A DNA stretch of 64,000 nucleotides from an uncultured Bacillales bacterium (GTDB taxonomy: Bacteria > Bacillota_I > Bacilli_A > RF39 > UBA660). Of the stretch, positions 1 to 64,000 are shown piece after piece. Below the pieces are notes generated by a model, which saw only the letters and a program-made list of their open reading frames with translations, did no database searches and had not been told where the DNA came from. How positions within the stretch are numbered: position 1 is the stretch's first letter; each line of letters opens with the position of its first letter. A program made the translations under genes and the position numbers. The stretch lies in the NCBI GenBank assembly GCA_946536225.1, contig CAMNEE010000003.1, positions 25,533 through 89,532 of the forward strand, given 5' to 3'.

Positions 1-1040
1 AGTACTTTGATGAAATACTTTCAAGTGATGAAAAACTTGAAGTAAAAGCGAAACAAGTATCAAGTAATGCTGTTACTATCATGACAATACATGGATCAAA
101 AGGACTTGAATATAACTATGTTTATATGCCATATCTAGATGGTAAATTTATTAGTAATAATGATAGACCTCGTTATAACGTAAATGATTTATATGGTTTT
201 ATATTCCCATACTTCGATGAAGGAATTGAAAATACTTTCATCTATGACTTAAACTATGAACACGAAAGAAAAGAAATAATCTCAGAAAAAATAAGATTAT
301 TCTATGTTGCTATAACAAGAGCAAAAGAACAATTTATCATGATTCATAATAAAAATGAAAAAATAGAACCATGTTCTATAAGTGAAGATGTAATAAAAAA
401 ATGTTCTTCATTTGGAGATATTATTTCTTATATGTCTACATTCTTTAGTAAATATACTAAAACAATAGATATAGAATTTCTTGGTATAGATAATAAAACG
501 GAAGCAAATAAAACTAATTATAAAGAATTAATTGATAAGACAAATAAAGTTATTAACATTAAAGAAATATCAATTGATAATGAGCTAATAGATAATAAAC
601 ACTTTAGTAAAACAATTAATAATATTATTACTAAAGAAGAAAAAAAGGCTTTAGAATATGGAACTCACTTACATTACATATTTGAGTCCTATGACTTTAA
701 GAAAAATAATTTAGAAGAGTTAAATATTACTGATGAAGAAAAAGGATATATTAAAAACTTCTTAAGTCATAAAGAAACTGAAAATATTAGTAAGGCTAAT
801 ACTTATAAAGAACATGAAATACTATTTACTAAAGACAATAGTTTATTCCATGGTATTATAGACTTGCTTGTAGAATATCCCACTTATTTTGATATCATAG
901 ACTATAAAACATCAGAAGTAGACGAAGATGCATATCTTGATCAATTAAAAGGATATAAAAACTACATAGAAAGAACTTATAAAAAGCCATGTAATATTTA
1001 TCTATATTCAATAAAAAAAGATTTATTTAAGAAACTATAA
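1..1040 (+). CDS. UvrD/PcrA-family helicase with C-terminal PD-(D/E)XK nuclease domain (AddA-like), 5'-truncated by window edge
   Basis: Frame is open to nt 3. Helicase motif V/VI 'VTIMTIHGSKGLE' and 'FYVAITRAKEQF'. C-terminal 'HGIIDLLVEY...IIDYKTSEV' nuclease motif. Confidence 0.6.
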   Translation, partial: YFDEILSSDEKLEVKAKQVSSNAVTIMTIHGSKGLEYNYVYMPYLDGKFISNNDRPRYNVNDLYGFIFPYFDEGIENTFIYDLNYEHERKEIISEKIRLFYVAITRAKEQFIMIHNKNEKIEPCSISEDVIKKCSSFGDIISYMSTFFSKYTKTIDIEFLGIDNKTEANKTNYKELIDKTNKVINIKEISIDNELIDNKHFSKTINNIITKEEKKALEYGTHLHYIFESYDFKKNNLEELNITDEEKGYIKNFLSHKETENISKANTYKEHEILFTKDNSLFHGIIDLLVEYPTYFDIIDYKTSEVDEDAYLDQLKGYKNYIERTYKKPCNIYLYSIKKDLFKKL

Positions 1041-1041
1041 A

Positions 1042-1066
1042 AACTAACCTACAAGGTTAGTTTTTA
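1042..1066. terminator. Bidirectional rho-independent terminator between convergent genes
   Basis: Perfect hairpin aaactaacct-acaa-aggttagttt followed by a T-run; A-run on the other side. Confidence 0.55.
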
Positions 1067-1076
1067 TTCTTCAAAA

Positions 1077-1952
1077 TTAATTATTTTTCATCTTACTTTT
1101 TTGAACTCTAATTAAAGGTTTATGATATGCTTCTTCTAATTCAGTACCTTTATACTTTTCATTTATTAATCTTCTATAATAATTAATATGATTAATAGTA
1201 GCACCTAATAAACCTAAATTATTAACATTAGAATTATACTCAAAAGCTTCCTCATCTTCAGTATCAAAAGATTGACCACTGGCACATATGTTACCATTAA
1301 CATCAATATTAATTACTCCATATAAAGTATTATAATTTTTATCATAATCAGCATTAACTTTACTAACACAATCATAATTATGAATATACTTTGGATTTCT
1401 ACTTACCGTATATTGAGTACCATATTTTTCATTTATTTCAGCAAGCCTATCATCAGATAATGTAAGTGCATTACCAATTGGATATAAATTACTAGTTGGT
1501 GTAGATTCATAAGAAATATATTCGTTAGCACCAAATTTTTCTTTTAATTTATCAGCATTATCTTTTCTTAATCTTAATAGTCCTAATCTTTCTAATTCCA
1601 TATGATGGAATGCATCATATGATAAATATAAGTTTAAATTACCTATTGAAGCCAATTCCTTTAAAGCACTTATAACATTTTTATTTACTACAGTTGCATT
1701 TGTAACAAGATTAATTTTATTTACTTTAATCTTATTCTTTTTAATTACTTCTATAATTGTTCTAATTTGTCTAACTGCTGTTAAAGGTTCCCCACCACTT
1801 ATAAGTAAAAAGTCTATTTCTTTAATATTCTTAAAAATGTTAACAATAGTTTCAGGAGACATAACTTCATTTCTGCTTTCTCCTCTAAAACAATGTTCAC
1901 ATTGTAATGTACAAGATCTTGTAATTTCTAAATGTAAACTACTAACTATCAT
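1077..1952 (-). CDS. Radical SAM enzyme, unknown substrate
   Basis: N-terminal CxxxCxxC cluster 'CTLQCEHCF' at residues 14-22. Few further cysteines, so not an obvious SPASM type. 291 aa. Confidence 0.6.
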   Translation of the reverse strand: MIVSSLHLEITRSCTLQCEHCFRGESRNEVMSPETIVNIFKNIKEIDFLLISGGEPLTAVRQIRTIIEVIKKNKIKVNKINLVTNATVVNKNVISALKELASIGNLNLYLSYDAFHHMELERLGLLRLRKDNADKLKEKFGANEYISYESTPTSNLYPIGNALTLSDDRLAEINEKYGTQYTVSRNPKYIHNYDCVSKVNADYDKNYNTLYGVINIDVNGNICASGQSFDTEDEEAFEYNSNVNNLGLLGATINHINYYRRLINEKYKGTELEEAYHKPLIRVQKSKMKNN

Positions 1953-2069
1953 ACCAATACATCCCCTTTTTCTATTCGACTATAATAACAAAAAATAAGC
2001 ACTTATGCAAATTCTCATCATTTTTGTTTAAAACAAGTAATTAATAAACTATTCTTTAATAATATTATT

Positions 2070-3464
2070 ATGGATAACTTAAATATAAATGGAATAATAC
2101 TAGATGATTATCAAATGAATGCTATAAAAGCAAAAGAAAAATCAGTTTTATTAATTGCTGGTGCTGGATCAGGGAAAACACTTACGATTGAAGGAAAAAT
2201 TAAATATTTAATTGAATATGAGCATATAAAAGAAGAAGAAATACTTTGTATTTCATTTACCAATGAAACAGTAAATAACCTATATACTAAACTTAATAGT
2301 CTAGGATATGAAATAGAAGTTAAAACTTTTCATAAGTTAGGCATGAAATACCTAAGTAATTTTAACTATTCAATATGTGATGATTCTCTTCTACCTTTTA
2401 TTACTGATGAATATTTTAAGTCTTATATTAAATATAATAAAAATTATAAAAAAGAGTTTAAAAGCATTTTTAAAACTTTTAAAAATATAGATAATCTATT
2501 ATCTTCCTATGAATATACAGAACTAAAAAAAACCATTCTAACATTTATTAAATTATCAAAAGCTAATAATATACCTTTATACGAAATATATAAAAAGTAT
2601 AAGCATTCATTCTTCATAACAAAAGTAATTTTAAAGTACATTCTAGAAATAAGCAAAATATATGAAAATGAATTAAAATCATCAAATAAAATAGATATGG
2701 ATGACATCATTATAAAAGGAACTGAATGTATTAAAAACTATCCAATTAATTATAAGTATATAATAATAGATGAATTTCAGGATTCATCTATTATTAGACT
2801 AAATTTAATAAGAGAATTAATTCGGTTAAGTGATGCATCCCTTTTTGCTGTAGGAGATGACTACCAAAGTATATATGGTTTTTCAGGTAGTAATCTAGAT
2901 ATATTCATTAACTTTAAAAACTATTTCAAGGATGCTAAATATTATTACTTAAAGTACACCTACAGAAACAGCAATGAACTTATTTTCATAACAGTAAACT
3001 TTATCATGAAGAATAAACATCAATTAAAGAAGAATATATCATCAATTAAAAGTAATTCCAAACCAATTAAAATACTATTTAATTACACGGTTGAAGAGAC
3101 AATAAAACTAATTAATAGTAAAGAAATACTTATACTTGGAAGAAATAACTCGGATATAGATAAAATCAATTATGAAAATAAACTTACCATTCACAAATCA
3201 AAAGGACTCGAATGTGAAAACATAATACTAGTAAACTCAGATAATATACCTTCTAAAATTAAAAATAATAATATAATAAATTTAATAAATAAAACTAAAA
3301 TATATATACCCTATGAAGAAGAAAGAAGATTATTCTATGTAGCTCTTACGAGGACTAAAAATAATATCTATATTTTAGTAAATAAACCATCTATATTTAT
3401 AAAAGAATTAATGCATGATTATATGGAATTTATTGAAATAAAAAAGAAGGGTTCACTTCATTAA
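2070..3464 (+). CDS. Compact UvrD-like SF1 helicase (464 aa)
   Basis: Walker A 'AGAGSGKT', motif II 'IIDEFQDSS', motif III 'VGDDYQSIYGFSG', motif V 'IHKSKGLE', motif VI 'YVALTRTK'. Confidence 0.65.
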   Translation: MDNLNINGIILDDYQMNAIKAKEKSVLLIAGAGSGKTLTIEGKIKYLIEYEHIKEEEILCISFTNETVNNLYTKLNSLGYEIEVKTFHKLGMKYLSNFNYSICDDSLLPFITDEYFKSYIKYNKNYKKEFKSIFKTFKNIDNLLSSYEYTELKKTILTFIKLSKANNIPLYEIYKKYKHSFFITKVILKYILEISKIYENELKSSNKIDMDDIIIKGTECIKNYPINYKYIIIDEFQDSSIIRLNLIRELIRLSDASLFAVGDDYQSIYGFSGSNLDIFINFKNYFKDAKYYYLKYTYRNSNELIFITVNFIMKNKHQLKKNISSIKSNSKPIKILFNYTVEETIKLINSKEILILGRNNSDIDKINYENKLTIHKSKGLECENIILVNSDNIPSKIKNNNIINLINKTKIYIPYEEERRLFYVALTRTKNNIYILVNKPSIFIKELMHDYMEFIEIKKKGSLH

Positions 3465-4354
3465 ACCTTCTTTATTTTTGCTACAAAGAATCCTTCATAT
3501 TCTTTTGTTGGCATAACTGTAACAACTCCATCTATTGTACTAGGTAGAGTTTCTATATCAGTATTAATAGGAACCATTTCAATATTAAATTCCTTCTTAG
3601 CTTTATTAATAATATCTTCATTTTCACATTTTAATATAGAACAAGTTGAATATACTAAAGTATTACCTTTCTTTAACATACTTAGAGCTTTCTTAAGTAA
3701 TTCATACTGAGTCTTTTGTATTTTATTAATTAATTCTTCACTTATTTTTGAATAATTACTGTTTTCAATAGTACCAGATCCTGAGCAAGGAGAATCAAGT
3801 AAAATATTATCAAATACAAAATAGTCATCTAAGTCTCTTGCATCTTTCTTTAAACAAGTAACATTCTTACAACCAAGTAACTCTAAATTATGTTTAAGTC
3901 TATCAAATCTTATAGCATTAACTTCTGTTGCTGTAACAAATATATTATTATCCATCAAAGCACATATTTCACTTGTCTTACCACCTGGACTAGAAGCCAT
4001 ATCAAGAACAGTACTTCCCTTTTTTAAATCCAAGTATAAAGGAGGTAACATAGAACTTAAGCTTTGAAGATATATTTTTCCTTCCTTGTATAAATCCAAA
4101 TTTCTTAAAACACTTTCATCTGCATTTATTATAAGAGCAAAATCAATATTATCTACTTCCTTATAATCTATATTATTATCATTTAAGACTTTTATAACTT
4201 CGTCTTTATTTGCTTTTAAAGTATTAACTCTTAAAGATGTAACTCTTTCTTGACTATAAGCATCAATAATTTTTCGGGTTAAATCATTATCATAATAACT
4301 AATTAAAAGATTATTTAAATAAGTTGGAATATTCATAAATACACCTCGTAACAA
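3461..4354 (-). CDS. rRNA cytosine-C5 methyltransferase (RsmB/RsmF, NOL1/NOP2/Sun family)
   Basis: SAM motif 'LDMASSPGGKT' and catalytic 'DSPCSGSG'. Confidence 0.65.
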   Translation of the reverse strand: MLRGVFMNIPTYLNNLLISYYDNDLTRKIIDAYSQERVTSLRVNTLKANKDEVIKVLNDNNIDYKEVDNIDFALIINADESVLRNLDLYKEGKIYLQSLSSMLPPLYLDLKKGSTVLDMASSPGGKTSEICALMDNNIFVTATEVNAIRFDRLKHNLELLGCKNVTCLKKDARDLDDYFVFDNILLDSPCSGSGTIENSNYSKISEELINKIQKTQYELLKKALSMLKKGNTLVYSTCSILKCENEDIINKAKKEFNIEMVPINTDIETLPSTIDGVVTVMPTKEYEGFFVAKIKKV

Positions 4355-4410
4355 TTATATCATGTATTTATAAATTCGATATAATTTGATAAAATAAAAG
4401 TGGTGATAAT

Positions 4411-5610
4411 ATGAAATATGTACTAACTTCATTACTTTCAATTTTGAGTTTATTTAATTTTACAATTCAACATGATACAGACTTTGAAGTATCTAATACA
4501 GAATATATTGATCAAAGTATTATTCTAACGCTTAAAATGACAAGCGATAATATCATGGCTATAGAACAAGAAATGACTTATAATTCAAACGAATTTGAAT
4601 TACAAAAAGTAAAAACAAACTACTATTTCACATATACTGAAGGTAAACCCATTAAAAGCGGAAATAATACAACTATAAAGATGTTATTTGATAGTACAAA
4701 TTCATTTAAAACAATTGAGTATGCTCAAATATACTTTAAACCATTAGTAAAAGATAAACCTTTAAACATTTACTTTGATAATATACATTCTTCTGACGTA
4801 GACTATAAATATGAATCATCATATGGATGTCGTGAAGAAATAACGGTTTATTCAGACTCCGATAATATAAAAATAGTAAAAGAAGATTACACATTAAGAA
4901 ATCAAGTTTCTAAGTGGGCGGATGAAAACAAAACAATGCTAATACTTATATGTGTTGCACTTATAGCATTCATAATAATAATTAATATTATAAGAGCAAT
5001 TAGAACTAAGATACGTCTTAATAAAAAACCTTTTAAAACAGTTACAATTGAAACTAATGCTACATTACCAATTAATAATCAAACTCCAGGAGTACCTAGT
5101 CAAGTTAATACTTCACCTACTCCAGTTTCTGGGGAGTTTATTATTAACGAACAATTAGAAAAAATTAATGATGATCAAATAGGTGGCCAACAACTTGAAC
5201 AACTTGAAGCTGAGGCTAAGGCAGAAGCTGAAGCTGAAGCATCACAAACCCAAGATGCTTCATCAAATGATGCATTCAATGGTAAATATGAAGTATTTAT
5301 ACTTCTATTATTAGTGGGTACTCTACTATTCACATCAAACGTATTTGCAGAAGATTCTAGAGCTAAACTACCACAAATAAGAAATAATATAGTTAATAAT
5401 GAAAAATATAATTCTGAATTAGATAATAATAAAGATAAAAAAGTTAATCTAATAGATTTAATATATGAAATTGGTACAACAGATGCCTTAAATAAAGGAT
5501 ATATAAAGTTCCATTCAACTGAAGAGGAAGAACAAAAACAACAAGAAGAAGGCCCAATTCATGACGAAGAAGAAACAGATATGAATAACATGTGGGATAA
5601 AGTACAATAA
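4411..5610 (+). CDS. Secreted/membrane protein with signal peptide, central TM segment and EA-repeat low-complexity region
   Basis: N-terminal hydrophobic leader, 'LILICVALIAFIIIINII' TM, 'EAEAKAEAEAEA' repeat. Confidence 0.4.
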   Translation: MKYVLTSLLSILSLFNFTIQHDTDFEVSNTEYIDQSIILTLKMTSDNIMAIEQEMTYNSNEFELQKVKTNYYFTYTEGKPIKSGNNTTIKMLFDSTNSFKTIEYAQIYFKPLVKDKPLNIYFDNIHSSDVDYKYESSYGCREEITVYSDSDNIKIVKEDYTLRNQVSKWADENKTMLILICVALIAFIIIINIIRAIRTKIRLNKKPFKTVTIETNATLPINNQTPGVPSQVNTSPTPVSGEFIINEQLEKINDDQIGGQQLEQLEAEAKAEAEAEASQTQDASSNDAFNGKYEVFILLLLVGTLLFTSNVFAEDSRAKLPQIRNNIVNNEKYNSELDNNKDKKVNLIDLIYEIGTTDALNKGYIKFHSTEEEEQKQQEEGPIHDEEETDMNNMWDKVQ

Positions 5611-5639
5611 AAAAGAACTTAGAAATAAGTTCTTTTTTT
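5611..5639. terminator. Rho-independent terminator
   Basis: Hairpin aaaagaactt-agaaat-aagttctttt plus T7, immediately after the stop at 5610. Confidence 0.55.
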
Positions 5640-6384
5640 AAACTGTATAAGCTTCAACTATAACTGCTTCAGCTTTATCATATTCTTTAGAAGAATTTAA
5701 TACTTTTACTTCTCCGGTTTCTTTAATACCATATGCAGATCCAAATTTAGCATCTACTATTTTAGAATTACTATCGTAAAATAAAGTAACAACAGATAAT
5801 CTAGTAATACTTTTACCAGTTTGGTTATTTACAATATAAGTAATTTGATTATCATTAATTGTATAATCTTTGTTTAAACCAACTTCTTCACTTAATAAAG
5901 ACTTATAAATAGTCTTCTTATGATTAATTTTATAGTCATACTTATCATATACACCTATTTCAGATTTATTAACAATAAACATTGTTTTTTCACCAGTTCC
6001 AACAGCATATATTACATAATCAAATGTATTAGCTAATTCACCACTTGCATAAGTATTAAAACTTAAAAATAAATCATTATTACCAGATAAATCATTATCA
6101 ACATCAATAATAAATAAATCACTTAACTCAGTTATATTAGAACTAACTTTACCAGTTTCCTTAGTAGTTTTAGTTTCTACTACTTCAGTAGTTTTATCTT
6201 CATCTTCTTCATAGTAATTAGCTTGTTTAAGCATATTATTCATACTTATACCAAGAATTACAATTGTTACTATTAAAACAATAGTTAAAACTATAGCAAT
6301 TTTAAAATTCTTTCCTTTAGTTTCAGTATAATCATTCATCTGTGGATTAATTACAGGTTTATTATCTTCATTCATATATTCCAC
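5638..6384 (-). CDS. Membrane-anchored hypothetical protein
   Basis: Single N-terminal TM 'IAIVLTIVLIVTIVILGI'; no recognisable catalytic motif. Confidence 0.4.
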   Translation of the reverse strand: MEYMNEDNKPVINPQMNDYTETKGKNFKIAIVLTIVLIVTIVILGISMNNMLKQANYYEEDEDKTTEVVETKTTKETGKVSSNITELSDLFIIDVDNDLSGNNDLFLSFNTYASGELANTFDYVIYAVGTGEKTMFIVNKSEIGVYDKYDYKINHKKTIYKSLLSEEVGLNKDYTINDNQITYIVNNQTGKSITRLSVVTLFYDSNSKIVDAKFGSAYGIKETGEVKVLNSSKEYDKAEAVIVEAYTV

Positions 6385-6461
6385 CTCTTATATCTATAAT
6401 AATATTTTAAAAGAAAAATATAAAGAAAATAACCTGTTTATTTACACAAAAAAAGATTATG

Positions 6462-7439
6462 CTATTTTAAGCATAACCTCTTAACATCATCTAAATTTTG
6501 AGTTGTATATTTATAAGTTGTTTCATCAAGCTCTTCTCTAGCAAAGCCTAACAAATCAAAACATCTTTGCGCTGTTTCATTAGATTTTTTAATCTTACAA
6601 TATAAATAATTCATATCACAAAGAGAAAGTAAACCAATTAATCCTTCAAGAAGAAATCCTTGTTCTTTATAGTTTTGATATATTTTATAATCTATTTCAC
6701 CATAGGCTTTAATCTTAATATAACCAATGAAACTATTATTTTCTTTTAATCTAAGTTCATAACATATAGTTGCGAAGTCTGTATTCATCTTTTGATACAT
6801 TAATAATCTATCAGTAGTTACACAATCAGTAAAATTATCTATGTTAAAGTTTTCAAGACAGGAAACCATTCTATCATCAAAGTTAAAACCAACATCTAAC
6901 TTTTGATTTAAAATATCATGATAATCATCATCTTTTGCAAGTTCATCAATTAATTCAGCAAGTCTCATAGTTCTATCATAATTTGCCTTGCATAAATTAA
7001 ATTTTTTACATTGAATATCTAAGTAAGCAGCTGCACCTTCAGTACCAAATTGTTTACTTCTTGCATGGCAATCAACAACTTGTTCAGTTGCTTGATCACT
7101 GTTCATATCATTAGGATCATCAAAATAACCCCAGTGATGGTCATTATTTTGTTGATGTAAATGTGTAGCCTTCTTAACCTCTGGTGAAGGTTCATAATGT
7201 ATATTAGATAAATCATCAATACTATCTACAATAGAAGCCAAAGCTAAAAACTCTTGTACATTATTCAATTTAGATAAATCGTGTGTTTGACATCTACAAA
7301 TAAGCGATGTTGAATCCGCACCTCTTTGAAGTTTTTTAAGTTCGGTTGCTAAATATAACCCACTTCTTTGAACACATTCCCTATGTATTAATGTATCAAT
7401 TAATACATCAGTTAGTTTTTTTGGTTCTATTTTTCTCAT
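6462..7439 (-). CDS. Hypothetical protein with possible C-terminal GNAT-like acetyltransferase fold
   Basis: C-terminal 'QGFLLEGLIGLL...RCFDLLGF' resembles GNAT motifs A/B. Local GC is higher than the surroundings. Confidence 0.3.
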   Translation of the reverse strand: MRKIEPKKLTDVLIDTLIHRECVQRSGLYLATELKKLQRGADSTSLICRCQTHDLSKLNNVQEFLALASIVDSIDDLSNIHYEPSPEVKKATHLHQQNNDHHWGYFDDPNDMNSDQATEQVVDCHARSKQFGTEGAAAYLDIQCKKFNLCKANYDRTMRLAELIDELAKDDDYHDILNQKLDVGFNFDDRMVSCLENFNIDNFTDCVTTDRLLMYQKMNTDFATICYELRLKENNSFIGYIKIKAYGEIDYKIYQNYKEQGFLLEGLIGLLSLCDMNYLYCKIKKSNETAQRCFDLLGFAREELDETTYKYTTQNLDDVKRLCLK

Positions 7440-7566
7440 GATTTAATACCTTTCCATCGACTTTTTAGTCTATTATACACTAGAAAAATATAATATCAAC
7501 AAAAAACCAATTCCCTTATTTATTCTTAAACTTCCATATACTTACAAGTATACCACAAATAATCGT

Positions 7567-8460
7567 CTATATTTCTATTAATTCATATTGAGTAGAACCT
7601 AAGCCAAGTTTTTCAGCATAAGGAAGTATTTCTCTTCCTAAACGTGTATCAATTCTTTCTTGTAACTCCTTAGCCCCAGGATCTTTAGATGCAAATACCA
7701 TATCAACAAATGCTTGATCATTTGCAACTGGATCAAGTGAACCAACTATTCCAAGATCAGCCATAACTGGTTCTCCTTGTTTGGAATCACAATCACAATC
7801 TACCGATAAAGCATTCATAACAGTAATATATATAATTGGTTTATTATTTCTTTCACAATATTCATGAACTGCAGTTGCAGCTTCAGCCATCGACTCAATA
7901 AAATCAATTTGTTCATGTTTATCTACCCAGCACTCATCAGGATTTTCAGTATGACCACATGAATGAATATATGCTTTACCATTACGTGATGCAAATCCAA
8001 TTGATTGATTCTTTAGATTAGCACCAAATCCTCCCATGGCATGTCCTTTGCCATGAGCAAGATTTATGAATGAATCATACTTTTTAAAGCCTTCTCCAAG
8101 TAAATCGTACTTTAAGTGCTTTGCACCAACTGGAGCAGGTATTCTAAATTCACCTAATCCATCAATAATTTCAACACCCTTACCCATCTTAGTAAAGCCA
8201 TGTTCTTCAGCAACACTCATATGTTCCGTAGCCTCATTACGACTTCCTGGATATGCAGTATTGCATTCAATTATTGTCCCATTTAATCTATCAACTAGAG
8301 GTTTAATAATCTCCGATTTTAAGTAACCTTTTGCCCCTTTTTCACCAGTTGAAACTTTTATACCTACGTTTCCTGGTAATTTAACTCCAAGTGCTTCATA
8401 AACTTTCATAAGTCCTCGAGCACTGATGTCTTTTGTAAAATATACTTTTGAATTTTTCAT
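7567..8460 (-). CDS. DUF362-domain protein (putative Fe-S/ferredoxin-associated)
   Basis: Characteristic N-terminus 'MKNSKVYFTKDISARGL...' and length around 300 aa. Confidence 0.45.
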   Translation of the reverse strand: MKNSKVYFTKDISARGLMKVYEALGVKLPGNVGIKVSTGEKGAKGYLKSEIIKPLVDRLNGTIIECNTAYPGSRNEATEHMSVAEEHGFTKMGKGVEIIDGLGEFRIPAPVGAKHLKYDLLGEGFKKYDSFINLAHGKGHAMGGFGANLKNQSIGFASRNGKAYIHSCGHTENPDECWVDKHEQIDFIESMAEAATAVHEYCERNNKPIIYITVMNALSVDCDCDSKQGEPVMADLGIVGSLDPVANDQAFVDMVFASKDPGAKELQERIDTRLGREILPYAEKLGLGSTQYELIEI

Positions 8461-8550
8461 AAAATTACCTCCTCATATTTTACAAGACAAGTATAGCACA
8501 TAAAAAGAAGACTTACAAAAGTCCTCTTAAACTAACGTTTTTACGGTGAT

Positions 8551-10731
8551 TTAAAGTACATCTTCAACTCTAACAGCATTAACACCTATTTCATATAACT
8601 CATCAATATTATTCTTAACTATTCTATCTTTTCCATAAATAATAGTTAGGTTATCTCTTCTTAAACATCTAAATTTACTACCAAATTTATCTTTTAAGTA
8701 ATACGTATTCTTTGAGTCATACTTACCATTAAAGATGTCATATTTAATAACCATCGCTTCAGGTAAAGTATCAACAATTACTTCTACATTTGGATGTTTT
8801 CCGTATCTTTCTTCGTATGAATTTATTAAATCCTTTATTTGATAATCATTCATTTCTAAAGATAAACATACTCTTTTAACTCCAAGAGAATGAAGAAGTG
8901 CAACAGAATATGAATTTGTAACATTTAAAGACCAATCTGTTGCTATATCTTTAAACTTATATTTATAAACGCTTCCAAGTTCAGAGGCCATTATTAAGTT
9001 CCCTTTTCTTTCACTTAAGTGTTCCATGACTCTAGGATTTTTATAACGAATCCAATAATCATCAAAAGATTTGTTATAAGGAATAATTACTTCGTTATAA
9101 TGACTTCCCATAGAAATATTATATTTTTCAGTATTATCTAATAATAATATCTTCCAATTTGTCTTATCAAACTTAGGTAATTCGATATTATATTGTCGTT
9201 TAACGATATTATTAACACTTGCAACTCGAATTTTATCTAAATTATCAAGAGCATCTCTTCTTAAATCATTTATAGTTTTAATTGGTATAAATATATTATC
9301 ATCACTTACGATATCTAAAGACTTAATATTGTAAATTGTATTGCCTGTTTTAAGTAATTGTTTTTCTATATCTTCTTTTGTAGTTGGTCTATTAACACTT
9401 TTATCAACTATATAATCAGAATTCATAGAAATATCATTTATACCATCATTAACACTTATAGAAAGTTTTTCTCCTAGAAGTGCTTTAAACTTAACATCTA
9501 CATTTATTTTTCTATTATTTGCTTTTATTAAAGCATCTAAGTTTTTTAATTGTTCATAATCGGTAGTTTTTAATACTTCAGAACCTACTTCTACTTCTTC
9601 AGGAGAAAGCAAAGTAATTACTTCATTCTTCTTTGCACTTCTAACTTTCTCATTATTTTGAAACATTTGTTGAATAATCATACCAACGTCTTCAAATCCA
9701 CGTTTAACAAAACGTATTCCATCATTTAGATTAACTCCGTCTGTTAATCTTATCTTTACTCTATTCTTTTTAACATCGATTACATTACCTATCTTAACAC
9801 CCATATGATTTGGTCTAAATGTATTCATAAACTTATCATTTGGGGTATTAAATAAGAAACCTTTTGTATAATTTCTATTAAATATCTTCTTAAGCTCGTA
9901 TATTTCATCTTCACTTATATCAACTTTTCCAGTTTCAATATAAGAATCTACTGCTTTTCTATAAAGAGAAGTAACTAAATATACATACTCAGGTCTTTTC
10001 ATTCTACCTTCTATTTTTAAAGAATCAATACCTAGATCAATAAGTTTACCAACATCTTCCAAAGTACAAAGATCTCTTGTAGATAAAAGATAATTATCTT
10101 CACTTATCTTTATATCATTACAGTATAACTCATAAGGTTGTCTACAACTTTGAGCACATGTTCCTCGGTTACCACTTCTGCCACCTATTAAAGAACTCAT
10201 TAAACATTGTCCTGAGTAAGATATACATAAAGCCCCATGAACAAATATTTCTAACTCAATATTAGTGTTTTCTCTTATCTTTTTAACTAGTTCAATTGGA
10301 GTTTCACGAGCAAGAACTACACGTGATGCACCTAATTCTTCAACAAGTTTAGTACTTTCAACGTTATGAATATGCATTTGAGTAGAAATATGTATTTCAA
10401 GATTTGGGAAAGTTTTTCTAATTAAATCAAACATTCCAATATCTTGTACAATAACTGCATCTACATTATTCTTATGTAAAAACTCAATATAATCCATGAA
10501 CTTTTCAACTTCAAAGTCATAAACTAAAGTATTAGTAGTAACATATACTTTAACTCCATATTTATGAGCATAATTAATAGCAAATACTAATTCTTCATCA
10601 CTAAAATTATCAGCAAACGCTCTAGCACCAAATAATTTACCAGCTAAATAAACAGCATCGCATCCACCTTCAATAGCAGCATATAAAGAAGCCATTCTTC
10701 CAACAGGTGCAAGTATTTCGGGTTTCTTCAC
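8551..10731 (-). CDS. Peptidase U32 family protein (collagenase-like, long form)
   Basis: N-terminal 'PEILAPVGRMASLYAAIEGGCDAVYLAGKLFGARAFADNF' is typical of U32 peptidases; 726 aa. Confidence 0.7.
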   Translation of the reverse strand: MKKPEILAPVGRMASLYAAIEGGCDAVYLAGKLFGARAFADNFSDEELVFAINYAHKYGVKVYVTTNTLVYDFEVEKFMDYIEFLHKNNVDAVIVQDIGMFDLIRKTFPNLEIHISTQMHIHNVESTKLVEELGASRVVLARETPIELVKKIRENTNIELEIFVHGALCISYSGQCLMSSLIGGRSGNRGTCAQSCRQPYELYCNDIKISEDNYLLSTRDLCTLEDVGKLIDLGIDSLKIEGRMKRPEYVYLVTSLYRKAVDSYIETGKVDISEDEIYELKKIFNRNYTKGFLFNTPNDKFMNTFRPNHMGVKIGNVIDVKKNRVKIRLTDGVNLNDGIRFVKRGFEDVGMIIQQMFQNNEKVRSAKKNEVITLLSPEEVEVGSEVLKTTDYEQLKNLDALIKANNRKINVDVKFKALLGEKLSISVNDGINDISMNSDYIVDKSVNRPTTKEDIEKQLLKTGNTIYNIKSLDIVSDDNIFIPIKTINDLRRDALDNLDKIRVASVNNIVKRQYNIELPKFDKTNWKILLLDNTEKYNISMGSHYNEVIIPYNKSFDDYWIRYKNPRVMEHLSERKGNLIMASELGSVYKYKFKDIATDWSLNVTNSYSVALLHSLGVKRVCLSLEMNDYQIKDLINSYEERYGKHPNVEVIVDTLPEAMVIKYDIFNGKYDSKNTYYLKDKFGSKFRCLRRDNLTIIYGKDRIVKNNIDELYEIGVNAVRVEDVL

Positions 10732-10750
10732 ATTTATACCTCCTTTTTAA

Positions 10751-10787
10751 ATAAAAAACACTAGTTTTTATAACTAGGTTTTTTTAC
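10751..10787 (-). terminator. Rho-independent terminator downstream of argS
   Basis: Imperfect hairpin aacactagtt/aactaggtt flanked by A- and T-runs. Confidence 0.35.
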
Positions 10788-12529
10788 ATTCTATCAGGAA
10801 CTTCAATTCCTAGAATATCAAGCAAGAATAAATTAGTTTTAAGAACAACCGAACTTAATACTAACCATGATTCTTGTTGTTTTTTATCTTCTTCACTAAC
10901 AATATAATGATCTGCATAGAAAGTATTATAAAGATTAGTTAATTTAAATAAATATTCACATATTTCATTTAATAATTTTTCACTTATGCCTTTCTTTAAA
11001 GTATTAGATAATTCTATTAAATGAAGTATCATATCTCTTTCTATAGATGATCCAATATTATTATATGTTTTATATTCTACTCCTTCAACCTTTTGGAAAA
11101 TAGATTTAATACGAACTGTATTATATAAAAGATAAGGACCAGTTTTACCATTTAAATCACTGAATTTAACTGGATCAAATGTATAATCAGTTGTTCTATT
11201 AGGTAAAAGATCAGCAAACTTAATAGCAGCAACAGCTATTATTCTAGCAGTATCTTCTTTCTTTTCTGCAGGTATAGAATCACTTAACTTTTTATAACAC
11301 TCATCATAAACAAGTTTGTAAAGAGCATTTAAACTCATTACTCCACCATCTCTTGTTTTAAATGGTTTACCATCAGGTCCATTCATTGTACCAAATGGTA
11401 AATGAGTTAATTTTATATCATCAGGAACTATCTTAGTCTTTTTAGCAGCACGGAAACATTCAACAAAGTGAAGAGATTGTCTTGAATCAGTTAAATACCA
11501 AATATCATTAAATTTAAATCTCTTAATTCTTGAATAAAGTGTTGCAAGTTCAGTAGTATCATAAAGAACTCCACCATTACTCTTCTTAATCATAAATGGA
11601 GGTATTTCAATCTTATCATCAGGTTCATTTACAAATATAACTTCTGCACCCTCAGATATTTCTGTATAATTATTTTTTTCAAGATAATCTATTAACTCAG
11701 GAATATAATCATCTGCATCTGCTTCTCCTTCCCAAAGGTCAAATGAAGTATTTAGAAGTTCATAAGCTTTCTTAATATCTTCTTCTACAGATGTATGAAC
11801 TACATGTTTCCAAAGAGCATAGATACCCCTTTCTCTATTTTGTAGTCTTAAAGTCATCTCACGAGCTTCTTCTAAGTACTCAGGATCTTCCTTAGATCTA
11901 TTAGAAGCAAATGGATAAATTTCCGATAAATCTTCAGCAGTAACTGGAGATTCAGTTGGGTATTCTCCAGTATAATCTTTATCAAAATATACTAAATCTG
12001 GTTGACGCTTTTCAATTTCAAGCATTACAAGACCCATAGGTCTTCCCCAGTCTCCTAAATGTACATCACTTATAGTTTTAAACTTACATGCATTTAATAA
12101 TCTTTTTAATGCTTCACCAATATTAGCACTTCTTAAGTGACCTACATGTAGTTGTTTAGCTACATTAGCACCACCATAATCTAAAAATATAGTAGTATCA
12201 TTTTCATCTTTATAAATATTCTTTTCAAAATCATTATTTATTTCATTAATGTAATCAATTAATACTTCATCCTTAAAAGATATATTTATAAATCCAGGAC
12301 CAGCAATATTAATATTAGTATAATCATCAAATTTAGATAATTCTGCAACTATTTTTTCAGCAAGTTCCCTTGGATTAATCCTGTTGATACCAGCAAGCTT
12401 CATTACACCATTATATTGGTAATCACCTAATTCAGGTCTAGAAGACTTAACCACGCTTACTTCATCATCATAACCCAATTGTTTCAAAACAGTTTGAATA
12501 TTATTATTTAACTTGTCTATTAAATACAT
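10784..12529 (-). CDS. argS: Arginine--tRNA ligase
   Basis: Class I HIGH motif 'HVGHLRSANIGEAL', 581 aa, overall ArgS organisation. Confidence 0.8.
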   Translation of the reverse strand: MYLIDKLNNNIQTVLKQLGYDDEVSVVKSSRPELGDYQYNGVMKLAGINRINPRELAEKIVAELSKFDDYTNINIAGPGFINISFKDEVLIDYINEINNDFEKNIYKDENDTTIFLDYGGANVAKQLHVGHLRSANIGEALKRLLNACKFKTISDVHLGDWGRPMGLVMLEIEKRQPDLVYFDKDYTGEYPTESPVTAEDLSEIYPFASNRSKEDPEYLEEAREMTLRLQNRERGIYALWKHVVHTSVEEDIKKAYELLNTSFDLWEGEADADDYIPELIDYLEKNNYTEISEGAEVIFVNEPDDKIEIPPFMIKKSNGGVLYDTTELATLYSRIKRFKFNDIWYLTDSRQSLHFVECFRAAKKTKIVPDDIKLTHLPFGTMNGPDGKPFKTRDGGVMSLNALYKLVYDECYKKLSDSIPAEKKEDTARIIAVAAIKFADLLPNRTTDYTFDPVKFSDLNGKTGPYLLYNTVRIKSIFQKVEGVEYKTYNNIGSSIERDMILHLIELSNTLKKGISEKLLNEICEYLFKLTNLYNTFYADHYIVSEEDKKQQESWLVLSSVVLKTNLFLLDILGIEVPDRM

Positions 12530-12631
12530 AAATACTCCTTCTTTCTATAAAATATTAATTAATTCAAAGCACTTAATAAAGGTTGAATTATTTCAGTATA
12601 ATAACACAAATTTCTTTATAATGGTACCCCA

Positions 12632-13669
12632 TTATTTCTTACCAATAAACAAATGTTTAAAAGTAGATAATATTAATTCTTTAGAAGCACTATCTAACTC
12701 TTTATAACTATTAAGAAGCTTTCTTAAATCAGCAAGCTTAATTTTAGTTAAATGATATGTATGAGTAATATTATTAGCTTTAAAGAACTCATCCAAAATA
12801 CTTATAGCCTTATCTAACTGTGGTCTACTTAAAGAGTTAATATTTTCTTCCATCTTATCTTTAAAATCTAAAGTTTTACTAGATACATCACATCTTAAAA
12901 AGAAACTACCATACGTATGCCAATTAACAATATAATGTTTATAAAAACCAACACCATTTGCTTGTACGTATCTATATTTATCATTATTCAAAATAACACC
13001 AATCATACTACCATCAGGTAAGAATGTAGTTGTTTTCTTACTTACCTCTAAAAACCTTTCAGTTTCGTACTCATCATTTCTAAATCCAGGTCCATCGAAG
13101 TTATATATTTTTCTTATTCTTTTAAAGATATGATCATCTGCAAGATAAGCAGAACTAAGTGCAAGATTACCACCCTTTGAGTGTCCTCCTATATAGATAT
13201 TCCTATCCCCTTTTTTTATAGTATCTCTTAAGTAGTTTATTCCATAGCTTTGAGTTAAAGTAGGAAAAGTAGTTATTAGTTTCAAATTTTCCAACCAACC
13301 CATGATAGAAGTATTAGTACCTTCATATATAACAAGAGTATTACTTCCATATCTTAATGTATAAGCACCAAATTGTAACTTATCATCATCTATTTTTACA
13401 AAGTCATATACTTTAATATCTTTATATCTTTTTACACTTCTTACAGCATCCATTAGTTCTAAGGCCATAGGTGTCATAGCACCTTCAAAACTACTTGCAT
13501 CAAAACTTTTAACAATTTCACCAAATTTTTCAATTGTAATTCCATTTTGAATATTTACATATGGTAAATATACAAGCATAGAAAAAATAGCCATATCAAG
13601 TTCATTAAGTTTAACTTTTGAGAAACTAAGGTTACCATAATACTTTAAGTATTCAAAGTAGTTTTGCAT
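12632..13669 (-). CDS. Alpha/beta-hydrolase (lipase-like, DUF2974/class-3-lipase-like) with a helical C-terminal extension of about 100 aa
   Basis: Nucleophile elbow 'GGHSKGGNLA'. C-terminal about 100 aa predicted helical. Last gene of the T7SS-like gene string. Confidence 0.5.
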   Translation of the reverse strand: MQNYFEYLKYYGNLSFSKVKLNELDMAIFSMLVYLPYVNIQNGITIEKFGEIVKSFDASSFEGAMTPMALELMDAVRSVKRYKDIKVYDFVKIDDDKLQFGAYTLRYGSNTLVIYEGTNTSIMGWLENLKLITTFPTLTQSYGINYLRDTIKKGDRNIYIGGHSKGGNLALSSAYLADDHIFKRIRKIYNFDGPGFRNDEYETERFLEVSKKTTTFLPDGSMIGVILNNDKYRYVQANGVGFYKHYIVNWHTYGSFFLRCDVSSKTLDFKDKMEENINSLSRPQLDKAISILDEFFKANNITHTYHLTKIKLADLRKLLNSYKELDSASKELILSTFKHLFIGKK

Positions 13670-13732
13670 ATATAATCACCTACTATAATGTTAACAAAAA
13701 AAAACAAGAGTATAAATAACTCTTGTCATATT

Positions 13733-14029
13733 TTACAAGCCATTTCTAGCTTTTAATGATGCTTCTTTTAAACGTCTAATACGTCTAATTTCATTTGAAC
13801 CATGATTTCTGTAATTTAAGTCATTATGATATAATGCATCACTTATCTTTCTAAGTGTACGAATCATATCCTGAATATCTTCTTTAAGTGCTCTAACTTC
13901 GCTTACTCTACTAAATGTGCTAGGGCAATAAAGATTTGTACTTCTAGCTTGTTGAAGAGAATCTCTAGTATCTATAATACTACTTCTAGTCCCATTATAA
14001 ATACCTTCATTAACAATTTTTACTTTCAT
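13733..14029 (-). CDS. Small helical hypothetical protein (T7SS-associated)
   Basis: 98 aa; start overlaps the upstream gene stop by 4 nt (ATGA coupling). Confidence 0.4.
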   Translation of the reverse strand: MKVKIVNEGIYNGTRSSIIDTRDSLQQARSTNLYCPSTFSRVSEVRALKEDIQDMIRTLRKISDALYHNDLNYRNHGSNEIRRIRRLKEASLKARNGL

Positions 14030-14325
14030 ATGTTATCGTATTCCCTTTCATTTTTATTAGCAAGGTCTTCTAAAGAATCAGCATAATCAACTAATTCATC
14101 ACCAATTGCTCTTAAGCCTTCTCCAAATTTAACATAATCTCTTTTTTCATATGAAACACGGTCTCTATATTTAGGATATTGTTTACCTTTCCAAACACCG
14201 TTTATATCAAGAGTAGTTAATATCTCAAAGAATTTATCAATTGACTTATTATAATCATTTGCAAAATCAATGAATTTTTTTCCTTCATCTCTTAGCATTT
14301 GTGTATCACATTCAAAATCAGCCAT
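14026..14325 (-). CDS. WXG100-like small protein (candidate T7SS substrate)
   Basis: 99 aa, central 'GVWKGKQ' W-x-G motif; context. Confidence 0.4.
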   Translation of the reverse strand: MADFECDTQMLRDEGKKFIDFANDYNKSIDKFFEILTTLDINGVWKGKQYPKYRDRVSYEKRDYVKFGEGLRAIGDELVDYADSLEDLANKNEREYDNI

Positions 14326-14358
14326 CTACATCATCCTTTACTATTTGAAAAAAACGTC

Positions 14359-14730
14359 TTAGCGCATGCTTTGACGTCTTAATCTTTCCATTCTTTCTAA
14401 TCGTTCTTGTTCTCTAGCTTGACGTTCCTCTTCTTCTCTTCGTTCGATTTCACGTATCTCAGCTTTATTAGACTCGATTTCACTATCAATAGCAGGTATT
14501 AAACTAGATAAAATATTATCTCTTTTAGCTAAAATCCTTTTAGCTAACTTTTCAGTTTCATAATAACCTGCAACTGAATTATTATTAAGGGTGTAATTCT
14601 TATCTAGGTTAGTCATAATTTTATGTGCGTCATTATTTGCTTTATAAAGTCTTTCCGCAACTACTAATAAATTAGTACGTAATCTTTCTAAATCTCTATT
14701 TTCCGCCATAAGCGATGACTTTGATGCCAT
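14359..14730 (-). CDS. Small coiled-coil protein (T7SS-associated)
   Basis: 123 aa, R/E-rich heptad-like C-terminus. Confidence 0.4.
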   Translation of the reverse strand: MASKSSLMAENRDLERLRTNLLVVAERLYKANNDAHKIMTNLDKNYTLNNNSVAGYYETEKLAKRILAKRDNILSSLIPAIDSEIESNKAEIREIERREEEERQAREQERLERMERLRRQSMR

Positions 14731-14766
14731 AGATTTACCTCCTTATTCTTAATGGTTATTAAACTA

Positions 14767-15234
14767 TTAGTCTACTCTAATAGCGTTAGCTTCTTGTTCA
14801 AGAGCTTGAGAAGCTTCATTAATATTTTGAGCGTTTTGACGATCTCCTTCGTTCATAGCTCCTAATGCTGTTTCAGCATCTTTAATAAAGTTTCTATAAG
14901 TAGTTACATATGCTTCAAGTAATTTTTGAGCATTTGCTAAATATCCGCCTAAAGCAATTTCAGCTTCACCTTTAATTGCATCATCTCTTTTAGCTAATTC
15001 ATTGAATTTTGCTAAGTCTGCAGTTGCATCTGTAATTAATTTTTCAACAGCTACTTTAATGTCACCCCAGTTATTTGCGTTGATACCGATGAAACCACCA
15101 GAATAAATTGAACCAATTTTAGTTACTGCAGCGTCAAATATACCTTGAGTTTGAGCAAAAATACCTTGGATAGTGTTATCCCAAGCACTTTTTAAGCCTG
15201 CTCCTATATTTCCTAATCCAGCTCTAATTCCCAT
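14767..15234 (-). CDS. Gly-rich N-terminus helical protein (candidate T7SS substrate/partner)
   Basis: 155 aa, predicted all-helical, no TM. Confidence 0.4.
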   Translation of the reverse strand: MGIRAGLGNIGAGLKSAWDNTIQGIFAQTQGIFDAAVTKIGSIYSGGFIGINANNWGDIKVAVEKLITDATADLAKFNELAKRDDAIKGEAEIALGGYLANAQKLLEAYVTTYRNFIKDAETALGAMNEGDRQNAQNINEASQALEQEANAIRVD

Positions 15235-15250
15235 ATTAATCTATCTCCTT

Positions 15251-15571
15251 CTACCAGTTTTTAATTTGTTGAGCTAAAGCATCATCATATTCTTCAATGT
15301 TGCTACCAGCGTTATTTAATTGATCTTGAATTTGTTTTCCAGCTTCTTCAAGAGTTTTACACATAGTTTCAGTGTCATCTGTTAATTTTTGTTTAAATGC
15401 CTCAGCAGAAGCACCAACCCATACTGAGTCAACTGTAGTTCTAACATCGTTTGCATCACTTCTTAAAGTAGCGCATGCAGGAACTACACATTGAGTATTT
15501 ACTTCAGTAATAAGAGCTTGCATTCCGTTAACATCATATCCAGAAGTAGCTCCACTAATATTTAATGTCAT
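15251..15571 (-). CDS. WXG100 family protein (EsxA-like)
   Basis: 106 aa; central 'SVWVGASAEAF' WXG motif around position 50; adjacent to essC and yukD. Confidence 0.55.
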   Translation of the reverse strand: MTLNISGATSGYDVNGMQALITEVNTQCVVPACATLRSDANDVRTTVDSVWVGASAEAFKQKLTDDTETMCKTLEEAGKQIQDQLNNAGSNIEEYDDALAQQIKNW

Positions 15572-15582
15572 AAAAATTCCTC

Positions 15583-16026
15583 CTAATTTTCCACATTAAT
15601 TTTCTTGGCTTGTAACTCATGTTCAGCAGCAAGATCATTAAAGTAATTAGCTTCGAAAGATAATAAATCAACCGTGCCGTTCTTAACTTTCATCAAGTCA
15701 GATGTGAAAGTACCAAGGTTATCTCTTAATAATTCAAAGTTTTTTCTATAGCTAGAAAACTTTGCAACAAATTCGTCAGATTGATTACATTTAAAATAAT
15801 CATTCATGTTGTAAAAAATCATATCCATAGAATTTAAATCACTAGTGATATCATCAATAAGATTACCTAAATCATTAACAGTACTATCAATTGAGTTCTC
15901 GTTAATCTCAGCATTTACCGAAGTATCTAATCGCATCAGTATCTTCCTTCCTACATCGTTACTAGCATGAGTAATAGTCTTCCTATACTCTAAAATCATT
16001 ATATAAAAAAAATACCAATATGACAA
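15583..16026 (-). CDS. Small helical protein (T7SS-associated); true start probably internal Met, about 115 aa
   Basis: Located between the yukD-like and WXG100 genes. Confidence 0.35.
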   Translation of the reverse strand: MSYWYFFYIMILEYRKTITHASNDVGRKILMRLDTSVNAEINENSIDSTVNDLGNLIDDITSDLNSMDMIFYNMNDYFKCNQSDEFVAKFSSYRKNFELLRDNLGTFTSDLMKVKNGTVDLLSFEANYFNDLAAEHELQAKKINVEN

Positions 16027-16086
16027 ACTAAAATACGTCCTTTACGTAAAAAAAAGAAACAATTTAAACACTGTTTCTTTTTCGTT

Positions 16087-16341
16087 TTAAAACAATACTA
16101 ATTGTGTTCCATTTTTGATAGTTGTATTTCTTACATACGCACCATTATCGTATATTTCTCCAGTACGTCTATTACATAATCTGAAATTATCTCTTATAGG
16201 AAAATCTCCAAATTCAAGTTCCTTAATTGCTTGATTAAATATTGTTATTACAAAATCTACATGTTTATTAATAGGAACATAGAATTCAAATTTTTCTTCA
16301 ATCTCAGGAACATATAATTCTACTAAAATTTTATAATCCAT
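16087..16341 (-). CDS. YukD/EsaB-like ubiquitin-fold T7SS protein
   Basis: 84 aa, immediately downstream of and 4 nt from essC; '...KNGTQLVLF' C-terminus is typical of YukD. Confidence 0.55.
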   Translation of the reverse strand: MDYKILVELYVPEIEEKFEFYVPINKHVDFVITIFNQAIKELEFGDFPIRDNFRLCNRRTGEIYDNGAYVRNTTIKNGTQLVLF

Positions 16342-16344
16342 ATG

Positions 16345-19300
16345 CTACTCCTTATCCATAACAGACTTAATAAGTGTATACTTACCATCTTCAATAACGA
16401 AAGCTTCACCTTCAAAGTTAAGTTTTCTATCTTCCATATCAACAGTATTAACACCAAATAAATTTTGATTTTCTAAACCATTACCTAACCAAATACCAGA
16501 TGTTAAGTTAATATCTTTAAACCATGGCTCTGGTCTAAGTCTCTTAAGATTTTCATATGAATCAACTAGAATAACACTTGATTTATTAGCACTCTTAAGT
16601 GCTTCAAAGTATTCAAGCAATTTTTCATTACCTGTTTGAGATAAACTAACTTTTGCTCTTCCAATACCATAGATAAATGTTATTCCATGATCTTGTTGAA
16701 TAGTTCTAGTTTTTAAGTCATTTAGTAATGCCATAACTGTAGCATCATACTTATCATTATAGTAATTCATATCAACAGTATTACCAGCATAATTTCCAGT
16801 AAAGTCTAGTATTCTAACCTTTACTCCAGAAACTTTTGCTACTGTATCAACTAAACCGTATATAGATGTTATATTAGTTTGTAAATCATTAGTACATATT
16901 GCCATTAATTTATCTTTAACAATATTAAATGTTTTAATATTTTTTTCGTGGAAATCATAACCAACAGGTAGAGCATCTATAGTAGTTATATAACTTCCAA
17001 GTTCATTAGATGAAATATCATCTGGAATCTTAGGAAGTGATTTAGCTCTAACTTTATAATATGTTGAAAAGTTTTCAGCATTACTTCTAACAAGTTGATT
17101 AATCTTTTCTCTATCAGTAATAAATGCAGTTTGGAATTCACACCATTCTTCATCTTTATTAATAATACAAAGACCACGTCCAAATTCGTTAGCAGGAATT
17201 AACTTCTTAGGAACAGCATCAACAATAGTTCTATATTTAGATTCGTCAGACTGATGTAGAATAATTCTATATTGGAAGTATCCTTGTATCTTAGCTCTTA
17301 CTGCTTGATATCCAGTTGTAGATACCAAGAACGTAATACCAACCTTCGGAGCATCTCTAAACATTTGCTCTATGAATGGAACAATCTTAGGTAAGTTTTC
17401 ACTGAAGATATCAAAAGCACATATAGTAACAACCCATCTAGGTAAGAAATTACCAGATTCTTTAATATAACTATCATAGTTACCATTATAGTCAGCAAAT
17501 AATTCCTTACGTCTATCCATCTCGTCTAGAACCATTTCAAGAAGAGCTGGAATATTTTCAAGATTATCTTGGAACATTACTTCACCTACATGAGGATATT
17601 TAGCAAACATTCTTAGTGTTTCAGCACCATAATCGATAATATAATAATTTACTTCTTCAGGTGTATGCTCAATCATACTTGACCAAATAATCGTGGCAAG
17701 TAGATTTTCTTTACCAGACCCACCTTCACCATAAATAACAACGTTTTCACCTAAATCGATAGATAATAAACCTTGCTCTTGGAAAATTGGTCTATCATAC
17801 ATACCAATACAAGTATTTAAATTATATTTAGTAGGTTTCCAATTATATTTCTTCTTAACATCATCAAGTTTGATATTAGGATCAATATTTGGAAGCCATA
17901 ATTGCTTACCAACAACAGTTTCTTCTTTAGATATATCTGAAATATACTTAACTATATTTAATAATTCTTCACCATTATCTGCTTCTGGTGCTTTTTCACT
18001 AAATGTATTTTCATCATAACTATTAACAACATTACCAAGTGTATCAATATAACTTAAACTTTGATCAACTTTTTTCTTAATAATATCACTTGGATGATAT
18101 TTAGCACCCGACCAAGCAGATTGTCCTAATTGATAAAATTCATTATAACCTACTTGTAAATAGAAGGCACCAGTTGTCTTTAATGCTGCCGCATCACTAG
18201 TTTTAATCATATCTTTTGAATCTGATTGATCTTGAACTCTTAAACATACGTGGAATCTTGAGTTTGACCAAATTTGGTCATTTACAACACCACTTGGTTT
18301 TTGAGTTGCAAGTATTAAGTGAACACCAAGTGAACGACCAATACGTGCAGTTGATATTAATTGATCAAGAAAATCAGGCTCTTGAGATTTTAACTCAGCA
18401 AACTCATCGGAAATTATAAATAAATGAGAAACAGGTTCAGTTAATAAACCTTTCCTATAGTATTTTTGATACTTATAAATATTAATACTAGATTCATGAA
18501 GTTTTTCTCTTGCTTCATTAAATAATCTTTGTCTTCTCTTTAACTCTGCCTCAATTGAAGTAAGTGCTCTATTAATTGCAGACTTATCAAGGTTTGTAAT
18601 AGTACCAGCTAAATGTGGTAACTTAATACCCATTTCAGAGTTTTCAAATGCAAGTGCAAGTCCACCACCTTTGTAGTCGATAAGTACAAATTGAACTTCA
18701 TCTGGGTGGAAATTAACAGCAAGCGAAAGAATATATGTAATAATCCATTCTGATTTACCTGAACCAGTAGTACCAGCTACTAATCCATGTGGACCCCATC
18801 CTTTTTCATGAGCATCCATCATAAATAGTTCACCTTCTTGGTTAACACCAACAGGAACTGATAATGTATTAACAGGATTATTAGTTTTCCATCTTTCAAG
18901 AGAATTTAATTGTTCTACTCTACCTACATTAAACATTTCAAGGAATGAAACTGAACTAGGTAGTTCATACTTAGCTTTTTCCTTTTGCATTGGTACATTA
19001 GCAAGTACTTGAGCACATCCATACATATCAACGCTCTTATTTAATTCAGGAATAAACTCTTTTTGAGAATCTTTTGTTAAATTAGTTTCAAATAAACCTG
19101 ATTTTTCAGGATCAATATTCAAGAATGTAGAACATTGTTCAGGTAAGTTTGATAATCTATTGTTTCTATAAATAATAGATACACCAAAGTTTAAATTAGT
19201 ACTCATTGCTTTTTTAATCAAACTTGAGTTTCTTGCAAGTTCTAAATCATCAACAAATATTAGATAATATGGTTTATGACCTATAAAAGGTTTTTTTGTA

Positions 19301-20925
19301 ATCAATTCATCTGTTTTATCGTTTGATTTACTATCATCTTCATTTGCTTCTGAAATAATTCTAGCTTCTAAATCTTTTTCAATTGTAGAACTAATAGTTG
19401 ATAGTTCTTCAGGACATGTAGCAAAGTATCTAATTGTCTTCAAGTTATCCCATGTATGAGGAGTAACTTTTAAATATTCCCATAAGAATTCATTTTCTTT
19501 GTTTGTAATAACAACAAATTTTAAATCTAAATAACTATGGAAAGTCATTAATTGTAAGAAAATACTATCAATAAAATATTTAGTTAAAACATTATTACCA
19601 ACAACTGCAGAAATACGTTTTTCTGATAAGTTGATGTCCATAGGAGCATCATCTATCCACATAGCATCTTCTTTTAAATCATCTACTTTATCTTTTAAAT
19701 CAAATTCTTCTAATTGGAACTCATCTTTGTTTGGTTCTTCAAGTTCTATTTGAGTCTTAACTCTTCCTGTTCCAATTCTAACAGTTAAGAAGTCATCATC
19801 ACCAATATTCTTGCCCCATAAGTTTCTATTATGGTTATAAATAATGTTTTGACATTCTTCTAACGAAACATTATTTTCAATTAATATTTGTTTTTGTAAA
19901 GACTTAATTTCATCAGCTTTTTTACGTTTACCATCCAAATACTCTAGATATTTTCTTCTAGTTCTTAAATCATTTCTAGTCTTTTGTCTTTTTTGATATC
20001 TTTTAGTCATAACCGGCCAGAAGAATGAAGATAAAAGCATAACTATAACAGTAACAAATGTTGGAAGTAAATCTCTAAAGGATTTAGTACCAGCAGTATA
20101 TCCTTCAATAGCTGTTAAAAGAGTAACACCTGACGTTAATATCATAGTCATTCTAGGACCATATGTTAGTAATGCAGGAGCATTCTCATCTCCTTCATTT
20201 CCACCAGGAGGAGGTGAGATTATTAATTTTTCAGGTTCAATAATACTTCTAAATCTAGGAGATTTATAAAAATAGTCTTCCTTAGAATACATTGGAGTAT
20301 CTTCAAGTATAGTTGGTTGATATGTAATATTAGGTTTAGGAAGTGATACTTCTTTTAAAGAACAAGTAACAAGTCCATTAGGATTATTAACTAAGAAAAT
20401 ATTATTTATAACAATAACTCTTAATCCATATAAGAAGATATAATCACCATGGAATACATTTTTCTTAGTAAACTTCTTATTCATGATGAATGCGCCTGCA
20501 CCACCATTATTTTCAGCTACCCAGTGGTTCTTAACCTTAGTTAATGTAACATGAGTATCTTTAAGTTTATTAAATCTATATTGAATATCCGCATTTCCAT
20601 TACCAATGGTAATTTTTTCTTTATCTGTTTGATAGCACTTAGTAGAACCATCATACATAGGTCCTACTACAACTTCAGTAACTTCATTAGTAATTAATTT
20701 TTTTATTGTGAAATAATCGTAATCTTTTAAAACTTTTTCATTTACTTGTCCATCAGGAAAAGATAGTTCAATATCAGGGTTGCTTTTAACTACCCAAGAA
20801 CCTTGAACAGCCTCAATGTTACACAAAGTTTTCCCATCGAAGTCATTTATTTGATAGATACCCGATATCTTAACAGGTAGTTTTAATTTTCGCATTTTAT
20901 CGTCATGTATTATGAAAACTAACAT
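16345..20925 (-). CDS. essC: Type VII secretion FtsK/SpoIIIE-family ATPase EssC/YukB (FHA-like N-terminus, TM segments, three ATPase domains)
   Basis: 1526 aa. P-loops 'GTTGSGKSE' and 'GEGGSGKEN'. TM pair around residues 250-310. N-terminal FHA-like region. Confidence 0.8.
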   Translation of the reverse strand: MLVFIIHDDKMRKLKLPVKISGIYQINDFDGKTLCNIEAVQGSWVVKSNPDIELSFPDGQVNEKVLKDYDYFTIKKLITNEVTEVVVGPMYDGSTKCYQTDKEKITIGNGNADIQYRFNKLKDTHVTLTKVKNHWVAENNGGAGAFIMNKKFTKKNVFHGDYIFLYGLRVIVINNIFLVNNPNGLVTCSLKEVSLPKPNITYQPTILEDTPMYSKEDYFYKSPRFRSIIEPEKLIISPPPGGNEGDENAPALLTYGPRMTMILTSGVTLLTAIEGYTAGTKSFRDLLPTFVTVIVMLLSSFFWPVMTKRYQKRQKTRNDLRTRRKYLEYLDGKRKKADEIKSLQKQILIENNVSLEECQNIIYNHNRNLWGKNIGDDDFLTVRIGTGRVKTQIELEEPNKDEFQLEEFDLKDKVDDLKEDAMWIDDAPMDINLSEKRISAVVGNNVLTKYFIDSIFLQLMTFHSYLDLKFVVITNKENEFLWEYLKVTPHTWDNLKTIRYFATCPEELSTISSTIEKDLEARIISEANEDDSKSNDKTDELITKKPFIGHKPYYLIFVDDLELARNSSLIKKAMSTNLNFGVSIIYRNNRLSNLPEQCSTFLNIDPEKSGLFETNLTKDSQKEFIPELNKSVDMYGCAQVLANVPMQKEKAKYELPSSVSFLEMFNVGRVEQLNSLERWKTNNPVNTLSVPVGVNQEGELFMMDAHEKGWGPHGLVAGTTGSGKSEWIITYILSLAVNFHPDEVQFVLIDYKGGGLALAFENSEMGIKLPHLAGTITNLDKSAINRALTSIEAELKRRQRLFNEAREKLHESSINIYKYQKYYRKGLLTEPVSHLFIISDEFAELKSQEPDFLDQLISTARIGRSLGVHLILATQKPSGVVNDQIWSNSRFHVCLRVQDQSDSKDMIKTSDAAALKTTGAFYLQVGYNEFYQLGQSAWSGAKYHPSDIIKKKVDQSLSYIDTLGNVVNSYDENTFSEKAPEADNGEELLNIVKYISDISKEETVVGKQLWLPNIDPNIKLDDVKKKYNWKPTKYNLNTCIGMYDRPIFQEQGLLSIDLGENVVIYGEGGSGKENLLATIIWSSMIEHTPEEVNYYIIDYGAETLRMFAKYPHVGEVMFQDNLENIPALLEMVLDEMDRRKELFADYNGNYDSYIKESGNFLPRWVVTICAFDIFSENLPKIVPFIEQMFRDAPKVGITFLVSTTGYQAVRAKIQGYFQYRIILHQSDESKYRTIVDAVPKKLIPANEFGRGLCIINKDEEWCEFQTAFITDREKINQLVRSNAENFSTYYKVRAKSLPKIPDDISSNELGSYITTIDALPVGYDFHEKNIKTFNIVKDKLMAICTNDLQTNITSIYGLVDTVAKVSGVKVRILDFTGNYAGNTVDMNYYNDKYDATVMALLNDLKTRTIQQDHGITFIYGIGRAKVSLSQTGNEKLLEYFEALKSANKSSVILVDSYENLKRLRPEPWFKDINLTSGIWLGNGLENQNLFGVNTVDMEDRKLNFEGEAFVIEDGKYTLIKSVMDKE

Positions 20926-21049
20926 ATTATCAACCCTTTATTATTTTTCATTAAAATTATAACAATAATACCTGTTTTATTCAATCTAATACGAATGTAA
21001 AATTAAACTATTTATATTTAGTTCTTAATTACTAATTGCTATAATAATA

Positions 21050-22642
21050 TTGGGTGATATTATGAAAATAAAAAACGACCATTTATATAGACAAATGGGT
21101 ATCGTATATTTCGATAATAAGAAATTCATGATGTTTAGAGATGCACATAGTAAGCTAGCATTTCTAGAAATGGATGAAAACAATAAGCTTCATTATCCAG
21201 AATTAAGAGATGTTATTGCTTTAGCAAATATCATGGCAGCTAAACCAAAAGGACTACAAGCAATAATCTTCGATAATAAAAATAGAAAAATTAAAAAATT
21301 CCATTTTATACCAAAAGTAAAAGTCGCAGGAATAGTAACTTTATTAACTGCCTCTATGCTTGTTGGATGTGGAAGGAAGATGCAGGAGGCACCAACTACT
21401 AGCGAACCAAGCGCTATGGAACAAGCATATCAAATGGCTATGCAAGGAGAATCTCCAAGTTTTTCATTTGATGAAGATGTTGATGTAAAACTTAACGAAG
21501 ATGGATCATTAGCTATTGAAGAAAGTGAAGAAGCAAATAATTTCACACCAGAAGATTCATATAACTGGGGACAAACTGAAGATGAAATTGCTGATAAATA
21601 TCTTCAAATGTTATCACCTGCAGATGATGAGTATGACTATAGATACGCAAACGATAACGTTGAGTCCGAAACTCTTAATTATATATATGCACGTGATTCT
21701 AAAGGATATGAAAGAATATTCCATGAAGGAAAACCTACACTTCAAACACTTTATAATACAATTGATGGAAACGCTAAGCTTTCTGCTGATCATAAAGCAT
21801 TCTTAAAAGATTATTGTAAAGAATGGTTAGAACGTTGGCCTGAATCTGATCTTTCAGTATTTAATTATAATTTAAAAACACTTGAAATAAGAGAATTAAG
21901 CACTCAAGAAATTCAAATGCAAACAATGTCTTCAGGAACTGTTGCATGTTACTTAAATCAAGAAAATATAATTTGTTTAAATAAAGACGCAAATTATAAA
22001 GATAAAACATCTAACGACTATGTAGTATTTATGCATGAACTTACTCATGCAACTAGAACTCTAAAAAATAAAGATGTATATGGAAAAGATATTTCAATAA
22101 GATTCTATGAAGACTTATCAATGGGTCTATATGAAGATGAAGCTCTAGATACTTACTTCTGTTATCAAATACAAGGTTTAAACAATAGAGCAATATATTA
22201 CACATATCAATCAAGTATCTTTAGACAATTCATGCCTTATCTAGATTATGATGGAGCAGATTACATGAATCATTCAGTAAATTACTTTATTGAAAAACTT
22301 CAAGAATACTTTGATAAAGTAGGAATTGAAACTCCAGCATATCATTTTATAAACTTACTTGATTCTCAAGCAAAACTTCACTATGACTCTCTTGCATCTC
22401 CTGATTATACAAACTTCAGTGAGTTATACGATGTATTATGCCAATTATATATAATTAATCATGTAACAGCAGATATGACTTATGAACAAACAGAAGCAGA
22501 ATTTGAAAAGTTCTATGAAGATATGACATTCAACTTTGAAAATCTACAAGACCCATATCCAAATATTACAAGAGACTCATACAAAGTTCATTGGGATCAA
22601 AGAATAAGTGAATTAGGTATTGAAAACGTTAAAACAAGATAA
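21050..22642 (+). CDS. Lipoprotein, unknown function
   Basis: Lipobox 'LVGCG' after a hydrophobic leader. Divergent from essC. Confidence 0.45.
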   Translation: MGDIMKIKNDHLYRQMGIVYFDNKKFMMFRDAHSKLAFLEMDENNKLHYPELRDVIALANIMAAKPKGLQAIIFDNKNRKIKKFHFIPKVKVAGIVTLLTASMLVGCGRKMQEAPTTSEPSAMEQAYQMAMQGESPSFSFDEDVDVKLNEDGSLAIEESEEANNFTPEDSYNWGQTEDEIADKYLQMLSPADDEYDYRYANDNVESETLNYIYARDSKGYERIFHEGKPTLQTLYNTIDGNAKLSADHKAFLKDYCKEWLERWPESDLSVFNYNLKTLEIRELSTQEIQMQTMSSGTVACYLNQENIICLNKDANYKDKTSNDYVVFMHELTHATRTLKNKDVYGKDISIRFYEDLSMGLYEDEALDTYFCYQIQGLNNRAIYYTYQSSIFRQFMPYLDYDGADYMNHSVNYFIEKLQEYFDKVGIETPAYHFINLLDSQAKLHYDSLASPDYTNFSELYDVLCQLYIINHVTADMTYEQTEAEFEKFYEDMTFNFENLQDPYPNITRDSYKVHWDQRISELGIENVKTR

Positions 22643-22661
22643 ATAGAAAGGTTATGATTAT

Positions 22662-23675
22662 ATGTTCTTACTTGAAGAAGATAAAACTATTTGGAATTTT
22701 CTAGTAAGTAAGTATTTTGAATTTGAAACTGTATTTAATGTTCTTTTTAAAATACTTATAGTTTATACAATTATTTATACAATTGTCTTCTTCATAAGCA
22801 TGTATAAATTTGCAAAGAAAGAACACCAACCTGTATATAAATATGTAATACCTTTTCTTAATTGGTGGTACTATTTTAAACTATGCAATATACCTCGTTG
22901 GATAGTATTAATTCCTGTTTTAAATATAATAGCTCAACTAGTATCTCCTGCTAAACTTGCATATGAATATAAATATTCAATGTCATTTGGTGTATTCGGT
23001 ATATTTATACCAATATATGCCATACCAGTAATAGCTTTTAGTAAAAACAAAAGTAGACGTAGACTAGAAAAATCAAAATCACTTCAAACAGTAAAATCTA
23101 TTAAGTTAATAGAAGAAAAACTAGAAAATGAAAAAGAAGAAGATTACGATAACTTTAATCTAAGAGCATTCACTAAAAGAAAAGAAAAAGAAGACAAAAA
23201 CAGAATAGAAGAAAAAATCAAAAAAATAGAAGAAGATGCTATTAAAGACGATTATGATGATATTCTATATGGCGATGACCTAAATGAAAAAAGCAAAGCC
23301 AAAATGGAAGTCAAAGAAATGATTCAAGAACAAGATATTGAAGAACTTGAAGCAACTGAAGAAAAGATGGAAGACGAAATCGTAGAATTAGACGATAAAG
23401 AAGAAGACTTAAAAGTTGCAATCAAGAAAAAAGAAGAAGATATCGAAAATAAAAGTACACTTGCAATTGAAGATAATGCTAATTATCAAGATTATGAATT
23501 TTTACGTAAAGATAACACAACTATTGCTTTTGGTGGTAAAAACGAAGTTAAGAAAAAAGCAAGAAACGTTACAGAAGAAAAAGCAGGTAGAAATAGATGT
23601 CCTAGATGTAATACTCCAATTGATAATACCATGGATATATGTCCAGGATGTGGAATGAATTTAAGAAAAAAATAA
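22662..23675 (+). CDS. Membrane protein with KE-rich coiled coil and C-terminal zinc ribbon
   Basis: Three or four N-terminal TM segments. 'CPRCNTPIDNTMDICPGCG' CxxC...CxxC at the C-terminus. Confidence 0.45.
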   Translation: MFLLEEDKTIWNFLVSKYFEFETVFNVLFKILIVYTIIYTIVFFISMYKFAKKEHQPVYKYVIPFLNWWYYFKLCNIPRWIVLIPVLNIIAQLVSPAKLAYEYKYSMSFGVFGIFIPIYAIPVIAFSKNKSRRRLEKSKSLQTVKSIKLIEEKLENEKEEDYDNFNLRAFTKRKEKEDKNRIEEKIKKIEEDAIKDDYDDILYGDDLNEKSKAKMEVKEMIQEQDIEELEATEEKMEDEIVELDDKEEDLKVAIKKKEEDIENKSTLAIEDNANYQDYEFLRKDNTTIAFGGKNEVKKKARNVTEEKAGRNRCPRCNTPIDNTMDICPGCGMNLRKK

Positions 23676-23697
23676 CACTAAAAAGTGTTATTTTTAT
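23674..23697. terminator. Bidirectional rho-independent terminator
   Basis: Hairpin aataacact-aaa-aagtgttatt plus a T-run, between convergent genes. Confidence 0.45.
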
Positions 23698-23714
23698 TTG
23701 TTAAAAAATATATA

Positions 23715-24173
23715 TTATTTAGACATAGGTTGTTTAGGAATAAGATTATCCATGCTATTTTGATTCATAATAGTTTTAACTTGTTCATATAATTCCATAT
23801 CTAATAAAGGAAGTCTTTTAGCCAAGTCTCTTACAACTGTCCAATAATCAACAGACATTACCTCAGATATATTAGCAATCGTGTATCCTTCTATAACTAG
23901 TTTAGCTTCATTAATAATTCTATTCCTTATTTCTTGATTCTCAACAGTTAAAGGTTTTCTAGAATCAATTACTTGTTGAACTAAATCAGATTTCTCAGGA
24001 TGTCTCTTTTTGTAACGTTGAATATAGTCTTGTACAGTTACATAAGACATAAACATACCTTGATTTGAAAAATACTTAGCAGTTGATCTAACAGAAGCAT
24101 CAGGATTCATTGTATAATACTCTCCTACTAAATTAATTCTTTCTTCTCTTTCTTCATCAGTTAATCTTGTCAT
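23715..24173 (-). CDS. Hypothetical small protein (possible HTH regulator)
   Basis: 152 aa, no clear motif. Confidence 0.3.
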   Translation of the reverse strand: MTRLTDEEREERINLVGEYYTMNPDASVRSTAKYFSNQGMFMSYVTVQDYIQRYKKRHPEKSDLVQQVIDSRKPLTVENQEIRNRIINEAKLVIEGYTIANISEVMSVDYWTVVRDLAKRLPLLDMELYEQVKTIMNQNSMDNLIPKQPMSK

Positions 24174-24299
24174 TTTTTCTAGCTCCTTTTTTTCTTAAAA
24201 GTCTTCCCCAAATGGTAACTCCTTGGCTGGTATTATAGCATAAAAAAGTATAATCGTTTAACAATTACACTTTTCTAATTATATTTACAAGATATTTTT

Positions 24300-25058
24300 T
24301 TATCTTCTAACAGCATGATGTTCTTCTTTCATATTAAATGAAGCACTATCAGCTGCCTTCTTTTGTTCTTTAAACCATTCCATGAATGCATCTCTGTCTT
24401 CAAGTAAATCATTATTTAATCCACTTAAATCCAACTCTGAATAACCATATGAAAGAGTATAATCATGTGGTCTTTCAATACTAACTTCTTCACCATCAAC
24501 AATTCTTCTATGAGAATCAAGAGCATTATGAATAGTATTAGTAATTGAAGTAGACATATTTTTTAATCTATCTTCTAGAATTGAAGGAGGACAGTTTTTT
24601 GCAATAATAACAAACTCATCTCCACCTTCTCTAACAACTAAGTCATATCTTCTAAATGCTGATTCAAGTCCTCTTGCAACAATTATAAGTGCATCGTCAC
24701 CTACATCATGACCATATGTGTCATTTATAGATTTAAAATGATCTAAATCTATAGCAATTACATAATATGTGTCAGCTTCTTCTTTTGTAGGATCATTTAA
24801 AGATTTAAACTCTTCTTTAAAATATGATTGTTCAGCTTTTCTATTATAAAGACCTGTCAAGGCATCACGTTTAGATGATTCATCTAGTTCTTTCATTTTC
24901 TCTTTTAAATCATCTAAAGTTTTATTCTTTTCTTCAATAAGTCCTAATAATTCTGATATCAATTGAAAAGATTCATCAGACTTATCCATATATTCTATTC
25001 TCTTTTTAACTTTTTCAAGAAAAAGAATTTCAGTATTCTTGTCCATACACAACACCAC
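24300..25058 (-). CDS. GGDEF-domain diguanylate cyclase with N-terminal coiled coil
   Basis: 'RDALTGLYNRKA' and 'REGGDEFVII' signatures. Confidence 0.7.
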   Translation of the reverse strand: MVLCMDKNTEILFLEKVKKRIEYMDKSDESFQLISELLGLIEEKNKTLDDLKEKMKELDESSKRDALTGLYNRKAEQSYFKEEFKSLNDPTKEEADTYYVIAIDLDHFKSINDTYGHDVGDDALIIVARGLESAFRRYDLVVREGGDEFVIIAKNCPPSILEDRLKNMSTSITNTIHNALDSHRRIVDGEEVSIERPHDYTLSYGYSELDLSGLNNDLLEDRDAFMEWFKEQKKAADSASFNMKEEHHAVRR

Positions 25059-25165
25059 CTGAAATTAGTATATCATAAATATTATTTAGTAAATAAATTT
25101 TTTTATAATTAGTGTATTTTATCGTAAAACAACATAAATGTTATATAAAATAATAAAAAACTAGA

Positions 25166-27112
25166 CTAATGTCTAGTTCTTTTTCTTTCTTTAACAAGTG
25201 TTATACCACCATATGGGTTTATTTTCTTCTCATTAGAATCATTCAAAGAATAAACTCTATCATAAGAATCAAAATTTGAAGGTAAAATTATTCTTGATTC
25301 TTCACCTGTTCTATTAACGGCAACTAATGCTGAAGCATTGTCCCCATTTCTTTCAAACATAATATGATTATCAGTAATTTCTAACATTTTAAGATCTGCT
25401 TCTCTTAAGAATTGTTCTCTTTTTCTAGCATTTCCTAACTTTCTAAAGAATGCGAGTAATTCTTTATCAGCCTTAGTTAAATCAAAAGGAGATCTATTAA
25501 TGATATTACCATATCCTGTCATACCTATTTCATCTCCATAGAAAATAGAAAGTATTCCAGGCATAAAGTTTAAACAAAAAGCATATGCTTCAAATAATTC
25601 TTTTCCTTGTTTATACTCCTCAGGAGTCATCTTGTAATTATTATATACATACGAAGGTAATTGTTCTCCTTCTCTACAAGGATCCCAGATATATTGTCTA
25701 TCATATACAAATCTATCACTACCAAATATATTAATAGGTCTTGAGATATCATGTGTAGAAGTAAAATTCATAAGTGCATTTCTCATCTCAGGTGGATATT
25801 CATTTAATATATTTTGAATTACTCCTCTTGCTTTATAAGTATCAGCAAACTTAAAATATCTCATTAATGCATCACATAAAGGATAATCCATTTGAGAATC
25901 CATTCCTTTACCTGAAGACATATAAGCCCTAGGTTCAGTCATAGCATATTTCCATACTTCACCAATAATAAAGCCATCTTCTTTATTTCTGTGAACGGCA
26001 TTTCTAATACTTTCAATGAATGAATCAGTTAATTCATCAGCTACATCTAATCTTAAACCATCAATACCAAGATTAAACCATTGATCAATTATTCCACCTT
26101 CACCATATATATATTGTTGCCAATTATATGAGTTACCATTACATCTAGGTAAGTGATCAAATCCATACCATCCTTCATAATAACCATCTTTGTTTTTAGA
26201 GTAAAATGACCCATAATAACCATTAGGATCCTGAATAGCACCAATAGAATCAAAATTACCTTGTCTATTAAAATATTTAGAATTATCTCCAGTATGATTA
26301 AATACTGCATCAAGTACAATTCTAATTCCTTTTTTATGTGCCTCGTCACATAGTCTTTTAAGGTCTTCCTTTGTACCTACATAAGGATCTATTTCTTCAT
26401 AGTCAGATGTAGCATATCTATCTACACTTTGAGCATATACTATAGGAGATAAATATAGAATATCAACACCTAAAGACACGAAATAATCCAAGTAATTAAT
26501 TATTCCTTGTAAATCTCCACCATAATAATCATTATTCCAAGGTTCATCAAAATTAGGAACTCTTACCTTTTCATCCCATTTCTTTTGAACTCTTCCTTCC
26601 ATCTCGGGCATTTTTTCTTTTTGACCTCTACTAAATCTATCAACAAAAATATGATACATAGTAGCACCTTTAGCCCAATCAGGACATTTATAATTAACAG
26701 ATATTTTATCTCTCTTAGAGTAATCGTTATAATCTGTTATTTTCTTATCAGAATCCATATATAATCTTTTACTATTTGCAGTAAAAGTAAAGTTATATTT
26801 ATATAAAGCAGATGTCGATAAAAAGACATTTGCTTCGAATATACAAAATCCATTTCTATTTTCTTTAAAGCCAATTTTGAATGATTTTTGACCATAGTTA
26901 GACAAGGTATCCATGTAGACATCATCTATCCAGCCTACACTCATAGGAATCTTAACAGTAACTTTATATAAGCTTCCTAAGTCATTTGTTTCTAATAAAT
27001 CAATTAAATATCCTTGTTGTTCTCTGTGTTCAGTCTTATTAATTGTGTGATTATTATTTCTTGAACGAATAGAACAATCTGGTTTACCATCCAAATCTCG
27101 CATATCTATCAT
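25166..27112 (-). CDS. Glycoside hydrolase family 13 (neopullulanase/cyclomaltodextrinase-like alpha-amylase)
   Basis: GH13 regions 'DAVFNHTG', 'GLRLDVADE', 'IGEVW', 'FTSTHD'. Confidence 0.7.
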   Translation of the reverse strand: MIDMRDLDGKPDCSIRSRNNNHTINKTEHREQQGYLIDLLETNDLGSLYKVTVKIPMSVGWIDDVYMDTLSNYGQKSFKIGFKENRNGFCIFEANVFLSTSALYKYNFTFTANSKRLYMDSDKKITDYNDYSKRDKISVNYKCPDWAKGATMYHIFVDRFSRGQKEKMPEMEGRVQKKWDEKVRVPNFDEPWNNDYYGGDLQGIINYLDYFVSLGVDILYLSPIVYAQSVDRYATSDYEEIDPYVGTKEDLKRLCDEAHKKGIRIVLDAVFNHTGDNSKYFNRQGNFDSIGAIQDPNGYYGSFYSKNKDGYYEGWYGFDHLPRCNGNSYNWQQYIYGEGGIIDQWFNLGIDGLRLDVADELTDSFIESIRNAVHRNKEDGFIIGEVWKYAMTEPRAYMSSGKGMDSQMDYPLCDALMRYFKFADTYKARGVIQNILNEYPPEMRNALMNFTSTHDISRPINIFGSDRFVYDRQYIWDPCREGEQLPSYVYNNYKMTPEEYKQGKELFEAYAFCLNFMPGILSIFYGDEIGMTGYGNIINRSPFDLTKADKELLAFFRKLGNARKREQFLREADLKMLEITDNHIMFERNGDNASALVAVNRTGEESRIILPSNFDSYDRVYSLNDSNEKKINPYGGITLVKERKRTRH

Positions 27113-27163
27113 CCATTCTTTATAAAAATATTATATCAAACATTATACCTTTTTTGTTAAAAA

Positions 27164-27889
27164 TTATATCTTATTCTCTATTAAATCATCTATAACACTT
27201 ACTAACTCATTAGTATTAGTATTTGCTATATCATGCCCTCCATCAAGTAATATGATTTTAAATTTATTATCAAATTCATTAATAACTACATTAGGATTAA
27301 CCATATCATCATTTGCTCCATATATAATAGATAATCTACTAGGCATGATATCTTTTACTTCTTCAATTAAGTTTTCTCTTACAATATTTTGATAACTATT
27401 ATTTAAAAATTCATCACCATCTATCATATATTCATTTTTAACTATATTAATTAAATACCAATCTCTAAGTTTTTTTCTAACTCCATTTAAATACTTAGGT
27501 GTTTTAATGAAATTAATACTTTTCTCGGCATTTCTGAGTATTGCAGGACTTATTAATATTAATTTTTGTTTATTATCAAACATTCTATTGTATCTAATAG
27601 CAACTGCTCCACCAAAAGAGTAACCTACTATATAATCAACCTTTAAATTATGAGTAAATAAATAGTCATATACGAATGATGCATAGTCATTTAAAGTCCA
27701 TTCCTTTTCTTTTGGTTCTTCTTCACCACAAAAACCAGGAAAGTTTAACTTATAAACTTCATACTTTTTAGATAACTTATCTACAAACTTACGTCTATTA
27801 TGCCAAGCATCCTTACTTTTAGTTTTACTAGTATAATTATCATTATTCCAACCATGTAATAAAAGTATTTTCTTCATAACAACCACCAA
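27164..27889 (-). CDS. Alpha/beta hydrolase
   Basis: 'LLLHGW' oxyanion region and 'GYSFGG' nucleophile elbow. Confidence 0.5.
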   Translation of the reverse strand: MVVVMKKILLLHGWNNDNYTSKTKSKDAWHNRRKFVDKLSKKYEVYKLNFPGFCGEEEPKEKEWTLNDYASFVYDYLFTHNLKVDYIVGYSFGGAVAIRYNRMFDNKQKLILISPAILRNAEKSINFIKTPKYLNGVRKKLRDWYLINIVKNEYMIDGDEFLNNSYQNIVRENLIEEVKDIMPSRLSIIYGANDDMVNPNVVINEFDNKFKIILLDGGHDIANTNTNELVSVIDDLIENKI

Positions 27890-27901
27890 AAAAGGACAAA
27901 A

Positions 27902-28300
27902 TTAGATTGTCCCTTCCTTTAATAATTTTTTTTCACGCAAAACAAAACCTTTAAAGTCTTCTTCACTTACAATATCAACAAAGTCAAATTTAAAAGCTTC
28001 TACATAGTTATGAGGTATATGAACTATTATTTCTCTTAGTATGTTCTCATTTAAAAGTACATATACTTTATGTGCTTTTTTTGGATCCTTACATTTTAAA
28101 ACTGCATGAAAACAATAAAAACCACCAGAGTATTCCCCGCATGCTTCTAATGTGATACTACTATTTTCATTAAACTTTACCCTATAAGGTAATTCAATCG
28201 TGTCAATTTTTCTTTTAAATAAATGTAACATATTCCTCATCTCACTATAAATATACCACATATAAAACAATATATTTAATATATGCTTTAAATTTAACAA
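27902..28300 (-). CDS. Hypothetical protein
   Basis: ORF only. Confidence 0.3.
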   Translation of the reverse strand: MLNLKHILNILFYMWYIYSEMRNMLHLFKRKIDTIELPYRVKFNENSSITLEACGEYSGGFYCFHAVLKCKDPKKAHKVYVLLNENILREIIVHIPHNYVEAFKFDFVDIVSEEDFKGFVLREKKLLKEGTI

Positions 28301-28349
28301 AAAATATACATTTTTATCATTGAAAACTAATAAATAATAATGATATTAT

Positions 28350-29036
28350 ATGTTGTTAAGAGGGATAAATATGTTTGAGTCAAAAAAAGATAAAATAAAA
28401 GATTATATAATAGCCATTTTACTAGCAGTTATAGCCATCCTTGCAGGGTATATTTTTTCTAAATACTTAATAGATAAAAACATGGCTGATAGAGACAAAA
28501 CAAAGAGTACTACTAAAAAAGCAATTCACAATTATTTTAGTAATCTTGAAGCGGATGGATATGTACTAAATGATTTTTCTACATCATCTAACTTCGACTA
28601 TAATCTAGGTAAAATAAAATTATTTAAAAAAGATTATGAAATCACAATAGAAAATAACTACTATGAATGTAATCCAGAATGTAATTACATGTATAAAGTA
28701 GGTATTAACAATAAAGAAATATATAAGTCATCATTCTTAGCAGGTATTAAAATAGGTGTAATAGGAAACTATGTAGCAATTCAAGAAATATACCACAATG
28801 GTGCTAATAAACTAATACTTTATAGACCTAATGATGCTTATATTATTGAGTCCCTTAATTTCAAAGGTTCACTTAATATATCCTATAATGAAGGCATATA
28901 TGAAATTATTTTATTAGAACAAAATTGTTCTACAATGAAATATCAAAATACGAAAGTAACTTATAATAAAGAAAACGATGAATTTTTAACAGAGTCTACT
29001 CCAACAGATGAAGTTGTTAATGATTCAATATGTTAA
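28350..29036 (+). CDS. Membrane-anchored hypothetical protein
   Basis: N-terminal TM 'IIAILLAVIAILAGYIF'. Confidence 0.35.
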   Translation: MLLRGINMFESKKDKIKDYIIAILLAVIAILAGYIFSKYLIDKNMADRDKTKSTTKKAIHNYFSNLEADGYVLNDFSTSSNFDYNLGKIKLFKKDYEITIENNYYECNPECNYMYKVGINNKEIYKSSFLAGIKIGVIGNYVAIQEIYHNGANKLILYRPNDAYIIESLNFKGSLNISYNEGIYEIILLEQNCSTMKYQNTKVTYNKENDEFLTESTPTDEVVNDSIC

Positions 29037-29068
29037 AAATAAAAATTACTAGCCTCCTAGTAATTTTT

Positions 29069-29539
29069 TTAATCTTTAATACTAAATACAAATAATCTAT
29101 TAGTTAAGTAGTTAAAGAAGAACATAATAATTGATCCTACTATTTTACCAATTAACTTACCCATTCCTACTTTTTCAACAAGTACATAAAGTAAACCTGT
29201 ATCTAAAGGGAATCCTACTATTCTTAATGTAATAAATGATGAGGCTTGAAGTAGAAATTTCTTTTTAGATTTAGTCTTAGCTTTAAATAAATTTCTATCT
29301 AATAAATAAAGAACAGTAAAGGAAACTGTATAAGCAACAGTATTAGCAAGTATGTAATTACCATTGGTAAATACATACGTAAATAATACATATAATATTA
29401 AGAATACTAAAGAAGAAAAGTTAGATATTAAAACATAAAATACAAATTGAAAATCTTTATCTTTAAATTTTTGTTTTAAAGTCTTTTTTCTGCTAAATAA
29501 TTCTCTAAATACCTTTTTATATTTTCTAATTAGAGCCAT
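29069..29539 (-). CDS. GtrA-family membrane protein (polysaccharide synthesis/flippase-associated)
   Basis: Four TM segments. C-terminal 'GKIVGSIIMFFFNYLTNRLFVF' is typical of GtrA. Confidence 0.5.
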   Translation of the reverse strand: MALIRKYKKVFRELFSRKKTLKQKFKDKDFQFVFYVLISNFSSLVFLILYVLFTYVFTNGNYILANTVAYTVSFTVLYLLDRNLFKAKTKSKKKFLLQASSFITLRIVGFPLDTGLLYVLVEKVGMGKLIGKIVGSIIMFFFNYLTNRLFVFSIKD

Positions 29540-29606
29540 TTAATTACACCTCAACAACATTAAAATTTTACAATTAAATTGTATTAATGTCAAAAAAAGA
29601 AGAAGA

Positions 29607-30584
29607 TTAATTCTTCTTAATAGATTTCATATAATAGTTGTCATTATCTTTAAATAAAGTAATTGTTAATGAATATACTATCTTTGTATTATCATACTCT
29701 TCAGTACCTAATTCTTCATCTTTAGTAGGATAAATATCATTACTATAATCTAAAACATCCACAACAATGGTATATAAATCATCATTAAAACTAATCTCTC
29801 TTGTTTTAAATACATATTCTTTATTTACTTGATCATTATATAAACTAGAAAAAATATAGCCATTTTCTATTATTTCTTCATCATTTAATACTTTTGAATC
29901 AAAATCTTCATTAAAGTTAACTATATACTTTTCTTTAAAAAATGTATAGTCTATCAAATAACCTTCATCAGTTTTCTTAACATAATCACTTTTACCAGTT
30001 AATACTAAATAAGTAAACATATATTCAAATTTATCTCTCGAACTAGTAAGAATATCATTAGTATTTTTAAAAGTATTAATTGGAAAAGCAACATCTATAC
30101 TATTCTTTATATTTATTAATACTTTATTTACTTGCGTCTTAGATAAGTCTGATGTTTCTTCTACAACTTTGGTAGTAGTTTCTTCAGACTTTTTGTTTTT
30201 ACATATAGTATATTGTAATTGGTCTCTATCATCAAAGAAAGAACATCTACTAGTACCATTTCCTAAATCCTTACATTCATAAGTAATATTACAAGCATTA
30301 TCTTGATTATAATATTTCTTAATATATGTAGGATATATGATTTCAAAATATAATAAAACTAATGCTGTAATAGTTATAATAAAGAATATTAAAAATACTG
30401 CTTTAGGTAACTTATTCTTTTTCTTTTCAACAGGTTGAGCATTCTTAACTATTTCTAGTCTTTTACTTGTAATCTTTTGAAAAGCATAAGGATTATTTGT
30501 TACAGCATCTGGTTTTTGGACATTTATATTATTGTTTTCTTCGTTCATACTATTCACCTTACAATAATATAATAGCATTTTCAT
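29607..30584 (-). CDS. Membrane-anchored hypothetical protein
   Basis: Single TM after an about 60 aa cytoplasmic N-terminus. Confidence 0.35.
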   Translation of the reverse strand: MKMLLYYCKVNSMNEENNNINVQKPDAVTNNPYAFQKITSKRLEIVKNAQPVEKKKNKLPKAVFLIFFIITITALVLLYFEIIYPTYIKKYYNQDNACNITYECKDLGNGTSRCSFFDDRDQLQYTICKNKKSEETTTKVVEETSDLSKTQVNKVLINIKNSIDVAFPINTFKNTNDILTSSRDKFEYMFTYLVLTGKSDYVKKTDEGYLIDYTFFKEKYIVNFNEDFDSKVLNDEEIIENGYIFSSLYNDQVNKEYVFKTREISFNDDLYTIVVDVLDYSNDIYPTKDEELGTEEYDNTKIVYSLTITLFKDNDNYYMKSIKKN

Positions 30585-30631
30585 CTTTTAGATTAAAGAT
30601 ACCCAAGAAAAAAATAGTATTCTTACGAATA

Positions 30632-31501
30632 CTATCCTGTTATTGCTGTAAATGTTTCTATTTCTCTTTCAAAGACTGTATTATTATCTATAGTTATCTC
30701 GTTTATATGAGCTAAATTACCATCGAAATAAGAAACATAATCAATATTATTATTTACTATATCAACAAATCCTTCGTCACCAAAGGCATTATCTTCATTC
30801 TTTTCTAATCCACGATATACTTTACTAATACCAAGAGTGTTATAAATAAGCTCGTTATTGTCATTAACAATTAATAAATGTAATTCTCCATATTCATTAG
30901 TATTTTTAGGTATAAACCTAATAACAGCATATTCTCTACCTTGTAAATCTTTAAGTATATTTATTTTAACAGTATAAGTATATTCAAAGTTTTTATTATT
31001 AAATTCATTCTTATCATATCTATCAACTTTTTCAACATAGTAGTTATATATAAAACCATTAAAAGTTGGATTATCTTCAACTAACAATTCATCATCTAAA
31101 TAAAGAAAAGCTGTATGATTAACTAAATAACCCTTTTTTTCTTTAATTGCATTATGGCTTATCTTAATCCTTAATGTATGTTGTATTCCATTTAGACTAT
31201 AGTTTTCTATATAAGGATTATTAGAACTATATGTATAATCAGTATAAAGAACAGCTGGTTTGTATGTATGAACTTCATTAAACTGATACATAGAGTAAAT
31301 AATAGCAAACATAGAAAATGTTAAAAATACAATCATGGAAGAAATAAACAATACATAACCTTTATTTTTCTTATGAGACTCACGGTAAATTAAAGAGTTT
31401 ATTGGACTCTCATTAGAGGCTTGGTTATTTGTTTCTTCCGGTTTTTCATTGCCTTTTTCTTTAAAAAATAAATCATATACTATCTTATCAAATAAATTCA
31501 T
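30632..31501 (-). CDS. Membrane-anchored hypothetical protein
   Basis: Single TM; possible paralogous context to the preceding gene. Confidence 0.35.
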   Translation of the reverse strand: MNLFDKIVYDLFFKEKGNEKPEETNNQASNESPINSLIYRESHKKNKGYVLFISSMIVFLTFSMFAIIYSMYQFNEVHTYKPAVLYTDYTYSSNNPYIENYSLNGIQHTLRIKISHNAIKEKKGYLVNHTAFLYLDDELLVEDNPTFNGFIYNYYVEKVDRYDKNEFNNKNFEYTYTVKINILKDLQGREYAVIRFIPKNTNEYGELHLLIVNDNNELIYNTLGISKVYRGLEKNEDNAFGDEGFVDIVNNNIDYVSYFDGNLAHINEITIDNNTVFEREIETFTAITG

Positions 31502-31748
31502 ATGATCACCTATTATTTATAATATAACATTTAGATAAACAAAATAAAAGAGGACTAAAGCCCACTTAATTATTTATCTTTATTCTTTTTATTTCCTAAT
31601 ACAGTTATTATTACTATAGGTAAGAATATTATTCCAATTAAAGTACCAACCACTCTTAAAAAAGACTTCTCACTTTTGCCAATTTTCTTTTCCATATATT
31701 TCTCCTATTTATTATTATATCAAAAAATAGAACATATAAATACATGTT

Positions 31749-33611
31749 CTATTTTCTTATTCTTTTAACAATATCCTTGTATATAGTGTCATTATCAATT
31801 TTATATTTACGCTTTAACTCATCAATTGAACCATGAGTAATAAACTCATCTGGATATGCATAGCTATTAATAAAATCAACACTAATATTATTATCTAATA
31901 TTAATTCTTTAATGTTAGTCGATAAACCACCTACTATAGTTCCATCTTCCATGACTACTACTTTATGTGTTTTCTTTAAAGATTTCAAAATGGTTTTCTC
32001 ATCAATTGGTTTTAAGAATCTTACATTAATAAGTTCAGCACTTATATTCTTTTTATTTAGTTTTTCAGTTATTTTATAAGCATCACCTACAAAAGAACCA
32101 ATACTAATAATTGTTAAATCATTTCCTTTAGTTAATATTTCTGCTTTACCAAACTCTAACTTAGTCTCATCAAAACTCTCAACTTCTCCACCTCTTGGAT
32201 AACGAATTACTACAGGTCTTTTCAAAGTTACTGCTAGTTCCATCATAGACTCTAACTCCTTAAAATCTTTAGGCGCCATAATAACAAGATTAGGAACTAA
32301 TCTAAACATTGCCATATCAAATAAACCTTGATGAGTTTCTCCATCACTTCCAACTGCACCTGCTCTATCAACACACATAATAACTGGTAAGTTTTGACAA
32401 GCTATATCATGTATAACTTGATCATATGCCCTTTGATAGAATGAAGAGTAAATACTAACAAAAGGTATTAAACCATCACTTGCAAGTCCTGCTGCAAAAG
32501 TTAGGGCGTGTTGCTCAGCTATACCTACATCAAAAAATCTATCAGGATAATAAAGTTTAAATTTATTTAAACCAGTACCAGATGGCATAGCAGCAGTAAT
32601 AGCAACTATTTTTTTATTTTTCTTTGCCATAGAAACTAATTTTTCACCAAATACTTTTGAGTAATCTGGTCTTTTTTCTTTTAAAGGTTTACCTGTATTT
32701 ATATCAAAAGCACTTACACCATGATAATCTTCAGGTGTATCTTCTGCATACTTATAACCTTTTCCTTTTTTGGTTAATACATGTACTAGAGTTGGACCAT
32801 CAAAGTCTTTAATCTTATTAAATACTTCTTCTAACTCTCCTATATTATGTCCGTCAACTGGACCTATATAACGAAGTCCTATTTCTTCAAAGTACATTCC
32901 AGGTATAATCATTTGTTTAACTACTCTCTTAATAGTTCCTACAAACTCAACAATTATATTACCTAGAAAAGGTATCTTTTTAACTGCATCTCTTATACTA
33001 TCATTATAATTTCTATACTTTTTCTTTGTTCTAAGTTTAATAAGTAGATTATTCATTCCACCTACATTCTTAGAAATACTCATCTCATTATCATTAAGTA
33101 CAATGATCATTTTAGTTTTAGTATCTCCTGCATGATTAAGTGCTTCAAGAGCCATTCCTCCAGTTAAGGCACCATCTCCAATTACAGCAATTACATACTT
33201 ATCTTCATGCTTAATGTCTCTTGCTTTAGCAATACCTAAAGCTGCACTTATAGAAGTGCTTGAGTGACCTGTATTAAAAGCATCAGTTTTTGATTCACAT
33301 ATCTTAGGAAACCCAGATATACCTTCAAATTTTCTTAAAGTCTTAAAACTAGACTTTCTACCATTTAATATCTTATGCGTATAACATTGATGTCCTACAT
33401 CCCAGACAATAGAATCTTTATTTAAATCAAATACACTTTCAAGAGCAATAGTTAAATCAACCACTCCTAAGTTGGAAGCAAGATGACCCCCATTTTTAGA
33501 AGTAGTATTAATAATTAAATCTCTTATTTCTTTAGCAAGAATATTTTTTTCATCTAAGTTAAGTTTTTTTACATCATTTGTTTTCTTAATTCTTTCTAGC
33601 ATAAAGATCAT
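31749..33611 (-). CDS. dxs: 1-deoxy-D-xylulose-5-phosphate synthase
   Basis: 'DVGHQCYTHKILNGR' and a TPP-binding 'GDGALTGG' motif; 620 aa. Confidence 0.8.
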   Translation of the reverse strand: MIFMLERIKKTNDVKKLNLDEKNILAKEIRDLIINTTSKNGGHLASNLGVVDLTIALESVFDLNKDSIVWDVGHQCYTHKILNGRKSSFKTLRKFEGISGFPKICESKTDAFNTGHSSTSISAALGIAKARDIKHEDKYVIAVIGDGALTGGMALEALNHAGDTKTKMIIVLNDNEMSISKNVGGMNNLLIKLRTKKKYRNYNDSIRDAVKKIPFLGNIIVEFVGTIKRVVKQMIIPGMYFEEIGLRYIGPVDGHNIGELEEVFNKIKDFDGPTLVHVLTKKGKGYKYAEDTPEDYHGVSAFDINTGKPLKEKRPDYSKVFGEKLVSMAKKNKKIVAITAAMPSGTGLNKFKLYYPDRFFDVGIAEQHALTFAAGLASDGLIPFVSIYSSFYQRAYDQVIHDIACQNLPVIMCVDRAGAVGSDGETHQGLFDMAMFRLVPNLVIMAPKDFKELESMMELAVTLKRPVVIRYPRGGEVESFDETKLEFGKAEILTKGNDLTIISIGSFVGDAYKITEKLNKKNISAELINVRFLKPIDEKTILKSLKKTHKVVVMEDGTIVGGLSTNIKELILDNNISVDFINSYAYPDEFITHGSIDELKRKYKIDNDTIYKDIVKRIRK

Positions 33612-33670
33612 CCGTTCTTCAGGTGTTTATTATACTACAAAATAAAAAAAACTCATAAATATTTATGAGT

Positions 33671-34894
33671 CTATTTCTTACCAATCTTTTCAAACATTTT
33701 TATGAAGTCTTTTTCAGATTGTTTTTCTAAAGTATTCTTATCATTTAATAAATCTATTGCACCCATGTATTCTTCAATTGGTTTAACAATTATTTCAGAA
33801 TTAGTTAGTTCTAATATATCCATAAATGTTTTATAAAACTCTTCTCTAGTAACATATCTATCTTTAAGTTCTAACCCAGCATCTTTAAGTTGATTTCTAT
33901 ATTCTCTAGGATGATCTCCAAATATAACACTATGGAAGTTATATGGATAATTTGGGTTTTCCTTTTCTAAACATTCTTCGAAAGCCTCACATATATTATT
34001 TAAATATTCTTGTCTTTGAAGTTTAAATATCCATTTTACAGGAAATGAGTCATATCCATATATAACACCTGCAATAGAACCCGCTATTGCAGCAATAGTA
34101 TCTGTATCATCTCCAAGGTTAGTTGCTCCAATTATGGCATCACTAAATTTAGTAGAGTTCATTACTACATACATAACTGCCTCAAGTGTATCTACAACAT
34201 AACCTGTAGAACTAATATCACTTACTTTATAGTCAGTTATATCTTCTTTAATTATTCTCTTATAAAGATCAATTGTTTCTTGTTTAAAGTATTTACCATA
34301 GTTGTAACGTCTTAAAGATCTATAAGCATCATTCTTATCTTTACCATTAAGTATATTAAGTAAGAATCTTACATATATGTAACAACCCATAATACTTATT
34401 TCATTGCTATGAGTAAGACTTGATACATCTCTTACAATAGTATATATTTCTTCTGCTTTTACCTTTTTATAAAAGCAATAATATACAATTGGTAACATAC
34501 GCATTAAAGAACCATTACCATTATCAGTAATAAGATTTTGACCACATAAAGAAAGATCCATAGTCTTAGAAAAAGTTGATATAGCTTTTAATGTAGTTCT
34601 ACCTATTCCAAAAGCATTGCCTGTTGATGTAAATCTTCCTTCTTTTACCCAGAAGTAAAAGTTAGTCATAATATCAAAAGGATCAATTTTCTTTTTATTA
34701 ATAATGGAGTCAATAGTTGCTAAAGTCATACTAGTATCATCTGTCCAAGATCCCTCAGGAACATCAAATGTACCATATCCAAGCATATCAGTAACAGGTT
34801 TTTCAAGTAGTCTTTCTCTTGGTGCAAATTCACAATAAGCACCAAAAGCATCTCCAATTATAAAACCATATAATCCATCTCTTATCTTTGACAT
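33671..34894 (-). CDS. ADP-ribosylglycohydrolase family protein with C-terminal extension
   Basis: N-terminal 'GLYGFIIGDAFGAYCEF', 'DDTDTIAAIAGSIAG'. Confidence 0.6.
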   Translation of the reverse strand: MSKIRDGLYGFIIGDAFGAYCEFAPRERLLEKPVTDMLGYGTFDVPEGSWTDDTSMTLATIDSIINKKKIDPFDIMTNFYFWVKEGRFTSTGNAFGIGRTTLKAISTFSKTMDLSLCGQNLITDNGNGSLMRMLPIVYYCFYKKVKAEEIYTIVRDVSSLTHSNEISIMGCYIYVRFLLNILNGKDKNDAYRSLRRYNYGKYFKQETIDLYKRIIKEDITDYKVSDISSTGYVVDTLEAVMYVVMNSTKFSDAIIGATNLGDDTDTIAAIAGSIAGVIYGYDSFPVKWIFKLQRQEYLNNICEAFEECLEKENPNYPYNFHSVIFGDHPREYRNQLKDAGLELKDRYVTREEFYKTFMDILELTNSEIIVKPIEEYMGAIDLLNDKNTLEKQSEKDFIKMFEKIGKK

Positions 34895-34961
34895 TACTCA
34901 TCACCTATTATAAGTATAGCATAACTATTTATAAAAAATAAAAACGTCAAAGACGTCTTTA

Positions 34962-36446
34962 CTATTTATTAACTAATTCTTCTAAAAAATCATATATTTT
35001 TACCATAGCATAAGTATCTAGCTCACAGTATTTTAAAAGTGAGTGCCTAATTCTTTCCACATCTTCCTTTTCCATATTAACAAGGTCAGCATAACTATTC
35101 ATTGCTTCTCCCCCATTATGAATATCTTCTAGATTATGATAATCAAGACTTGGGTCATTAGGAAATAATCCAGGAAGAACATATTTAATAGAGTAACTTC
35201 CATGGAAAGCAGCAATATAATACCATCTTGATTTAAAAGGAATCATTAAATCCTTAATATTATCATGTATATTCATTAAATGTTCACTTAAATCAGGAAA
35301 TAACTTGGCTAAATTTTTTATTACTCCTTTTTCAAAACCCATGTTATAAGCTAAGGTACATACATCTCTAGGAATGTCATTTACTAACCTTTCAGCTAAA
35401 CTTCTTCTTGGGTCCTCTCCCTCTTTAGCAAGAAACTCCTTATGATTAAGTTTTCCTCCTTTTTCTTCATAATAATGAAGAGAATATTGAAAAGGTATTT
35501 GATTATATGGAGAAATACCATCATATAAAGGAATTGCTTGTTGAAATGTTTCAAAATCTAAAAAGTATAAGGGATAAGTTAAAGTATTCATGAATTCTTT
35601 AATCTTATCTAATTCTACATAAGGCTCTTTATTAGGATTTAGTTCATATTCAATTTGCATCTTAAAAGAATCATTTATATCACTTTTAAGTAAATCTTCA
35701 TAACTAATAATACCTTCTTTATATAGTTTTATTTTTTTATCCATATGCATGATAGCAAGATCAAAAACACTGTTTTCTAGATTACCTGAACAATACTTAA
35801 AATAAGGACAATTATATGGTTCAAAACAATGAAGACCAATATCTTGAACTTGTTCAAGATCATTATCAACATACTTGTTTACTTCCTTTATTCGCTTTTC
35901 TATATCATCCATCATAGAGTTTACTTTGTGAGTCATATCCTCAATAACAAACAACTCTTTTAAATCAAGTTCTCCATGTCTAACATATTTACTATTTAAA
36001 TGAACAATAGAAGCCTTAACTACATTTAATCCTTTTTGTCTTAAAAGCCATGTTTGATATGCTACATCATGAATATATATATCACTTATACTTGTACTAC
36101 TTTTAACTTCATATATTTCATAGTTATTATCATGTTTAACAAGTATATCAACTGAACAAAAGTTATTTTCATATTTAAATGATGCTTCAGTTATTACTAC
36201 ATCTTTATTAAAAAGTAAACTCTCTGTATCTTTAATCATCATATTTAAATCTTCATTATAAGAAACATCAAAATGAAAACCAAATAGATCTTTAGCTATC
36301 TCTCCTACATTTGTACCATTGTCTAAAACTGAAGAATTATCAACAACATTTGCTTCTTCAGGTTTATTCTTATCAAGCCATAACATTTTATAACATTGTA
36401 CAGCCTTACAATATTTTGATTTAGATAAATACATAACTATCACCAT
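34962..36446 (-). CDS. DUF2779-domain protein (Cas4/RecB-like nuclease superfamily-associated)
   Basis: Diagnostic N-terminus 'LSKSKYCKAVQCYKMLWL'. Confidence 0.5.
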   Translation of the reverse strand: MVIVMYLSKSKYCKAVQCYKMLWLDKNKPEEANVVDNSSVLDNGTNVGEIAKDLFGFHFDVSYNEDLNMMIKDTESLLFNKDVVITEASFKYENNFCSVDILVKHDNNYEIYEVKSSTSISDIYIHDVAYQTWLLRQKGLNVVKASIVHLNSKYVRHGELDLKELFVIEDMTHKVNSMMDDIEKRIKEVNKYVDNDLEQVQDIGLHCFEPYNCPYFKYCSGNLENSVFDLAIMHMDKKIKLYKEGIISYEDLLKSDINDSFKMQIEYELNPNKEPYVELDKIKEFMNTLTYPLYFLDFETFQQAIPLYDGISPYNQIPFQYSLHYYEEKGGKLNHKEFLAKEGEDPRRSLAERLVNDIPRDVCTLAYNMGFEKGVIKNLAKLFPDLSEHLMNIHDNIKDLMIPFKSRWYYIAAFHGSYSIKYVLPGLFPNDPSLDYHNLEDIHNGGEAMNSYADLVNMEKEDVERIRHSLLKYCELDTYAMVKIYDFLEELVNK

Positions 36447-36463
36447 TTATATTATAACAAATA

Positions 36464-36486
36464 AAACTACGTTTTTAACGTAGTTT
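36464..36486 (-). terminator. Hairpin terminator
   Basis: Perfect palindrome aaactacgtt-ttt-aacgtagttt; weak U-tract. Confidence 0.35.
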
Positions 36487-36569
36487 ATTTATCTTATAAT
36501 TTATCATCTATTATAAACATATATGTTATATATAAAAAATAGGTTGTATTAAACAACCTATTTACTTAT

Positions 36570-37358
36570 CTAAATGTCAAATGAACTTACAAATTGAGTT
36601 TCATTTGTAATATTAGCGTTATTACTATTATCTAAGTTGTAATAGTCTTCTGCTCTATTACCATCTATTCTATTAATATTTTTATCAATATAATATCTAG
36701 AAGGATCATTTTCATCTATTACTAAATCAGCAAAACCATCATTAACGAACCTTTTATCATATATAGGTTCACTTGTTAAAGTAACAAATGATCCATCACG
36801 TAATTGATATTCCATAACAATACGAGGAATACGTCTATTATTAATTGTAATATTTGAGTCTTCTACTCTACATGGTATTTTCTTAACTAACTTACCAATT
36901 TGATTTAATTCTTTAACTGATTTTACCTTTTTAGCATTCTTACTTATACCAACTACTCCAAGTACAATAAATAATAACGGAATAAGTGTGAAAAGAAGTA
37001 TAAACCAAATAGGCATATCAAATCCTGTACTACATTGTTCTGGATCACTTGGAAGATAATAAATTATCTTATTTTTTTCTCCACTTGGACTAGATGATGA
37101 GAATGAAGAACTACAAGTATATTCTTCCCCATTTACTTGGTAATAATAAATAGGAGTATACATTTTATTTCCATCATCATTATAGTAACTACTAAACTCA
37201 TATTTATATGAGGTAGCTTCTCCTGTTAATGTCTTTTGTTTTGAAAGTGTAGTAAATGCTATAAATCCCATTATGCCAATGAACACAAGGGCAACAAAGA
37301 TAAATATATACCAAACCATTCTTCCTTTTTTTATGTTACTATAATTAATATCATACAT
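36570..37358 (-). CDS. Two-TM membrane protein, unknown function
   Basis: TM near the N-terminus and mid-protein. Confidence 0.35.
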   Translation of the reverse strand: MYDINYSNIKKGRMVWYIFIFVALVFIGIMGFIAFTTLSKQKTLTGEATSYKYEFSSYYNDDGNKMYTPIYYYQVNGEEYTCSSSFSSSSPSGEKNKIIYYLPSDPEQCSTGFDMPIWFILLFTLIPLLFIVLGVVGISKNAKKVKSVKELNQIGKLVKKIPCRVEDSNITINNRRIPRIVMEYQLRDGSFVTLTSEPIYDKRFVNDGFADLVIDENDPSRYYIDKNINRIDGNRAEDYYNLDNSNNANITNETQFVSSFDI

Positions 37359-37477
37359 ATTAATGCCTCCAACTCTAAGATAATTATAGCAAAGAAATTA
37401 ACAAAAAAAATAAATGTTGCATTTTTTTTACAAAAGATATATATTAAGTCTTGCCAGGGAAGAAGGTATAAATTTAT

Positions 37478-38290
37478 ATGAATAAATACGTTGGCAAAAC
37501 TCTACCTTATATCCTAAGTTTATCAATTGCACTAGGTGCAGCAGGATGTGGAAAGGTAGAAAATAACAATAATACTTCTTTAAGTGATTTATCATTTTCA
37601 GAGGAAATTAAAGATAATGTAGAAACATTAACTATTGAAAAACCAATAGTTGAAGAAACTACACAATTAAAAAGAATAGAAGACATTGATGAGTTTGAAT
37701 TAGGTATTGAACTAGAAAATGTACTAGTAGCAAAACTTGTAAATTTAATTGATAATGATATCTTCAATCAAATGTTATTTCCAGAGTTAAGTAAAACAGT
37801 GGAAAAAGGTACTTGTGTATATGATCATTACTATGACTTAGCAAGAGATTATTATCTAAATACACATGATGAAGAGTTTACTGTTGAAGATGGAGTAATT
37901 GATAGTGAGTCTATCCAAAAACATCTAGATGAATTAAATAATACTACTTTATTTAGTGCTTACCTTTTAACTGACGTACTATCAAGTGAAGAACCAAATT
38001 TAATTAAAGCAGCAAATAGAATACTTGCATCATCTTCTATTGAAGGATGTGTTGAAGAACTAGAAAATATCTATTTGCTAGGACAAATACCAACAGACTT
38101 TGATAAAGAGACCTGGGAAACATTATTTAAGAACCTTTTAACAACTACAACTAGTTCAAGAGAGAATGTATTTGATATCTATTATGATTTAGCAGTATAT
38201 GCTCATCAATTAAAATATGATGAAGAATTAACACTTAATGATTGTGGTAGATACGAGTGTGAAGAACATAAATTAGTATTACATCCATAA
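37478..38290 (+). CDS. Lipoprotein, unknown function
   Basis: Lipobox 'AAGCG'. Confidence 0.45.
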   Translation: MNKYVGKTLPYILSLSIALGAAGCGKVENNNNTSLSDLSFSEEIKDNVETLTIEKPIVEETTQLKRIEDIDEFELGIELENVLVAKLVNLIDNDIFNQMLFPELSKTVEKGTCVYDHYYDLARDYYLNTHDEEFTVEDGVIDSESIQKHLDELNNTTLFSAYLLTDVLSSEEPNLIKAANRILASSSIEGCVEELENIYLLGQIPTDFDKETWETLFKNLLTTTTSSRENVFDIYYDLAVYAHQLKYDEELTLNDCGRYECEEHKLVLHP

Positions 38291-38328
38291 AAAAGATTAG
38301 ATTTAAAAATCTAATCTTTTATTTTTTT
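38291..38328. terminator. Bidirectional rho-independent terminator
   Basis: Hairpin aaaagattagattt-aaaa-atctaatctttt plus T7. Confidence 0.6.
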
Positions 38329-38872
38329 ATTTATTTAATAATTCAACAATTTTTTCTTCCATGATATCTGGTTTTTCAATTGGAGCAACACGCATAACTA
38401 CGTTTCCTTCTCCATCAACTAAGAACTTAGTAAAGTTCCAAGTAATATCATTTTTATTTTTATAAGTTTTACTTAACTTTTTAACTCCAGCCATGGCTGC
38501 TTTATTTTTAAATCCTTTTAAATACTCTTTAGGAGAGTTTTCTTTTAAATAAGTAAATACTGGATCTTCATTTTCACCATTAACATCAATCTTTTTAAAT
38601 TGATCAAATGAAGTATTGTATTTAGCAGTACAAAATTCATGAATTTCATCATCAGATCCTGGAGCTTGATGTCCAAATTGATCACATGGGAAGTCTAATA
38701 CTTCTAATCCTTTTTCATGATATTTTTTATATAGATTTTCAATAGCTTCATATTGTGGTGTAAATCCACATCCTGTTGCCGTATTAACAACTAATAATAC
38801 TTTCCCTTTTAATTCACTTAAAGGAAATTCACTTCCATCTCTTTTAGTTACTTTTAAATCATATAGATTCAT
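38327..38872 (-). CDS. Glutathione peroxidase family protein
   Basis: 'NTATGCGFTPQYEAIENLYKKY' GPx active-site region. The ORF extends to 38917, but an internal Met gives a typical length. Confidence 0.7.
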   Translation of the reverse strand: MNLYDLKVTKRDGSEFPLSELKGKVLLVVNTATGCGFTPQYEAIENLYKKYHEKGLEVLDFPCDQFGHQAPGSDDEIHEFCTAKYNTSFDQFKKIDVNGENEDPVFTYLKENSPKEYLKGFKNKAAMAGVKKLSKTYKNKNDITWNFTKFLVDGEGNVVMRVAPIEKPDIMEEKIVELLNK

Positions 38873-38891
38873 TTTTCCCCCTCTTTCTTTT

Positions 38892-39650
38892 TTATACACA
38901 TGTATATCCACCATCAATTGGTAACATAATACCAGTTACATAACTAGCTTCATCACTTGCTAAGAATATTACACCAGCATTTAATTCTCCTTCTTTACCA
39001 TATCTCTTCATAGGTACATGAGTCTTAGCAAACTCTTGGAATCTTTCCGTATCTAGTACTTGAGTAGTTAATTCAGTATAGAAGTAACCTGGACAAATAC
39101 AGTTTACTGTAATATTGTATTTTGCAAGTTCAGCAGCAGCTGCTCTTGTAAAGTTAACAACTCCACCTTTTGATGAATGATATGCAATTGTAGGTATTTC
39201 GTCATTACCAACAAGTCCATACATTGATGCAATATTTATTACTCTACCATAATTATTTTTCTTCATAATATTGGCAAATGCTCTTGTCACTTTAAATACA
39301 GATGTAAGATCTGTTGCAATAGTGAAATCCCATTCATCATCTTGCATTTCAAGTACACCTTTATCTTTAGATGAACCAGCACAGTTAACTAAGATATCAA
39401 CTTTTCCAAAAGTTTGTTCTGCTAAAGATGCAGCATTATTAATATCTTCTGTACTAGTAACATCGCATTTTATTGGAAGTACTCTTACTCCCTTAGCTTC
39501 TAATTCATTTTTTATTTCTTCTAATCTTTCAACTCTTCTAGCAAGTAAAACAAGGTCAGCACCTCTTTCTGCAAATGCATAAGTCATTTGTTTACCTAAA
39601 CCACTTGATGCTCCTGTTATAACTGCTACTCTATTTTTTAAATTAAACAT
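38892..39650 (-). CDS. Short-chain dehydrogenase/reductase (FabG-like)
   Basis: 'ITGASSGLGK' Rossmann motif; YxxxK. Confidence 0.65.
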   Translation of the reverse strand: MFNLKNRVAVITGASSGLGKQMTYAFAERGADLVLLARRVERLEEIKNELEAKGVRVLPIKCDVTSTEDINNAASLAEQTFGKVDILVNCAGSSKDKGVLEMQDDEWDFTIATDLTSVFKVTRAFANIMKKNNYGRVINIASMYGLVGNDEIPTIAYHSSKGGVVNFTRAAAAELAKYNITVNCICPGYFYTELTTQVLDTERFQEFAKTHVPMKRYGKEGELNAGVIFLASDEASYVTGIMLPIDGGYTCV

Positions 39651-40077
39651 TTGTTCCTCCTATATTTCCTAATATTTTATATAATATTTTATATAAAGCC
39701 TCAGCTTCTTCTGGATTTAAGTTAACACATTTACCTATTTCATTAGGTATATTCTTAACTTTTTCTTGAAGAGCAAGACCTTCTTTTGTAATAGAAATTG
39801 TTAAATTTCTTTCATCTTTATCTAATCTTTTTCTAGTAATATAACCTTTATTTTCTAACTTCTTTAATAAAGGTGTTAAAGTACCAGAGTCTAGAAATAA
39901 CTTTTCTCCTAAACTCTTAACGTTTATTTCGTTATCTTCCCATAAAACCATTAAAGCAATATATTGAGTATATGTTAAGTCTGCTTTATCAAGTAATGGT
40001 TTATATCTTCTAATAACTTCTTTTGATGCTGCATAAAGTGGAAAACATAATTGATTTTCTAACTTAAGACAATCCAT
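39643..40077 (-). CDS. MarR-family transcriptional regulator
   Basis: 144 aa winged-HTH pattern, in a redox operon. Confidence 0.55.
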   Translation of the reverse strand: MDCLKLENQLCFPLYAASKEVIRRYKPLLDKADLTYTQYIALMVLWEDNEINVKSLGEKLFLDSGTLTPLLKKLENKGYITRKRLDKDERNLTISITKEGLALQEKVKNIPNEIGKCVNLNPEEAEALYKILYKILGNIGGTNV

Positions 40078-40376
40078 TATTTTACTAACTCTTTTAATGC
40101 ATCAGCGTTTACTAAACCAACGCTTTTATTAACTAGTTCTCCATCTTTAAATACTAATAATGTTGGAATTGACATAATTCCGTATTCATTAGAGATATTT
40201 TCAGCATCATCAACATCTAATTTATAAAAATTAACTTCTTTTACTTCTTCAGATACTTGATCAACTATTGGTGAAAGCATTCTACAAGGACCACACCAAG
40301 TAGCAAAACAGTCTACTAATACTGTTCCTTCTTTAATTACATCTTTAAATTCATTTTCTTTAATTTCTTTTACCAT
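40077..40376 (-). CDS. trxA: Thioredoxin
   Basis: 'WCGPC' active site, 99 aa. Confidence 0.8.
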   Translation of the reverse strand: MVKEIKENEFKDVIKEGTVLVDCFATWCGPCRMLSPIVDQVSEEVKEVNFYKLDVDDAENISNEYGIMSIPTLLVFKDGELVNKSVGLVNADALKELVK

Positions 40377-40377
40377 A

Positions 40378-41280
40378 TTAATTCTCCTTCATTGCAAGCG
40401 TTGCAGCAAGTGCACCATCACCAACTGCAGTAGTTAATTGTCTTAACTCTTTAACTCTTGTGTCTCCAGCAACATATATACCTTCAACATTTGTATGAAC
40501 GCTGTCACTAGACTTAATATAACCATTTTCAAGTTCAATTACACCTTCAAAGGCTTCATTACTTGGTACTTGACCAATTGCAATAAATAAACCATCAATT
40601 TCTATATTTCTAGATTTTCCATTAGTATCAACATCAATTGATTCTAACTTTGCCTCACCATTTATACCTGTAATTGTACTATTTAAGATAAATTCAACAT
40701 TATCTTTTTCTTTTAATTCATCTACATGCTTTTGTTCAGCTCTGAATGTATCACGTCTATGAATTAAATAAACTTTCTTGGCTACATTTGTTAAATAAAG
40801 TGCATCTTCAATAGCAGTATTACCACCACCATTAACAGCTACTACCTTATTCTTATAAAATCCGCCATCACATATAGCGCAATAAGAAACTCCACTACCT
40901 ACTAACTTATCTTCGTTTGGTAGATTTAATTTTCTTCTCTTAACTCCAGTTGCAATAATAATTGATTTAGCTTTATATTCACCCTTATTAGTAAATACAT
41001 TCTTATCTTTATCAATTCTAATTACTTCTTCATTAACTACTTCTCCACCTAGATCAGTAACTTGTTGATAAAGATTAGTTGCAAAATCAAAACCAGTAAT
41101 GTCTTTAACACCAGGATAATTTTCAATTACTCCAGTATTAATGATTTGACCACCATAAGTATTTTTTTCGAAAACTAATACTTTTTTGTTTGCTCTTAGG
41201 GCATATAGTGCTGCAGTCAAGCCTGCTGGTCCTGCACCAATAACTATCATGTCATACATAAACCTTCTTGCTCCTTTCAT
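40378..41280 (-). CDS. trxB: Thioredoxin-disulfide reductase
   Basis: FAD motif 'GAGPAG', redox 'CAICDG'. Confidence 0.8.
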   Translation of the reverse strand: MKGARRFMYDMIVIGAGPAGLTAALYALRANKKVLVFEKNTYGGQIINTGVIENYPGVKDITGFDFATNLYQQVTDLGGEVVNEEVIRIDKDKNVFTNKGEYKAKSIIIATGVKRRKLNLPNEDKLVGSGVSYCAICDGGFYKNKVVAVNGGGNTAIEDALYLTNVAKKVYLIHRRDTFRAEQKHVDELKEKDNVEFILNSTITGINGEAKLESIDVDTNGKSRNIEIDGLFIAIGQVPSNEAFEGVIELENGYIKSSDSVHTNVEGIYVAGDTRVKELRQLTTAVGDGALAATLAMKEN

Positions 41281-41400
41281 TTAATACAATTAGATTGTAC
41301 GCAATTTATTTAAAAAAGTCAAGTAATTTTATTTTTTATTAATAAGTGTACACAAACTTAACTTATATAAAAAATAAAAAATGCTAGTAATCTAGCACTT

Positions 41401-42627
41401 TTATTTTCTAACTAAATGAACAGGAACACCATCTTTATAAATAGGCATTAACTCTCCTATAATAAGAGGTCTTACATATTTAAGAAATGCTGGTTTCATT
41501 TGATGTTTCTTTTCATCAATCCATTCTTCAGGTATCTTCTTTTCAACATTAGCAATATCATGAATATCAAAGATATCAGTTTCACATTTATAAGGTTTAT
41601 CATTAACTCTCTTTAAAGTAACCATCATTCCTGTTTTACCTTTACTAACTTCTTCTACTGCTCTTTCACCAACAGCATAAGCTTCATTAATATCAGTTAA
41701 GGAAGCAATATGTGATGCTGCTCTTTGAAGAGTCGAAAACTCTATAGCACGAGTCTTAAGACCAGTTTCTCTTGCTACAATATTACATAAAGTAATTGCA
41801 GAACCAGATAATTGTTTATGACCAAATGCATCTACTGCTAACTCATTAGCACCAGTTTCACATATAAACTTTCCTTCTTTGTTTTTAATACCCTCTGAAA
41901 CAGCAATTACAATACTATTCTTTTTATCTTTAAGTTTATTAATTAACTTTAAGAATTCATCAACATCAAATGGTGTTTCAGGTAAATAAATAGCATCTAC
42001 TCCATTGCATGTATCATCTTTTGCTAAAGCAGCAGCTCCAGCAAGCCATCCTGCATGTCTACCCATTATTTCAACAATTACTACTGTTAATCTAGATTTA
42101 TTAAATGATTCATTATCTCTTATAATTTCTTTTAAAGATGTAGCAATATACTTAGCACATGATCCATATCCTGGACAGTGATCAGTAATAGGTAAATCAT
42201 TATCAATAGTCTTAGGAATACCAAAGAAAGTATGTTTACTATTATGCATACTTGCATAATCAGATAACATCTTAACGGTATCCATAGAATCATTACCACC
42301 TGTATATAAAAGCGAATCTATTTCATACTTATCAAGTATTTCAAAAATTCTTTTATATGTTTTTTCATCATCTTCAATCTTAGGTAATTTATATCTACAT
42401 GAACCTAAAAAGGCAGATGGAGTTCTTTTAAGTAATTCAATATTTTCATCATTACTTAAATATTCATCTAAATCAATTATGTTTTCTTCTAAAAATCCTT
42501 CAATTCCATTTACCATGCCATATACATGATCATATCCTAATTCCTTAGCTTTCTTATAAACACCTGCAATTGATGAATTAATTACAGCTGTTGGACCTCC
42601 AGATTGTCCTACTATTATATTTTTCAT
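41401..42627 (-). CDS. 6-phosphofructokinase, long (PPi-type-like) form
   Basis: 'GQSGGPTAVINSSIAG', 'GGNDS', 408 aa. Confidence 0.6.
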   Translation of the reverse strand: MKNIIVGQSGGPTAVINSSIAGVYKKAKELGYDHVYGMVNGIEGFLEENIIDLDEYLSNDENIELLKRTPSAFLGSCRYKLPKIEDDEKTYKRIFEILDKYEIDSLLYTGGNDSMDTVKMLSDYASMHNSKHTFFGIPKTIDNDLPITDHCPGYGSCAKYIATSLKEIIRDNESFNKSRLTVVIVEIMGRHAGWLAGAAALAKDDTCNGVDAIYLPETPFDVDEFLKLINKLKDKKNSIVIAVSEGIKNKEGKFICETGANELAVDAFGHKQLSGSAITLCNIVARETGLKTRAIEFSTLQRAASHIASLTDINEAYAVGERAVEEVSKGKTGMMVTLKRVNDKPYKCETDIFDIHDIANVEKKIPEEWIDEKKHQMKPAFLKYVRPLIIGELMPIYKDGVPVHLVRK

Positions 42628-42810
42628 ACATCATCCTCCTAACACTTAATCGTAAAATATAATAATTATTTCAATACATAAATTATAACATAAGATTTTA
42701 TTTATAATTATTAATAATATATGATATTCCTTCAGGGAATATTAATTATTTATAATATTCATATACTACATATATAAATATAAAGTATAATTGTAATAGA
42801 TAATAAACAT

Positions 42811-43719
42811 ATGGAGGATTATATGAAAAATAAAAATGTAAATTTAAACCTTTATAAAGTATTTTATGATGTTTGTAAAAACGGAAGTTTTTCTAAAACA
42901 GCAGAATTTACTTACACCACTCAATCAGCCATCTCTAAATCAATAAAAAAGTTAGAAGATGAATTAGAAACTCAGTTATTTTATAGAAACTCAAACGGTA
43001 TAGAATTAACTGATAAAGGAAAAGAATTATATTATTATGTAGAAAAGTGCTATGCAAATCTTTTAACAGCAGAAAGAATGATGCTTGAAACAGAAACACT
43101 TGAAAAGGGAACACTTAATATTGGACTACCTTCACATATAGCATCTTTCTTCTTTTTCGATAAAATAATCTCATTTCATGATAAATATCCTAATATAGAA
43201 ATTAAATTAATAAGTGGAGGAACAAAACAACTACTTGATCTTATAGATAAACATGAAATAGATATTATTATAGACACAGCTCCAATTACAACAAACAATA
43301 TGGATTTAAGTATAAATAAATTATCAACAGTTAAATATGGATTTGTATGTAATAAAAAGTACTATGATAAATACAAAACCGTAAATACATTAAAAGACTT
43401 AGAAAATGTTTCATTAGTACTTCCAATAAATGGAACTAGTAATAGAAAAAAACTAGATCAATTATTTATTAACAATAATATTAAACCTAAACATATTATT
43501 AATATACATACTAGTGAAGTTATTTTAAATGCTGTAGACCACGACTTAGGTTTAGGATACTTAATTTCAGATATAGTAAATAATAATGACAATTATAAAG
43601 TAATAAATATAAAAGAAGACTTACCAACAGTAGATATAGTATTTGCATATGATAGAAAATACTTAACTACTGCACCTATTAGATTTATTAAAGAATATAT
43701 AAACTATGATATAAAGTAA
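42811..43719 (+). CDS. LysR-family transcriptional regulator
   Basis: N-terminal HTH 'FSKTAEFTYTTQSAISKSIKKLEDEL' and a substrate-binding domain. Confidence 0.65.
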   Translation: MEDYMKNKNVNLNLYKVFYDVCKNGSFSKTAEFTYTTQSAISKSIKKLEDELETQLFYRNSNGIELTDKGKELYYYVEKCYANLLTAERMMLETETLEKGTLNIGLPSHIASFFFFDKIISFHDKYPNIEIKLISGGTKQLLDLIDKHEIDIIIDTAPITTNNMDLSINKLSTVKYGFVCNKKYYDKYKTVNTLKDLENVSLVLPINGTSNRKKLDQLFINNNIKPKHIINIHTSEVILNAVDHDLGLGYLISDIVNNNDNYKVINIKEDLPTVDIVFAYDRKYLTTAPIRFIKEYINYDIK

Positions 43720-43810
43720 GTATTCTTATTTGGAATATGTAATATACCTAACTAGAATTATTAATATAAGATTTTTGAATATATAATTATACTAGAAAGA
43801 GGTAAATAAT

Positions 43811-44401
43811 ATGAAACTATTATTTTTAACAAAAGACGATTCCAAATTTAATATGATGAAAGAAAGATTAAAAGACTTTAAAGACTTAGAATTAGTAAAT
43901 CCTAGTGTACTTGGATTTACTAATGAAGAAGAAATGCCTTCAATTGAAAAAGCATTAGACTATCATGAATTAACAGGTTTACCAATAATTACTTTAAATT
44001 CAGGTTTATATATAGATAAATTTGAAACTAAAGAACAACCTGTATTATTAAGAAAGAAAGTAAATGCTACAGAAACAATTAAGAATTATATTAGTAATCT
44101 TAATAAACATGGAGGTAGAAGTTTAGCTCATTATTACTCAAATATATCTATAATTAACAATGATGGTATAGTTACTACTAATACCATAAACGGAAATGAG
44201 TTCTTACTAGTTAATAAAGAAGGAAAGAAAGTAAATCTTAAAGGCAGATTACTAGATATAATAAGTATAGACTTAGAAGCCGGAAAATACTTTAACGATA
44301 GGAATAATGAAGAAATAGAAACACATTATAAAGCTTCTTATAATGAGCTAATAGAGTTTATTAAAACAACATTATATAAAAATGAAAAAGTAGATAACTA
44401 A
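43811..44401 (+). CDS. Hypothetical protein
   Basis: ORF only. Confidence 0.3.
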   Translation: MKLLFLTKDDSKFNMMKERLKDFKDLELVNPSVLGFTNEEEMPSIEKALDYHELTGLPIITLNSGLYIDKFETKEQPVLLRKKVNATETIKNYISNLNKHGGRSLAHYYSNISIINNDGIVTTNTINGNEFLLVNKEGKKVNLKGRLLDIISIDLEAGKYFNDRNNEEIETHYKASYNELIEFIKTTLYKNEKVDN

Positions 44402-44403
44402 TG

Positions 44404-45659
44404 TTATCTACTCATTTTTTTAATATTAATTGTACTTTTTATTAATATAAATAAACTTAACGATAATAAACTAACATATGTATAAATATTATCAATTGTC
44501 TTAGGATTAGTAACTTCTTCTTTTTTAAGTCTATCTAAAATTAAAGTTTCACCTTCTACATAATGTACATATATACCTGTTCCTTGCCAATCAATAACAG
44601 GACCAAGAGTTCTTGGATCTATATCACTAAAAGTAAGATATTTATAAGTTTTATCACCAATTGTAACAGTATCATCAGTTATATCAAAAGGAATACCATA
44701 TGGAGCTACATCATCATAATCAGAACCATATATTAAACCGTATTCTTTACCATTTGCATCTTGTTGCAATAAATACAAATATCTATAATATCCACGATAT
44801 GCTTTATCTTCTGTTAATACATATGTATCACTTTCAGCTTCGCCTTTATTATTATATATTGTTTTGTTTGATATATCTGAGTCCATATTACCGATATACC
44901 ATTTATGTGAATAAGTATCTTCTTTTAATTCATTTAAATAAAGAGTTACTTTTCCATCATTATCTACTGTATAAGCGTATTTTTTATCATCTTTAGTGGC
45001 AATCTTAAAGCTTTCAATATTCTCAGGAAGAATTGCAAATCCCCAGAAAGATTTAGCGCCATTATTTACTAGTTTTTCATATTTCTTTATTTCAGGAGAA
45101 TCACTTCTATTAAAAACTATACATGCCTCATCATTTTCATTCATGCCATCGCACCCTATTACAAATGTAGGATAATCAGAATCATTTTCATCCTTAACAG
45201 CATATAACTCTAAAGAAACACTATCTTCAAATATTATTTTACTTTTATCTGTACTAGCAATTGGTGTTTCATAATGAGCATTTTTTTTTTATTAAGTATA
45301 AGCTTTCCCTTTCCAGTAATAGTAATATTTGTTTTATACTGGCCACCAGATACATATATAGCTAAAAAATCATTAGTACCTTCTACATTAAGTTTAAAAT
45401 CCTCACCCATATTATCTACATTTAGTGAGTAAGATCCTTTTAAATTTTTAATAGTTAAAGTATTTGTTGTTAAATCATAATTAACACCATTAAGTGCGTT
45501 ATTATCAACACTACCTAATTCATATATATCAAAAAAATTCCTATCAGGTTCTTCCATAAATGTTACTAATCCATATTCTTCTGAAGGACCATTATCAGCT
45601 TTTACTATTCCCATAAAAGAAATAAATAATAAAAATATAAAACATAAATACTTTTTCAT
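44404..45659 (-). pseudogene. Sortase-anchored surface protein (paralogue of 45754..47205) split by a frameshift at an A10 tract (minus strand; T10 at 45281..45290)
   Basis: The 141-aa ORF (signal peptide plus a domain homologous to the neighbour) ends just after 'NKKK'. A +1 A insertion fuses it in-frame to the 246-aa ORF, which ends with an 'NPKT' sorting signal. Confidence 0.55.
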
Positions 45660-45753
45660 AATAATCTCCTATACACTTTAAACTCTATCCTAGTTTTAGT
45701 ATATCAAACAAATATTTATAAAAAATACTTATATAAAAATAAAAGATACTAGT

Positions 45754-47205
45754 TTACACTAATATCTTCTTATTTGTTAGGATTAACAAACTAAATAATA
45801 ATAGACTTATATACAAATATATATTATCTCCAGTCTGAGGATTACTAATTACTTCTTCAGGTTCATCCCCTACCGTGAATGTAACACTTGAAGTTCTAGA
45901 GTCACTATAAGTTAAACTTAGAGTATGAACTCCATCACTTAAAGAATCTAAGTATTCATTATCTAAAGTAATAATTGTACTTCCTTCTTTAGAAGTAAAC
46001 TCAGTTATTTCTTTATCATCAACATATACTTTGCCACCATCTTCAAATAATGAATAAGGTGCATCAAACCTAAATACTAAGTCTTCACTACCTCTATAAT
46101 AATCTTGATCCTTACCTTCAACAGCATTATATGTTTTAAATTTACTTATAAATACATCTTCGTTAATAAAATGTTTATAAACCTTACGTTCTAACTTTGA
46201 TGCATTCACTGTATTATCAGGAATAACATAAGGGTATTCTCCATCAGAAATAATAACTTCACCAGTATATTTAAATACATTATCATTATTATCTACATAA
46301 TACCAATTACCAATACTATCAAACATTTCATATAAGGATTCTACATGAAATTGATAAACATCATAAGAGTCAGTAGTTTCTACATAACCCATATTTCTTA
46401 ACTCATCAAGAGTATAATAATCGTAATCATCCATATGATCTACATAATCAAATGTTTTACCATTATATGAATATTCTTTAATATTACTTAAGTATATTTT
46501 ATATTCATCACCATCATAATGCTCTACAACATATTTTTTTGAATCTTTAGTATATATTTTTTTATAATTAATTTTTTCATCAAATCTCACAGTAGCAAAA
46601 GCTATACCAGTATTAATATCTCTAAAGAATTCAGTAGTTCCTTCTACAGCCTCTCTACCTTCTAAATAAAGTGCATGACTAATACTTTTAGACATTGATG
46701 TAACTTTAATTAAAGGATCATTATTAAATCCTTCTTCCTTATCAATAATCACATTAACTGTACTATCAATAATTAATCTTCCATTAAATACTTCAATGGC
46801 ATCATTATATCCTGTTTCTCTTCTTATTACTAAAGTTCCATCACCAATTATATGTAGATATGTTGTATTAATTCTATCAAAATTAGAACTAACAATATCA
46901 CCATCAATAAAAATACGTTTAATAGTATTAACACCAATTAATTTAAGTTTGAAGCTCTCACCCATATCTTCTACTCTTAATTCATTAATTGATACATCAT
47001 CAAAAATTAATGTATTAGATTTTTCATCATATGTAACACCTGTTACTGCATCATTATTAATAGTATCTCTGTCTTTCCTAATATACTCACCATCAATTTT
47101 AATAGTTGCATCACTCTGTGGCCAATAATCAGATGCATTAGCTGCATCCAAGTTAATAAATAACCCCATAATTAAAACAAACAAAAAAATAACTCTTCTC
47201 TTCAT
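45754..47205 (-). CDS. Sortase-anchored cell-surface protein
   Basis: Signal peptide; C-terminal 'NPQTG' followed by a hydrophobic stretch and a basic tail. Confidence 0.6.
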   Translation of the reverse strand: MKRRVIFLFVLIMGLFINLDAANASDYWPQSDATIKIDGEYIRKDRDTINNDAVTGVTYDEKSNTLIFDDVSINELRVEDMGESFKLKLIGVNTIKRIFIDGDIVSSNFDRINTTYLHIIGDGTLVIRRETGYNDAIEVFNGRLIIDSTVNVIIDKEEGFNNDPLIKVTSMSKSISHALYLEGREAVEGTTEFFRDINTGIAFATVRFDEKINYKKIYTKDSKKYVVEHYDGDEYKIYLSNIKEYSYNGKTFDYVDHMDDYDYYTLDELRNMGYVETTDSYDVYQFHVESLYEMFDSIGNWYYVDNNDNVFKYTGEVIISDGEYPYVIPDNTVNASKLERKVYKHFINEDVFISKFKTYNAVEGKDQDYYRGSEDLVFRFDAPYSLFEDGGKVYVDDKEITEFTSKEGSTIITLDNEYLDSLSDGVHTLSLTYSDSRTSSVTFTVGDEPEEVISNPQTGDNIYLYISLLLFSLLILTNKKILV

Positions 47206-47360
47206 ATAAACAATCCTCTACTCTATCTATATTATAAGTATAGGATTATTTATAAGTCAACAAAGAAAAATGAATAAAAACAGGTGTATTAATTATATGT
47301 ATTTTGCTCTCTTCAGGGGGACCGAACAAATGTATGTTCTATACCTGTGATAAAAGATTA

Positions 47361-47386
47361 AAACCACGTAATTACGTGGTTTTTTA
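47361..47386. terminator. Bidirectional rho-independent terminator at the island boundary
   Basis: Perfect palindrome aaaccacgtaat/attacgtggttt flanked by A4 and T6. Confidence 0.6.
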
Positions 47387-47531
47387 GTACTCTTCAATTT
47401 ATAAGAATTTATAAAAGTTTAAATATTAGTATAGGTAAAAGTATAGATAAAACTAAAATATACTTACTATAGCAATTATTATATTAAAATAAAAAGTCGA
47501 ATATTGTAACTTTACTCGACTTTTAAAATTT

Positions 47532-48014
47532 TTATATAAACGATTTATTCATATCTAAATTATATTCATTATAAATAAGGATTCTACTTTCCTCTTCTAA
47601 TACTTTGCATAAATCATATAAGAATCCGGTATAAATAATTAGTTGTTTTGATTCATAGCAATATCTCCACTTTTCAAAAGAGTCATTGATCTTATTTAAT
47701 TCTTCATCAAAATTATAATTGATCATTTTTGCTTTGATATTTATATTTTGTATTTGATTATATAAACTAACCAATTTATGTCCTTTTACTATTTCATGTT
47801 TTTGAATCATTAATATACTTTTAAAATATAATTCACAGGCAAATATAACATCAACTACAGAAGCAATAATAGTTGGATGCTTATGTCCAATAATGTTTCT
47901 AAAATCCAAAATATTATCACCTAAGATTTGAAATTCTCTTCCGCTCCTATATGCATTAATAGCCATTTTTGAAATACTATCTAATCCATTAAATTTTTTT
48001 TCGAAATCATTCAT
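47532..48014 (-). CDS. Hypothetical protein with HEPN-like Rx4H motif
   Basis: 160 aa, 'FRNIIGHKH'; predicted helical. Confidence 0.3.
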   Translation of the reverse strand: MNDFEKKFNGLDSISKMAINAYRSGREFQILGDNILDFRNIIGHKHPTIIASVVDVIFACELYFKSILMIQKHEIVKGHKLVSLYNQIQNINIKAKMINYNFDEELNKINDSFEKWRYCYESKQLIIYTGFLYDLCKVLEEESRILIYNEYNLDMNKSFI

Positions 48015-48017
48015 ATA

Positions 48018-48875
48018 CTATCTACTTTCTTTGAACATTTCATTTACCTGTTCATTATATATACTATTATTAATTTGATAGTCTAATTCTTTAGTCAATT
48101 CTTTAATATTAATTTCAATTGTTTCTTTATTAGTATTTAATTCATCAACCAATTGTTTTCCGATTCTTTCATTTTCTTCGATATACTTATTATTAGTATC
48201 GAACATCATATATCTTTTAACAACGCTCATTCCATTTTTTATACCATCTAAGAAACATGATATATTAACTAGATTAACATAGTTACAACAATTAATAAGA
48301 TTTAAATAAAAACCATTCTCTTCATTACCTATTTTTTTATTTAAATAATTCAAAAACATATATTCAATTGTAACCATTATATATTTTAAATTATTCAGCA
48401 TATATGCCTTATATTTAATAGTATTATCTAAATACGATACTAGTTCTTTCATACTACTAGGGTGAACTATTTTACATAAATACTTATATATATCATTGAA
48501 ATCTTCTTTTTCAAAATAACCAGTAAATAAATCGTCACAATTATCCTCAAGAACTTTCCTAAATTTACCTGGATATGTATCTATAGTAATAATCATCTTA
48601 TTATTATATGATGTCGAAATGATATACATAATGTTTTCATATAATGTTCTTAATATGGTTGAAGAATTAAACAAATCTTTTTGATCAAGAAGTTGATTAA
48701 CGGTTTTAAAATCATTAGTAATCTTTATATATATATTTCTAGATTTAGTATATTTACTAATTCTTTTAAACTCAAAATTAGCAATTTCATTAATATATAT
48801 ATAATGAGCACATTCTAACATTTTCATACATTTTTTGTAATCATTTAATCTTTTAACATAACTACTAACTTTCAT
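48018..48875 (-). CDS. Hypothetical protein (defence-island gene)
   Basis: 285 aa; 3-nt spacing to the downstream gene implies an operon. Confidence 0.35.
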   Translation of the reverse strand: MKVSSYVKRLNDYKKCMKMLECAHYIYINEIANFEFKRISKYTKSRNIYIKITNDFKTVNQLLDQKDLFNSSTILRTLYENIMYIISTSYNNKMIITIDTYPGKFRKVLEDNCDDLFTGYFEKEDFNDIYKYLCKIVHPSSMKELVSYLDNTIKYKAYMLNNLKYIMVTIEYMFLNYLNKKIGNEENGFYLNLINCCNYVNLVNISCFLDGIKNGMSVVKRYMMFDTNNKYIEENERIGKQLVDELNTNKETIEINIKELTKELDYQINNSIYNEQVNEMFKESR

Positions 48876-48889
48876 ATTTTCTCCTTGTA

Positions 48890-50143
48890 TTATCTATAAT
48901 CAACAGAATCAGGAATAAGCTTATTAATAATCGAATCATATTCCAAAGCATGCATATATAATGCTATTTGCGATATAACATATAACTCGTGATAATTTAA
49001 TCGACGCAAATCATCTTCAGTTATTTCAACATATTGTTGAAAGAAAGGTAGCAACAATTTATACATACTTAATGCGTATATTTTGTCACCATGTTTTTCA
49101 TTTAAATATATCACCTTGCTTAAATAATAATTATAATCTATTTTTCCATCTTTTAAATACACACTACCTAAAAGTAGTTTTTCAATAAGTTTATCAAAAA
49201 AAGATAGACAATTATAGTCCATATTTTGTAATTGTCTATGATATGCTTGAAGCGCATATTTTATAGCATGCTTATACTTTATAAAACTAGATTCATTATT
49301 TTTATTAGATATATTCATATTAAAAATATCAATAATCTCATTTATTTGATTTTCAATTTCGTTATTTCTTTCAGATGCTTCAATTTTTAAATTGTTTAAA
49401 TAATCCAGATAATCACTAAAATCTTTTGGTTTCAAAATGAATTTTTTTCTAAAATTATTAATAATATTCTTATTATAATTAATTATTACTTTTGATAAAC
49501 TATTTAATGAATAATACTTATACTTTATATAATTAAACAATTCATTAATAAATATTTCTTTATGAACAATAAGCCTATCTATTATATTATTATATGTTGT
49601 TATAATTAGGTCAGCTTTATTATTGCTTATTCTAAAAATCCCATTGTTCCACATAGCATACGGACTTACTTCAAATTCATCTTCTTGAAATATTGCGTGT
49701 TGTGAAGTGTCATTTGGATGTACTGAACTTAATGATCTAATATATTTAAAATAATCATCATCTAATTCCCAATCGGATTTATTGTTATTAACTGTAGAAT
49801 TAATACATTTAGATTTAAATATTACATTGTGTGCCGGAGTTCTAACATTGTATATTGAAAACGCATAATCTATGCACTCAATTAATACTCCTGCTTGTTC
49901 AATAAACTCAAAGAAATCAAAAGCACATCTCTCCCATGTACCATCATTTAATACCTTTTGATTTAAATATAAAACAAGGTCATCTATCCTATCCATAATA
50001 GTACAAATCGAATGCCATGAGTTCACTGGTTTTGTAGGTTTTTTCTTCCTGTAAAATTGATGTTTTAAAGATAAATCTATATAATCATTTACAACATTTC
50101 TAAATTTGTGTCCTACACTTGGATTTAATTTTATCTTAAACAT
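48890..50143 (-). CDS. Hypothetical protein (defence-island gene); start reassigned to an internal Met
   Basis: GGAGGA RBS precedes the ATG at 50143. Confidence 0.4.
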   Translation of the reverse strand: MFKIKLNPSVGHKFRNVVNDYIDLSLKHQFYRKKKPTKPVNSWHSICTIMDRIDDLVLYLNQKVLNDGTWERCAFDFFEFIEQAGVLIECIDYAFSIYNVRTPAHNVIFKSKCINSTVNNNKSDWELDDDYFKYIRSLSSVHPNDTSQHAIFQEDEFEVSPYAMWNNGIFRISNNKADLIITTYNNIIDRLIVHKEIFINELFNYIKYKYYSLNSLSKVIINYNKNIINNFRKKFILKPKDFSDYLDYLNNLKIEASERNNEIENQINEIIDIFNMNISNKNNESSFIKYKHAIKYALQAYHRQLQNMDYNCLSFFDKLIEKLLLGSVYLKDGKIDYNYYLSKVIYLNEKHGDKIYALSMYKLLLPFFQQYVEITEDDLRRLNYHELYVISQIALYMHALEYDSIINKLIPDSVDYR

Positions 50144-50212
50144 ATGTCCTCCAATCAAAAAAGAGTATATTCCATCTAAAAAAATGAAATACACTCTTAT
50201 TATCAAATATTA

Positions 50213-52102
50213 TTATACACTATTTATATGACCTTTCAAGTATTCATTTAATTTATCATTAGTACAATAAACATAACAGCCTTTCATTCCTCTAGTCATT
50301 AATGTTCTATATGTATTTTTAATAATATTATCAGCTATTCTATTAGCTTCTTCTTGTCCTTGTTCTTTAGCAATCTTATTAATACCTTTTAAAGATTGAT
50401 CTGTTCTAGCTCTTTTTGAATAATCAGTTACTATATGACCATTTTCATATCTCATATCATCACCAATAATAACTCCAACATAATCAAACTCTAAGCCTTG
50501 ACATGTATGAATACAACCAGCCTCATTTACTGATTCAGAATCTATAGCCCATGTTTGAGAATTACCTAGGTTCCAACTTATTCCAAAGTTATATTCAGGA
50601 ATAGTTATATCATGAACTTCAGAGTTATTCTTAGCATTACCTTCACTAATCCAATCCCAACAATATCCAGCTACTATTCTTGATTTATTATTTATAGTAT
50701 TCTTTTCTTCAATTGCTTTTCTCATTTCATTTGGATCATCAAATACTTTAAAATCATAATCAAAACCGTCTATATCAAAATTAGCTGTTTCTTTTATTTC
50801 TAATATATTATTTAGCCATGCAATATATCCATCAGAACCATTACATCTAAATTGACTATCTAATTCATAAGTGTATATACCAGCACCTAATTCAGTAGCA
50901 TATTTCTTAATCATATCTTCACTACCAATATCCTTAAGAGTTACTTTTTGATTTTCATCTATAAAGAATATTGAAAATTTAGAAGCATTAATAATTTCTT
51001 TAATTTGGTTTTCACCTTTGTTTTGGAACATACCAGATTTAGCATTTAATCTATGAGCTTCATCTACTACTAATACATCTAACTTATTACTATCTTCATC
51101 TACAAAGTTTCCAGACCCTTGGAATAAATGATTAATATAAGTTTGAGTATAGTTACCTCTTAGTTTAGCTGAGAATACACTTCTTGGAGCTGCATTCTTA
51201 GTTACATAGAAACAAGTCATACTCCTTCTATTAAACTCTACTAATAAATTAATAGCTAGAACTGATTTACCAGTTCCTGGTCCTCCTCTAACTATCATTA
51301 CATTCTTTTTATTATTGGCAACTGTATCAATAGCATTGCTTAAAGCGTATTCATATATAATCTTTTGTTCATCAATCATATAGAATTCTTTATTACCTTC
51401 TAACATGTTAGATAAAGAATCTTGTAACATTTTAGATGGTCTAATTCTCCCATGATCTATTTCATAAAGAATACTTCCATCATCACCATCTTCAATGTAT
51501 CTTTTAATAAAATCCCTAAGTTTAATTACATCATTATGTCCAAATAAAGGTGCTTGAGATGTATACTCTTTATAGTTATCAGATAATAATGTATCATCAT
51601 TTTCAAAATAATAATTATGTAAGTATGCACATGGTACTACATTAATATCCTTTAATTGCACTGATTCATTATAATCTTTAATTAGATTAGCATAAGTCAT
51701 AGCTTGATAAGACGGATGGTTAACATCTCTTAATCCTCCACCAGTATAAGTGTTAACTTTATAAATACCATCTAAATTAGCTACTTCAGTAGCTTTATCC
51801 CATTGTTTTAATTCGACAATTACAACATTGGATTTATTTTTATTAAATCCAGACATCATAAAGTCTATTCTACAACCAGTTGGAGGAATATTATATTCAA
51901 TAGCTATACCAGTATTATCTGGTATTTCATTATCACTTAATACACCTCTCATATATTGCATAGAATTTTTCCATGAATTAAATTCTGGTGCACTAGGTCT
52001 TCTTTTAATTTTTTCAATATATTTATTTCTAATCTTGTCAGCAATTATTCCTAAATCTACATCATTAATAAATCCTGATTTTACTCCTTCATATACTAAC
52101 AT
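50213..52102 (-). CDS. DUF2075-family protein: N-terminal PD-(D/E)XK-like nuclease module plus SF1-like P-loop ATPase
   Basis: N-terminus 'MLVYEGVKSGFINDV', 'RIDFMM...VVIVELKQW' nuclease-like motif, Walker A 'GGPGTGKS', C-terminal '...TRGMKGCYVY'. Confidence 0.55.
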   Translation of the reverse strand: MLVYEGVKSGFINDVDLGIIADKIRNKYIEKIKRRPSAPEFNSWKNSMQYMRGVLSDNEIPDNTGIAIEYNIPPTGCRIDFMMSGFNKNKSNVVIVELKQWDKATEVANLDGIYKVNTYTGGGLRDVNHPSYQAMTYANLIKDYNESVQLKDINVVPCAYLHNYYFENDDTLLSDNYKEYTSQAPLFGHNDVIKLRDFIKRYIEDGDDGSILYEIDHGRIRPSKMLQDSLSNMLEGNKEFYMIDEQKIIYEYALSNAIDTVANNKKNVMIVRGGPGTGKSVLAINLLVEFNRRSMTCFYVTKNAAPRSVFSAKLRGNYTQTYINHLFQGSGNFVDEDSNKLDVLVVDEAHRLNAKSGMFQNKGENQIKEIINASKFSIFFIDENQKVTLKDIGSEDMIKKYATELGAGIYTYELDSQFRCNGSDGYIAWLNNILEIKETANFDIDGFDYDFKVFDDPNEMRKAIEEKNTINNKSRIVAGYCWDWISEGNAKNNSEVHDITIPEYNFGISWNLGNSQTWAIDSESVNEAGCIHTCQGLEFDYVGVIIGDDMRYENGHIVTDYSKRARTDQSLKGINKIAKEQGQEEANRIADNIIKNTYRTLMTRGMKGCYVYCTNDKLNEYLKGHINSV

Positions 52103-52113
52103 AAATTTACCTC

Positions 52114-52428
52114 TTACAACTTATTATATTTTGTGCTCTTTCCTTTTGCTTTTTCAACCGGATATTTCTTTGCTGTCTTTTCCATTTTATCTAAAACTAT
52201 TTGTTTAGGATCTACACCTAGCTTATCAGCCATTAATAAACAATAATTTATAACATCAGCAAGTTCTTCTTTTACTTCATCTAAATTATATTCATTATTC
52301 CATTGAAAGCATTCTAATAGCTCACCAGCTTCAATAGAAATACTTTTTGCTAAGTTTTCTGGAGAATGAAATTGATCCCAATCTCTTGCTTCATTAAATT
52401 CTTTGATTTGCTTAATTACTTCTTCCAT
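52114..52428 (-). CDS. MazG-like nucleoside triphosphate pyrophosphohydrolase (small single-domain form)
   Basis: 'FHSPENLAKSISIEAGELLECFQW' all-alpha NTP-PPase signature (EExxE/D). Confidence 0.55.
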   Translation of the reverse strand: MEEVIKQIKEFNEARDWDQFHSPENLAKSISIEAGELLECFQWNNEYNLDEVKEELADVINYCLLMADKLGVDPKQIVLDKMEKTAKKYPVEKAKGKSTKYNKL

Positions 52429-52522
52429 ACATTATCCCTCTTTATTTATTTTAGCATATTTTCAATGTATTTTTACAAAATTAATCAATAAAAAAAGGAC
52501 TATAAAAGTCCTTAAAATTATT

Positions 52523-53170
52523 CTATTTATTTAATAAACGATAACCTTCTATGATTATTTGTTTAACAATATCTTCATCATATTCATTTTCTAGTTTTTT
52601 AGCTAACTCTATTAACTTATCCGGATTATTATCAACAACAACATTTTCCTTCATAACTGGATAAATTAAATATTTATTATCTAAAACTTCAATAATGATA
52701 TCACTTAAAACAGCAATTATACTATTTCTAAACATTTCTACTTTTTCTTCAGTGTTATTAAAATAAATATTATATTTTCCACCTTGATCTAATCTAACTA
52801 TTCCATTACCTAAATCCAATTCGTAGTTATCATTGTTTTTAAAATAATCAAAAGCTGTATAAAAATTTGATAGCTTTCCATTAAAATCATCAACTAATTT
52901 ATTATTTTCAACAACTTCCATTTCATTATAAATACAGTTTTTAGTTTTTGAGACATCTAAAAAATAATGTTTTGAAGGATCATTTAAAATACCAATTAAA
53001 GTATTTGCTAAGTCATGACTAGTTGTTAAAAAATAATTGCAAGTACTGCTTTTACTTTTAGTCTCCTTAGTTTTATCTAATGATGTATATTTATATATGT
53101 TTGTTCCAACTGATTCTGTATTAGATAGTCTAATTCTAATTTTATTTTTATTAAGTGGTTCTACTACCAT
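52523..53170 (-). CDS. Hypothetical protein
   Basis: ORF only, 215 aa. Confidence 0.3.
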   Translation of the reverse strand: MVVEPLNKNKIRIRLSNTESVGTNIYKYTSLDKTKETKSKSSTCNYFLTTSHDLANTLIGILNDPSKHYFLDVSKTKNCIYNEMEVVENNKLVDDFNGKLSNFYTAFDYFKNNDNYELDLGNGIVRLDQGGKYNIYFNNTEEKVEMFRNSIIAVLSDIIIEVLDNKYLIYPVMKENVVVDNNPDKLIELAKKLENEYDEDIVKQIIIEGYRLLNK

Positions 53171-53208
53171 ATCATTTGCACCTCACACATATATTCTAAC
53201 ACATTTTT

Positions 53209-55569
53209 TTAAATTAGTTCTTCTAATTGCAATTGAATTCTCGATACATTCTCAATTATAGCGTCATCTTGAGTTTGAATAATAACATTATTATCAAATA
53301 CTCCAGTTTTAAATATTTCCCTTAAAACTGCCAACATAACATCAACAACTATACTATTACCAGCTTGTTTATACATTTGTGCACGTGATACAACAATTTT
53401 AAAATCGTCAGAATATCCCATAAGTCGTAAAGCTTCTCTTTCAGTAAGCATTCTTAACTTATCAACTCCACCTTTATCTGTCATGTAATTATCTACGCCT
53501 GCTCTATGTCTATTACCCATAGTTGATAAAACAGTTCTAGCAATATCCAAATCATATTTAATTTGTGTCTTAAAAGTTTTAGTTCCAGGAGTCAATACAT
53601 ATTTTCTAACTAAATCAGATAAAACATATTTATCATCAATTCTTGATGGATCAAAGTCGGATTGAATAATTTCTAAATCACCATTTTCATTATATTTAAA
53701 ATTTCCACATTCACAATTTGTTTCAAGAAATTGTTTCATACTATATTTTAATTCAACAGGTTCAGGATATTGAAACTCTTTATCTATATTTAAATCATTT
53801 CTAATTCCAACAACAAATACACGTCTTCTATTTTGTGGGATACCATAATCTGCAGCATTTAATATTTGAGGCTCAGTAATATTATAATTTAATGATTTAA
53901 AAATTCCTTTAATAATCTCCCAAGTATTACCATGATCATGAGTAGTTAATCCTCTAACATTTTCATATATAAATACTTTAGGATTTACTTCTTTTACAAT
54001 TCTTGCATATTCATAAAACAAAGTACCTCTTGCGTCTTCTAAACCACGTTTAAAACCAACAGCTGAGAATGATTGACATGGACTACCACCTACTAATAAA
54101 TCAACTTGATCTCTATAATCAGTTCCATCAAGAAGGTTAATATCTAAATGAAAATCATCCTCAGATATTTTGTCTCCATAATTTGCAAGATAACTTTGCT
54201 TAACATAGTTTTTCTTCTTGCTTTTAGACAAGTATAAATCATCAACATATTTCTTTTTATCAATTTTAGAAGACATAGATTGAATTTTTTTAAACTCCTC
54301 TTCATGATCATATTCAATATCTACATCACCATTATCACAAGCAAAAACAATTTCATATGGTGTTTTATTTCTAATTAGTGCTTGTTCTATTGATCCTATT
54401 CCACTAAATAATGTAGCAAGCTTTAATTTTGGCTTTACTAAATTTTCAAGTTGAGCATGTTCTAAAAACACTCCTGTATCTATTAAATTAGGTATTATTT
54501 GTTCAAAAATATTAACAACAATACTATTGCCAGCTTGTCTATATTTATCTTTATCATTCATTTCTTTCGGAAATACAAATTTATCAGAGAATCCCATTAA
54601 TCTTGTACATTCTATAGGTGTAAGTTTTCTACATGCTCCTTTAACTCCATTATATGTAGAAACATATGCATGTTCCATAATCTTTTTATTATCTTTTATC
54701 TTATCATACGGAACAAATACGAATTCACCATTCCAGTTAAATTGTTGGTTAGCTTTTTGACATTGCATAATATTAGAATTTATTTGAGCACGATTTTTAT
54801 ATTTAGGATTTGTAACAAATTCAAATCCTTTTTTACCTAAATAATATATAGGATCAACTTCTAAATCATCAAATAAATAATCTTTAACACATGTAGTAAG
54901 TTCCACTTCTTCAGGAAACTTGAAAGGAAGCGTATTTAAATCTTTTCTTATACCTATTACAAATAATCTTGGTCTATTTTGTGGAATTCCAAAATTTTTA
55001 GCGTTTAAAATAGGATTACTTCTTATATATATTTTATAATTTAGTTCTTTAAATGTATTTTGTACTGTTTCCCATGTTCTTCCGCCATCATGATTTAACA
55101 TTCCTCTTACATTTTCAAATATAAACGCTTTAGGTTGAGATTCTTTTATTATTCTTGCATATTCATAGAATAATGTACCTCTTGTATCTTTAAAGCCACC
55201 TCTTTTGCCTATAATAGAAAATGATTGGCATGGACTTCCACCTACTAGTAAATCTACTTCTCCTTTGTAGGAAGTTCCATCTAAAAATCTTATATCTTGG
55301 TAAAAATCATTATCATCAATAGTATAATTTTCTTTATAAGTTTGATACATACAATTTGGTTTCTTTAAAGAACTATATAGTTTATTAATATAATCATTTT
55401 TTTCTTCCAAAGACATGTTTTCAGTATTTTTAATTATTTCCTCTTTTGTATATGGTAATTCTCTTTCTCCATTATCACACGCAAAAACTATCTTATAATC
55501 TATGTTTTGTTTTAAGAGCGCTTGTTCTATAGCTCCGATCCCACTAAATAATGTTGCAAGTTTAATCAT
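53209..55569 (-). CDS. Fused tandem DNA (cytosine-5)-methyltransferase (two complete Dcm-type domains)
   Basis: Motif I 'LATLFSGIG', motif IV 'GGSPCQSFS' and 'ENV' each occur twice. Confidence 0.8.
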   Translation of the reverse strand: MIKLATLFSGIGAIEQALLKQNIDYKIVFACDNGERELPYTKEEIIKNTENMSLEEKNDYINKLYSSLKKPNCMYQTYKENYTIDDNDFYQDIRFLDGTSYKGEVDLLVGGSPCQSFSIIGKRGGFKDTRGTLFYEYARIIKESQPKAFIFENVRGMLNHDGGRTWETVQNTFKELNYKIYIRSNPILNAKNFGIPQNRPRLFVIGIRKDLNTLPFKFPEEVELTTCVKDYLFDDLEVDPIYYLGKKGFEFVTNPKYKNRAQINSNIMQCQKANQQFNWNGEFVFVPYDKIKDNKKIMEHAYVSTYNGVKGACRKLTPIECTRLMGFSDKFVFPKEMNDKDKYRQAGNSIVVNIFEQIIPNLIDTGVFLEHAQLENLVKPKLKLATLFSGIGSIEQALIRNKTPYEIVFACDNGDVDIEYDHEEEFKKIQSMSSKIDKKKYVDDLYLSKSKKKNYVKQSYLANYGDKISEDDFHLDINLLDGTDYRDQVDLLVGGSPCQSFSAVGFKRGLEDARGTLFYEYARIVKEVNPKVFIYENVRGLTTHDHGNTWEIIKGIFKSLNYNITEPQILNAADYGIPQNRRRVFVVGIRNDLNIDKEFQYPEPVELKYSMKQFLETNCECGNFKYNENGDLEIIQSDFDPSRIDDKYVLSDLVRKYVLTPGTKTFKTQIKYDLDIARTVLSTMGNRHRAGVDNYMTDKGGVDKLRMLTEREALRLMGYSDDFKIVVSRAQMYKQAGNSIVVDVMLAVLREIFKTGVFDNNVIIQTQDDAIIENVSRIQLQLEELI

Positions 55570-55694
55570 AATATTTGTCTCTCCCTATCTTATTGGTATT
55601 CTTATATCTTTTAAGTTTATATATACATTATATCAGAAAAAATCTACATTTTGTTTATTTTTGTTCTGTTTTTGTCAATAAAATATCAGAAACT

Positions 55695-55722
55695 AAAAAA
55701 AGAGATTATTTAATCTCTTTTT
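55695..55722. terminator. Bidirectional rho-independent terminator separating the Z1/GHKL operon from the MTase gene
   Basis: Hairpin aagagatta-ttt-aatctctt with A6 and T5 flanks. Confidence 0.5.
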
Positions 55723-56641
55723 ATAAATCATTTAATTCAACATTTTCAAATGCTAAGTTAGATAAATCAATAGTATATTTTAATGAATAAATTCCTTTAG
55801 GCAATTGTCCATCTACAAACGAAGAATCAACTATTTTTGGGAATTCATTATCTATTTTATATATTCTCACTTCATCAATTTTAAAACATTTATTTAAAGT
55901 TTGAGAATTGTAATAAGATGTCTTTTCTCTTAATTCATCAATGTTATAACCTAGATCATTTAGATCTTTTATAATCGACATTAATGATACTCCAGCAACT
56001 GATTCTTCAAGTCTAACGAAATACAAAAACAATGGATTTCCATTTAAACTAGCTAATTGATTCTTGCTATGAATTTCAACTAAACTTTCATATCTCATTG
56101 TAGTAGTTTTTACTTCATAATTACAATCATTCGTTTCTATATCATGGCTTCCTTGTGAAGTTAAAGAAGCATTTTTTCCACTTTTTAATAAGTGTTTTAA
56201 TGATATTAATTCACCAAGTAAAGGATATACTCTATCTTCACTTGATTTATTTCCAAATATATTTTTCCACTTATCTACCCAATCCTGAGGATTGTTTAAT
56301 ATTTGTTTTCTATTATAGCCATTATTACCAGCTTCAATAAATTTAGTACATATAAATATGAATTCATCTGTATCATTTATCTTATCGCTTAATAATTCGA
56401 TTAGATATTTTTTATTGTTTCCTTCAATGGTTCTCTCTTCAACTTTAATAACTATATTTTCAAAATAATAAACAAAATTTTTAAATTTTTCATCAATAAC
56501 AATTCCAACGCCCTTATATGAATCATTTTGCACATAATATGCATCATAGTTTTCTTCAGTAAGAAGTAATTTATACGAAATATTTTTTTCTTTATTAATT
56601 GTCATTATATTTCTTAATTCATCGTTTAAATCTAATTTCAT
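55721..56641 (-). CDS. Hypothetical protein, candidate PD-(D/E)XK nuclease
   Basis: 'SHDIETNDCNYEVKTT' D...E-x-K-like pattern; last gene of the Z1/GHKL operon. Confidence 0.3.
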   Translation of the reverse strand: MKLDLNDELRNIMTINKEKNISYKLLLTEENYDAYYVQNDSYKGVGIVIDEKFKNFVYYFENIVIKVEERTIEGNNKKYLIELLSDKINDTDEFIFICTKFIEAGNNGYNRKQILNNPQDWVDKWKNIFGNKSSEDRVYPLLGELISLKHLLKSGKNASLTSQGSHDIETNDCNYEVKTTTMRYESLVEIHSKNQLASLNGNPLFLYFVRLEESVAGVSLMSIIKDLNDLGYNIDELREKTSYYNSQTLNKCFKIDEVRIYKIDNEFPKIVDSSFVDGQLPKGIYSLKYTIDLSNLAFENVELNDL

Positions 56642-56646
56642 AATTC

Positions 56647-57360
56647 TTAAAAACCTCCTTTTACCGAATTAACTAAGCCTTCAACATATTTACTTATTCC
56701 TCCATCAAGTAAGTATGGATTAACAACATTTATTTTTGCACTATTTATAACCATCATTTTTCTAAATTCGTCAGTACTAAATGAATTAGATGTCTTTTGT
56801 TTCATAATTTCTCTATAAACATCTAATCTATATCCATTTCTACCACAACGTTCAACAAGAGCAACAATTGTATCTGTAGAATTACATGGGTTCAATAGCA
56901 TTTCACATGTATAATCTAAATCAAAATTAAAAGATAAATAATAATACCACCATAATGTTTTTATATATAATCTATTTGATTGAGCATATAATCTTGGTGT
57001 AACATTATCCTTCCATCTATAATAAATTAATTCAGGTATTATCTTTACTTGAATGTATCTCCACATATCATCATTTGATGCTTCTCTATCTCCTATAAAA
57101 TATTTTCCGTTTGTAAATATTTTATATATTTCCTTGCCAAAGTAGCAATCAAATTTATATTTAACATTACTATTAAATAGCTCTTCATTTGTAATATTTA
57201 GTATATTCAAAGCCTTATTGAATGCTTGTGAAATCAACAATTTTAATTCTAGATATTCAGTATCATTAATAGGTGATGGCATACCACCCTCACTAATTAA
57301 TGGCTCACATATAGATTGAGCTTCATTTTTTGATAATTCTTTCCAATTCATAAAAATCAC
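56647..57360 (-). CDS. Hypothetical protein (RM-like module)
   Basis: ORF only. Confidence 0.3.
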   Translation of the reverse strand: MIFMNWKELSKNEAQSICEPLISEGGMPSPINDTEYLELKLLISQAFNKALNILNITNEELFNSNVKYKFDCYFGKEIYKIFTNGKYFIGDREASNDDMWRYIQVKIIPELIYYRWKDNVTPRLYAQSNRLYIKTLWWYYYLSFNFDLDYTCEMLLNPCNSTDTIVALVERCGRNGYRLDVYREIMKQKTSNSFSTDEFRKMMVINSAKINVVNPYLLDGGISKYVEGLVNSVKGGF

Positions 57361-58287
57361 CTACTTTATAATTTTATCCAAAACTAAACTTATTTTTTCA
57401 AATAACATTATTGGATTATCTATAATATACTTATCTATTCCAAAAGAAAGAATAATATAAGAAATAAAACAACCTACAGTACCATCTTGATATAAATTAT
57501 CAGCAAGCGTATCATAATCGGATGATGAATTAAGTAATATATTTACAAAAAAATTAGCTAAAATTTCTTTCCACAAATAATAATTTGAACTATCAATATC
57601 CTCGCTGCCTAAAAATTTATAATCTTTATGCGATCTATTAATCTTAATACAAACTGTTTGCATTGAAAAAATATCATCTAAAGTGTCATAATTCAAACTC
57701 ATAGTCCATAAAGGTTTACTAGGGTCATCAATAATTTTGATTGGAAAAATGGATCCACTACCTTCAACATCAATAGTAATACTGTGAATAACTCCTAAAT
57801 TAGAGCCCTCTATAGAACAAAATAAAGAATTTGTATTTTCAACTTGCTTAACATAAACAAAAAATTCAATCTCAATGTTTTGTCCTAACCTATTCTTTTC
57901 AATATTAAATCCAAAAGGTATATTTAAATAATCATCACCTAAATTAAATTCACACAATGATTTGGAAAAGTTAAACTTTGATGTCTTTGAAACAAAAGTC
58001 ATTCCTATACCTAAAGTAGTTGTGTCTTCAGCAACTTTGTAAGTATCATATAATATATTTAAATTACTAATTGAGATTTTTCCGTCAAAATACATATTGT
58101 TATTTGATGGATTCCACTCGCCATTATCATCAATATAATATCCACACTCTGTATCAGGTACTTTTGTAATAGGTATTTCTTTTTCAACACCATTATTAGA
58201 ATAATAAATTTTAAAATCCGAAGTACAATTTAATTCTTGTACAGCAGCATCAGTAATTAAAGGATATAACTCTAAGACTTTTGCCAT
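57361..58287 (-). CDS. Hypothetical protein (RM-like module)
   Basis: Stop/start abutting neighbours. Confidence 0.3.
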   Translation of the reverse strand: MAKVLELYPLITDAAVQELNCTSDFKIYYSNNGVEKEIPITKVPDTECGYYIDDNGEWNPSNNNMYFDGKISISNLNILYDTYKVAEDTTTLGIGMTFVSKTSKFNFSKSLCEFNLGDDYLNIPFGFNIEKNRLGQNIEIEFFVYVKQVENTNSLFCSIEGSNLGVIHSITIDVEGSGSIFPIKIIDDPSKPLWTMSLNYDTLDDIFSMQTVCIKINRSHKDYKFLGSEDIDSSNYYLWKEILANFFVNILLNSSSDYDTLADNLYQDGTVGCFISYIILSFGIDKYIIDNPIMLFEKISLVLDKIIK

Positions 58288-58289
58288 TA

Positions 58290-60356
58290 TTATTCACCCT
58301 TTCCTTCATTTATACTAATTGGAATAGTAGAATCCAAAACACTATAAATTACTTTTCCATGAATTAATAATAACTTATCATCATTTAATGATATTTTATA
58401 ACCATATGTATGGCCTAGATTAGATTTTAAAAATTCAAAGTTAATATATTTATCCATATCATTACTACTATATTCCTTATTTAGTTGAAAAACATTTTCA
58501 TCAGTTGTCATAACATTGTCTATTACAATTTTCTTTATTTCAAAAGGCACTTTACCAACTTTTTCCCATTCATTTATACTAAGATCTTTTGATTCAGTTC
58601 TAACCTTAAATTCTATCTCTATATTTTTTATATTCTTATTAAATGTAATTGTAAAATTTTTAGATATACAACCATTTTCAATTCTAACAGGAGCAAACTC
58701 AATTTTTGCTTTTTTAGTTTTGCCCTTTTTAGGTTCTTGTTGTTTATTTGGAAGAATTTCTTTTTTAGGTTTATGACCAAATCCAGTTTTTGGTAAAAAT
58801 AAATCAGCTAATTTTCTATTTAAAGAAGAACCAACAAATTCAGTTACATCAGACTCAACAGGACTCGACATTGAATCAAAAACATTCTTTATTCTTCTAT
58901 GAATCAAATTAACAAGTTTTACTTTAGAACAATCAACTTTCTTACCTGTATTATAATCAGTATATTCAGTTATATCTTTCCAATTATTATGCTCAGCACT
59001 TTCAGAAGCTCTCAAATAATCATCTATTGTATAATTAATACCATTTTCAACATATGCTATCTCATTTAATGAATTAGGAATAAATAAACATATCAAATAT
59101 TTATTTGGATCTGGTGAACTAATAGGTCCAGCCCAATCACCATCGATATCATATTTTAAGATCATACCTGGTTTTCTACAAAAACAAACAATTACTCTTT
59201 TATTAGAACCATCGTCTTCTTCATTAGTAGCACATTCATATGGAGAAGGTTCATTATTTGGAACAGTCATTAATAATTGTTCTTCATCTAATAATGTATA
59301 ATATAAAGTTCCAGCCACTTGAGATTTAAAAGGAGGATTTTGTTTATATCTAATTATTTCTTCCTTAATATCATACTTAGAATCAAATGATGAACTTTGT
59401 GATTTATTATACATGTCTTGAACAACTTTAAATAAAGGTCTAATATTTTGTTTTTCTATTTTTACACCATTAATATAAGCGTCGATTCCTTTATTTTTTG
59501 GAGTAGTATTATTACATTTAGTTGGATACCACTTTTGAAATGCCATTTTAATATAATCTTCTAAAGAATATGCCCAACTTCTCAATGTATTAGCATTATA
59601 ATCACCCGATGATGTTTGATTTAATAATTTAATATCATCTATAAAAGGAATAATAACTGCAGTACCTGTTTCATCATTTTCATATGGTTTTAAATTAAAG
59701 CAATTTAACACTTCCATGATTTCTTCATGATTAGAAATTGGAATAATATCATTATTACTGCGAACTCCCCACCATGCTATACCAGTATTTTTTCCTTCTT
59801 GAACTCTATAAAGAAGTCCATCTGTATTATTTTCGTTTTCGACTAAACATGCCATTAATCTTTCTTCATATGCTGATTGATTCTTTATTCTAGAATAGTA
59901 AATAACAATACCTAGTCCCATTTTATAAAATGTTGTCTTACCATAGCCCCACGAGCCACCTGATCCAGCTTCTTTTTGGGATTTTCCAAAATTTCTAACT
60001 AAATTTAAAAATTTTCCCCAATTTTGATTCAATATATCTTCTACATTTAACGGACCGGTTAATCCCGTAGCATTATAGTCTCTTACAGATATAAATTTTT
60101 TTTGATTAAAAAAAGTACTTTTAATCTTTAATTCATTACTAATACCCTCAAATAAATTAGATAATTTATCAGAGTCAAAAGTTCCAGTATTAAATTCTTC
60201 TCTTAATGTATTTTTTTCAGGTAATAAAGCATCATATGAATTTTGAATAGATTCTCTAACAAATAAGTCTAACATTGGTTCTATAGGAGACATTCCTTTT
60301 AATATACTATTACCACTATTAGACATTACCCTCATTTCAAGATCTAATCTTTCCAT
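58290..60356 (-). CDS. GHKL (histidine-kinase/MORC/MutL-like) ATPase
   Basis: N-box 'ESIQNSYDA' near the N-terminus and a Gly-rich ATP lid 'GSGGSWGYG'. Confidence 0.55.
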   Translation of the reverse strand: MERLDLEMRVMSNSGNSILKGMSPIEPMLDLFVRESIQNSYDALLPEKNTLREEFNTGTFDSDKLSNLFEGISNELKIKSTFFNQKKFISVRDYNATGLTGPLNVEDILNQNWGKFLNLVRNFGKSQKEAGSGGSWGYGKTTFYKMGLGIVIYYSRIKNQSAYEERLMACLVENENNTDGLLYRVQEGKNTGIAWWGVRSNNDIIPISNHEEIMEVLNCFNLKPYENDETGTAVIIPFIDDIKLLNQTSSGDYNANTLRSWAYSLEDYIKMAFQKWYPTKCNNTTPKNKGIDAYINGVKIEKQNIRPLFKVVQDMYNKSQSSSFDSKYDIKEEIIRYKQNPPFKSQVAGTLYYTLLDEEQLLMTVPNNEPSPYECATNEEDDGSNKRVIVCFCRKPGMILKYDIDGDWAGPISSPDPNKYLICLFIPNSLNEIAYVENGINYTIDDYLRASESAEHNNWKDITEYTDYNTGKKVDCSKVKLVNLIHRRIKNVFDSMSSPVESDVTEFVGSSLNRKLADLFLPKTGFGHKPKKEILPNKQQEPKKGKTKKAKIEFAPVRIENGCISKNFTITFNKNIKNIEIEFKVRTESKDLSINEWEKVGKVPFEIKKIVIDNVMTTDENVFQLNKEYSSNDMDKYINFEFLKSNLGHTYGYKISLNDDKLLLIHGKVIYSVLDSTIPISINEGKGE

Positions 60357-62995
60357 TATTCTGCCTCCTTTTTACTAAGATCCATATGAATGCTATAAGT
60401 ATAATCTTTTTTCATTACACCAGGAATATACAAATATAATCCAATAATATCAACATTCATATTAATTGGTTCACGATATTTTGATAAAGGTTTTGGAACA
60501 CCTTTTCCATCTATTTTGTAAATAATTAATTGTGGCACATTATATTTATCTCTAGATGCGATAATGTTTGTTTCATCACTATAATTAATATTATATTTTG
60601 ATGGATCCATATCACCAACTATATCTCTAGTATTTCTAAGTATTTTAATATTAAAGTATTCTTTATCATCATAGTTTCTTAATTTTGAACGAACAACTTT
60701 ACCAACATTGCCATTAGAATCAACTTCACCAGTTCCTGCTAATATAATATTCCATTTTTTTAATATATCTATATTACTATTTGAAATCCAATCACAAAAA
60801 CTCTCAATATTATTAAAGAATGTGGATTGAGCACAAAATTTGAAAGTACGAAGATACTCATCAATCTTATCAAAATCAACATTTTCTACTAGCAAATTAC
60901 TATTAGAATTATAAGCACTTTTAAATCTAAAATTTTCAATAAATTTTTGAGTTAAATCAATATTATATTTTTGAATATTCTCATCTTTATCAAATAATAT
61001 TGTTTGTGGAGATGCGCCACTATAGTCCCAATCACATGCAACAGCTGATTGCATTTTACTTTTTGATGTTACTCTAGTTAAATATGTATTAAGAATTGCT
61101 GGTCCACATTCAGATGGAGAAATACCTATTTCATACTTACTTAAATCATTTCTTAATTCAATTTCTACTTGAGTTAATTCATCATATTTTTCTTTTGTCT
61201 CAGTATCCATCCATACTCTCTCTAATAACTCATAGCCGATTCTATAACCAAACCATCTTCCCATTTGCATCAAAGTATCTACTGTATCAGATTTTCTAGC
61301 AAAGTATGTTGTAGTTAAACCTTCTAATGTTAATCCTCTTGAAAGAGTATCTCCACCAGTTACAATAAAACCTAGTGAATAATCTATTCCGCTGTTCTTT
61401 TCTGGATATATTAGTCTTGGTTGATCTTCTTCATCTAAAAGTTTTGAAATAATTGAATTATCAATTACTTGATTAATTCCTTTTGAATATTCAATATTAT
61501 CGTTAAATGTTTTTGCGAATCTAAATTTATATGACATTATCTCATTTATATAAGGAACTAACAAATCAAAAGAAACATATGGTTCAACATCTCTACCATA
61601 GTTTGACATGACATCATAAAAATCTTGTTTTTCAAATCTACGAGTTTCATACTCATAAACTGATCTACATTTTTCAACAAATATTTTTCTATCAATGTTA
61701 TTTAAGAAATTGCTTATACTATTAGATAGATTAAAATGATTATATGTCTTTCTATTATCATGAACTAACATAGTAACAGGTTTGTTGCTTTTTTTGTATC
61801 TAAAAGTTGCTAAAGTGCAAACAAACCAACATAATGCATCCTCTAAACTTTTTGGAATTCTAGTTGTATCCTCATTTTCAATCATAGTTAATAAATCTAA
61901 ATCATCATCAGAAATGCTTCTTACAATATCCAACCCATCCGCCTTTTTACCACTCATATTAGAGGCGCCAAATATTTCTTGAGCTCCAATATATTTTGGC
62001 GATTTTGGTAACATATATATAAAGTCTTTTGGATAAATCGATTCAGCTTCATTTAGGAAATTTCCATAAGGAGTTGCAGTATATCCAATATAATTCATAC
62101 CTCCAACTCTATCGGTATAATCATCAATTAATTCAGTTATTAGCTTATTAATTTTTGATCTTTCAACATTAGTAACATCTTTTGTGTTTAATCCAGCTTG
62201 ATCCGCTTCATCATCAATCACTAAAACTTTAGCATTTTTTAAACTAGCATCTCCAGAATTAAACAACCAATTTATTATATTTTGAAGTCTTTTTGAGTTT
62301 TTTAGACTTACAATAACTACTTTCTTATTCGAATTAATTAGATTATAAGCTTTAGGAGTAGTTTTAGTTACTTGATCAATAAATTCCCAATGAATATTAC
62401 TATTTTTTGCGTATTCTATATCTTCCCTAAATCTATTTAAATTTTGTTTTCTTAAGTTTTCAATAATACCAGAAAGGACAATAAAAACATTAAAACCATA
62501 ATCAGCTGCCATTGTCATTATTGATTCTATACTATTAGTTTTACCAGATTGAACATATCCCATAACTAGACCTTTAATTGTTCCAGTTTCACTTGTATCA
62601 GGAGAAATAGTATTAATTATTTTATTTGCAGATTTTTCTAAACCTTCAATTTCTTCAAAAGTATAAATTTTTTTATTAATTAAATGTTCTTTAAAAATTT
62701 GCCATGCAGAATTAATATTTTCTGGAACAGGACATTTCATTTTTAAATTTTTAGTTATAATATTTCCATCATTAGTAATAGAACCGTCTTTAATTAATTT
62801 TACGTAATCAACAAAGCTAGTCCAAATTTTTTCATATTTTGAATCAAAATCATAATCTTCTTGCATCCTACTAAAGCTATATAATTTTTCTTCTTTTATA
62901 TTAGTAGAAAGTAAATGATACAATTGTAATTTCATATCATCATATTCAATTTTATTAAACTCTTTATATAAATCTAAATCATACATAAAAAACAC
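60356..62995 (-). CDS. Z1-domain protein (SF2-like P-loop NTPase found in RM-like defence operons)
   Basis: Diagnostic 'GLVMGYVQSGKTNS' P-loop, DExx-like 'VIDDEAD'. Confidence 0.55.
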   Translation of the reverse strand: MFFMYDLDLYKEFNKIEYDDMKLQLYHLLSTNIKEEKLYSFSRMQEDYDFDSKYEKIWTSFVDYVKLIKDGSITNDGNIITKNLKMKCPVPENINSAWQIFKEHLINKKIYTFEEIEGLEKSANKIINTISPDTSETGTIKGLVMGYVQSGKTNSIESIMTMAADYGFNVFIVLSGIIENLRKQNLNRFREDIEYAKNSNIHWEFIDQVTKTTPKAYNLINSNKKVVIVSLKNSKRLQNIINWLFNSGDASLKNAKVLVIDDEADQAGLNTKDVTNVERSKINKLITELIDDYTDRVGGMNYIGYTATPYGNFLNEAESIYPKDFIYMLPKSPKYIGAQEIFGASNMSGKKADGLDIVRSISDDDLDLLTMIENEDTTRIPKSLEDALCWFVCTLATFRYKKSNKPVTMLVHDNRKTYNHFNLSNSISNFLNNIDRKIFVEKCRSVYEYETRRFEKQDFYDVMSNYGRDVEPYVSFDLLVPYINEIMSYKFRFAKTFNDNIEYSKGINQVIDNSIISKLLDEEDQPRLIYPEKNSGIDYSLGFIVTGGDTLSRGLTLEGLTTTYFARKSDTVDTLMQMGRWFGYRIGYELLERVWMDTETKEKYDELTQVEIELRNDLSKYEIGISPSECGPAILNTYLTRVTSKSKMQSAVACDWDYSGASPQTILFDKDENIQKYNIDLTQKFIENFRFKSAYNSNSNLLVENVDFDKIDEYLRTFKFCAQSTFFNNIESFCDWISNSNIDILKKWNIILAGTGEVDSNGNVGKVVRSKLRNYDDKEYFNIKILRNTRDIVGDMDPSKYNINYSDETNIIASRDKYNVPQLIIYKIDGKGVPKPLSKYREPINMNVDIIGLYLYIPGVMKKDYTYSIHMDLSKKEAE

Positions 62996-63004
62996 TCCTA
63001 AATA

Positions 63005-63523
63005 TTAATATCCAATAATTAATAATCCTTTAAAAGGAATTGTAATATTACTACATGTATAAAATGAATCAAACCATTTTTTTACCGTTTTAAAATCGTC
63101 CGAATTTCTATAATTATTTCTAACAGCAATAATTAAATATTGTGCTTCATCAATCATACACGCTTCAAAGAAATCTTTGATAACTTGATTATTACAAACA
63201 GCTCTTCCTGCTTCTACTTCAATGATTATTCCCTCATTTGATTCATATGCATCTACATCAAACCATTTTTCAGGTTTTCCATTTTCTCCATATAAAACAG
63301 GAATTGGAATTTTATGTTTTTTATCAATTTCTACCTCATAACCAATTTCACTTAAGTCAGCACTAAGTATTTTTAAAACGTCATTGCTTTCAAGTCCTTT
63401 ATCTCTATCAATTTGTGAGGTAATTAATTCTTCATTTTTCTCAAAAATATTAATTGTTTCTAACAATTTATTATTAACCGTTTTGTTATTAGGATAATAC
63501 ACCCATCTTATATTACTCACCAA
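63005..63523 (-). CDS. Hypothetical protein, possible small PD-(D/E)XK-like nuclease
   Basis: 'FDVDAY...GIIIEVEAGR' D...E-x-E pattern; first gene of the operon. Confidence 0.3.
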   Translation of the reverse strand: MVSNIRWVYYPNNKTVNNKLLETINIFEKNEELITSQIDRDKGLESNDVLKILSADLSEIGYEVEIDKKHKIPIPVLYGENGKPEKWFDVDAYESNEGIIIEVEAGRAVCNNQVIKDFFEACMIDEAQYLIIAVRNNYRNSDDFKTVKKWFDSFYTCSNITIPFKGLLIIGY

Positions 63524-63641
63524 GAATCACTTCCTTTAACAATTATATCATATAATTAATCAACAATTGTATATTAGAGCAAGTATAATTAATATAAATA
63601 GCATAACCTAAAGTTATAATAAAATAAGATTATTATAAATT

Positions 63642-63685
63642 AAAAGGTACGGAAAAAGTACGCAAAAAGTACGCAAAAAGTACGG
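63642..63685. repeat. Four tandem 11-bp repeats AAAAAGTACG(G/C)
   Basis: Read directly from the sequence. Confidence 0.8.
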
Positions 63686-63825
63686 AAAAGGACAATTGAA
63701 AGGACACCCACCATCGTGTTAAAATGGTATCATATGAAATTAAACTAAAAAGTTTCATAAAATACATAAAACGACAGTTTTCGACAAAAAAGTACAAAGT
63801 CCGATAAAATAAGGCTTTAAGTGAC

Positions 63826-63912
63826 AAAAAAGAACGAAAAAAACACAAAAAAAGAAGAAAAAAAACACAAAAAAAACACGAAAAAAGCAGGAAAAATACC
63901 AGAAAAAATAAC
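63826..63912. repeat. A-tract-rich degenerate repeats (AAAAAACAC/AAAAAAGA units)
   Basis: Read directly from the sequence. Confidence 0.6.

Positions 63913-64000: not shown

Follow-up and report, generated by a model that had tools for sequence, protein, structure and literature searches.

A type VII secretion locus from uncultured Bacilli with two candidate membrane partners for EssC

We think it somewhat probable that a module of ten genes, at positions 13733-23675 of a 64-kb stretch of DNA (the whole of which we call the window), is a complete gene cluster for a type VII secretion system (T7SS), that it represents a variant that has not yet been described, and that its membrane partners are two proteins of 530 and 337 amino acids. 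The module comprises essC, a gene for a ubiquitin-like protein, six genes for small helical proteins, and two divergently oriented genes for membrane proteins. The core of the system (EssC, the ubiquitin-like protein, and the six small helical proteins) was identified by homology or by predicted fold. Comparative genomics shows that the 530- and 337-amino-acid proteins are inherited together with a lineage of EssC in place of EssB, EsaA, and EssA, and we infer that these two proteins are membrane partners. All of the genes in the original prediction lie where it had put them, and its observation holds.

The motor ATPase is EssC (or TsxC), a protein of 1526 amino acids (16345-20925, minus strand). 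It scores 924 bits against the EssC equivalog model (TIGR03928), whose cut-off is 778, and PF01580 (FtsK_SpoIIIE) matches it in two stretches. Its closest solved structure is B. subtilis YukB (9qks; 9e-121), and EccC structures match as well. The protein has a possibly FHA-like N-terminal region (residues ~1-215), a pair of membrane helices (~250-307, with a hydrophobic segment at 285-307), and then FtsK-type ATPase domains. Neither Pfam nor a profile search of the PDB with the N-terminus gave a significant match to FHA for the EssC in the window. Homologues of EssC, some of them 58-60% identical, have precomputed hits to FHA (PF00498) and to PF16697, and an FHA-like sequence pattern is discernible at residues ~100-175. 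The protein had been described as EssC with an FHA-like N-terminus, a pair of membrane helices, and three P-loops. The identification as EssC and the helix pair stand, but among the ATPase domains, a canonical Walker A motif is present in D1 only (GTTGSGKS at residue 718). D2 carries GEGGSGKE, which is not canonical, and a pattern search found no third Walker A motif.

Because FtsK_SpoIIIE domains are present, the 1526-amino-acid protein could be a conjugative or DNA-translocating FtsK-like ATPase instead of a T7SS motor, an alternative that the original prediction had itself raised. We consider this exceedingly improbable. The full-length match to the EssC equivalog compares with just 62 bits for the match to FtsK, and the ubiquitin-like gene and the WXG100 genes sit beside essC, which effectively refutes the alternative. 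We rejected a conjugative FtsK-like coupling protein in particular, given the multi-domain architecture of EssC and the lack of relaxase or type IV secretion genes within the 64-kb window.

In the position of esaB, yukD, or tsxB is a gene for an 84-amino-acid protein (16087-16341, minus strand). This protein has no sequence match in Pfam, NCBIfam, or the PDB, and a profile of its family found nothing significant in the PDB. Its AlphaFold model has a beta-grasp fold (pLDDT 92.6), and Foldseek matches the model to ubiquitin-like proteins, including the ubiquitin-like domain of EccD5 (E = 1.1e-5). The C-terminus is LVLF, without Gly-Gly. A homologue directly adjoins EssC in 85 of 89 related loci. 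Given the confident prediction of the fold, this is probably a ubiquitin-like protein of the TsxB/EsaB type. It had been called YukD/EsaB-like, with a spacing of 4 nt from essC; the resemblance is borne out by the predicted fold, but the gene starts 3 nt past the stop codon of essC.

The six small helical proteins (f1 to f6) are all encoded on the minus strand as well. Such proteins had been predicted and are present, but the 147-amino-acid reading frame for f1, which can be read back to 16026, is most likely a gene for 117 amino acids (15583-15936), as indicated by the gene callers and by homologues of 115-118 amino acids in three other loci (L012, L013, and L014). f1 has weak matches to WXG100, and its orthologue in L012 has a weak Pfam hit to LXG. 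f2 (106 amino acids; 15251-15571) is WXG100-like, as had been claimed: it has WVG at residue 51, which is kept in its orthologues, and it scores 25.3 bits against PF06013 (WXG100), which is under the cut-off of 27.3. f3 (155 amino acids; 14767-15234) has orthologues of exactly the same length in L012-L014, and its profile has weak hits to WXG100 proteins of Oribacterium. f4 (123 amino acids; 14359-14730) also has orthologues in L012-L014, and its C-terminal tail is both acidic and basic. The second WXG-like protein of the original prediction is f5 (99 amino acids; 14026-14325), which has WKG at residue 45 and whose family profile matches Pfam-annotated WXG100 proteins of Oribacterium (L009; ~1e-8). 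Its gene overlaps by 4 nt with the last gene of the operon, for f6 (98 amino acids; 13733-14029), which has orthologues in L012-L014. When the profiles of the six families were compared with one another, the links were only weak, the best being between f2 and f5 (28% probability). At least two of the six are WXG100-type proteins, and the small proteins are likely to be secreted substrates and their partners.

The usual membrane proteins of T7SSb were not found near essC, in agreement with the original prediction. Among ORFs of at least 100 amino acids in the window and in 8 kb beyond its left edge (~72 kb of a genome that is likely over 0.7 Mb), nothing matched the models for EssB/YukC (PF10140 and TIGR03926), and there was no Pfam or NCBIfam match for EsaA/YueB or EssA. 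Nor is there a membrane protein of 800-1100 amino acids near essC in the window, as would be expected for EsaA/YueB. The absence of EssA is the weakest of the three, because small diverged proteins are easily missed. None of the three was found within 10 kb of essC in nine loci that have the gene for the 530-amino-acid protein, and neither they nor the accessory domains of the T7SSc-j systems were found in related loci. Similarly, YukC, EsaA, and EssA are not among the recurrent families in a set of 82 membrane proteins that adjoin related EssC genes in metagenome loci. All of this supports a genuine T7SS cluster with no EssB, EsaA, or EssA nearby. It also argues against an ordinary T7SSb in which EssB, EsaA, and EssA are encoded elsewhere and act in trans, so that the divergent genes are irrelevant. 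Although the EssC passes the equivalog model for T7SSb, we consider such a system quite unlikely; T7SSs that lack EssB, EsaA, and EssA are common (PMC11217815). The label "type VIIb-like" is loose, because many T7SS variants without these partners are already known (PMC11217815).

The original prediction had suggested comparing the two divergent genes with EssB/YukC and EsaA/YueB. Pfam, NCBIfam, profile searches of the PDB, and Foldseek found no homology of either protein to EssB, EsaA, or EssA. We therefore view the 530- and 337-amino-acid proteins as candidate analogues of these proteins and not as diverged orthologues.

The 530-amino-acid protein (21050-22642, plus strand) is a single-pass membrane protein. 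(The gene callers start it at 21062, which gives 526 amino acids.) Its conserved cytoplasmic domain of 85 amino acids (alpha/beta at ~12-77) is followed by a hydrophobic segment that serves as an anchor and bears an LVGC lipobox (~86-107), then by a linker that is disordered (105-175), and finally by an extracytoplasmic domain (176-525) with the motif HELTH...E364. None of H329, E330, H333, and E364 varies among 30 sequences. The AlphaFold model, which was made with alignments of database hits only, has a pLDDT of 81 as a whole and of more than 90 for the outside domain. Two metallopeptidase families in Pfam, MPTase-PolyVal (19.7 bits) and DUF6782, match weakly and below threshold. Foldseek found nothing significant for the model in the PDB (the best hit was selecase, E ~1), and neither did a profile of the family against PDB sequences. 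Judging by the motif and the sub-threshold hits, the outside domain looks like a zincin (that is, zinc-peptidase-like). The protein had been described as a lipoprotein; the lipobox is kept in most members of the family, but the conserved cytoplasmic domain lies ahead of the hydrophobic segment and LVGC.

The 337-amino-acid protein (22662-23675, plus strand) is a multi-pass membrane protein. From hydropathy, it has about three membrane helices; a DUF5684-like region (20-127) is followed by a long charged linker and a C-terminal zinc ribbon (CPRC...CPGC), which zinc-ribbon families match weakly. This agrees with its earlier description as a transmembrane protein with a C-terminal zinc ribbon that is divergent from essC. 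An alignment of six orthologues shows a conserved IAFGG motif. The match to DUF5684 (PF18936) is 24.5 bits, under the cut-off of 27.4, while orthologues carry precomputed hits to DUF5684, and a relative in L031 reaches 42.7 bits.

We then asked how these two genes are distributed among related loci. All nine loci of its EssC sub-clades have the gene for the 530-amino-acid protein. The 337-amino-acid protein is found in seven loci (L001, L002, L010, L012, L013, L052, and, with its C-terminal part only, L014). Across the loci with the module, the identity of EssC falls to 42%, and the flanks, gene order, and orientation differ. The same ten-gene module is found in L012, L013, and L014, where the genes that flank it are unrelated. 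In L010, both membrane protein genes are present but their order is swapped. In L001-L004, with 42% identity in EssC, the gene for the zincin-like protein is upstream of essC and co-directional with it, and in L001 and L002, the DUF5684 gene is at the module's edge, at a distance of 5-6 kb. With nine and seven independent loci, respectively, the two genes are not casual neighbors of this clade of EssC.

Could the neighborhood have been kept by descent only, with divergent genes that are unrelated to secretion? Several of the loci are from related uncultured Bacilli, and the window and L012 have spoIIID and argS synteny in common. But in L013, L014, L010, and L001-L004, the flanks are wholly different and both genes are still with essC, and the order and orientation of both genes vary. 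We consider this explanation very unlikely. The original prediction had left two options, a reduced T7SS or divergent genes that are functional analogues, and the co-inheritance of both genes with the EssC clade favors the second.

The association has limits. We had expected the 530-amino-acid family to occur throughout the wider radiation of EssC, but when 89 EssC loci were searched with iterated profiles, it turned up in one clade only. Clustering the neighbors of these 89 loci by BLAST showed that only EssC and the ubiquitin-like protein are widespread. Other families that recur within one sub-clade were rejected as housekeeping synteny (ribosomal proteins L13 and S9, TruA, and an ABC transporter). 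Furthermore, a sister sub-branch of the same EssC clade (L015, L019, and L030) lacks both proteins within 10 kb, and another small protein, which is signal-anchored, holds the divergent position in L015 and L030. Not every relative, then, needs the two proteins.

The cytoplasmic domain of the 530-amino-acid protein is tied to essC. Searching 1.84 billion representative proteins for the 85-amino-acid domain gave 32 hits, of which 31 have the domain N-terminally and one is a spurious repeat protein; HExxH is present in 22 of the 23 full-length hits. Copies with the domain adjoin essC in 10 of 10 cases, while no essC lies within 10 kb of the domain-less copies in L009, L011, L095, and L096 (Fisher p = 0.001, for loci that are not phylogenetically independent). 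The copies without the domain have classic lipoprotein signal peptides. In Oribacterium, two domain-less paralogues sit among repeated pairs of WXG100 genes, where an accessory, processing, or immunity role fits as well as a structural role.

These paralogues raise the question of whether the divergent genes have a functional link with the T7SS without encoding structural subunits. The zincin-like protein might be a Sec-exported surface lipoprotein that processes WXG100-like proteins, remodels the envelope, or protects the producer, and the DUF5684/zinc-ribbon protein might serve as a regulator or as a membrane protein of the immunity type. The lipobox that is mostly conserved, the signal peptides and the Oribacterium neighborhoods of the domain-less copies, and the lack of both genes in L015, L019, and L030 are all consistent with this. 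Also, the known immunity proteins for T7SS toxins include a lipoprotein (Til1) and a membrane protein (Til2) (PMC13560087). However, the cytoplasmic domain is found only in copies adjacent to essC, which is hard to square with a purely extracellular enzyme or immunity protein. As for immunity, the module is not accompanied by a conserved toxin gene, and immunity genes usually vary among strains, while these two genes are conserved across loci down to 42% identity of EssC. Overall, we consider a non-structural role somewhat unlikely.

The locus resembles T7SSb (Ess of S. aureus or Yuk of B. subtilis) in part. In both, the ATPase is of the EssC type, extended at the N-terminus and with two membrane helices, a small gene for a ubiquitin-like protein sits beside essC, and the cluster includes WXG100 genes. 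Unlike T7SSb, the locus has no EssB/YukC pseudokinase, EsaA/YueB, or EssA; in their place, it keeps two membrane proteins that are unrelated to them. YukD of B. subtilis forms a bridge from YukB to YukC (PMC12637312), whereas the ubiquitin-like protein here has no YukC to bridge to. The 530-amino-acid protein shares the topology of EssB/YukC, in which a single membrane helix separates an N-terminal domain in the cytoplasm from a C-terminal domain outside, and, like EssB/YukC, it is encoded next to essC. But its cytoplasmic domain is just 85 amino acids, compared to ~200 for the pseudokinase, and we detected no similarity of sequence or fold.

The locus shares its general plan with the eight further architectures, T7SSc to T7SSj, that Garrett, Higginson, and Palmer described in their 2024 survey of RefSeq (PMC11217815). 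These also have a core of TsxC (the ATPase), TsxA (WXG100), and TsxB (ubiquitin-like) with lineage-specific accessories and no EssB, EsaA, or EssA, and T7SSg is similarly small (PMC11217815). A Pfam search of the window found none of their accessories: not the kinase TsxD, the PPM phosphatase TsxF, the vWA protein TscE, the EspG-like TsxG, the Ig-rich TsxI, the DUF6382-FHA protein TsxJ, the DUF5050 propeller TsgL, the AAA+/TadZ-like TsfV, or the LytR regulator. It is by the Pfam content of its accessories that the locus is set apart from T7SSc-j. The survey mentions no metallopeptidase, zinc ribbon, or DUF5684 (PMC11217815). It covered RefSeq, and our knowledge of the clade that we studied comes mainly from metagenomes of the rumen and gut.

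The T7SSa of actinobacteria also includes a protease. MycP (mycosin), a serine protease of the subtilisin type that is anchored C-terminally, is encoded in the secretion cluster and is needed for secretion in mycobacteria. The 530-amino-acid protein may be analogous, as it too is encoded in a secretion cluster and has a protease-like domain that is anchored in the membrane and sits at its outer face. Unlike MycP, it is zincin-like, has an N-terminal anchor, and has an extra cytoplasmic domain, and the two share no homology.

We propose the following model. The 530-amino-acid protein would be held in the membrane with its N-terminus in the cytoplasm, where the 85-amino-acid domain would dock at the cytoplasmic face, onto the FHA-like region of EssC, the ubiquitin-like protein, or both. 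The domain would thus take the role that the EssB/YukC pseudokinase has in T7SSb. The zinc-peptidase-like domain would act at the cell surface, where it may process exported substrates or stabilize the complex, as MycP does in T7SSa. A second subunit in the membrane would be the DUF5684/zinc-ribbon protein, whose zinc ribbon would lie on the cytoplasmic side. In its strongest form, this would be an eleventh T7SS architecture, whose core membrane complex would be made up of EssC, the ubiquitin-like protein, a single-pass protein in which a new cytoplasmic domain that docks onto EssC is combined with an active extracytoplasmic zinc protease that is needed for secretion, and a DUF5684/zinc-ribbon subunit. 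We offer this stronger version tentatively, and it is doubtful that all of it will hold.

Research on the T7SS of Firmicutes rests on the model of EssA, EssB, EssC, and EsaA. This locus adds an architecture, from uncultured Bacilli of the rumen and gut, that is missing from the 2024 survey of RefSeq. It also provides two concrete candidates for partners of EssC, and the 85-amino-acid domain, which occurs in essC-linked proteins only, is a clean target for tests of interaction. If the zincin domain is active and essential for secretion, then protease-coupled export would be a recurrent feature of T7SS that arose twice independently (the other case being MycP). More broadly, among 80 metagenome loci from the wider EssC radiation, clusters of EssC with ubiquitin-like and WXG proteins and no EssB, EsaA, or EssA nearby are common.

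The window also encodes a 345-amino-acid Mbeg1-like protein, which we considered as a "reverse" lipase effector and rejected: the lipase domain spans residues 79-291, and the ~55 C-terminal residues that are left are too short for an LXG-like targeting domain. This protein is absent from L012-L014.

Finally, we scanned for regulatory signals. The divergent intergenic region between essC and the gene for the 530-amino-acid protein is 124 bp (20926-21049), and a pattern scan found a promoter-like site within it that faces essC (TTGAAT-17-TATAAT with an upstream TG; 20984-20956, minus strand). This is weak evidence, because promoter-like matches in this AT-rich DNA are not enriched over shuffled sequence. 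Directly 3' of the last gene of the operon, the scan found a terminator-like hairpin with a run of T (13703-13727, minus strand), which is a match to the consensus only.

The eight-gene operon lies on the minus strand, from 20925 down to 13733 by its ORF positions, with a terminator-like hairpin (found by pattern scan) directly after its last gene (13727-13703, minus strand). The two divergent genes are on the plus strand (21050-22642 and 22662-23675). The window's G+C content is about 27%. The first gene of the operon encodes a 1526-aa protein that the original prediction identified as EssC, and profile searches bear this out. It scores 924 bits against TIGR03928, NCBI's equivalog model for EssC (cut-off 778), versus only 62 bits against the FtsK model, so it is almost certainly not an FtsK-like translocase. 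Among solved structures, its closest relative is YukB of the B. subtilis T7SSb core complex (9e-121 over residues 205-944). The D1 domain has a canonical Walker A motif, D2 has a degenerate one, and there is a hydrophobic helix at residues 285-307. Residues 1-215 had no significant FHA match in Pfam and PDB profile searches. Many full-length homologues, some at 58-60% identity, have precomputed FHA matches, and the N-terminal pattern ITIG..(D)I.Y...H.TL...W..E...GD.IFLYGL is FHA-like. We regard an FHA domain at the N-terminus of EssC as likely.

The next gene encodes an 84-aa protein that had been described as YukD/EsaB-like and 4 nt from essC. The spacing is actually 3 nt, but the structural prediction agrees with the assignment. 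Although the protein has no sequence match to curated or solved proteins (Pfam, NCBIfam, PDB), its AlphaFold model (from an alignment of 21 homologues; pLDDT 92.6) is a beta-grasp fold that matches ubiquitin-like proteins, including the ubiquitin-like domain of EccD5 in the ESX-5 complex (E = 1.1e-5). The C-terminus is LVLF, without Gly-Gly. A homologue directly adjoins EssC in 85 of 89 related loci. Six small proteins each belong to a family that is kept across the window and three related loci (L012, L013, and L014). Two of them were correctly predicted to be WXG100-like: the WxG motif is at residue 51 of the 106-aa protein (expected near position 50) and at residue 45 of the 99-aa protein, whose family profile matches Pfam-annotated WXG100 proteins at about 1e-8. 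The other small-protein families have weaker matches to the same proteins. The 4-nt overlap of the 99-aa and 98-aa genes (14026-14029) suggests that they are translationally coupled. The 147-aa ORF most probably represents a gene of 117 aa. Between the ubiquitin-like gene and those for the small proteins, there is a sigma-70-like site (TTGTCA-17-TATAAT, 11/12 matches; 15998-16026, minus strand) that may serve as an internal promoter; it overlaps the TTG codon at which the 147-aa version would start.

As predicted, the canonical membrane partners are absent nearby. We compared the ten proteins of the locus to Pfam and NCBIfam (E up to 1) and every other window ORF of at least 100 aa to Pfam, and we used precomputed Pfam matches for the genes within 10 kb of essC and for a further 8 kb to the left of the window. 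YukC/EssB, EsaA, and EssA had no match among window ORFs of at least 100 aa or in those 8 kb. The same scans found none of the markers by which Garrett et al. 2024 (PMC11217815) define the variants T7SSc to T7SSj (kinases, PPM phosphatases, vWA, EspG-like, DUF6382-FHA, AAA+/TadZ-like, and DUF5050). Neither set of proteins was found in the related loci that we examined. We also scanned 82 membrane proteins (300-1300 aa) whose genes are no more than 7 kb from a related essC in metagenome loci. Families that recurred had Ig-like domains, were Ser/Thr kinases with PASTA domains, or had housekeeping functions; the 25 commonest families did not include YukC, EsaA, or EssA, which would still allow one or two matches.

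The locus has all three universal features of T7SS, but not the three features that are specific to T7SSb, as far as these are testable. We therefore class it as a T7SS variant and not as a member of T7SSb. That many T7SS architectures keep EssC, WXG100 proteins, and a ubiquitin-like protein and swap the remainder is already published (PMC11217815). That survey is based on RefSeq and makes no mention of metallopeptidases, zinc ribbons, or DUF5684. In the literature that we searched, we found no T7SS core component of the zincin-like or DUF5684/zinc-ribbon kind.

The two divergent genes had been put forward as possible analogues of the missing partners, and their inheritance with one EssC clade keeps them as candidates. 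First, L012, L013, and L014 (EssC 58-76% identical) have the same ten genes in the same order, and the genes flanking L013 and L014 are unrelated to those in the window. In L010, both membrane genes are divergent from essC with their order swapped. Second, L001-L004 (EssC 42% identical) encode a protein immediately upstream of essC, in the same orientation, that is 20% identical and clearly homologous to the 530-aa protein, including its N-terminal domain. The module of L001 and L002 has a homologue of the 337-aa protein at its edge, at a distance of 5-6 kb. Third, an iterative profile search found the 530-aa family in exactly nine of 89 EssC loci (the window, L001-L004, L010, and L012-L014), which form one clade in a neighbour-joining tree of EssC. 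Seven of these nine also have the 337-aa family (the contigs of L003 and L004 do not extend far enough to show it), which occurs in L052 as well; L031 has a DUF5684-only version. The two divergent genes belong to the secretion module. The module comprises the EssC motor, the ubiquitin-like partner, WXG100-type cargo, and the two co-inherited membrane proteins. The modules of L001 (17672-18625, minus strand) and L002 (4377-5153, plus strand) also include a gene for a protein whose N-terminus is helical and whose C-terminal domain resembles SleB-type cell-wall hydrolases (PF07486, about 25 bits, slightly below the cut-off). This protein might act as an effector or help to open the wall, as EssH does in S. 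aureus (PMC13059805).

A search of 5.8 billion protein clusters gave 38 relatives of the 530-aa protein. In its AlphaFold model (30 sequences, pLDDT 81), a small alpha/beta domain (residues 12-77) is followed by a hydrophobic segment that ends in the lipobox LVGC, a disordered linker (residues 105-175), and a globular domain (residues 176-525, pLDDT >90). Thus, the predicted lipoprotein does have a lipobox, but a cytoplasmic domain precedes the hydrophobic segment. H329, E330, H333, and E364 are invariant in the 30 sequences, a pattern that is, at the sequence level, that of a glutamate-zincin. Pfam matches to metallopeptidases were sub-threshold, and Foldseek against PDB found nothing significant (the best hit was the minimal zincin selecase, E ~1).

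Searching 1.84 billion representative proteins with the N-terminal domain gave 32 matches. All but one (a spurious match to a repeat protein) bear the domain at their own N-terminus; full-length matches are 466-575 aa, and 22 of 23 have HExxH. Where the context is known, the domain-bearing copies are beside essC (10/10: the nine loci and P0019, which we count because its contig and those of EssC P0125 and ubiquitin-like P0062 are all 17,292 bp). Homologues whose N-terminus is itself a lipoprotein signal peptide (L009, L011, L095, and L096) have no essC within 10 kb (Fisher p = 0.001, uncorrected for relatedness). Therefore, it seems that a family of surface zincin-like lipoproteins acquired a cytoplasmic extension in the EssC-linked lineage. 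L009, an island in Oribacterium sp. FC2011 (JNJM01000001.1, 118569-139900), contains WXG100 genes (99 and 104 aa) in four tandem pairs, with genes for TPR and choline-binding proteins between them, as well as two zincin-like lipoprotein paralogues without the cytoplasmic domain; there is no essC within 10 kb.

The 337-aa protein was correctly described as a membrane protein with a C-terminal zinc ribbon. Its three hydrophobic helices match DUF5684 (just below the Pfam cut-off; the relative in L031 is above it) and are followed by a long Glu/Lys-rich linker, a conserved IAFGG motif, and the invariant ribbon, CPxC...CPGC. We found no mention of DUF5684 in the literature searched.

We lean, by a modest margin, towards the two divergent proteins being structural partners of the EssC machine. 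The ectodomain of the 530-aa protein would act outside the membrane, a position comparable to that of MycP in T7SSa, with the DUF5684 protein as a second membrane subunit. The 85-aa cytoplasmic domain would touch EssC on its cytoplasmic side, or else the ubiquitin-like protein, and would stand in for the EssB/YukC pseudokinase. (In B. subtilis, YukC is joined to YukB via YukD; PMC12637312.) Alternatively, the two proteins might have an accessory, processing, or immunity role, which we consider less likely. Two observations fit this role as well as a structural one: the domain-less Oribacterium copies among WXG100 pairs, and the sister sub-branch L015/L019/L030, in which both proteins are missing within 10 kb. 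In L015 (467-1114, minus strand) and L030 (9278-9796, minus strand), two small signal-anchored proteins (215 and 172 aa), homologous to each other and with no Pfam match, hold the divergent position upstream of essC.

More broadly, a homologue search found at least 120 clusters of full-length EssC relatives (37-76% identity), of which the few named ones are labelled "MAG: type VII secretion protein EssC [Bacilli bacterium]". Across 80 metagenome EssC loci, the accessory genes are very diverse: some loci resemble the kinase, Ig-protein, and possibly phosphatase types, and others are smaller than the window's locus. One sub-clade, adjoining rplM-rpsI (L020, L022, L024, L026, L028, L045, and L070), looks even smaller. 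Upstream of essC, it has genes for a 113-aa membrane protein that bears a WxG motif and for a protein of ~240 aa that matches no family; downstream is the ubiquitin-like gene, followed in several loci by one or two tiny ORFs. L033 has two large DUF285 ("Mycoplasma protein") repeat proteins directly upstream of its essC (5474-9873, plus strand), which hints that part of the radiation is in Mollicutes-like Bacilli. An EssC identical to the window's is encoded on 16 metagenome contigs; one of them is a 696-kb scaffold that, judging by its sample label, seems to come from a sheep rumen data set.

A spoIIID homologue and a GGDEF protein adjoin the module (23715-25058, minus strand), as in L012. Because relatives have spore genes close by (YunB in L014), the host lineage is probably spore-forming or descended from spore-formers. 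On the other side, between the operon's terminator and argS, is a 345-aa Mbeg1-like lipase-type hydrolase (12632-13669, minus strand; PF11187, 148 bits) with the nucleophile motif GHSKG; it is missing from the otherwise syntenic L012. An effector role for this protein is doubtful because only about 55 residues follow the lipase domain. L080 and L081 encode larger proteins (441-544 aa) downstream of EssC, with an N-terminal Mbeg1/Lipase_3 domain, that recall the "reverse" lipase toxins Tsl1 and Tsl2.

Follow-up and report, generated by a model that had tools for sequence, protein, structure and literature searches.

Two putative defence cassettes in an uncultured Bacillales bacterium: a conserved MazG-DUF2075 pair and a 417-aa protein family linked to type I restriction

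Five adjoining genes in a 64,000-nt stretch of DNA from an uncultured Bacillales bacterium (GCA_946536225.1, CAMNEE010000003.1:25533-89532; hereafter the window) probably constitute two independent cassettes, neither of which has been described previously. Cassette 1 is a conserved pair encoding a MazG-like NTP pyrophosphohydrolase and a DUF2075 protein, whereas cassette 2 encodes proteins of 417, 285, and 160 aa, the largest of which belongs to a family linked to type I restriction. A sequence-only reading had proposed one or two systems of the abortive-infection type, an alternative that is now settled as two cassettes. The available evidence supports a defence island as the setting of these genes. 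On a rough estimate from context and homology, we lean toward the view that either cassette defends against phage, and the specific mechanisms proposed for them are put forward tentatively.

The five ORFs exist with the sizes originally given, all of them on the minus strand. The genes and the elements associated with them are as follows.

52495..52513, minus strand: terminator-like hairpin and T-run ending the upstream 215-aa gene (7-bp stem, three GC pairs)
52114..52428, minus strand: MazG-like NTP pyrophosphohydrolase, all-alpha, DCTPP1-like, 104 aa (PF12643)
50213..52102, minus strand: DUF2075 protein, 629 aa (PF09848)
51353..52102, minus strand: N-terminal domain of the DUF2075 protein, residues 1-250, candidate PD-(D/E)XK nuclease (invariant columns)
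50212..50239, minus strand: promoter-like site TTGAAA-16-TATAAT (11/12 consensus matches)
50161..50198, minus strand: leader hairpin of cassette 2, 17 bp, then T6, GATTGGAGG (ribosome-binding site), and ATG
48890..50143, minus strand: 417-aa protein, of a family outside the libraries searched
48018..48875, minus strand: 285-aa partner, putative peripheral DUF5677 member (partial PF18928 match)
47532..48014, minus strand: 160-aa protein, probable HEPN fold, PF05168-like (homologues, predicted structure)
47360..47383, minus strand: terminator-like hairpin 3' of the 160-aa gene

The first of these hairpins marks the 5' boundary of cassette 1, within which the MazG-like and DUF2075 genes are indeed separated by 11 nt. 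The three downstream genes had been described as tightly packed, which holds for the 417/285 and 285/160 gaps (14 and 3 nt, respectively) but not for the 69 nt that precede the 417-aa gene, where the promoter-like site and the 17-bp hairpin followed by a T-run are found. Mechanical calling of the 417-aa ORF yields 438 aa from a TTG; the 417-aa length corresponds to a start at the ATG that has a GGAGG ribosome-binding site. By eye, a weaker hairpin (GTCGA...TCGAC followed by T5, at ~47491-47520) is visible directly past the stop codon of the 160-aa gene.

Profile searches confirmed both family assignments in cassette 1. The MazG-like protein matches PF12643 (E = 2.9e-22, 79.2 bits for a cut-off of 27), and its closest solved sequences are the pyrophosphatase 4qgp (1e-19) and dCTP pyrophosphatase 1/RS21-C6 (1.4e-16). 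With 4qgp and DCTPP1 (RS21-C6, XTP3-TPA) it shares sequence homology, a single-domain size, and an intact ExxE...ExxD metal site, formed by E33, E36, E55, and D58, which are invariant in 66 sequences. DCTPP1-like enzymes also serve as housekeeping nucleotide sanitisers. Those proteins stand alone, whereas the MazG-like protein of the window is encoded in an operon with a helicase, in defence islands and mobile elements. It has no match in PADLOC-DB v2.0.0.

In the DUF2075 protein, residues 266-614 match PF09848 (DUF2075, now SLFN-g3_helicase) over profile positions 1-353 of 354 (E = 3.7e-106). The Walker A motif (GGPGTGK, G273-K279) and the DEAHR motif (D347-E348-x-H350-R351) are invariant, and by sequence the C-terminal part is a P-loop helicase/ATPase of the Schlafen group 3 type. 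The N-terminal ~250 aa had been read as an Mrr/NERD-like nuclease module, for which the sole basis is the D80...E97-L-K99 motif that we located there. As E69, D80, E97, and K99 are invariant in 25 homologues (47-93% identity in the domain, 57-93% over the full length), this domain is a candidate PD-(D/E)XK nuclease. It has no match in Pfam or the PDB, and profile comparison with HsdR_N using hhalign was not significant.

Among the closest known systems are the Nhi protein of S. epidermidis (SERP2475) and the Nhi-like proteins (Millman et al. 2022), which join a nuclease to DUF2075 and for which defence has been shown experimentally (bioRxiv 10.1101/776245 and bioRxiv 10.1101/2022.05.11.491447, respectively). 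Like the window protein, they reside in defence islands and combine a C-terminal DUF2075/SF1-type P-loop helicase with an N-terminal region that, judging from its residues, would carry a PD-(D/E)XK-style D...ExK signature. However, both are single genes, whereas in the DUF2075 clade of the window a MazG-like pyrophosphatase is almost invariably the partner, and the N-terminal domain in this clade resembles nothing in our searches. PADLOC matches to the DUF2075 protein (AbiO, Nhi, and PDC-S41) are weak and confined to the helicase. The Nhi model covers residues 242-558 only (profile positions 183-427 of 470, E = 2.4e-14), i.e. the helicase core, and we therefore rejected full-length membership in Nhi.

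Scanning with the DUF2075 protein yielded 80 genomic loci with homologues of 56-93% identity, many of them from metagenome-assembled genomes of related gut Bacilli. In 65 of these loci DUF2075 has a MazG-like gene in its vicinity, and one further copy is cut by a contig end, so a stand-alone Nhi-type gene was rejected as well. The pair spans Bacillota, Saccharibacteria, and methanogens, and was found too on a haloarchaeal plasmid (Halalkalicoccus) and in a cyanophage record (Microcystis phage Mwe-JY31). The MazG-like gene is directly upstream in 26 loci, upstream with one inserted gene in 31, directly downstream in five, and farther away in three. When directly upstream, it lies close to DUF2075, with as little as 0-11 nt between them, a spacing suggestive of translational coupling. 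The genes inserted in the 31 loci include HNH_2, HEPN_AbiU2, Hypoth_Ymh, DUF4145, HEPN, and RVT_1, a set that covers HNH, three types of HEPN, and reverse transcriptase. The extent to which one protein of the pair has diverged correlates with that of the other (r = 0.67). The MazG-like and DUF2075 genes form a two-gene operon and, on this evidence, a conserved functional pair.

Several other genes recur around this pair. A gene with a Fic-type motif (HPFREGNTRT, identified by eye) is found upstream of MazG in 17 loci, mostly directly adjoining it, and a MutT/NUDIX-like gene, also identified by eye, is near the pair in five. Genes for C5-cytosine methylases occur within 6 kb in ~11 of the 80 loci and adjoin the window copy, and serine recombinases and restriction genes are among the neighbours. 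On the other hand, some nine DUF2075 homologues with adequate flanks (56-69% identity) have no MazG, and some of these lie among ordinary-looking genes, indicating that the helicase can stand alone.

These features could also be those of a housekeeping or DNA-repair module, in which non-canonical dNTPs such as 5-methyl-dCTP are cleared by the pyrophosphatase and damaged DNA is processed by the helicase. The house-cleaning DCTPP1 enzymes that are the nearest solved MazG homologues, the nearby C5-cytosine methylases, the very high conservation of the DUF2075 protein (56-93%), and the MazG-less homologues amid ordinary genes are all in keeping with such a role. We nevertheless regard it as unlikely, considering that the pair is scattered patchily over more than one domain of life, with occurrences on plasmids and in a phage record, that Abi-type genes are embedded between its two members, that Fic-like, serine recombinase, and restriction genes are its neighbours, and that defence against phage has been shown for related proteins in which a nuclease is joined to DUF2075.

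Cassette 2 is centered on the 417-aa protein, whose family comprises 638 cluster representatives at E ≤ 1e-3. R136-x5-H142 (within RSLxxxHPxxT) and R259 are invariant in 58 sequences with identity down to 18%. The invariant Rx5H, which has the Rx4-6H spacing of HEPN RNases, thus sits in the 417-aa protein; it had gone unnoticed in the sequence-only reading, as had the link to type I restriction. No family model covers these 58 members in Pfam, NCBIfam, or PADLOC, and searching them against PADLOC v2 gave nothing convincing, only two single matches at chance level. The predicted structure of the 417-aa protein (pLDDT 93.2) has no fold match in the PDB or in BFVD, which contains viral structures. 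In this model, R136 is at the end of a helix and H142 in a loop, unlike in canonical HEPN. No HEPN fold was recognised around the conserved Rx4-6H, and no other nuclease fold was matched.

Distant members of the 417-aa family are usually associated with type I restriction operons. Among 80 metagenome loci, type I components are found within 5 kb in 50, hsdR is directly downstream in 38, and the order hsdS-gene-hsdR is seen in 26. The gene for the anticodon nuclease PrrC is located within EcoprrI, a type I restriction-modification locus, and the similar position of distant 417-aa members between hsdS and hsdR suggests, by analogy, a latent effector coupled to the type I restriction enzyme. The resemblance is one of position: the family shows no sequence or fold similarity to PrrC, has a different conserved set (R136, H142, and R259), and lacks an ABC-ATPase or P-loop, as no ABC-type ATPase or anticodon-nuclease domain was detected in the 58 members using Pfam, NCBIfam, and PADLOC. 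The window copy does not adjoin a type I system and is accompanied by a DUF5677-like partner instead. Location inside a defence system has proved a successful predictor of defence function (bioRxiv 10.1101/2024.01.29.577857). The 417-aa genes within type I restriction operons and the Abi-type genes within the MazG-DUF2075 operon are comparable to such guilt-by-embedding candidates (Payne et al. 2024; PDC models in PADLOC), although none of the 58 members convincingly matches PADLOC v2 and the PDC-S41 match of the DUF2075 protein is weak and partial.

The 285-aa gene starts 8-23 nt past the 417-aa homologue in the window and in loci L004-7, L012-13, L095-101, and L105-106, and this order and spacing are kept while the two proteins diverge to 49% (417-aa) and 32% (285-aa) identity. 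By sequence, the 285-aa protein is a putative marginal member of DUF5677: PF18928 scores 29.2 bits for a cut-off of 27.1 but aligns to profile positions 7-52 of 166 with no single domain passing; 10 of 21 homologues match this profile. L75-R76...E80 and K135..H138-P139 are conserved. The family is found also without a 417-aa homologue. In a study in E. faecalis, the genes that conferred protection did not include a DUF5677 gene tested by itself (bioRxiv 10.1101/2025.10.07.681051). None of the 417-, 285-, and 160-aa proteins of the window has a match in PADLOC-DB v2.0.0.

The 160-aa protein belongs to a tiny family of nine homologues with invariant NAYRSGR, FACEL..K, H79, and WRYCYE, and L012 and L013 retain the whole set of three genes. 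This protein had been singled out as a HEPN candidate on the strength of its FRNIIGHKH segment (residues 38-46), read as an Rx4-6H motif. The four-helix HEPN fold is probable, but the motif does not stand, as R39 and H44 vary in homologues of ~50% identity, the loop is modelled with a pLDDT below 50, and the family has no conserved Rx4-6H. As assessed by Foldseek, the top seven PDB matches of the predicted structure (pLDDT 82.5) are all HEPN proteins, i.e. 4nqf (two chains), 6m6w, 1wol, 1ufb, 2hsb, and 7bxo. The best of these is 4nqf, with a probability of 1.00 and a TM score of 0.55-0.60, although the top E-values are only 0.14-0.7. The window protein itself has no direct Pfam match, but a 165-aa protein in L030 that is 31% identical to it matches the Pfam HEPN family PF05168 at 9.9e-6. 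The E..K / H / RY pattern may resemble the classical HEPN signature. Although PF05168-type HEPN proteins (4nqf, TT1696 1ufb, and ST0689 1wol) and HepT toxins are its closest known counterparts, the 160-aa protein differs from them in lacking a conserved Rx4-6H (or Rx4HxY) and an adjoining nucleotidyltransferase antitoxin. RNase activity is hence not implied, and a regulatory or binding subunit is more likely.

Cassette 2 appears to bring its own expression signals. The promoter-like site overlaps the last DUF2075 codons, and in most other loci compared a TATAAT is found at a fixed distance from the leader hairpin. This hairpin, which looks like a terminator or attenuator, folds with -19.3 kcal/mol (z = -4.47) and corresponds to no Rfam family. 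The same element is present 5' of 417-aa homologues of ~49% identity in the non-identical loci L004-7, L095-101, L115, and L117, with 76-83% identity in the leader versus 60-61% in coding sequence, whereas L012 and L013 have a different hairpin at this position. The -10 box, hairpin, and ribosome-binding site accompany the 417-aa gene into unrelated contexts, past hsdS in L004-7 and elsewhere in L095-101.

A tight operon with its own promoter and a terminator-like leader is reminiscent of type III toxin-antitoxin loci with their promoter-terminator-toxin arrangement. Cassette 2 could accordingly be an addiction module serving mainly for island maintenance, the toxin being perhaps the 417-aa protein and the antidote the 285-aa protein, the 160-aa protein, or the leader RNA. 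Its residence in integrase-bearing elements and the frequency of HEPN folds among toxin-antitoxin pairs would fit. This possibility seems rather unlikely, however, since tandem repeats like those of an antitoxin RNA are missing from the leader, the partner is facultative, with distant 417-aa homologues alone between hsdS and hsdR, and no catalytic Rx4-6H is present in the 160-aa protein; moreover, a toxin-antitoxin module could serve in defence at the same time.

As for cassette 1, MazG and DUF2075 could instead be the conserved flanks of an integration hotspot, paired by shared inheritance of an island backbone and not by joint function. Unrelated cargo between them in 31 of 80 loci and the origin of many of the 80 in related gut Bacilli would agree with this. 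Yet the pair persists in the haloarchaeon, the cyanophage record, Saccharibacteria, and methanogens while its surroundings differ, adjacency is kept when the order flips in the five loci with MazG directly downstream, and the 26 loci with MazG directly upstream include near-abutting genes, making a hotspot improbable.

The functional tie that had been considered between the three downstream genes and MazG/DUF2075 finds no support, as there is no 417- or 285-aa homologue in the 80 DUF2075 loci. Conversely, in a comparison confined to a subset of the loci that carry 417-aa homologues, no MazG or DUF2075 was seen beside these, and neither accompanies the 417/285 cassette where it neighbours BREX or restriction genes of type I or other kinds. 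A single abortive-infection system, with DUF2075 and MazG sensing or priming and the three downstream proteins as effectors, is therefore largely refuted by comparative context and highly improbable: although the window genes are contiguous and co-oriented, and L011 has a MazG and a DUF2075 protein 93% identical to that of the window ~5.5 kb from a 417-aa homologue, cassette 2 moves along with its own promoter and leader, and in L011 four unrelated genes separate the modules and the 417-aa homologue there shares just 46% identity, indicating that the two were acquired independently.

With two independent cassettes, the following mechanisms may be envisaged. In cassette 1, the helicase, probably with a nuclease, would act on phage DNA or replication intermediates, as in Nhi and Nhi-like, and the pyrophosphatase would hydrolyse canonical or modified dCTP/dNTP to dNMP and pyrophosphate. 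Either phage replication would be starved by this, or the phage would be kept from the modified bases that shield its DNA. The operon also accommodates further defence genes between MazG and DUF2075, a property shared with known multi-gene defence systems. In cassette 2 (~50239..47532), expression would be driven by its own promoter and probably attenuated by the leader hairpin. The 417-aa protein, positioned like PrrC in its distant members, may be a back-up or abortive-infection effector linked to restriction, with a chemistry centered on the invariant Arg/His/Arg set; the clade found in the window would work with a DUF5677-like partner, to which a narrow sub-clade would add the small protein with a probable HEPN fold.

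The window carries, all on the minus strand, the five ORFs that had been claimed in the sequence-only reading, with the sizes claimed there.

52428..52114, minus strand, MazG-like ORF, 104 aa
52102..50213, minus strand, DUF2075 ORF, 629 aa
50143..48890, minus strand, 417-aa ORF, ATG start behind a GGAGG ribosome-binding site
48875..48018, minus strand, 285-aa ORF
48014..47532, minus strand, 160-aa ORF

In order from the MazG-like gene, the intergenic gaps are 11, 69, 14, and 3 nt, the first being the MazG/DUF2075 separation previously claimed. The five-gene region (22–29% GC) is AT-rich, as is the remainder of the window. Pfam bears out the calls of the first two ORFs, with matches to PF12643 (E = 2.9e-22) for the MazG-like protein and to PF09848 (E = 3.7e-106) for the DUF2075 protein. 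A 215-aa ORF with its own terminator (52523..53170, minus strand) lies between a methylase gene and the MazG-like gene. It has no match in Pfam, NCBIfam, or PADLOC and chance-level matches only in PHROGs, and its only homologues in the fetched loci are copies of the same contig. At the other end, three genes encoding signal-peptide proteins of 483, 141, and 246 aa (44404..47205, minus strand) mark the end of the defence island. In two of these proteins, the C-terminus has NPQTG or NPKT, then a hydrophobic stretch and basic residues, an arrangement resembling a cell-wall sorting signal of the sortase type.

MazG-like and DUF2075 genes occur together as a pair, and the pairing is strongly conserved. 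A scan for DUF2075, using one genome per species, returned 80 loci (56–96% identity) in metagenome-assembled Bacilli and Clostridia, Saccharibacteria, Methanobrevibacter, Bifidobacteriaceae, Ureibacillus, and others. A MazG-like gene is found in 65 of these, not counting one copy truncated where its contig ends; about six of the 15 loci with no MazG match have too little flank to judge. The two genes are arranged as follows.

26 loci, MazG directly upstream of DUF2075
31 loci, MazG upstream of DUF2075 with one inserted gene of 0.2–1.3 kb
5 loci, MazG directly downstream of DUF2075
3 loci, MazG further away from DUF2075

Two loci (L074 and L076) have a zero gap between the genes, and the identities of the two proteins co-vary over loci (r = 0.67). 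The pair is also annotated in the record of a Halalkalicoccus plasmid ("nucleotide pyrophosphohydrolase" followed by "DUF2075 domain-containing protein") and is carried in the record of Microcystis phage Mwe-JY31, whose MazG-like protein is 53% identical to that of the window. An alternative helicase arrangement occurs on a Hymenobacter canadensis plasmid (L176, 4001–7987), where two tandem DUF2075 genes without MazG adjoin a DNA methyltransferase gene and a DUF4747 gene. In L011, a locus with a 417-aa homologue, the MazG-like gene (18–331) has an in-frame TGA at the position of the invariant Trp43 (CFQ-W-NN) and had been split by gene callers using code 11. TGA is probably a Trp codon in this organism (genetic code 4), and the gene is intact, not a pseudogene.

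In the MazG-like protein, Glu33, Glu36, Glu55, and Asp58 are invariant in 66 sequences, and the closest solved sequences are the pyrophosphatase 4qgp (1e-19) and dCTP pyrophosphatase 1/RS21-C6 (1.4e-16). The DUF2075 domain (PF09848, Schlafen group 3 helicase) spans residues 266–614 of its protein, with the Walker A motif, DEAH, and many more positions invariant among homologues; a profile search of PDB sequences returned P-loop proteins only. Within the N-terminal 250 residues, Glu69, Asp80, and Glu97-x-Lys99 are invariant. This region has no match in Pfam or PDB sequences and no significant hhalign match to the HsdR_N profile, and its reading as a putative nuclease therefore comes from the motif only. 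In PADLOC, the protein matches AbiO, Nhi, and PDC-S41 weakly, over the helicase core only. Two validated defences, Nhi and Nhi-like, join a nuclease to DUF2075 in a single gene (bioRxiv 10.1101/776245; 10.1101/2022.05.11.491447). The literature searched contained no paper naming DUF2075 together with MazG and none joining MazG, Schlafen, and "defense system", and a looser search with the two Pfam accessions and pyrophosphatase terms found no paper containing DUF2075. The pyrophosphatase matches are what would be expected if MazG and DUF2075 served housekeeping nucleotide sanitation, a less likely reading. We favor an anti-phage module, in which dNTP hydrolysis (perhaps of modified dCTP) would be combined with an Nhi-similar nuclease-helicase.

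The genes inserted between MazG and DUF2075 (in 31 of the 80 loci L014-L093) belong to at least about 15 unrelated families, including HNH_2, HEPN_AbiU2, Hypoth_Ymh, DUF4145, HEPN (PF05168), and reverse transcriptase, and an ORF of ∼72–75 aa recurs among them. Transmembrane proteins are also encoded by such inserts. Examples are listed here.

L014:5187-5987, inserted gene
L015:5355-5933, inserted gene
L020:5282-5986, inserted gene
L023:5388-5993, inserted gene
L030:4425-4922, inserted gene
L058:4696-5997, inserted gene

The MazG-DUF2075 operon behaves as a slot for defence-type cargo. This variety is compatible with MazG and DUF2075 being mere flanks of a hotspot; the 26 loci with MazG directly upstream and the co-varying identities speak for a functional pair, and we retain the anti-phage module as the preferred reading. 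Two further gene types, both assigned by eye, occur near the pair. One, with the Fic-type motif HPFREGNTRT, is located 5' of MazG in 17/80 loci, mostly as its direct neighbour. The other is MutT/NUDIX-like and lies near DUF2075 in 5/80 loci, representing by this assignment a second nucleotide pyrophosphohydrolase fold near the helicase. In L075, it occupies the slot directly upstream of DUF2075.

L015:4194-5027, gene with Fic-type motif, 278 aa (and in 16 more loci)
L075:5602-5976, NUDIX-like gene
L023:4642-5025, NUDIX-like gene
L030:6856-7239, NUDIX-like gene
L032:7878-8261, NUDIX-like gene
L088:4786-5184, NUDIX-like gene

The remaining three genes belong to a separate cassette, as indicated by the following elements and by their distribution.

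52513..52495, minus strand, terminator-like hairpin 5' of the MazG gene
50239..50212, minus strand, promoter-like site (11/12 matches) over the final codons of DUF2075 and into the 69-nt DUF2075/417-aa gap
50198..50161, minus strand, 17-bp hairpin and T-run in the same gap, after the promoter-like site

The leader hairpin has a predicted RNA folding energy of −19.3 kcal/mol (z = −4.47 versus shuffled sequences). The leader block, which reads TATAAT, ∼14 nt, AGAGTGTATTTC...GGAATATRCTCT, T6, GATTGGAGG, and ATG, is also found 5' of ∼49%-identical 417-aa homologues in L004-7, L095-101, L115, and L117, with a clear TATAAT box in most of them. Representative positions are as follows.

L004:9946-9984, leader element
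L095:4946-4984, leader element
L097:4944-4982, leader element
L099:4945-4983, leader element
L101:4946-4984, leader element
L115, minus strand, leader element
L117, leader element

Nucleotide identity to the window is 76–83% in this conserved leader, 60–61% in the 417-aa coding sequence, and 27–47% further upstream. The neighbourhoods of these loci differ widely, the L004-7 copies coming after hsdS, and L012 and L013 have a different hairpin and T-run at the equivalent position. Because the leader block recurs with 417-aa homologues, the 417-aa cassette has its own promoter and terminator-like leader. No Rfam family matches the leader. It may serve as an attenuator or as a small leader RNA, and we infer that its hairpin attenuates expression. 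Homologues of the 417- or 285-aa proteins are found in none of the 80 DUF2075 loci. The five genes had been read as possibly one or two abortive-infection-type systems, and it is the two that holds, as cassettes moving independently; a single five-gene system, to which the shared strand might point, is at odds with the separate leader and with the absence of such homologues from the 80 DUF2075 loci. For the three-gene cassette, a toxin-antitoxin or addiction module is a less likely reading than a defence role.

The 417-aa protein belongs to a large family, described in no database searched. A word-based search recovered 77 relatives. When 1.84 billion cluster representatives were searched with a profile, 638 matched at E ≤ 1e-3, of which 425 at E ≤ 1e-10. 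Only Arg136, His142, and Arg259 are invariant in an alignment of 58 members, whose identities go down to 18%; the local motif is RSLxxxHPxxT, and none of the 58 has a convincing match in Pfam, NCBIfam, or PADLOC. The AlphaFold model (pLDDT 93.2, pTM 0.89) is mainly helical with a small three-stranded sheet, and neither PDB nor BFVD contains a significant match to it; a profile search of PDB sequences returned designed helical proteins only. A metagenome scan was seeded with a 15-sequence alignment, the 58-sequence one being too diverse, and yielded 80 loci; a scan of viral contigs found nothing. Type I restriction genes are found no further than 5 kb from the family member in 50 of these metagenome loci, hsdR starts directly downstream in 38, and 26 show the order hsdS, family member, hsdR (HsdS and HsdR identities confirmed by Pfam). 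These loci tie the family to type I restriction operons, where it takes the place that prrC has in the EcoprrI locus. The prrC location is established, as also stated by Payne et al. (bioRxiv 10.1101/2024.01.29.577857), who report that embedding in a defence system predicts a defence function. Other members adjoin BREX genes, a Dcm methylase gene with MutH, an Abi_2 gene, or a TIR-like gene. In L011, L012, and L013, an ORF of ∼400 aa precedes the homologue; these ORFs were considered as a conserved fourth gene and rejected, being mutually unrelated and belonging to no Pfam family.

The 285-aa protein is a partial match just over the DUF5677 cut-off, and 10 of 21 homologues match the model. Its gene follows 8–23 nt behind the 417-aa homologue whenever the latter is at least ∼44% identical (window, L004-7, L012-13, L095-101, and L105-106), while itself diverging down to 32% identity. 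The link is facultative: L011 and L102-104 have a 417-aa homologue without partner, and the 285-aa family is also found behind other genes. A 297-aa gene behind the 417-aa homologue in L008-10 was rejected as a 285-aa homologue, being unrelated. A DUF5677 gene alone was not among the protecting genes in E. faecalis (bioRxiv 10.1101/2025.10.07.681051), and a 285-aa profile search of PDB sequences returned nothing useful. Residues 131–146 of the 417-aa and 130–141 of the 285-aa protein share the pattern Y-x-Y-[IL]-x-x-x-(x-x)-V-H-P, whose His-Pro is conserved. The top hhalign alignment of the two families brings these VHP motifs into register at a non-significant E = 0.1, and the proteins are possibly distant paralogues.

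The 160-aa protein has nine homologues only; wherever their contig is long enough to be useful, their gene comes third in the same trio. NAYRSGR, FACEL..K, His79, and WRYCYE are invariant. The top seven PDB matches of its model (pLDDT 82.5) are all HEPN, with weak E-values (0.14–0.7): two chains of 4nqf (probability 1.00, TM 0.55–0.60), HepT 6m6w, 1wol, 1ufb, 2hsb, and 7bxo. In L030, a 165-aa protein encoded between MazG and DUF2075 is 31% identical to it and matches Pfam HEPN at 9.9e-6. These matches indicate a HEPN-like fold, as the sequence-only reading had suspected. The motif on which that reading relied, however, does not stand: Arg39 and His44 of FRNIIGHKH are unconserved, residues 38–45 form a loop with pLDDT below 50, and no Rx4-6H motif is conserved among the homologues. 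A non-catalytic or non-canonical role is therefore more likely than an RNase. Comparison with the 417- and 285-aa families by hhalign found nothing, and a profile search of PDB sequences nothing useful.

Overall, the earlier interpretation is partly supported, and we tentatively propose two undescribed defence modules, a MazG-like/DUF2075 two-component system and a 417-aa effector family. Both are candidates only, of the kind that defence-island mining yields in large numbers. The first, in bacteria and archaea, would associate a DCTPP1-like dNTP pyrophosphatase with a Schlafen group 3-type nuclease-helicase, coupling an attack on DNA to the breakdown of nucleotides, whether the pool as a whole or modified ones, and other Abi genes would dock in its operon. 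The second would be a large effector family with an invariant Arg/His/Arg set and without a fold match in the structure libraries searched, found at the PrrC position in type I restriction operons and, in a free-standing form, controlled by the conserved leader with its promoter and terminator-like hairpin. The 417-aa protein would act as a restriction-linked back-up or abortive-infection effector, with the DUF5677-like and HEPN-fold proteins as putative accessory subunits. If MazG-DUF2075 does defend against phage, it would follow that helicases of the Nhi/Schlafen class can require a dNTP pyrophosphatase dedicated to them. Nucleotide-based immunity would thereby gain a new route, and the joint action of a DCTPP1-like enzyme and a Schlafen-type helicase would have a prokaryotic counterpart open to testing. 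The 417-aa family, with 638 representatives and no Pfam, NCBIfam, or PADLOC v2 model, would be a sizeable addition to the riders of type I restriction operons. Its invariant residues are open to mutagenesis, and its conserved leader RNA may regulate how it is expressed.
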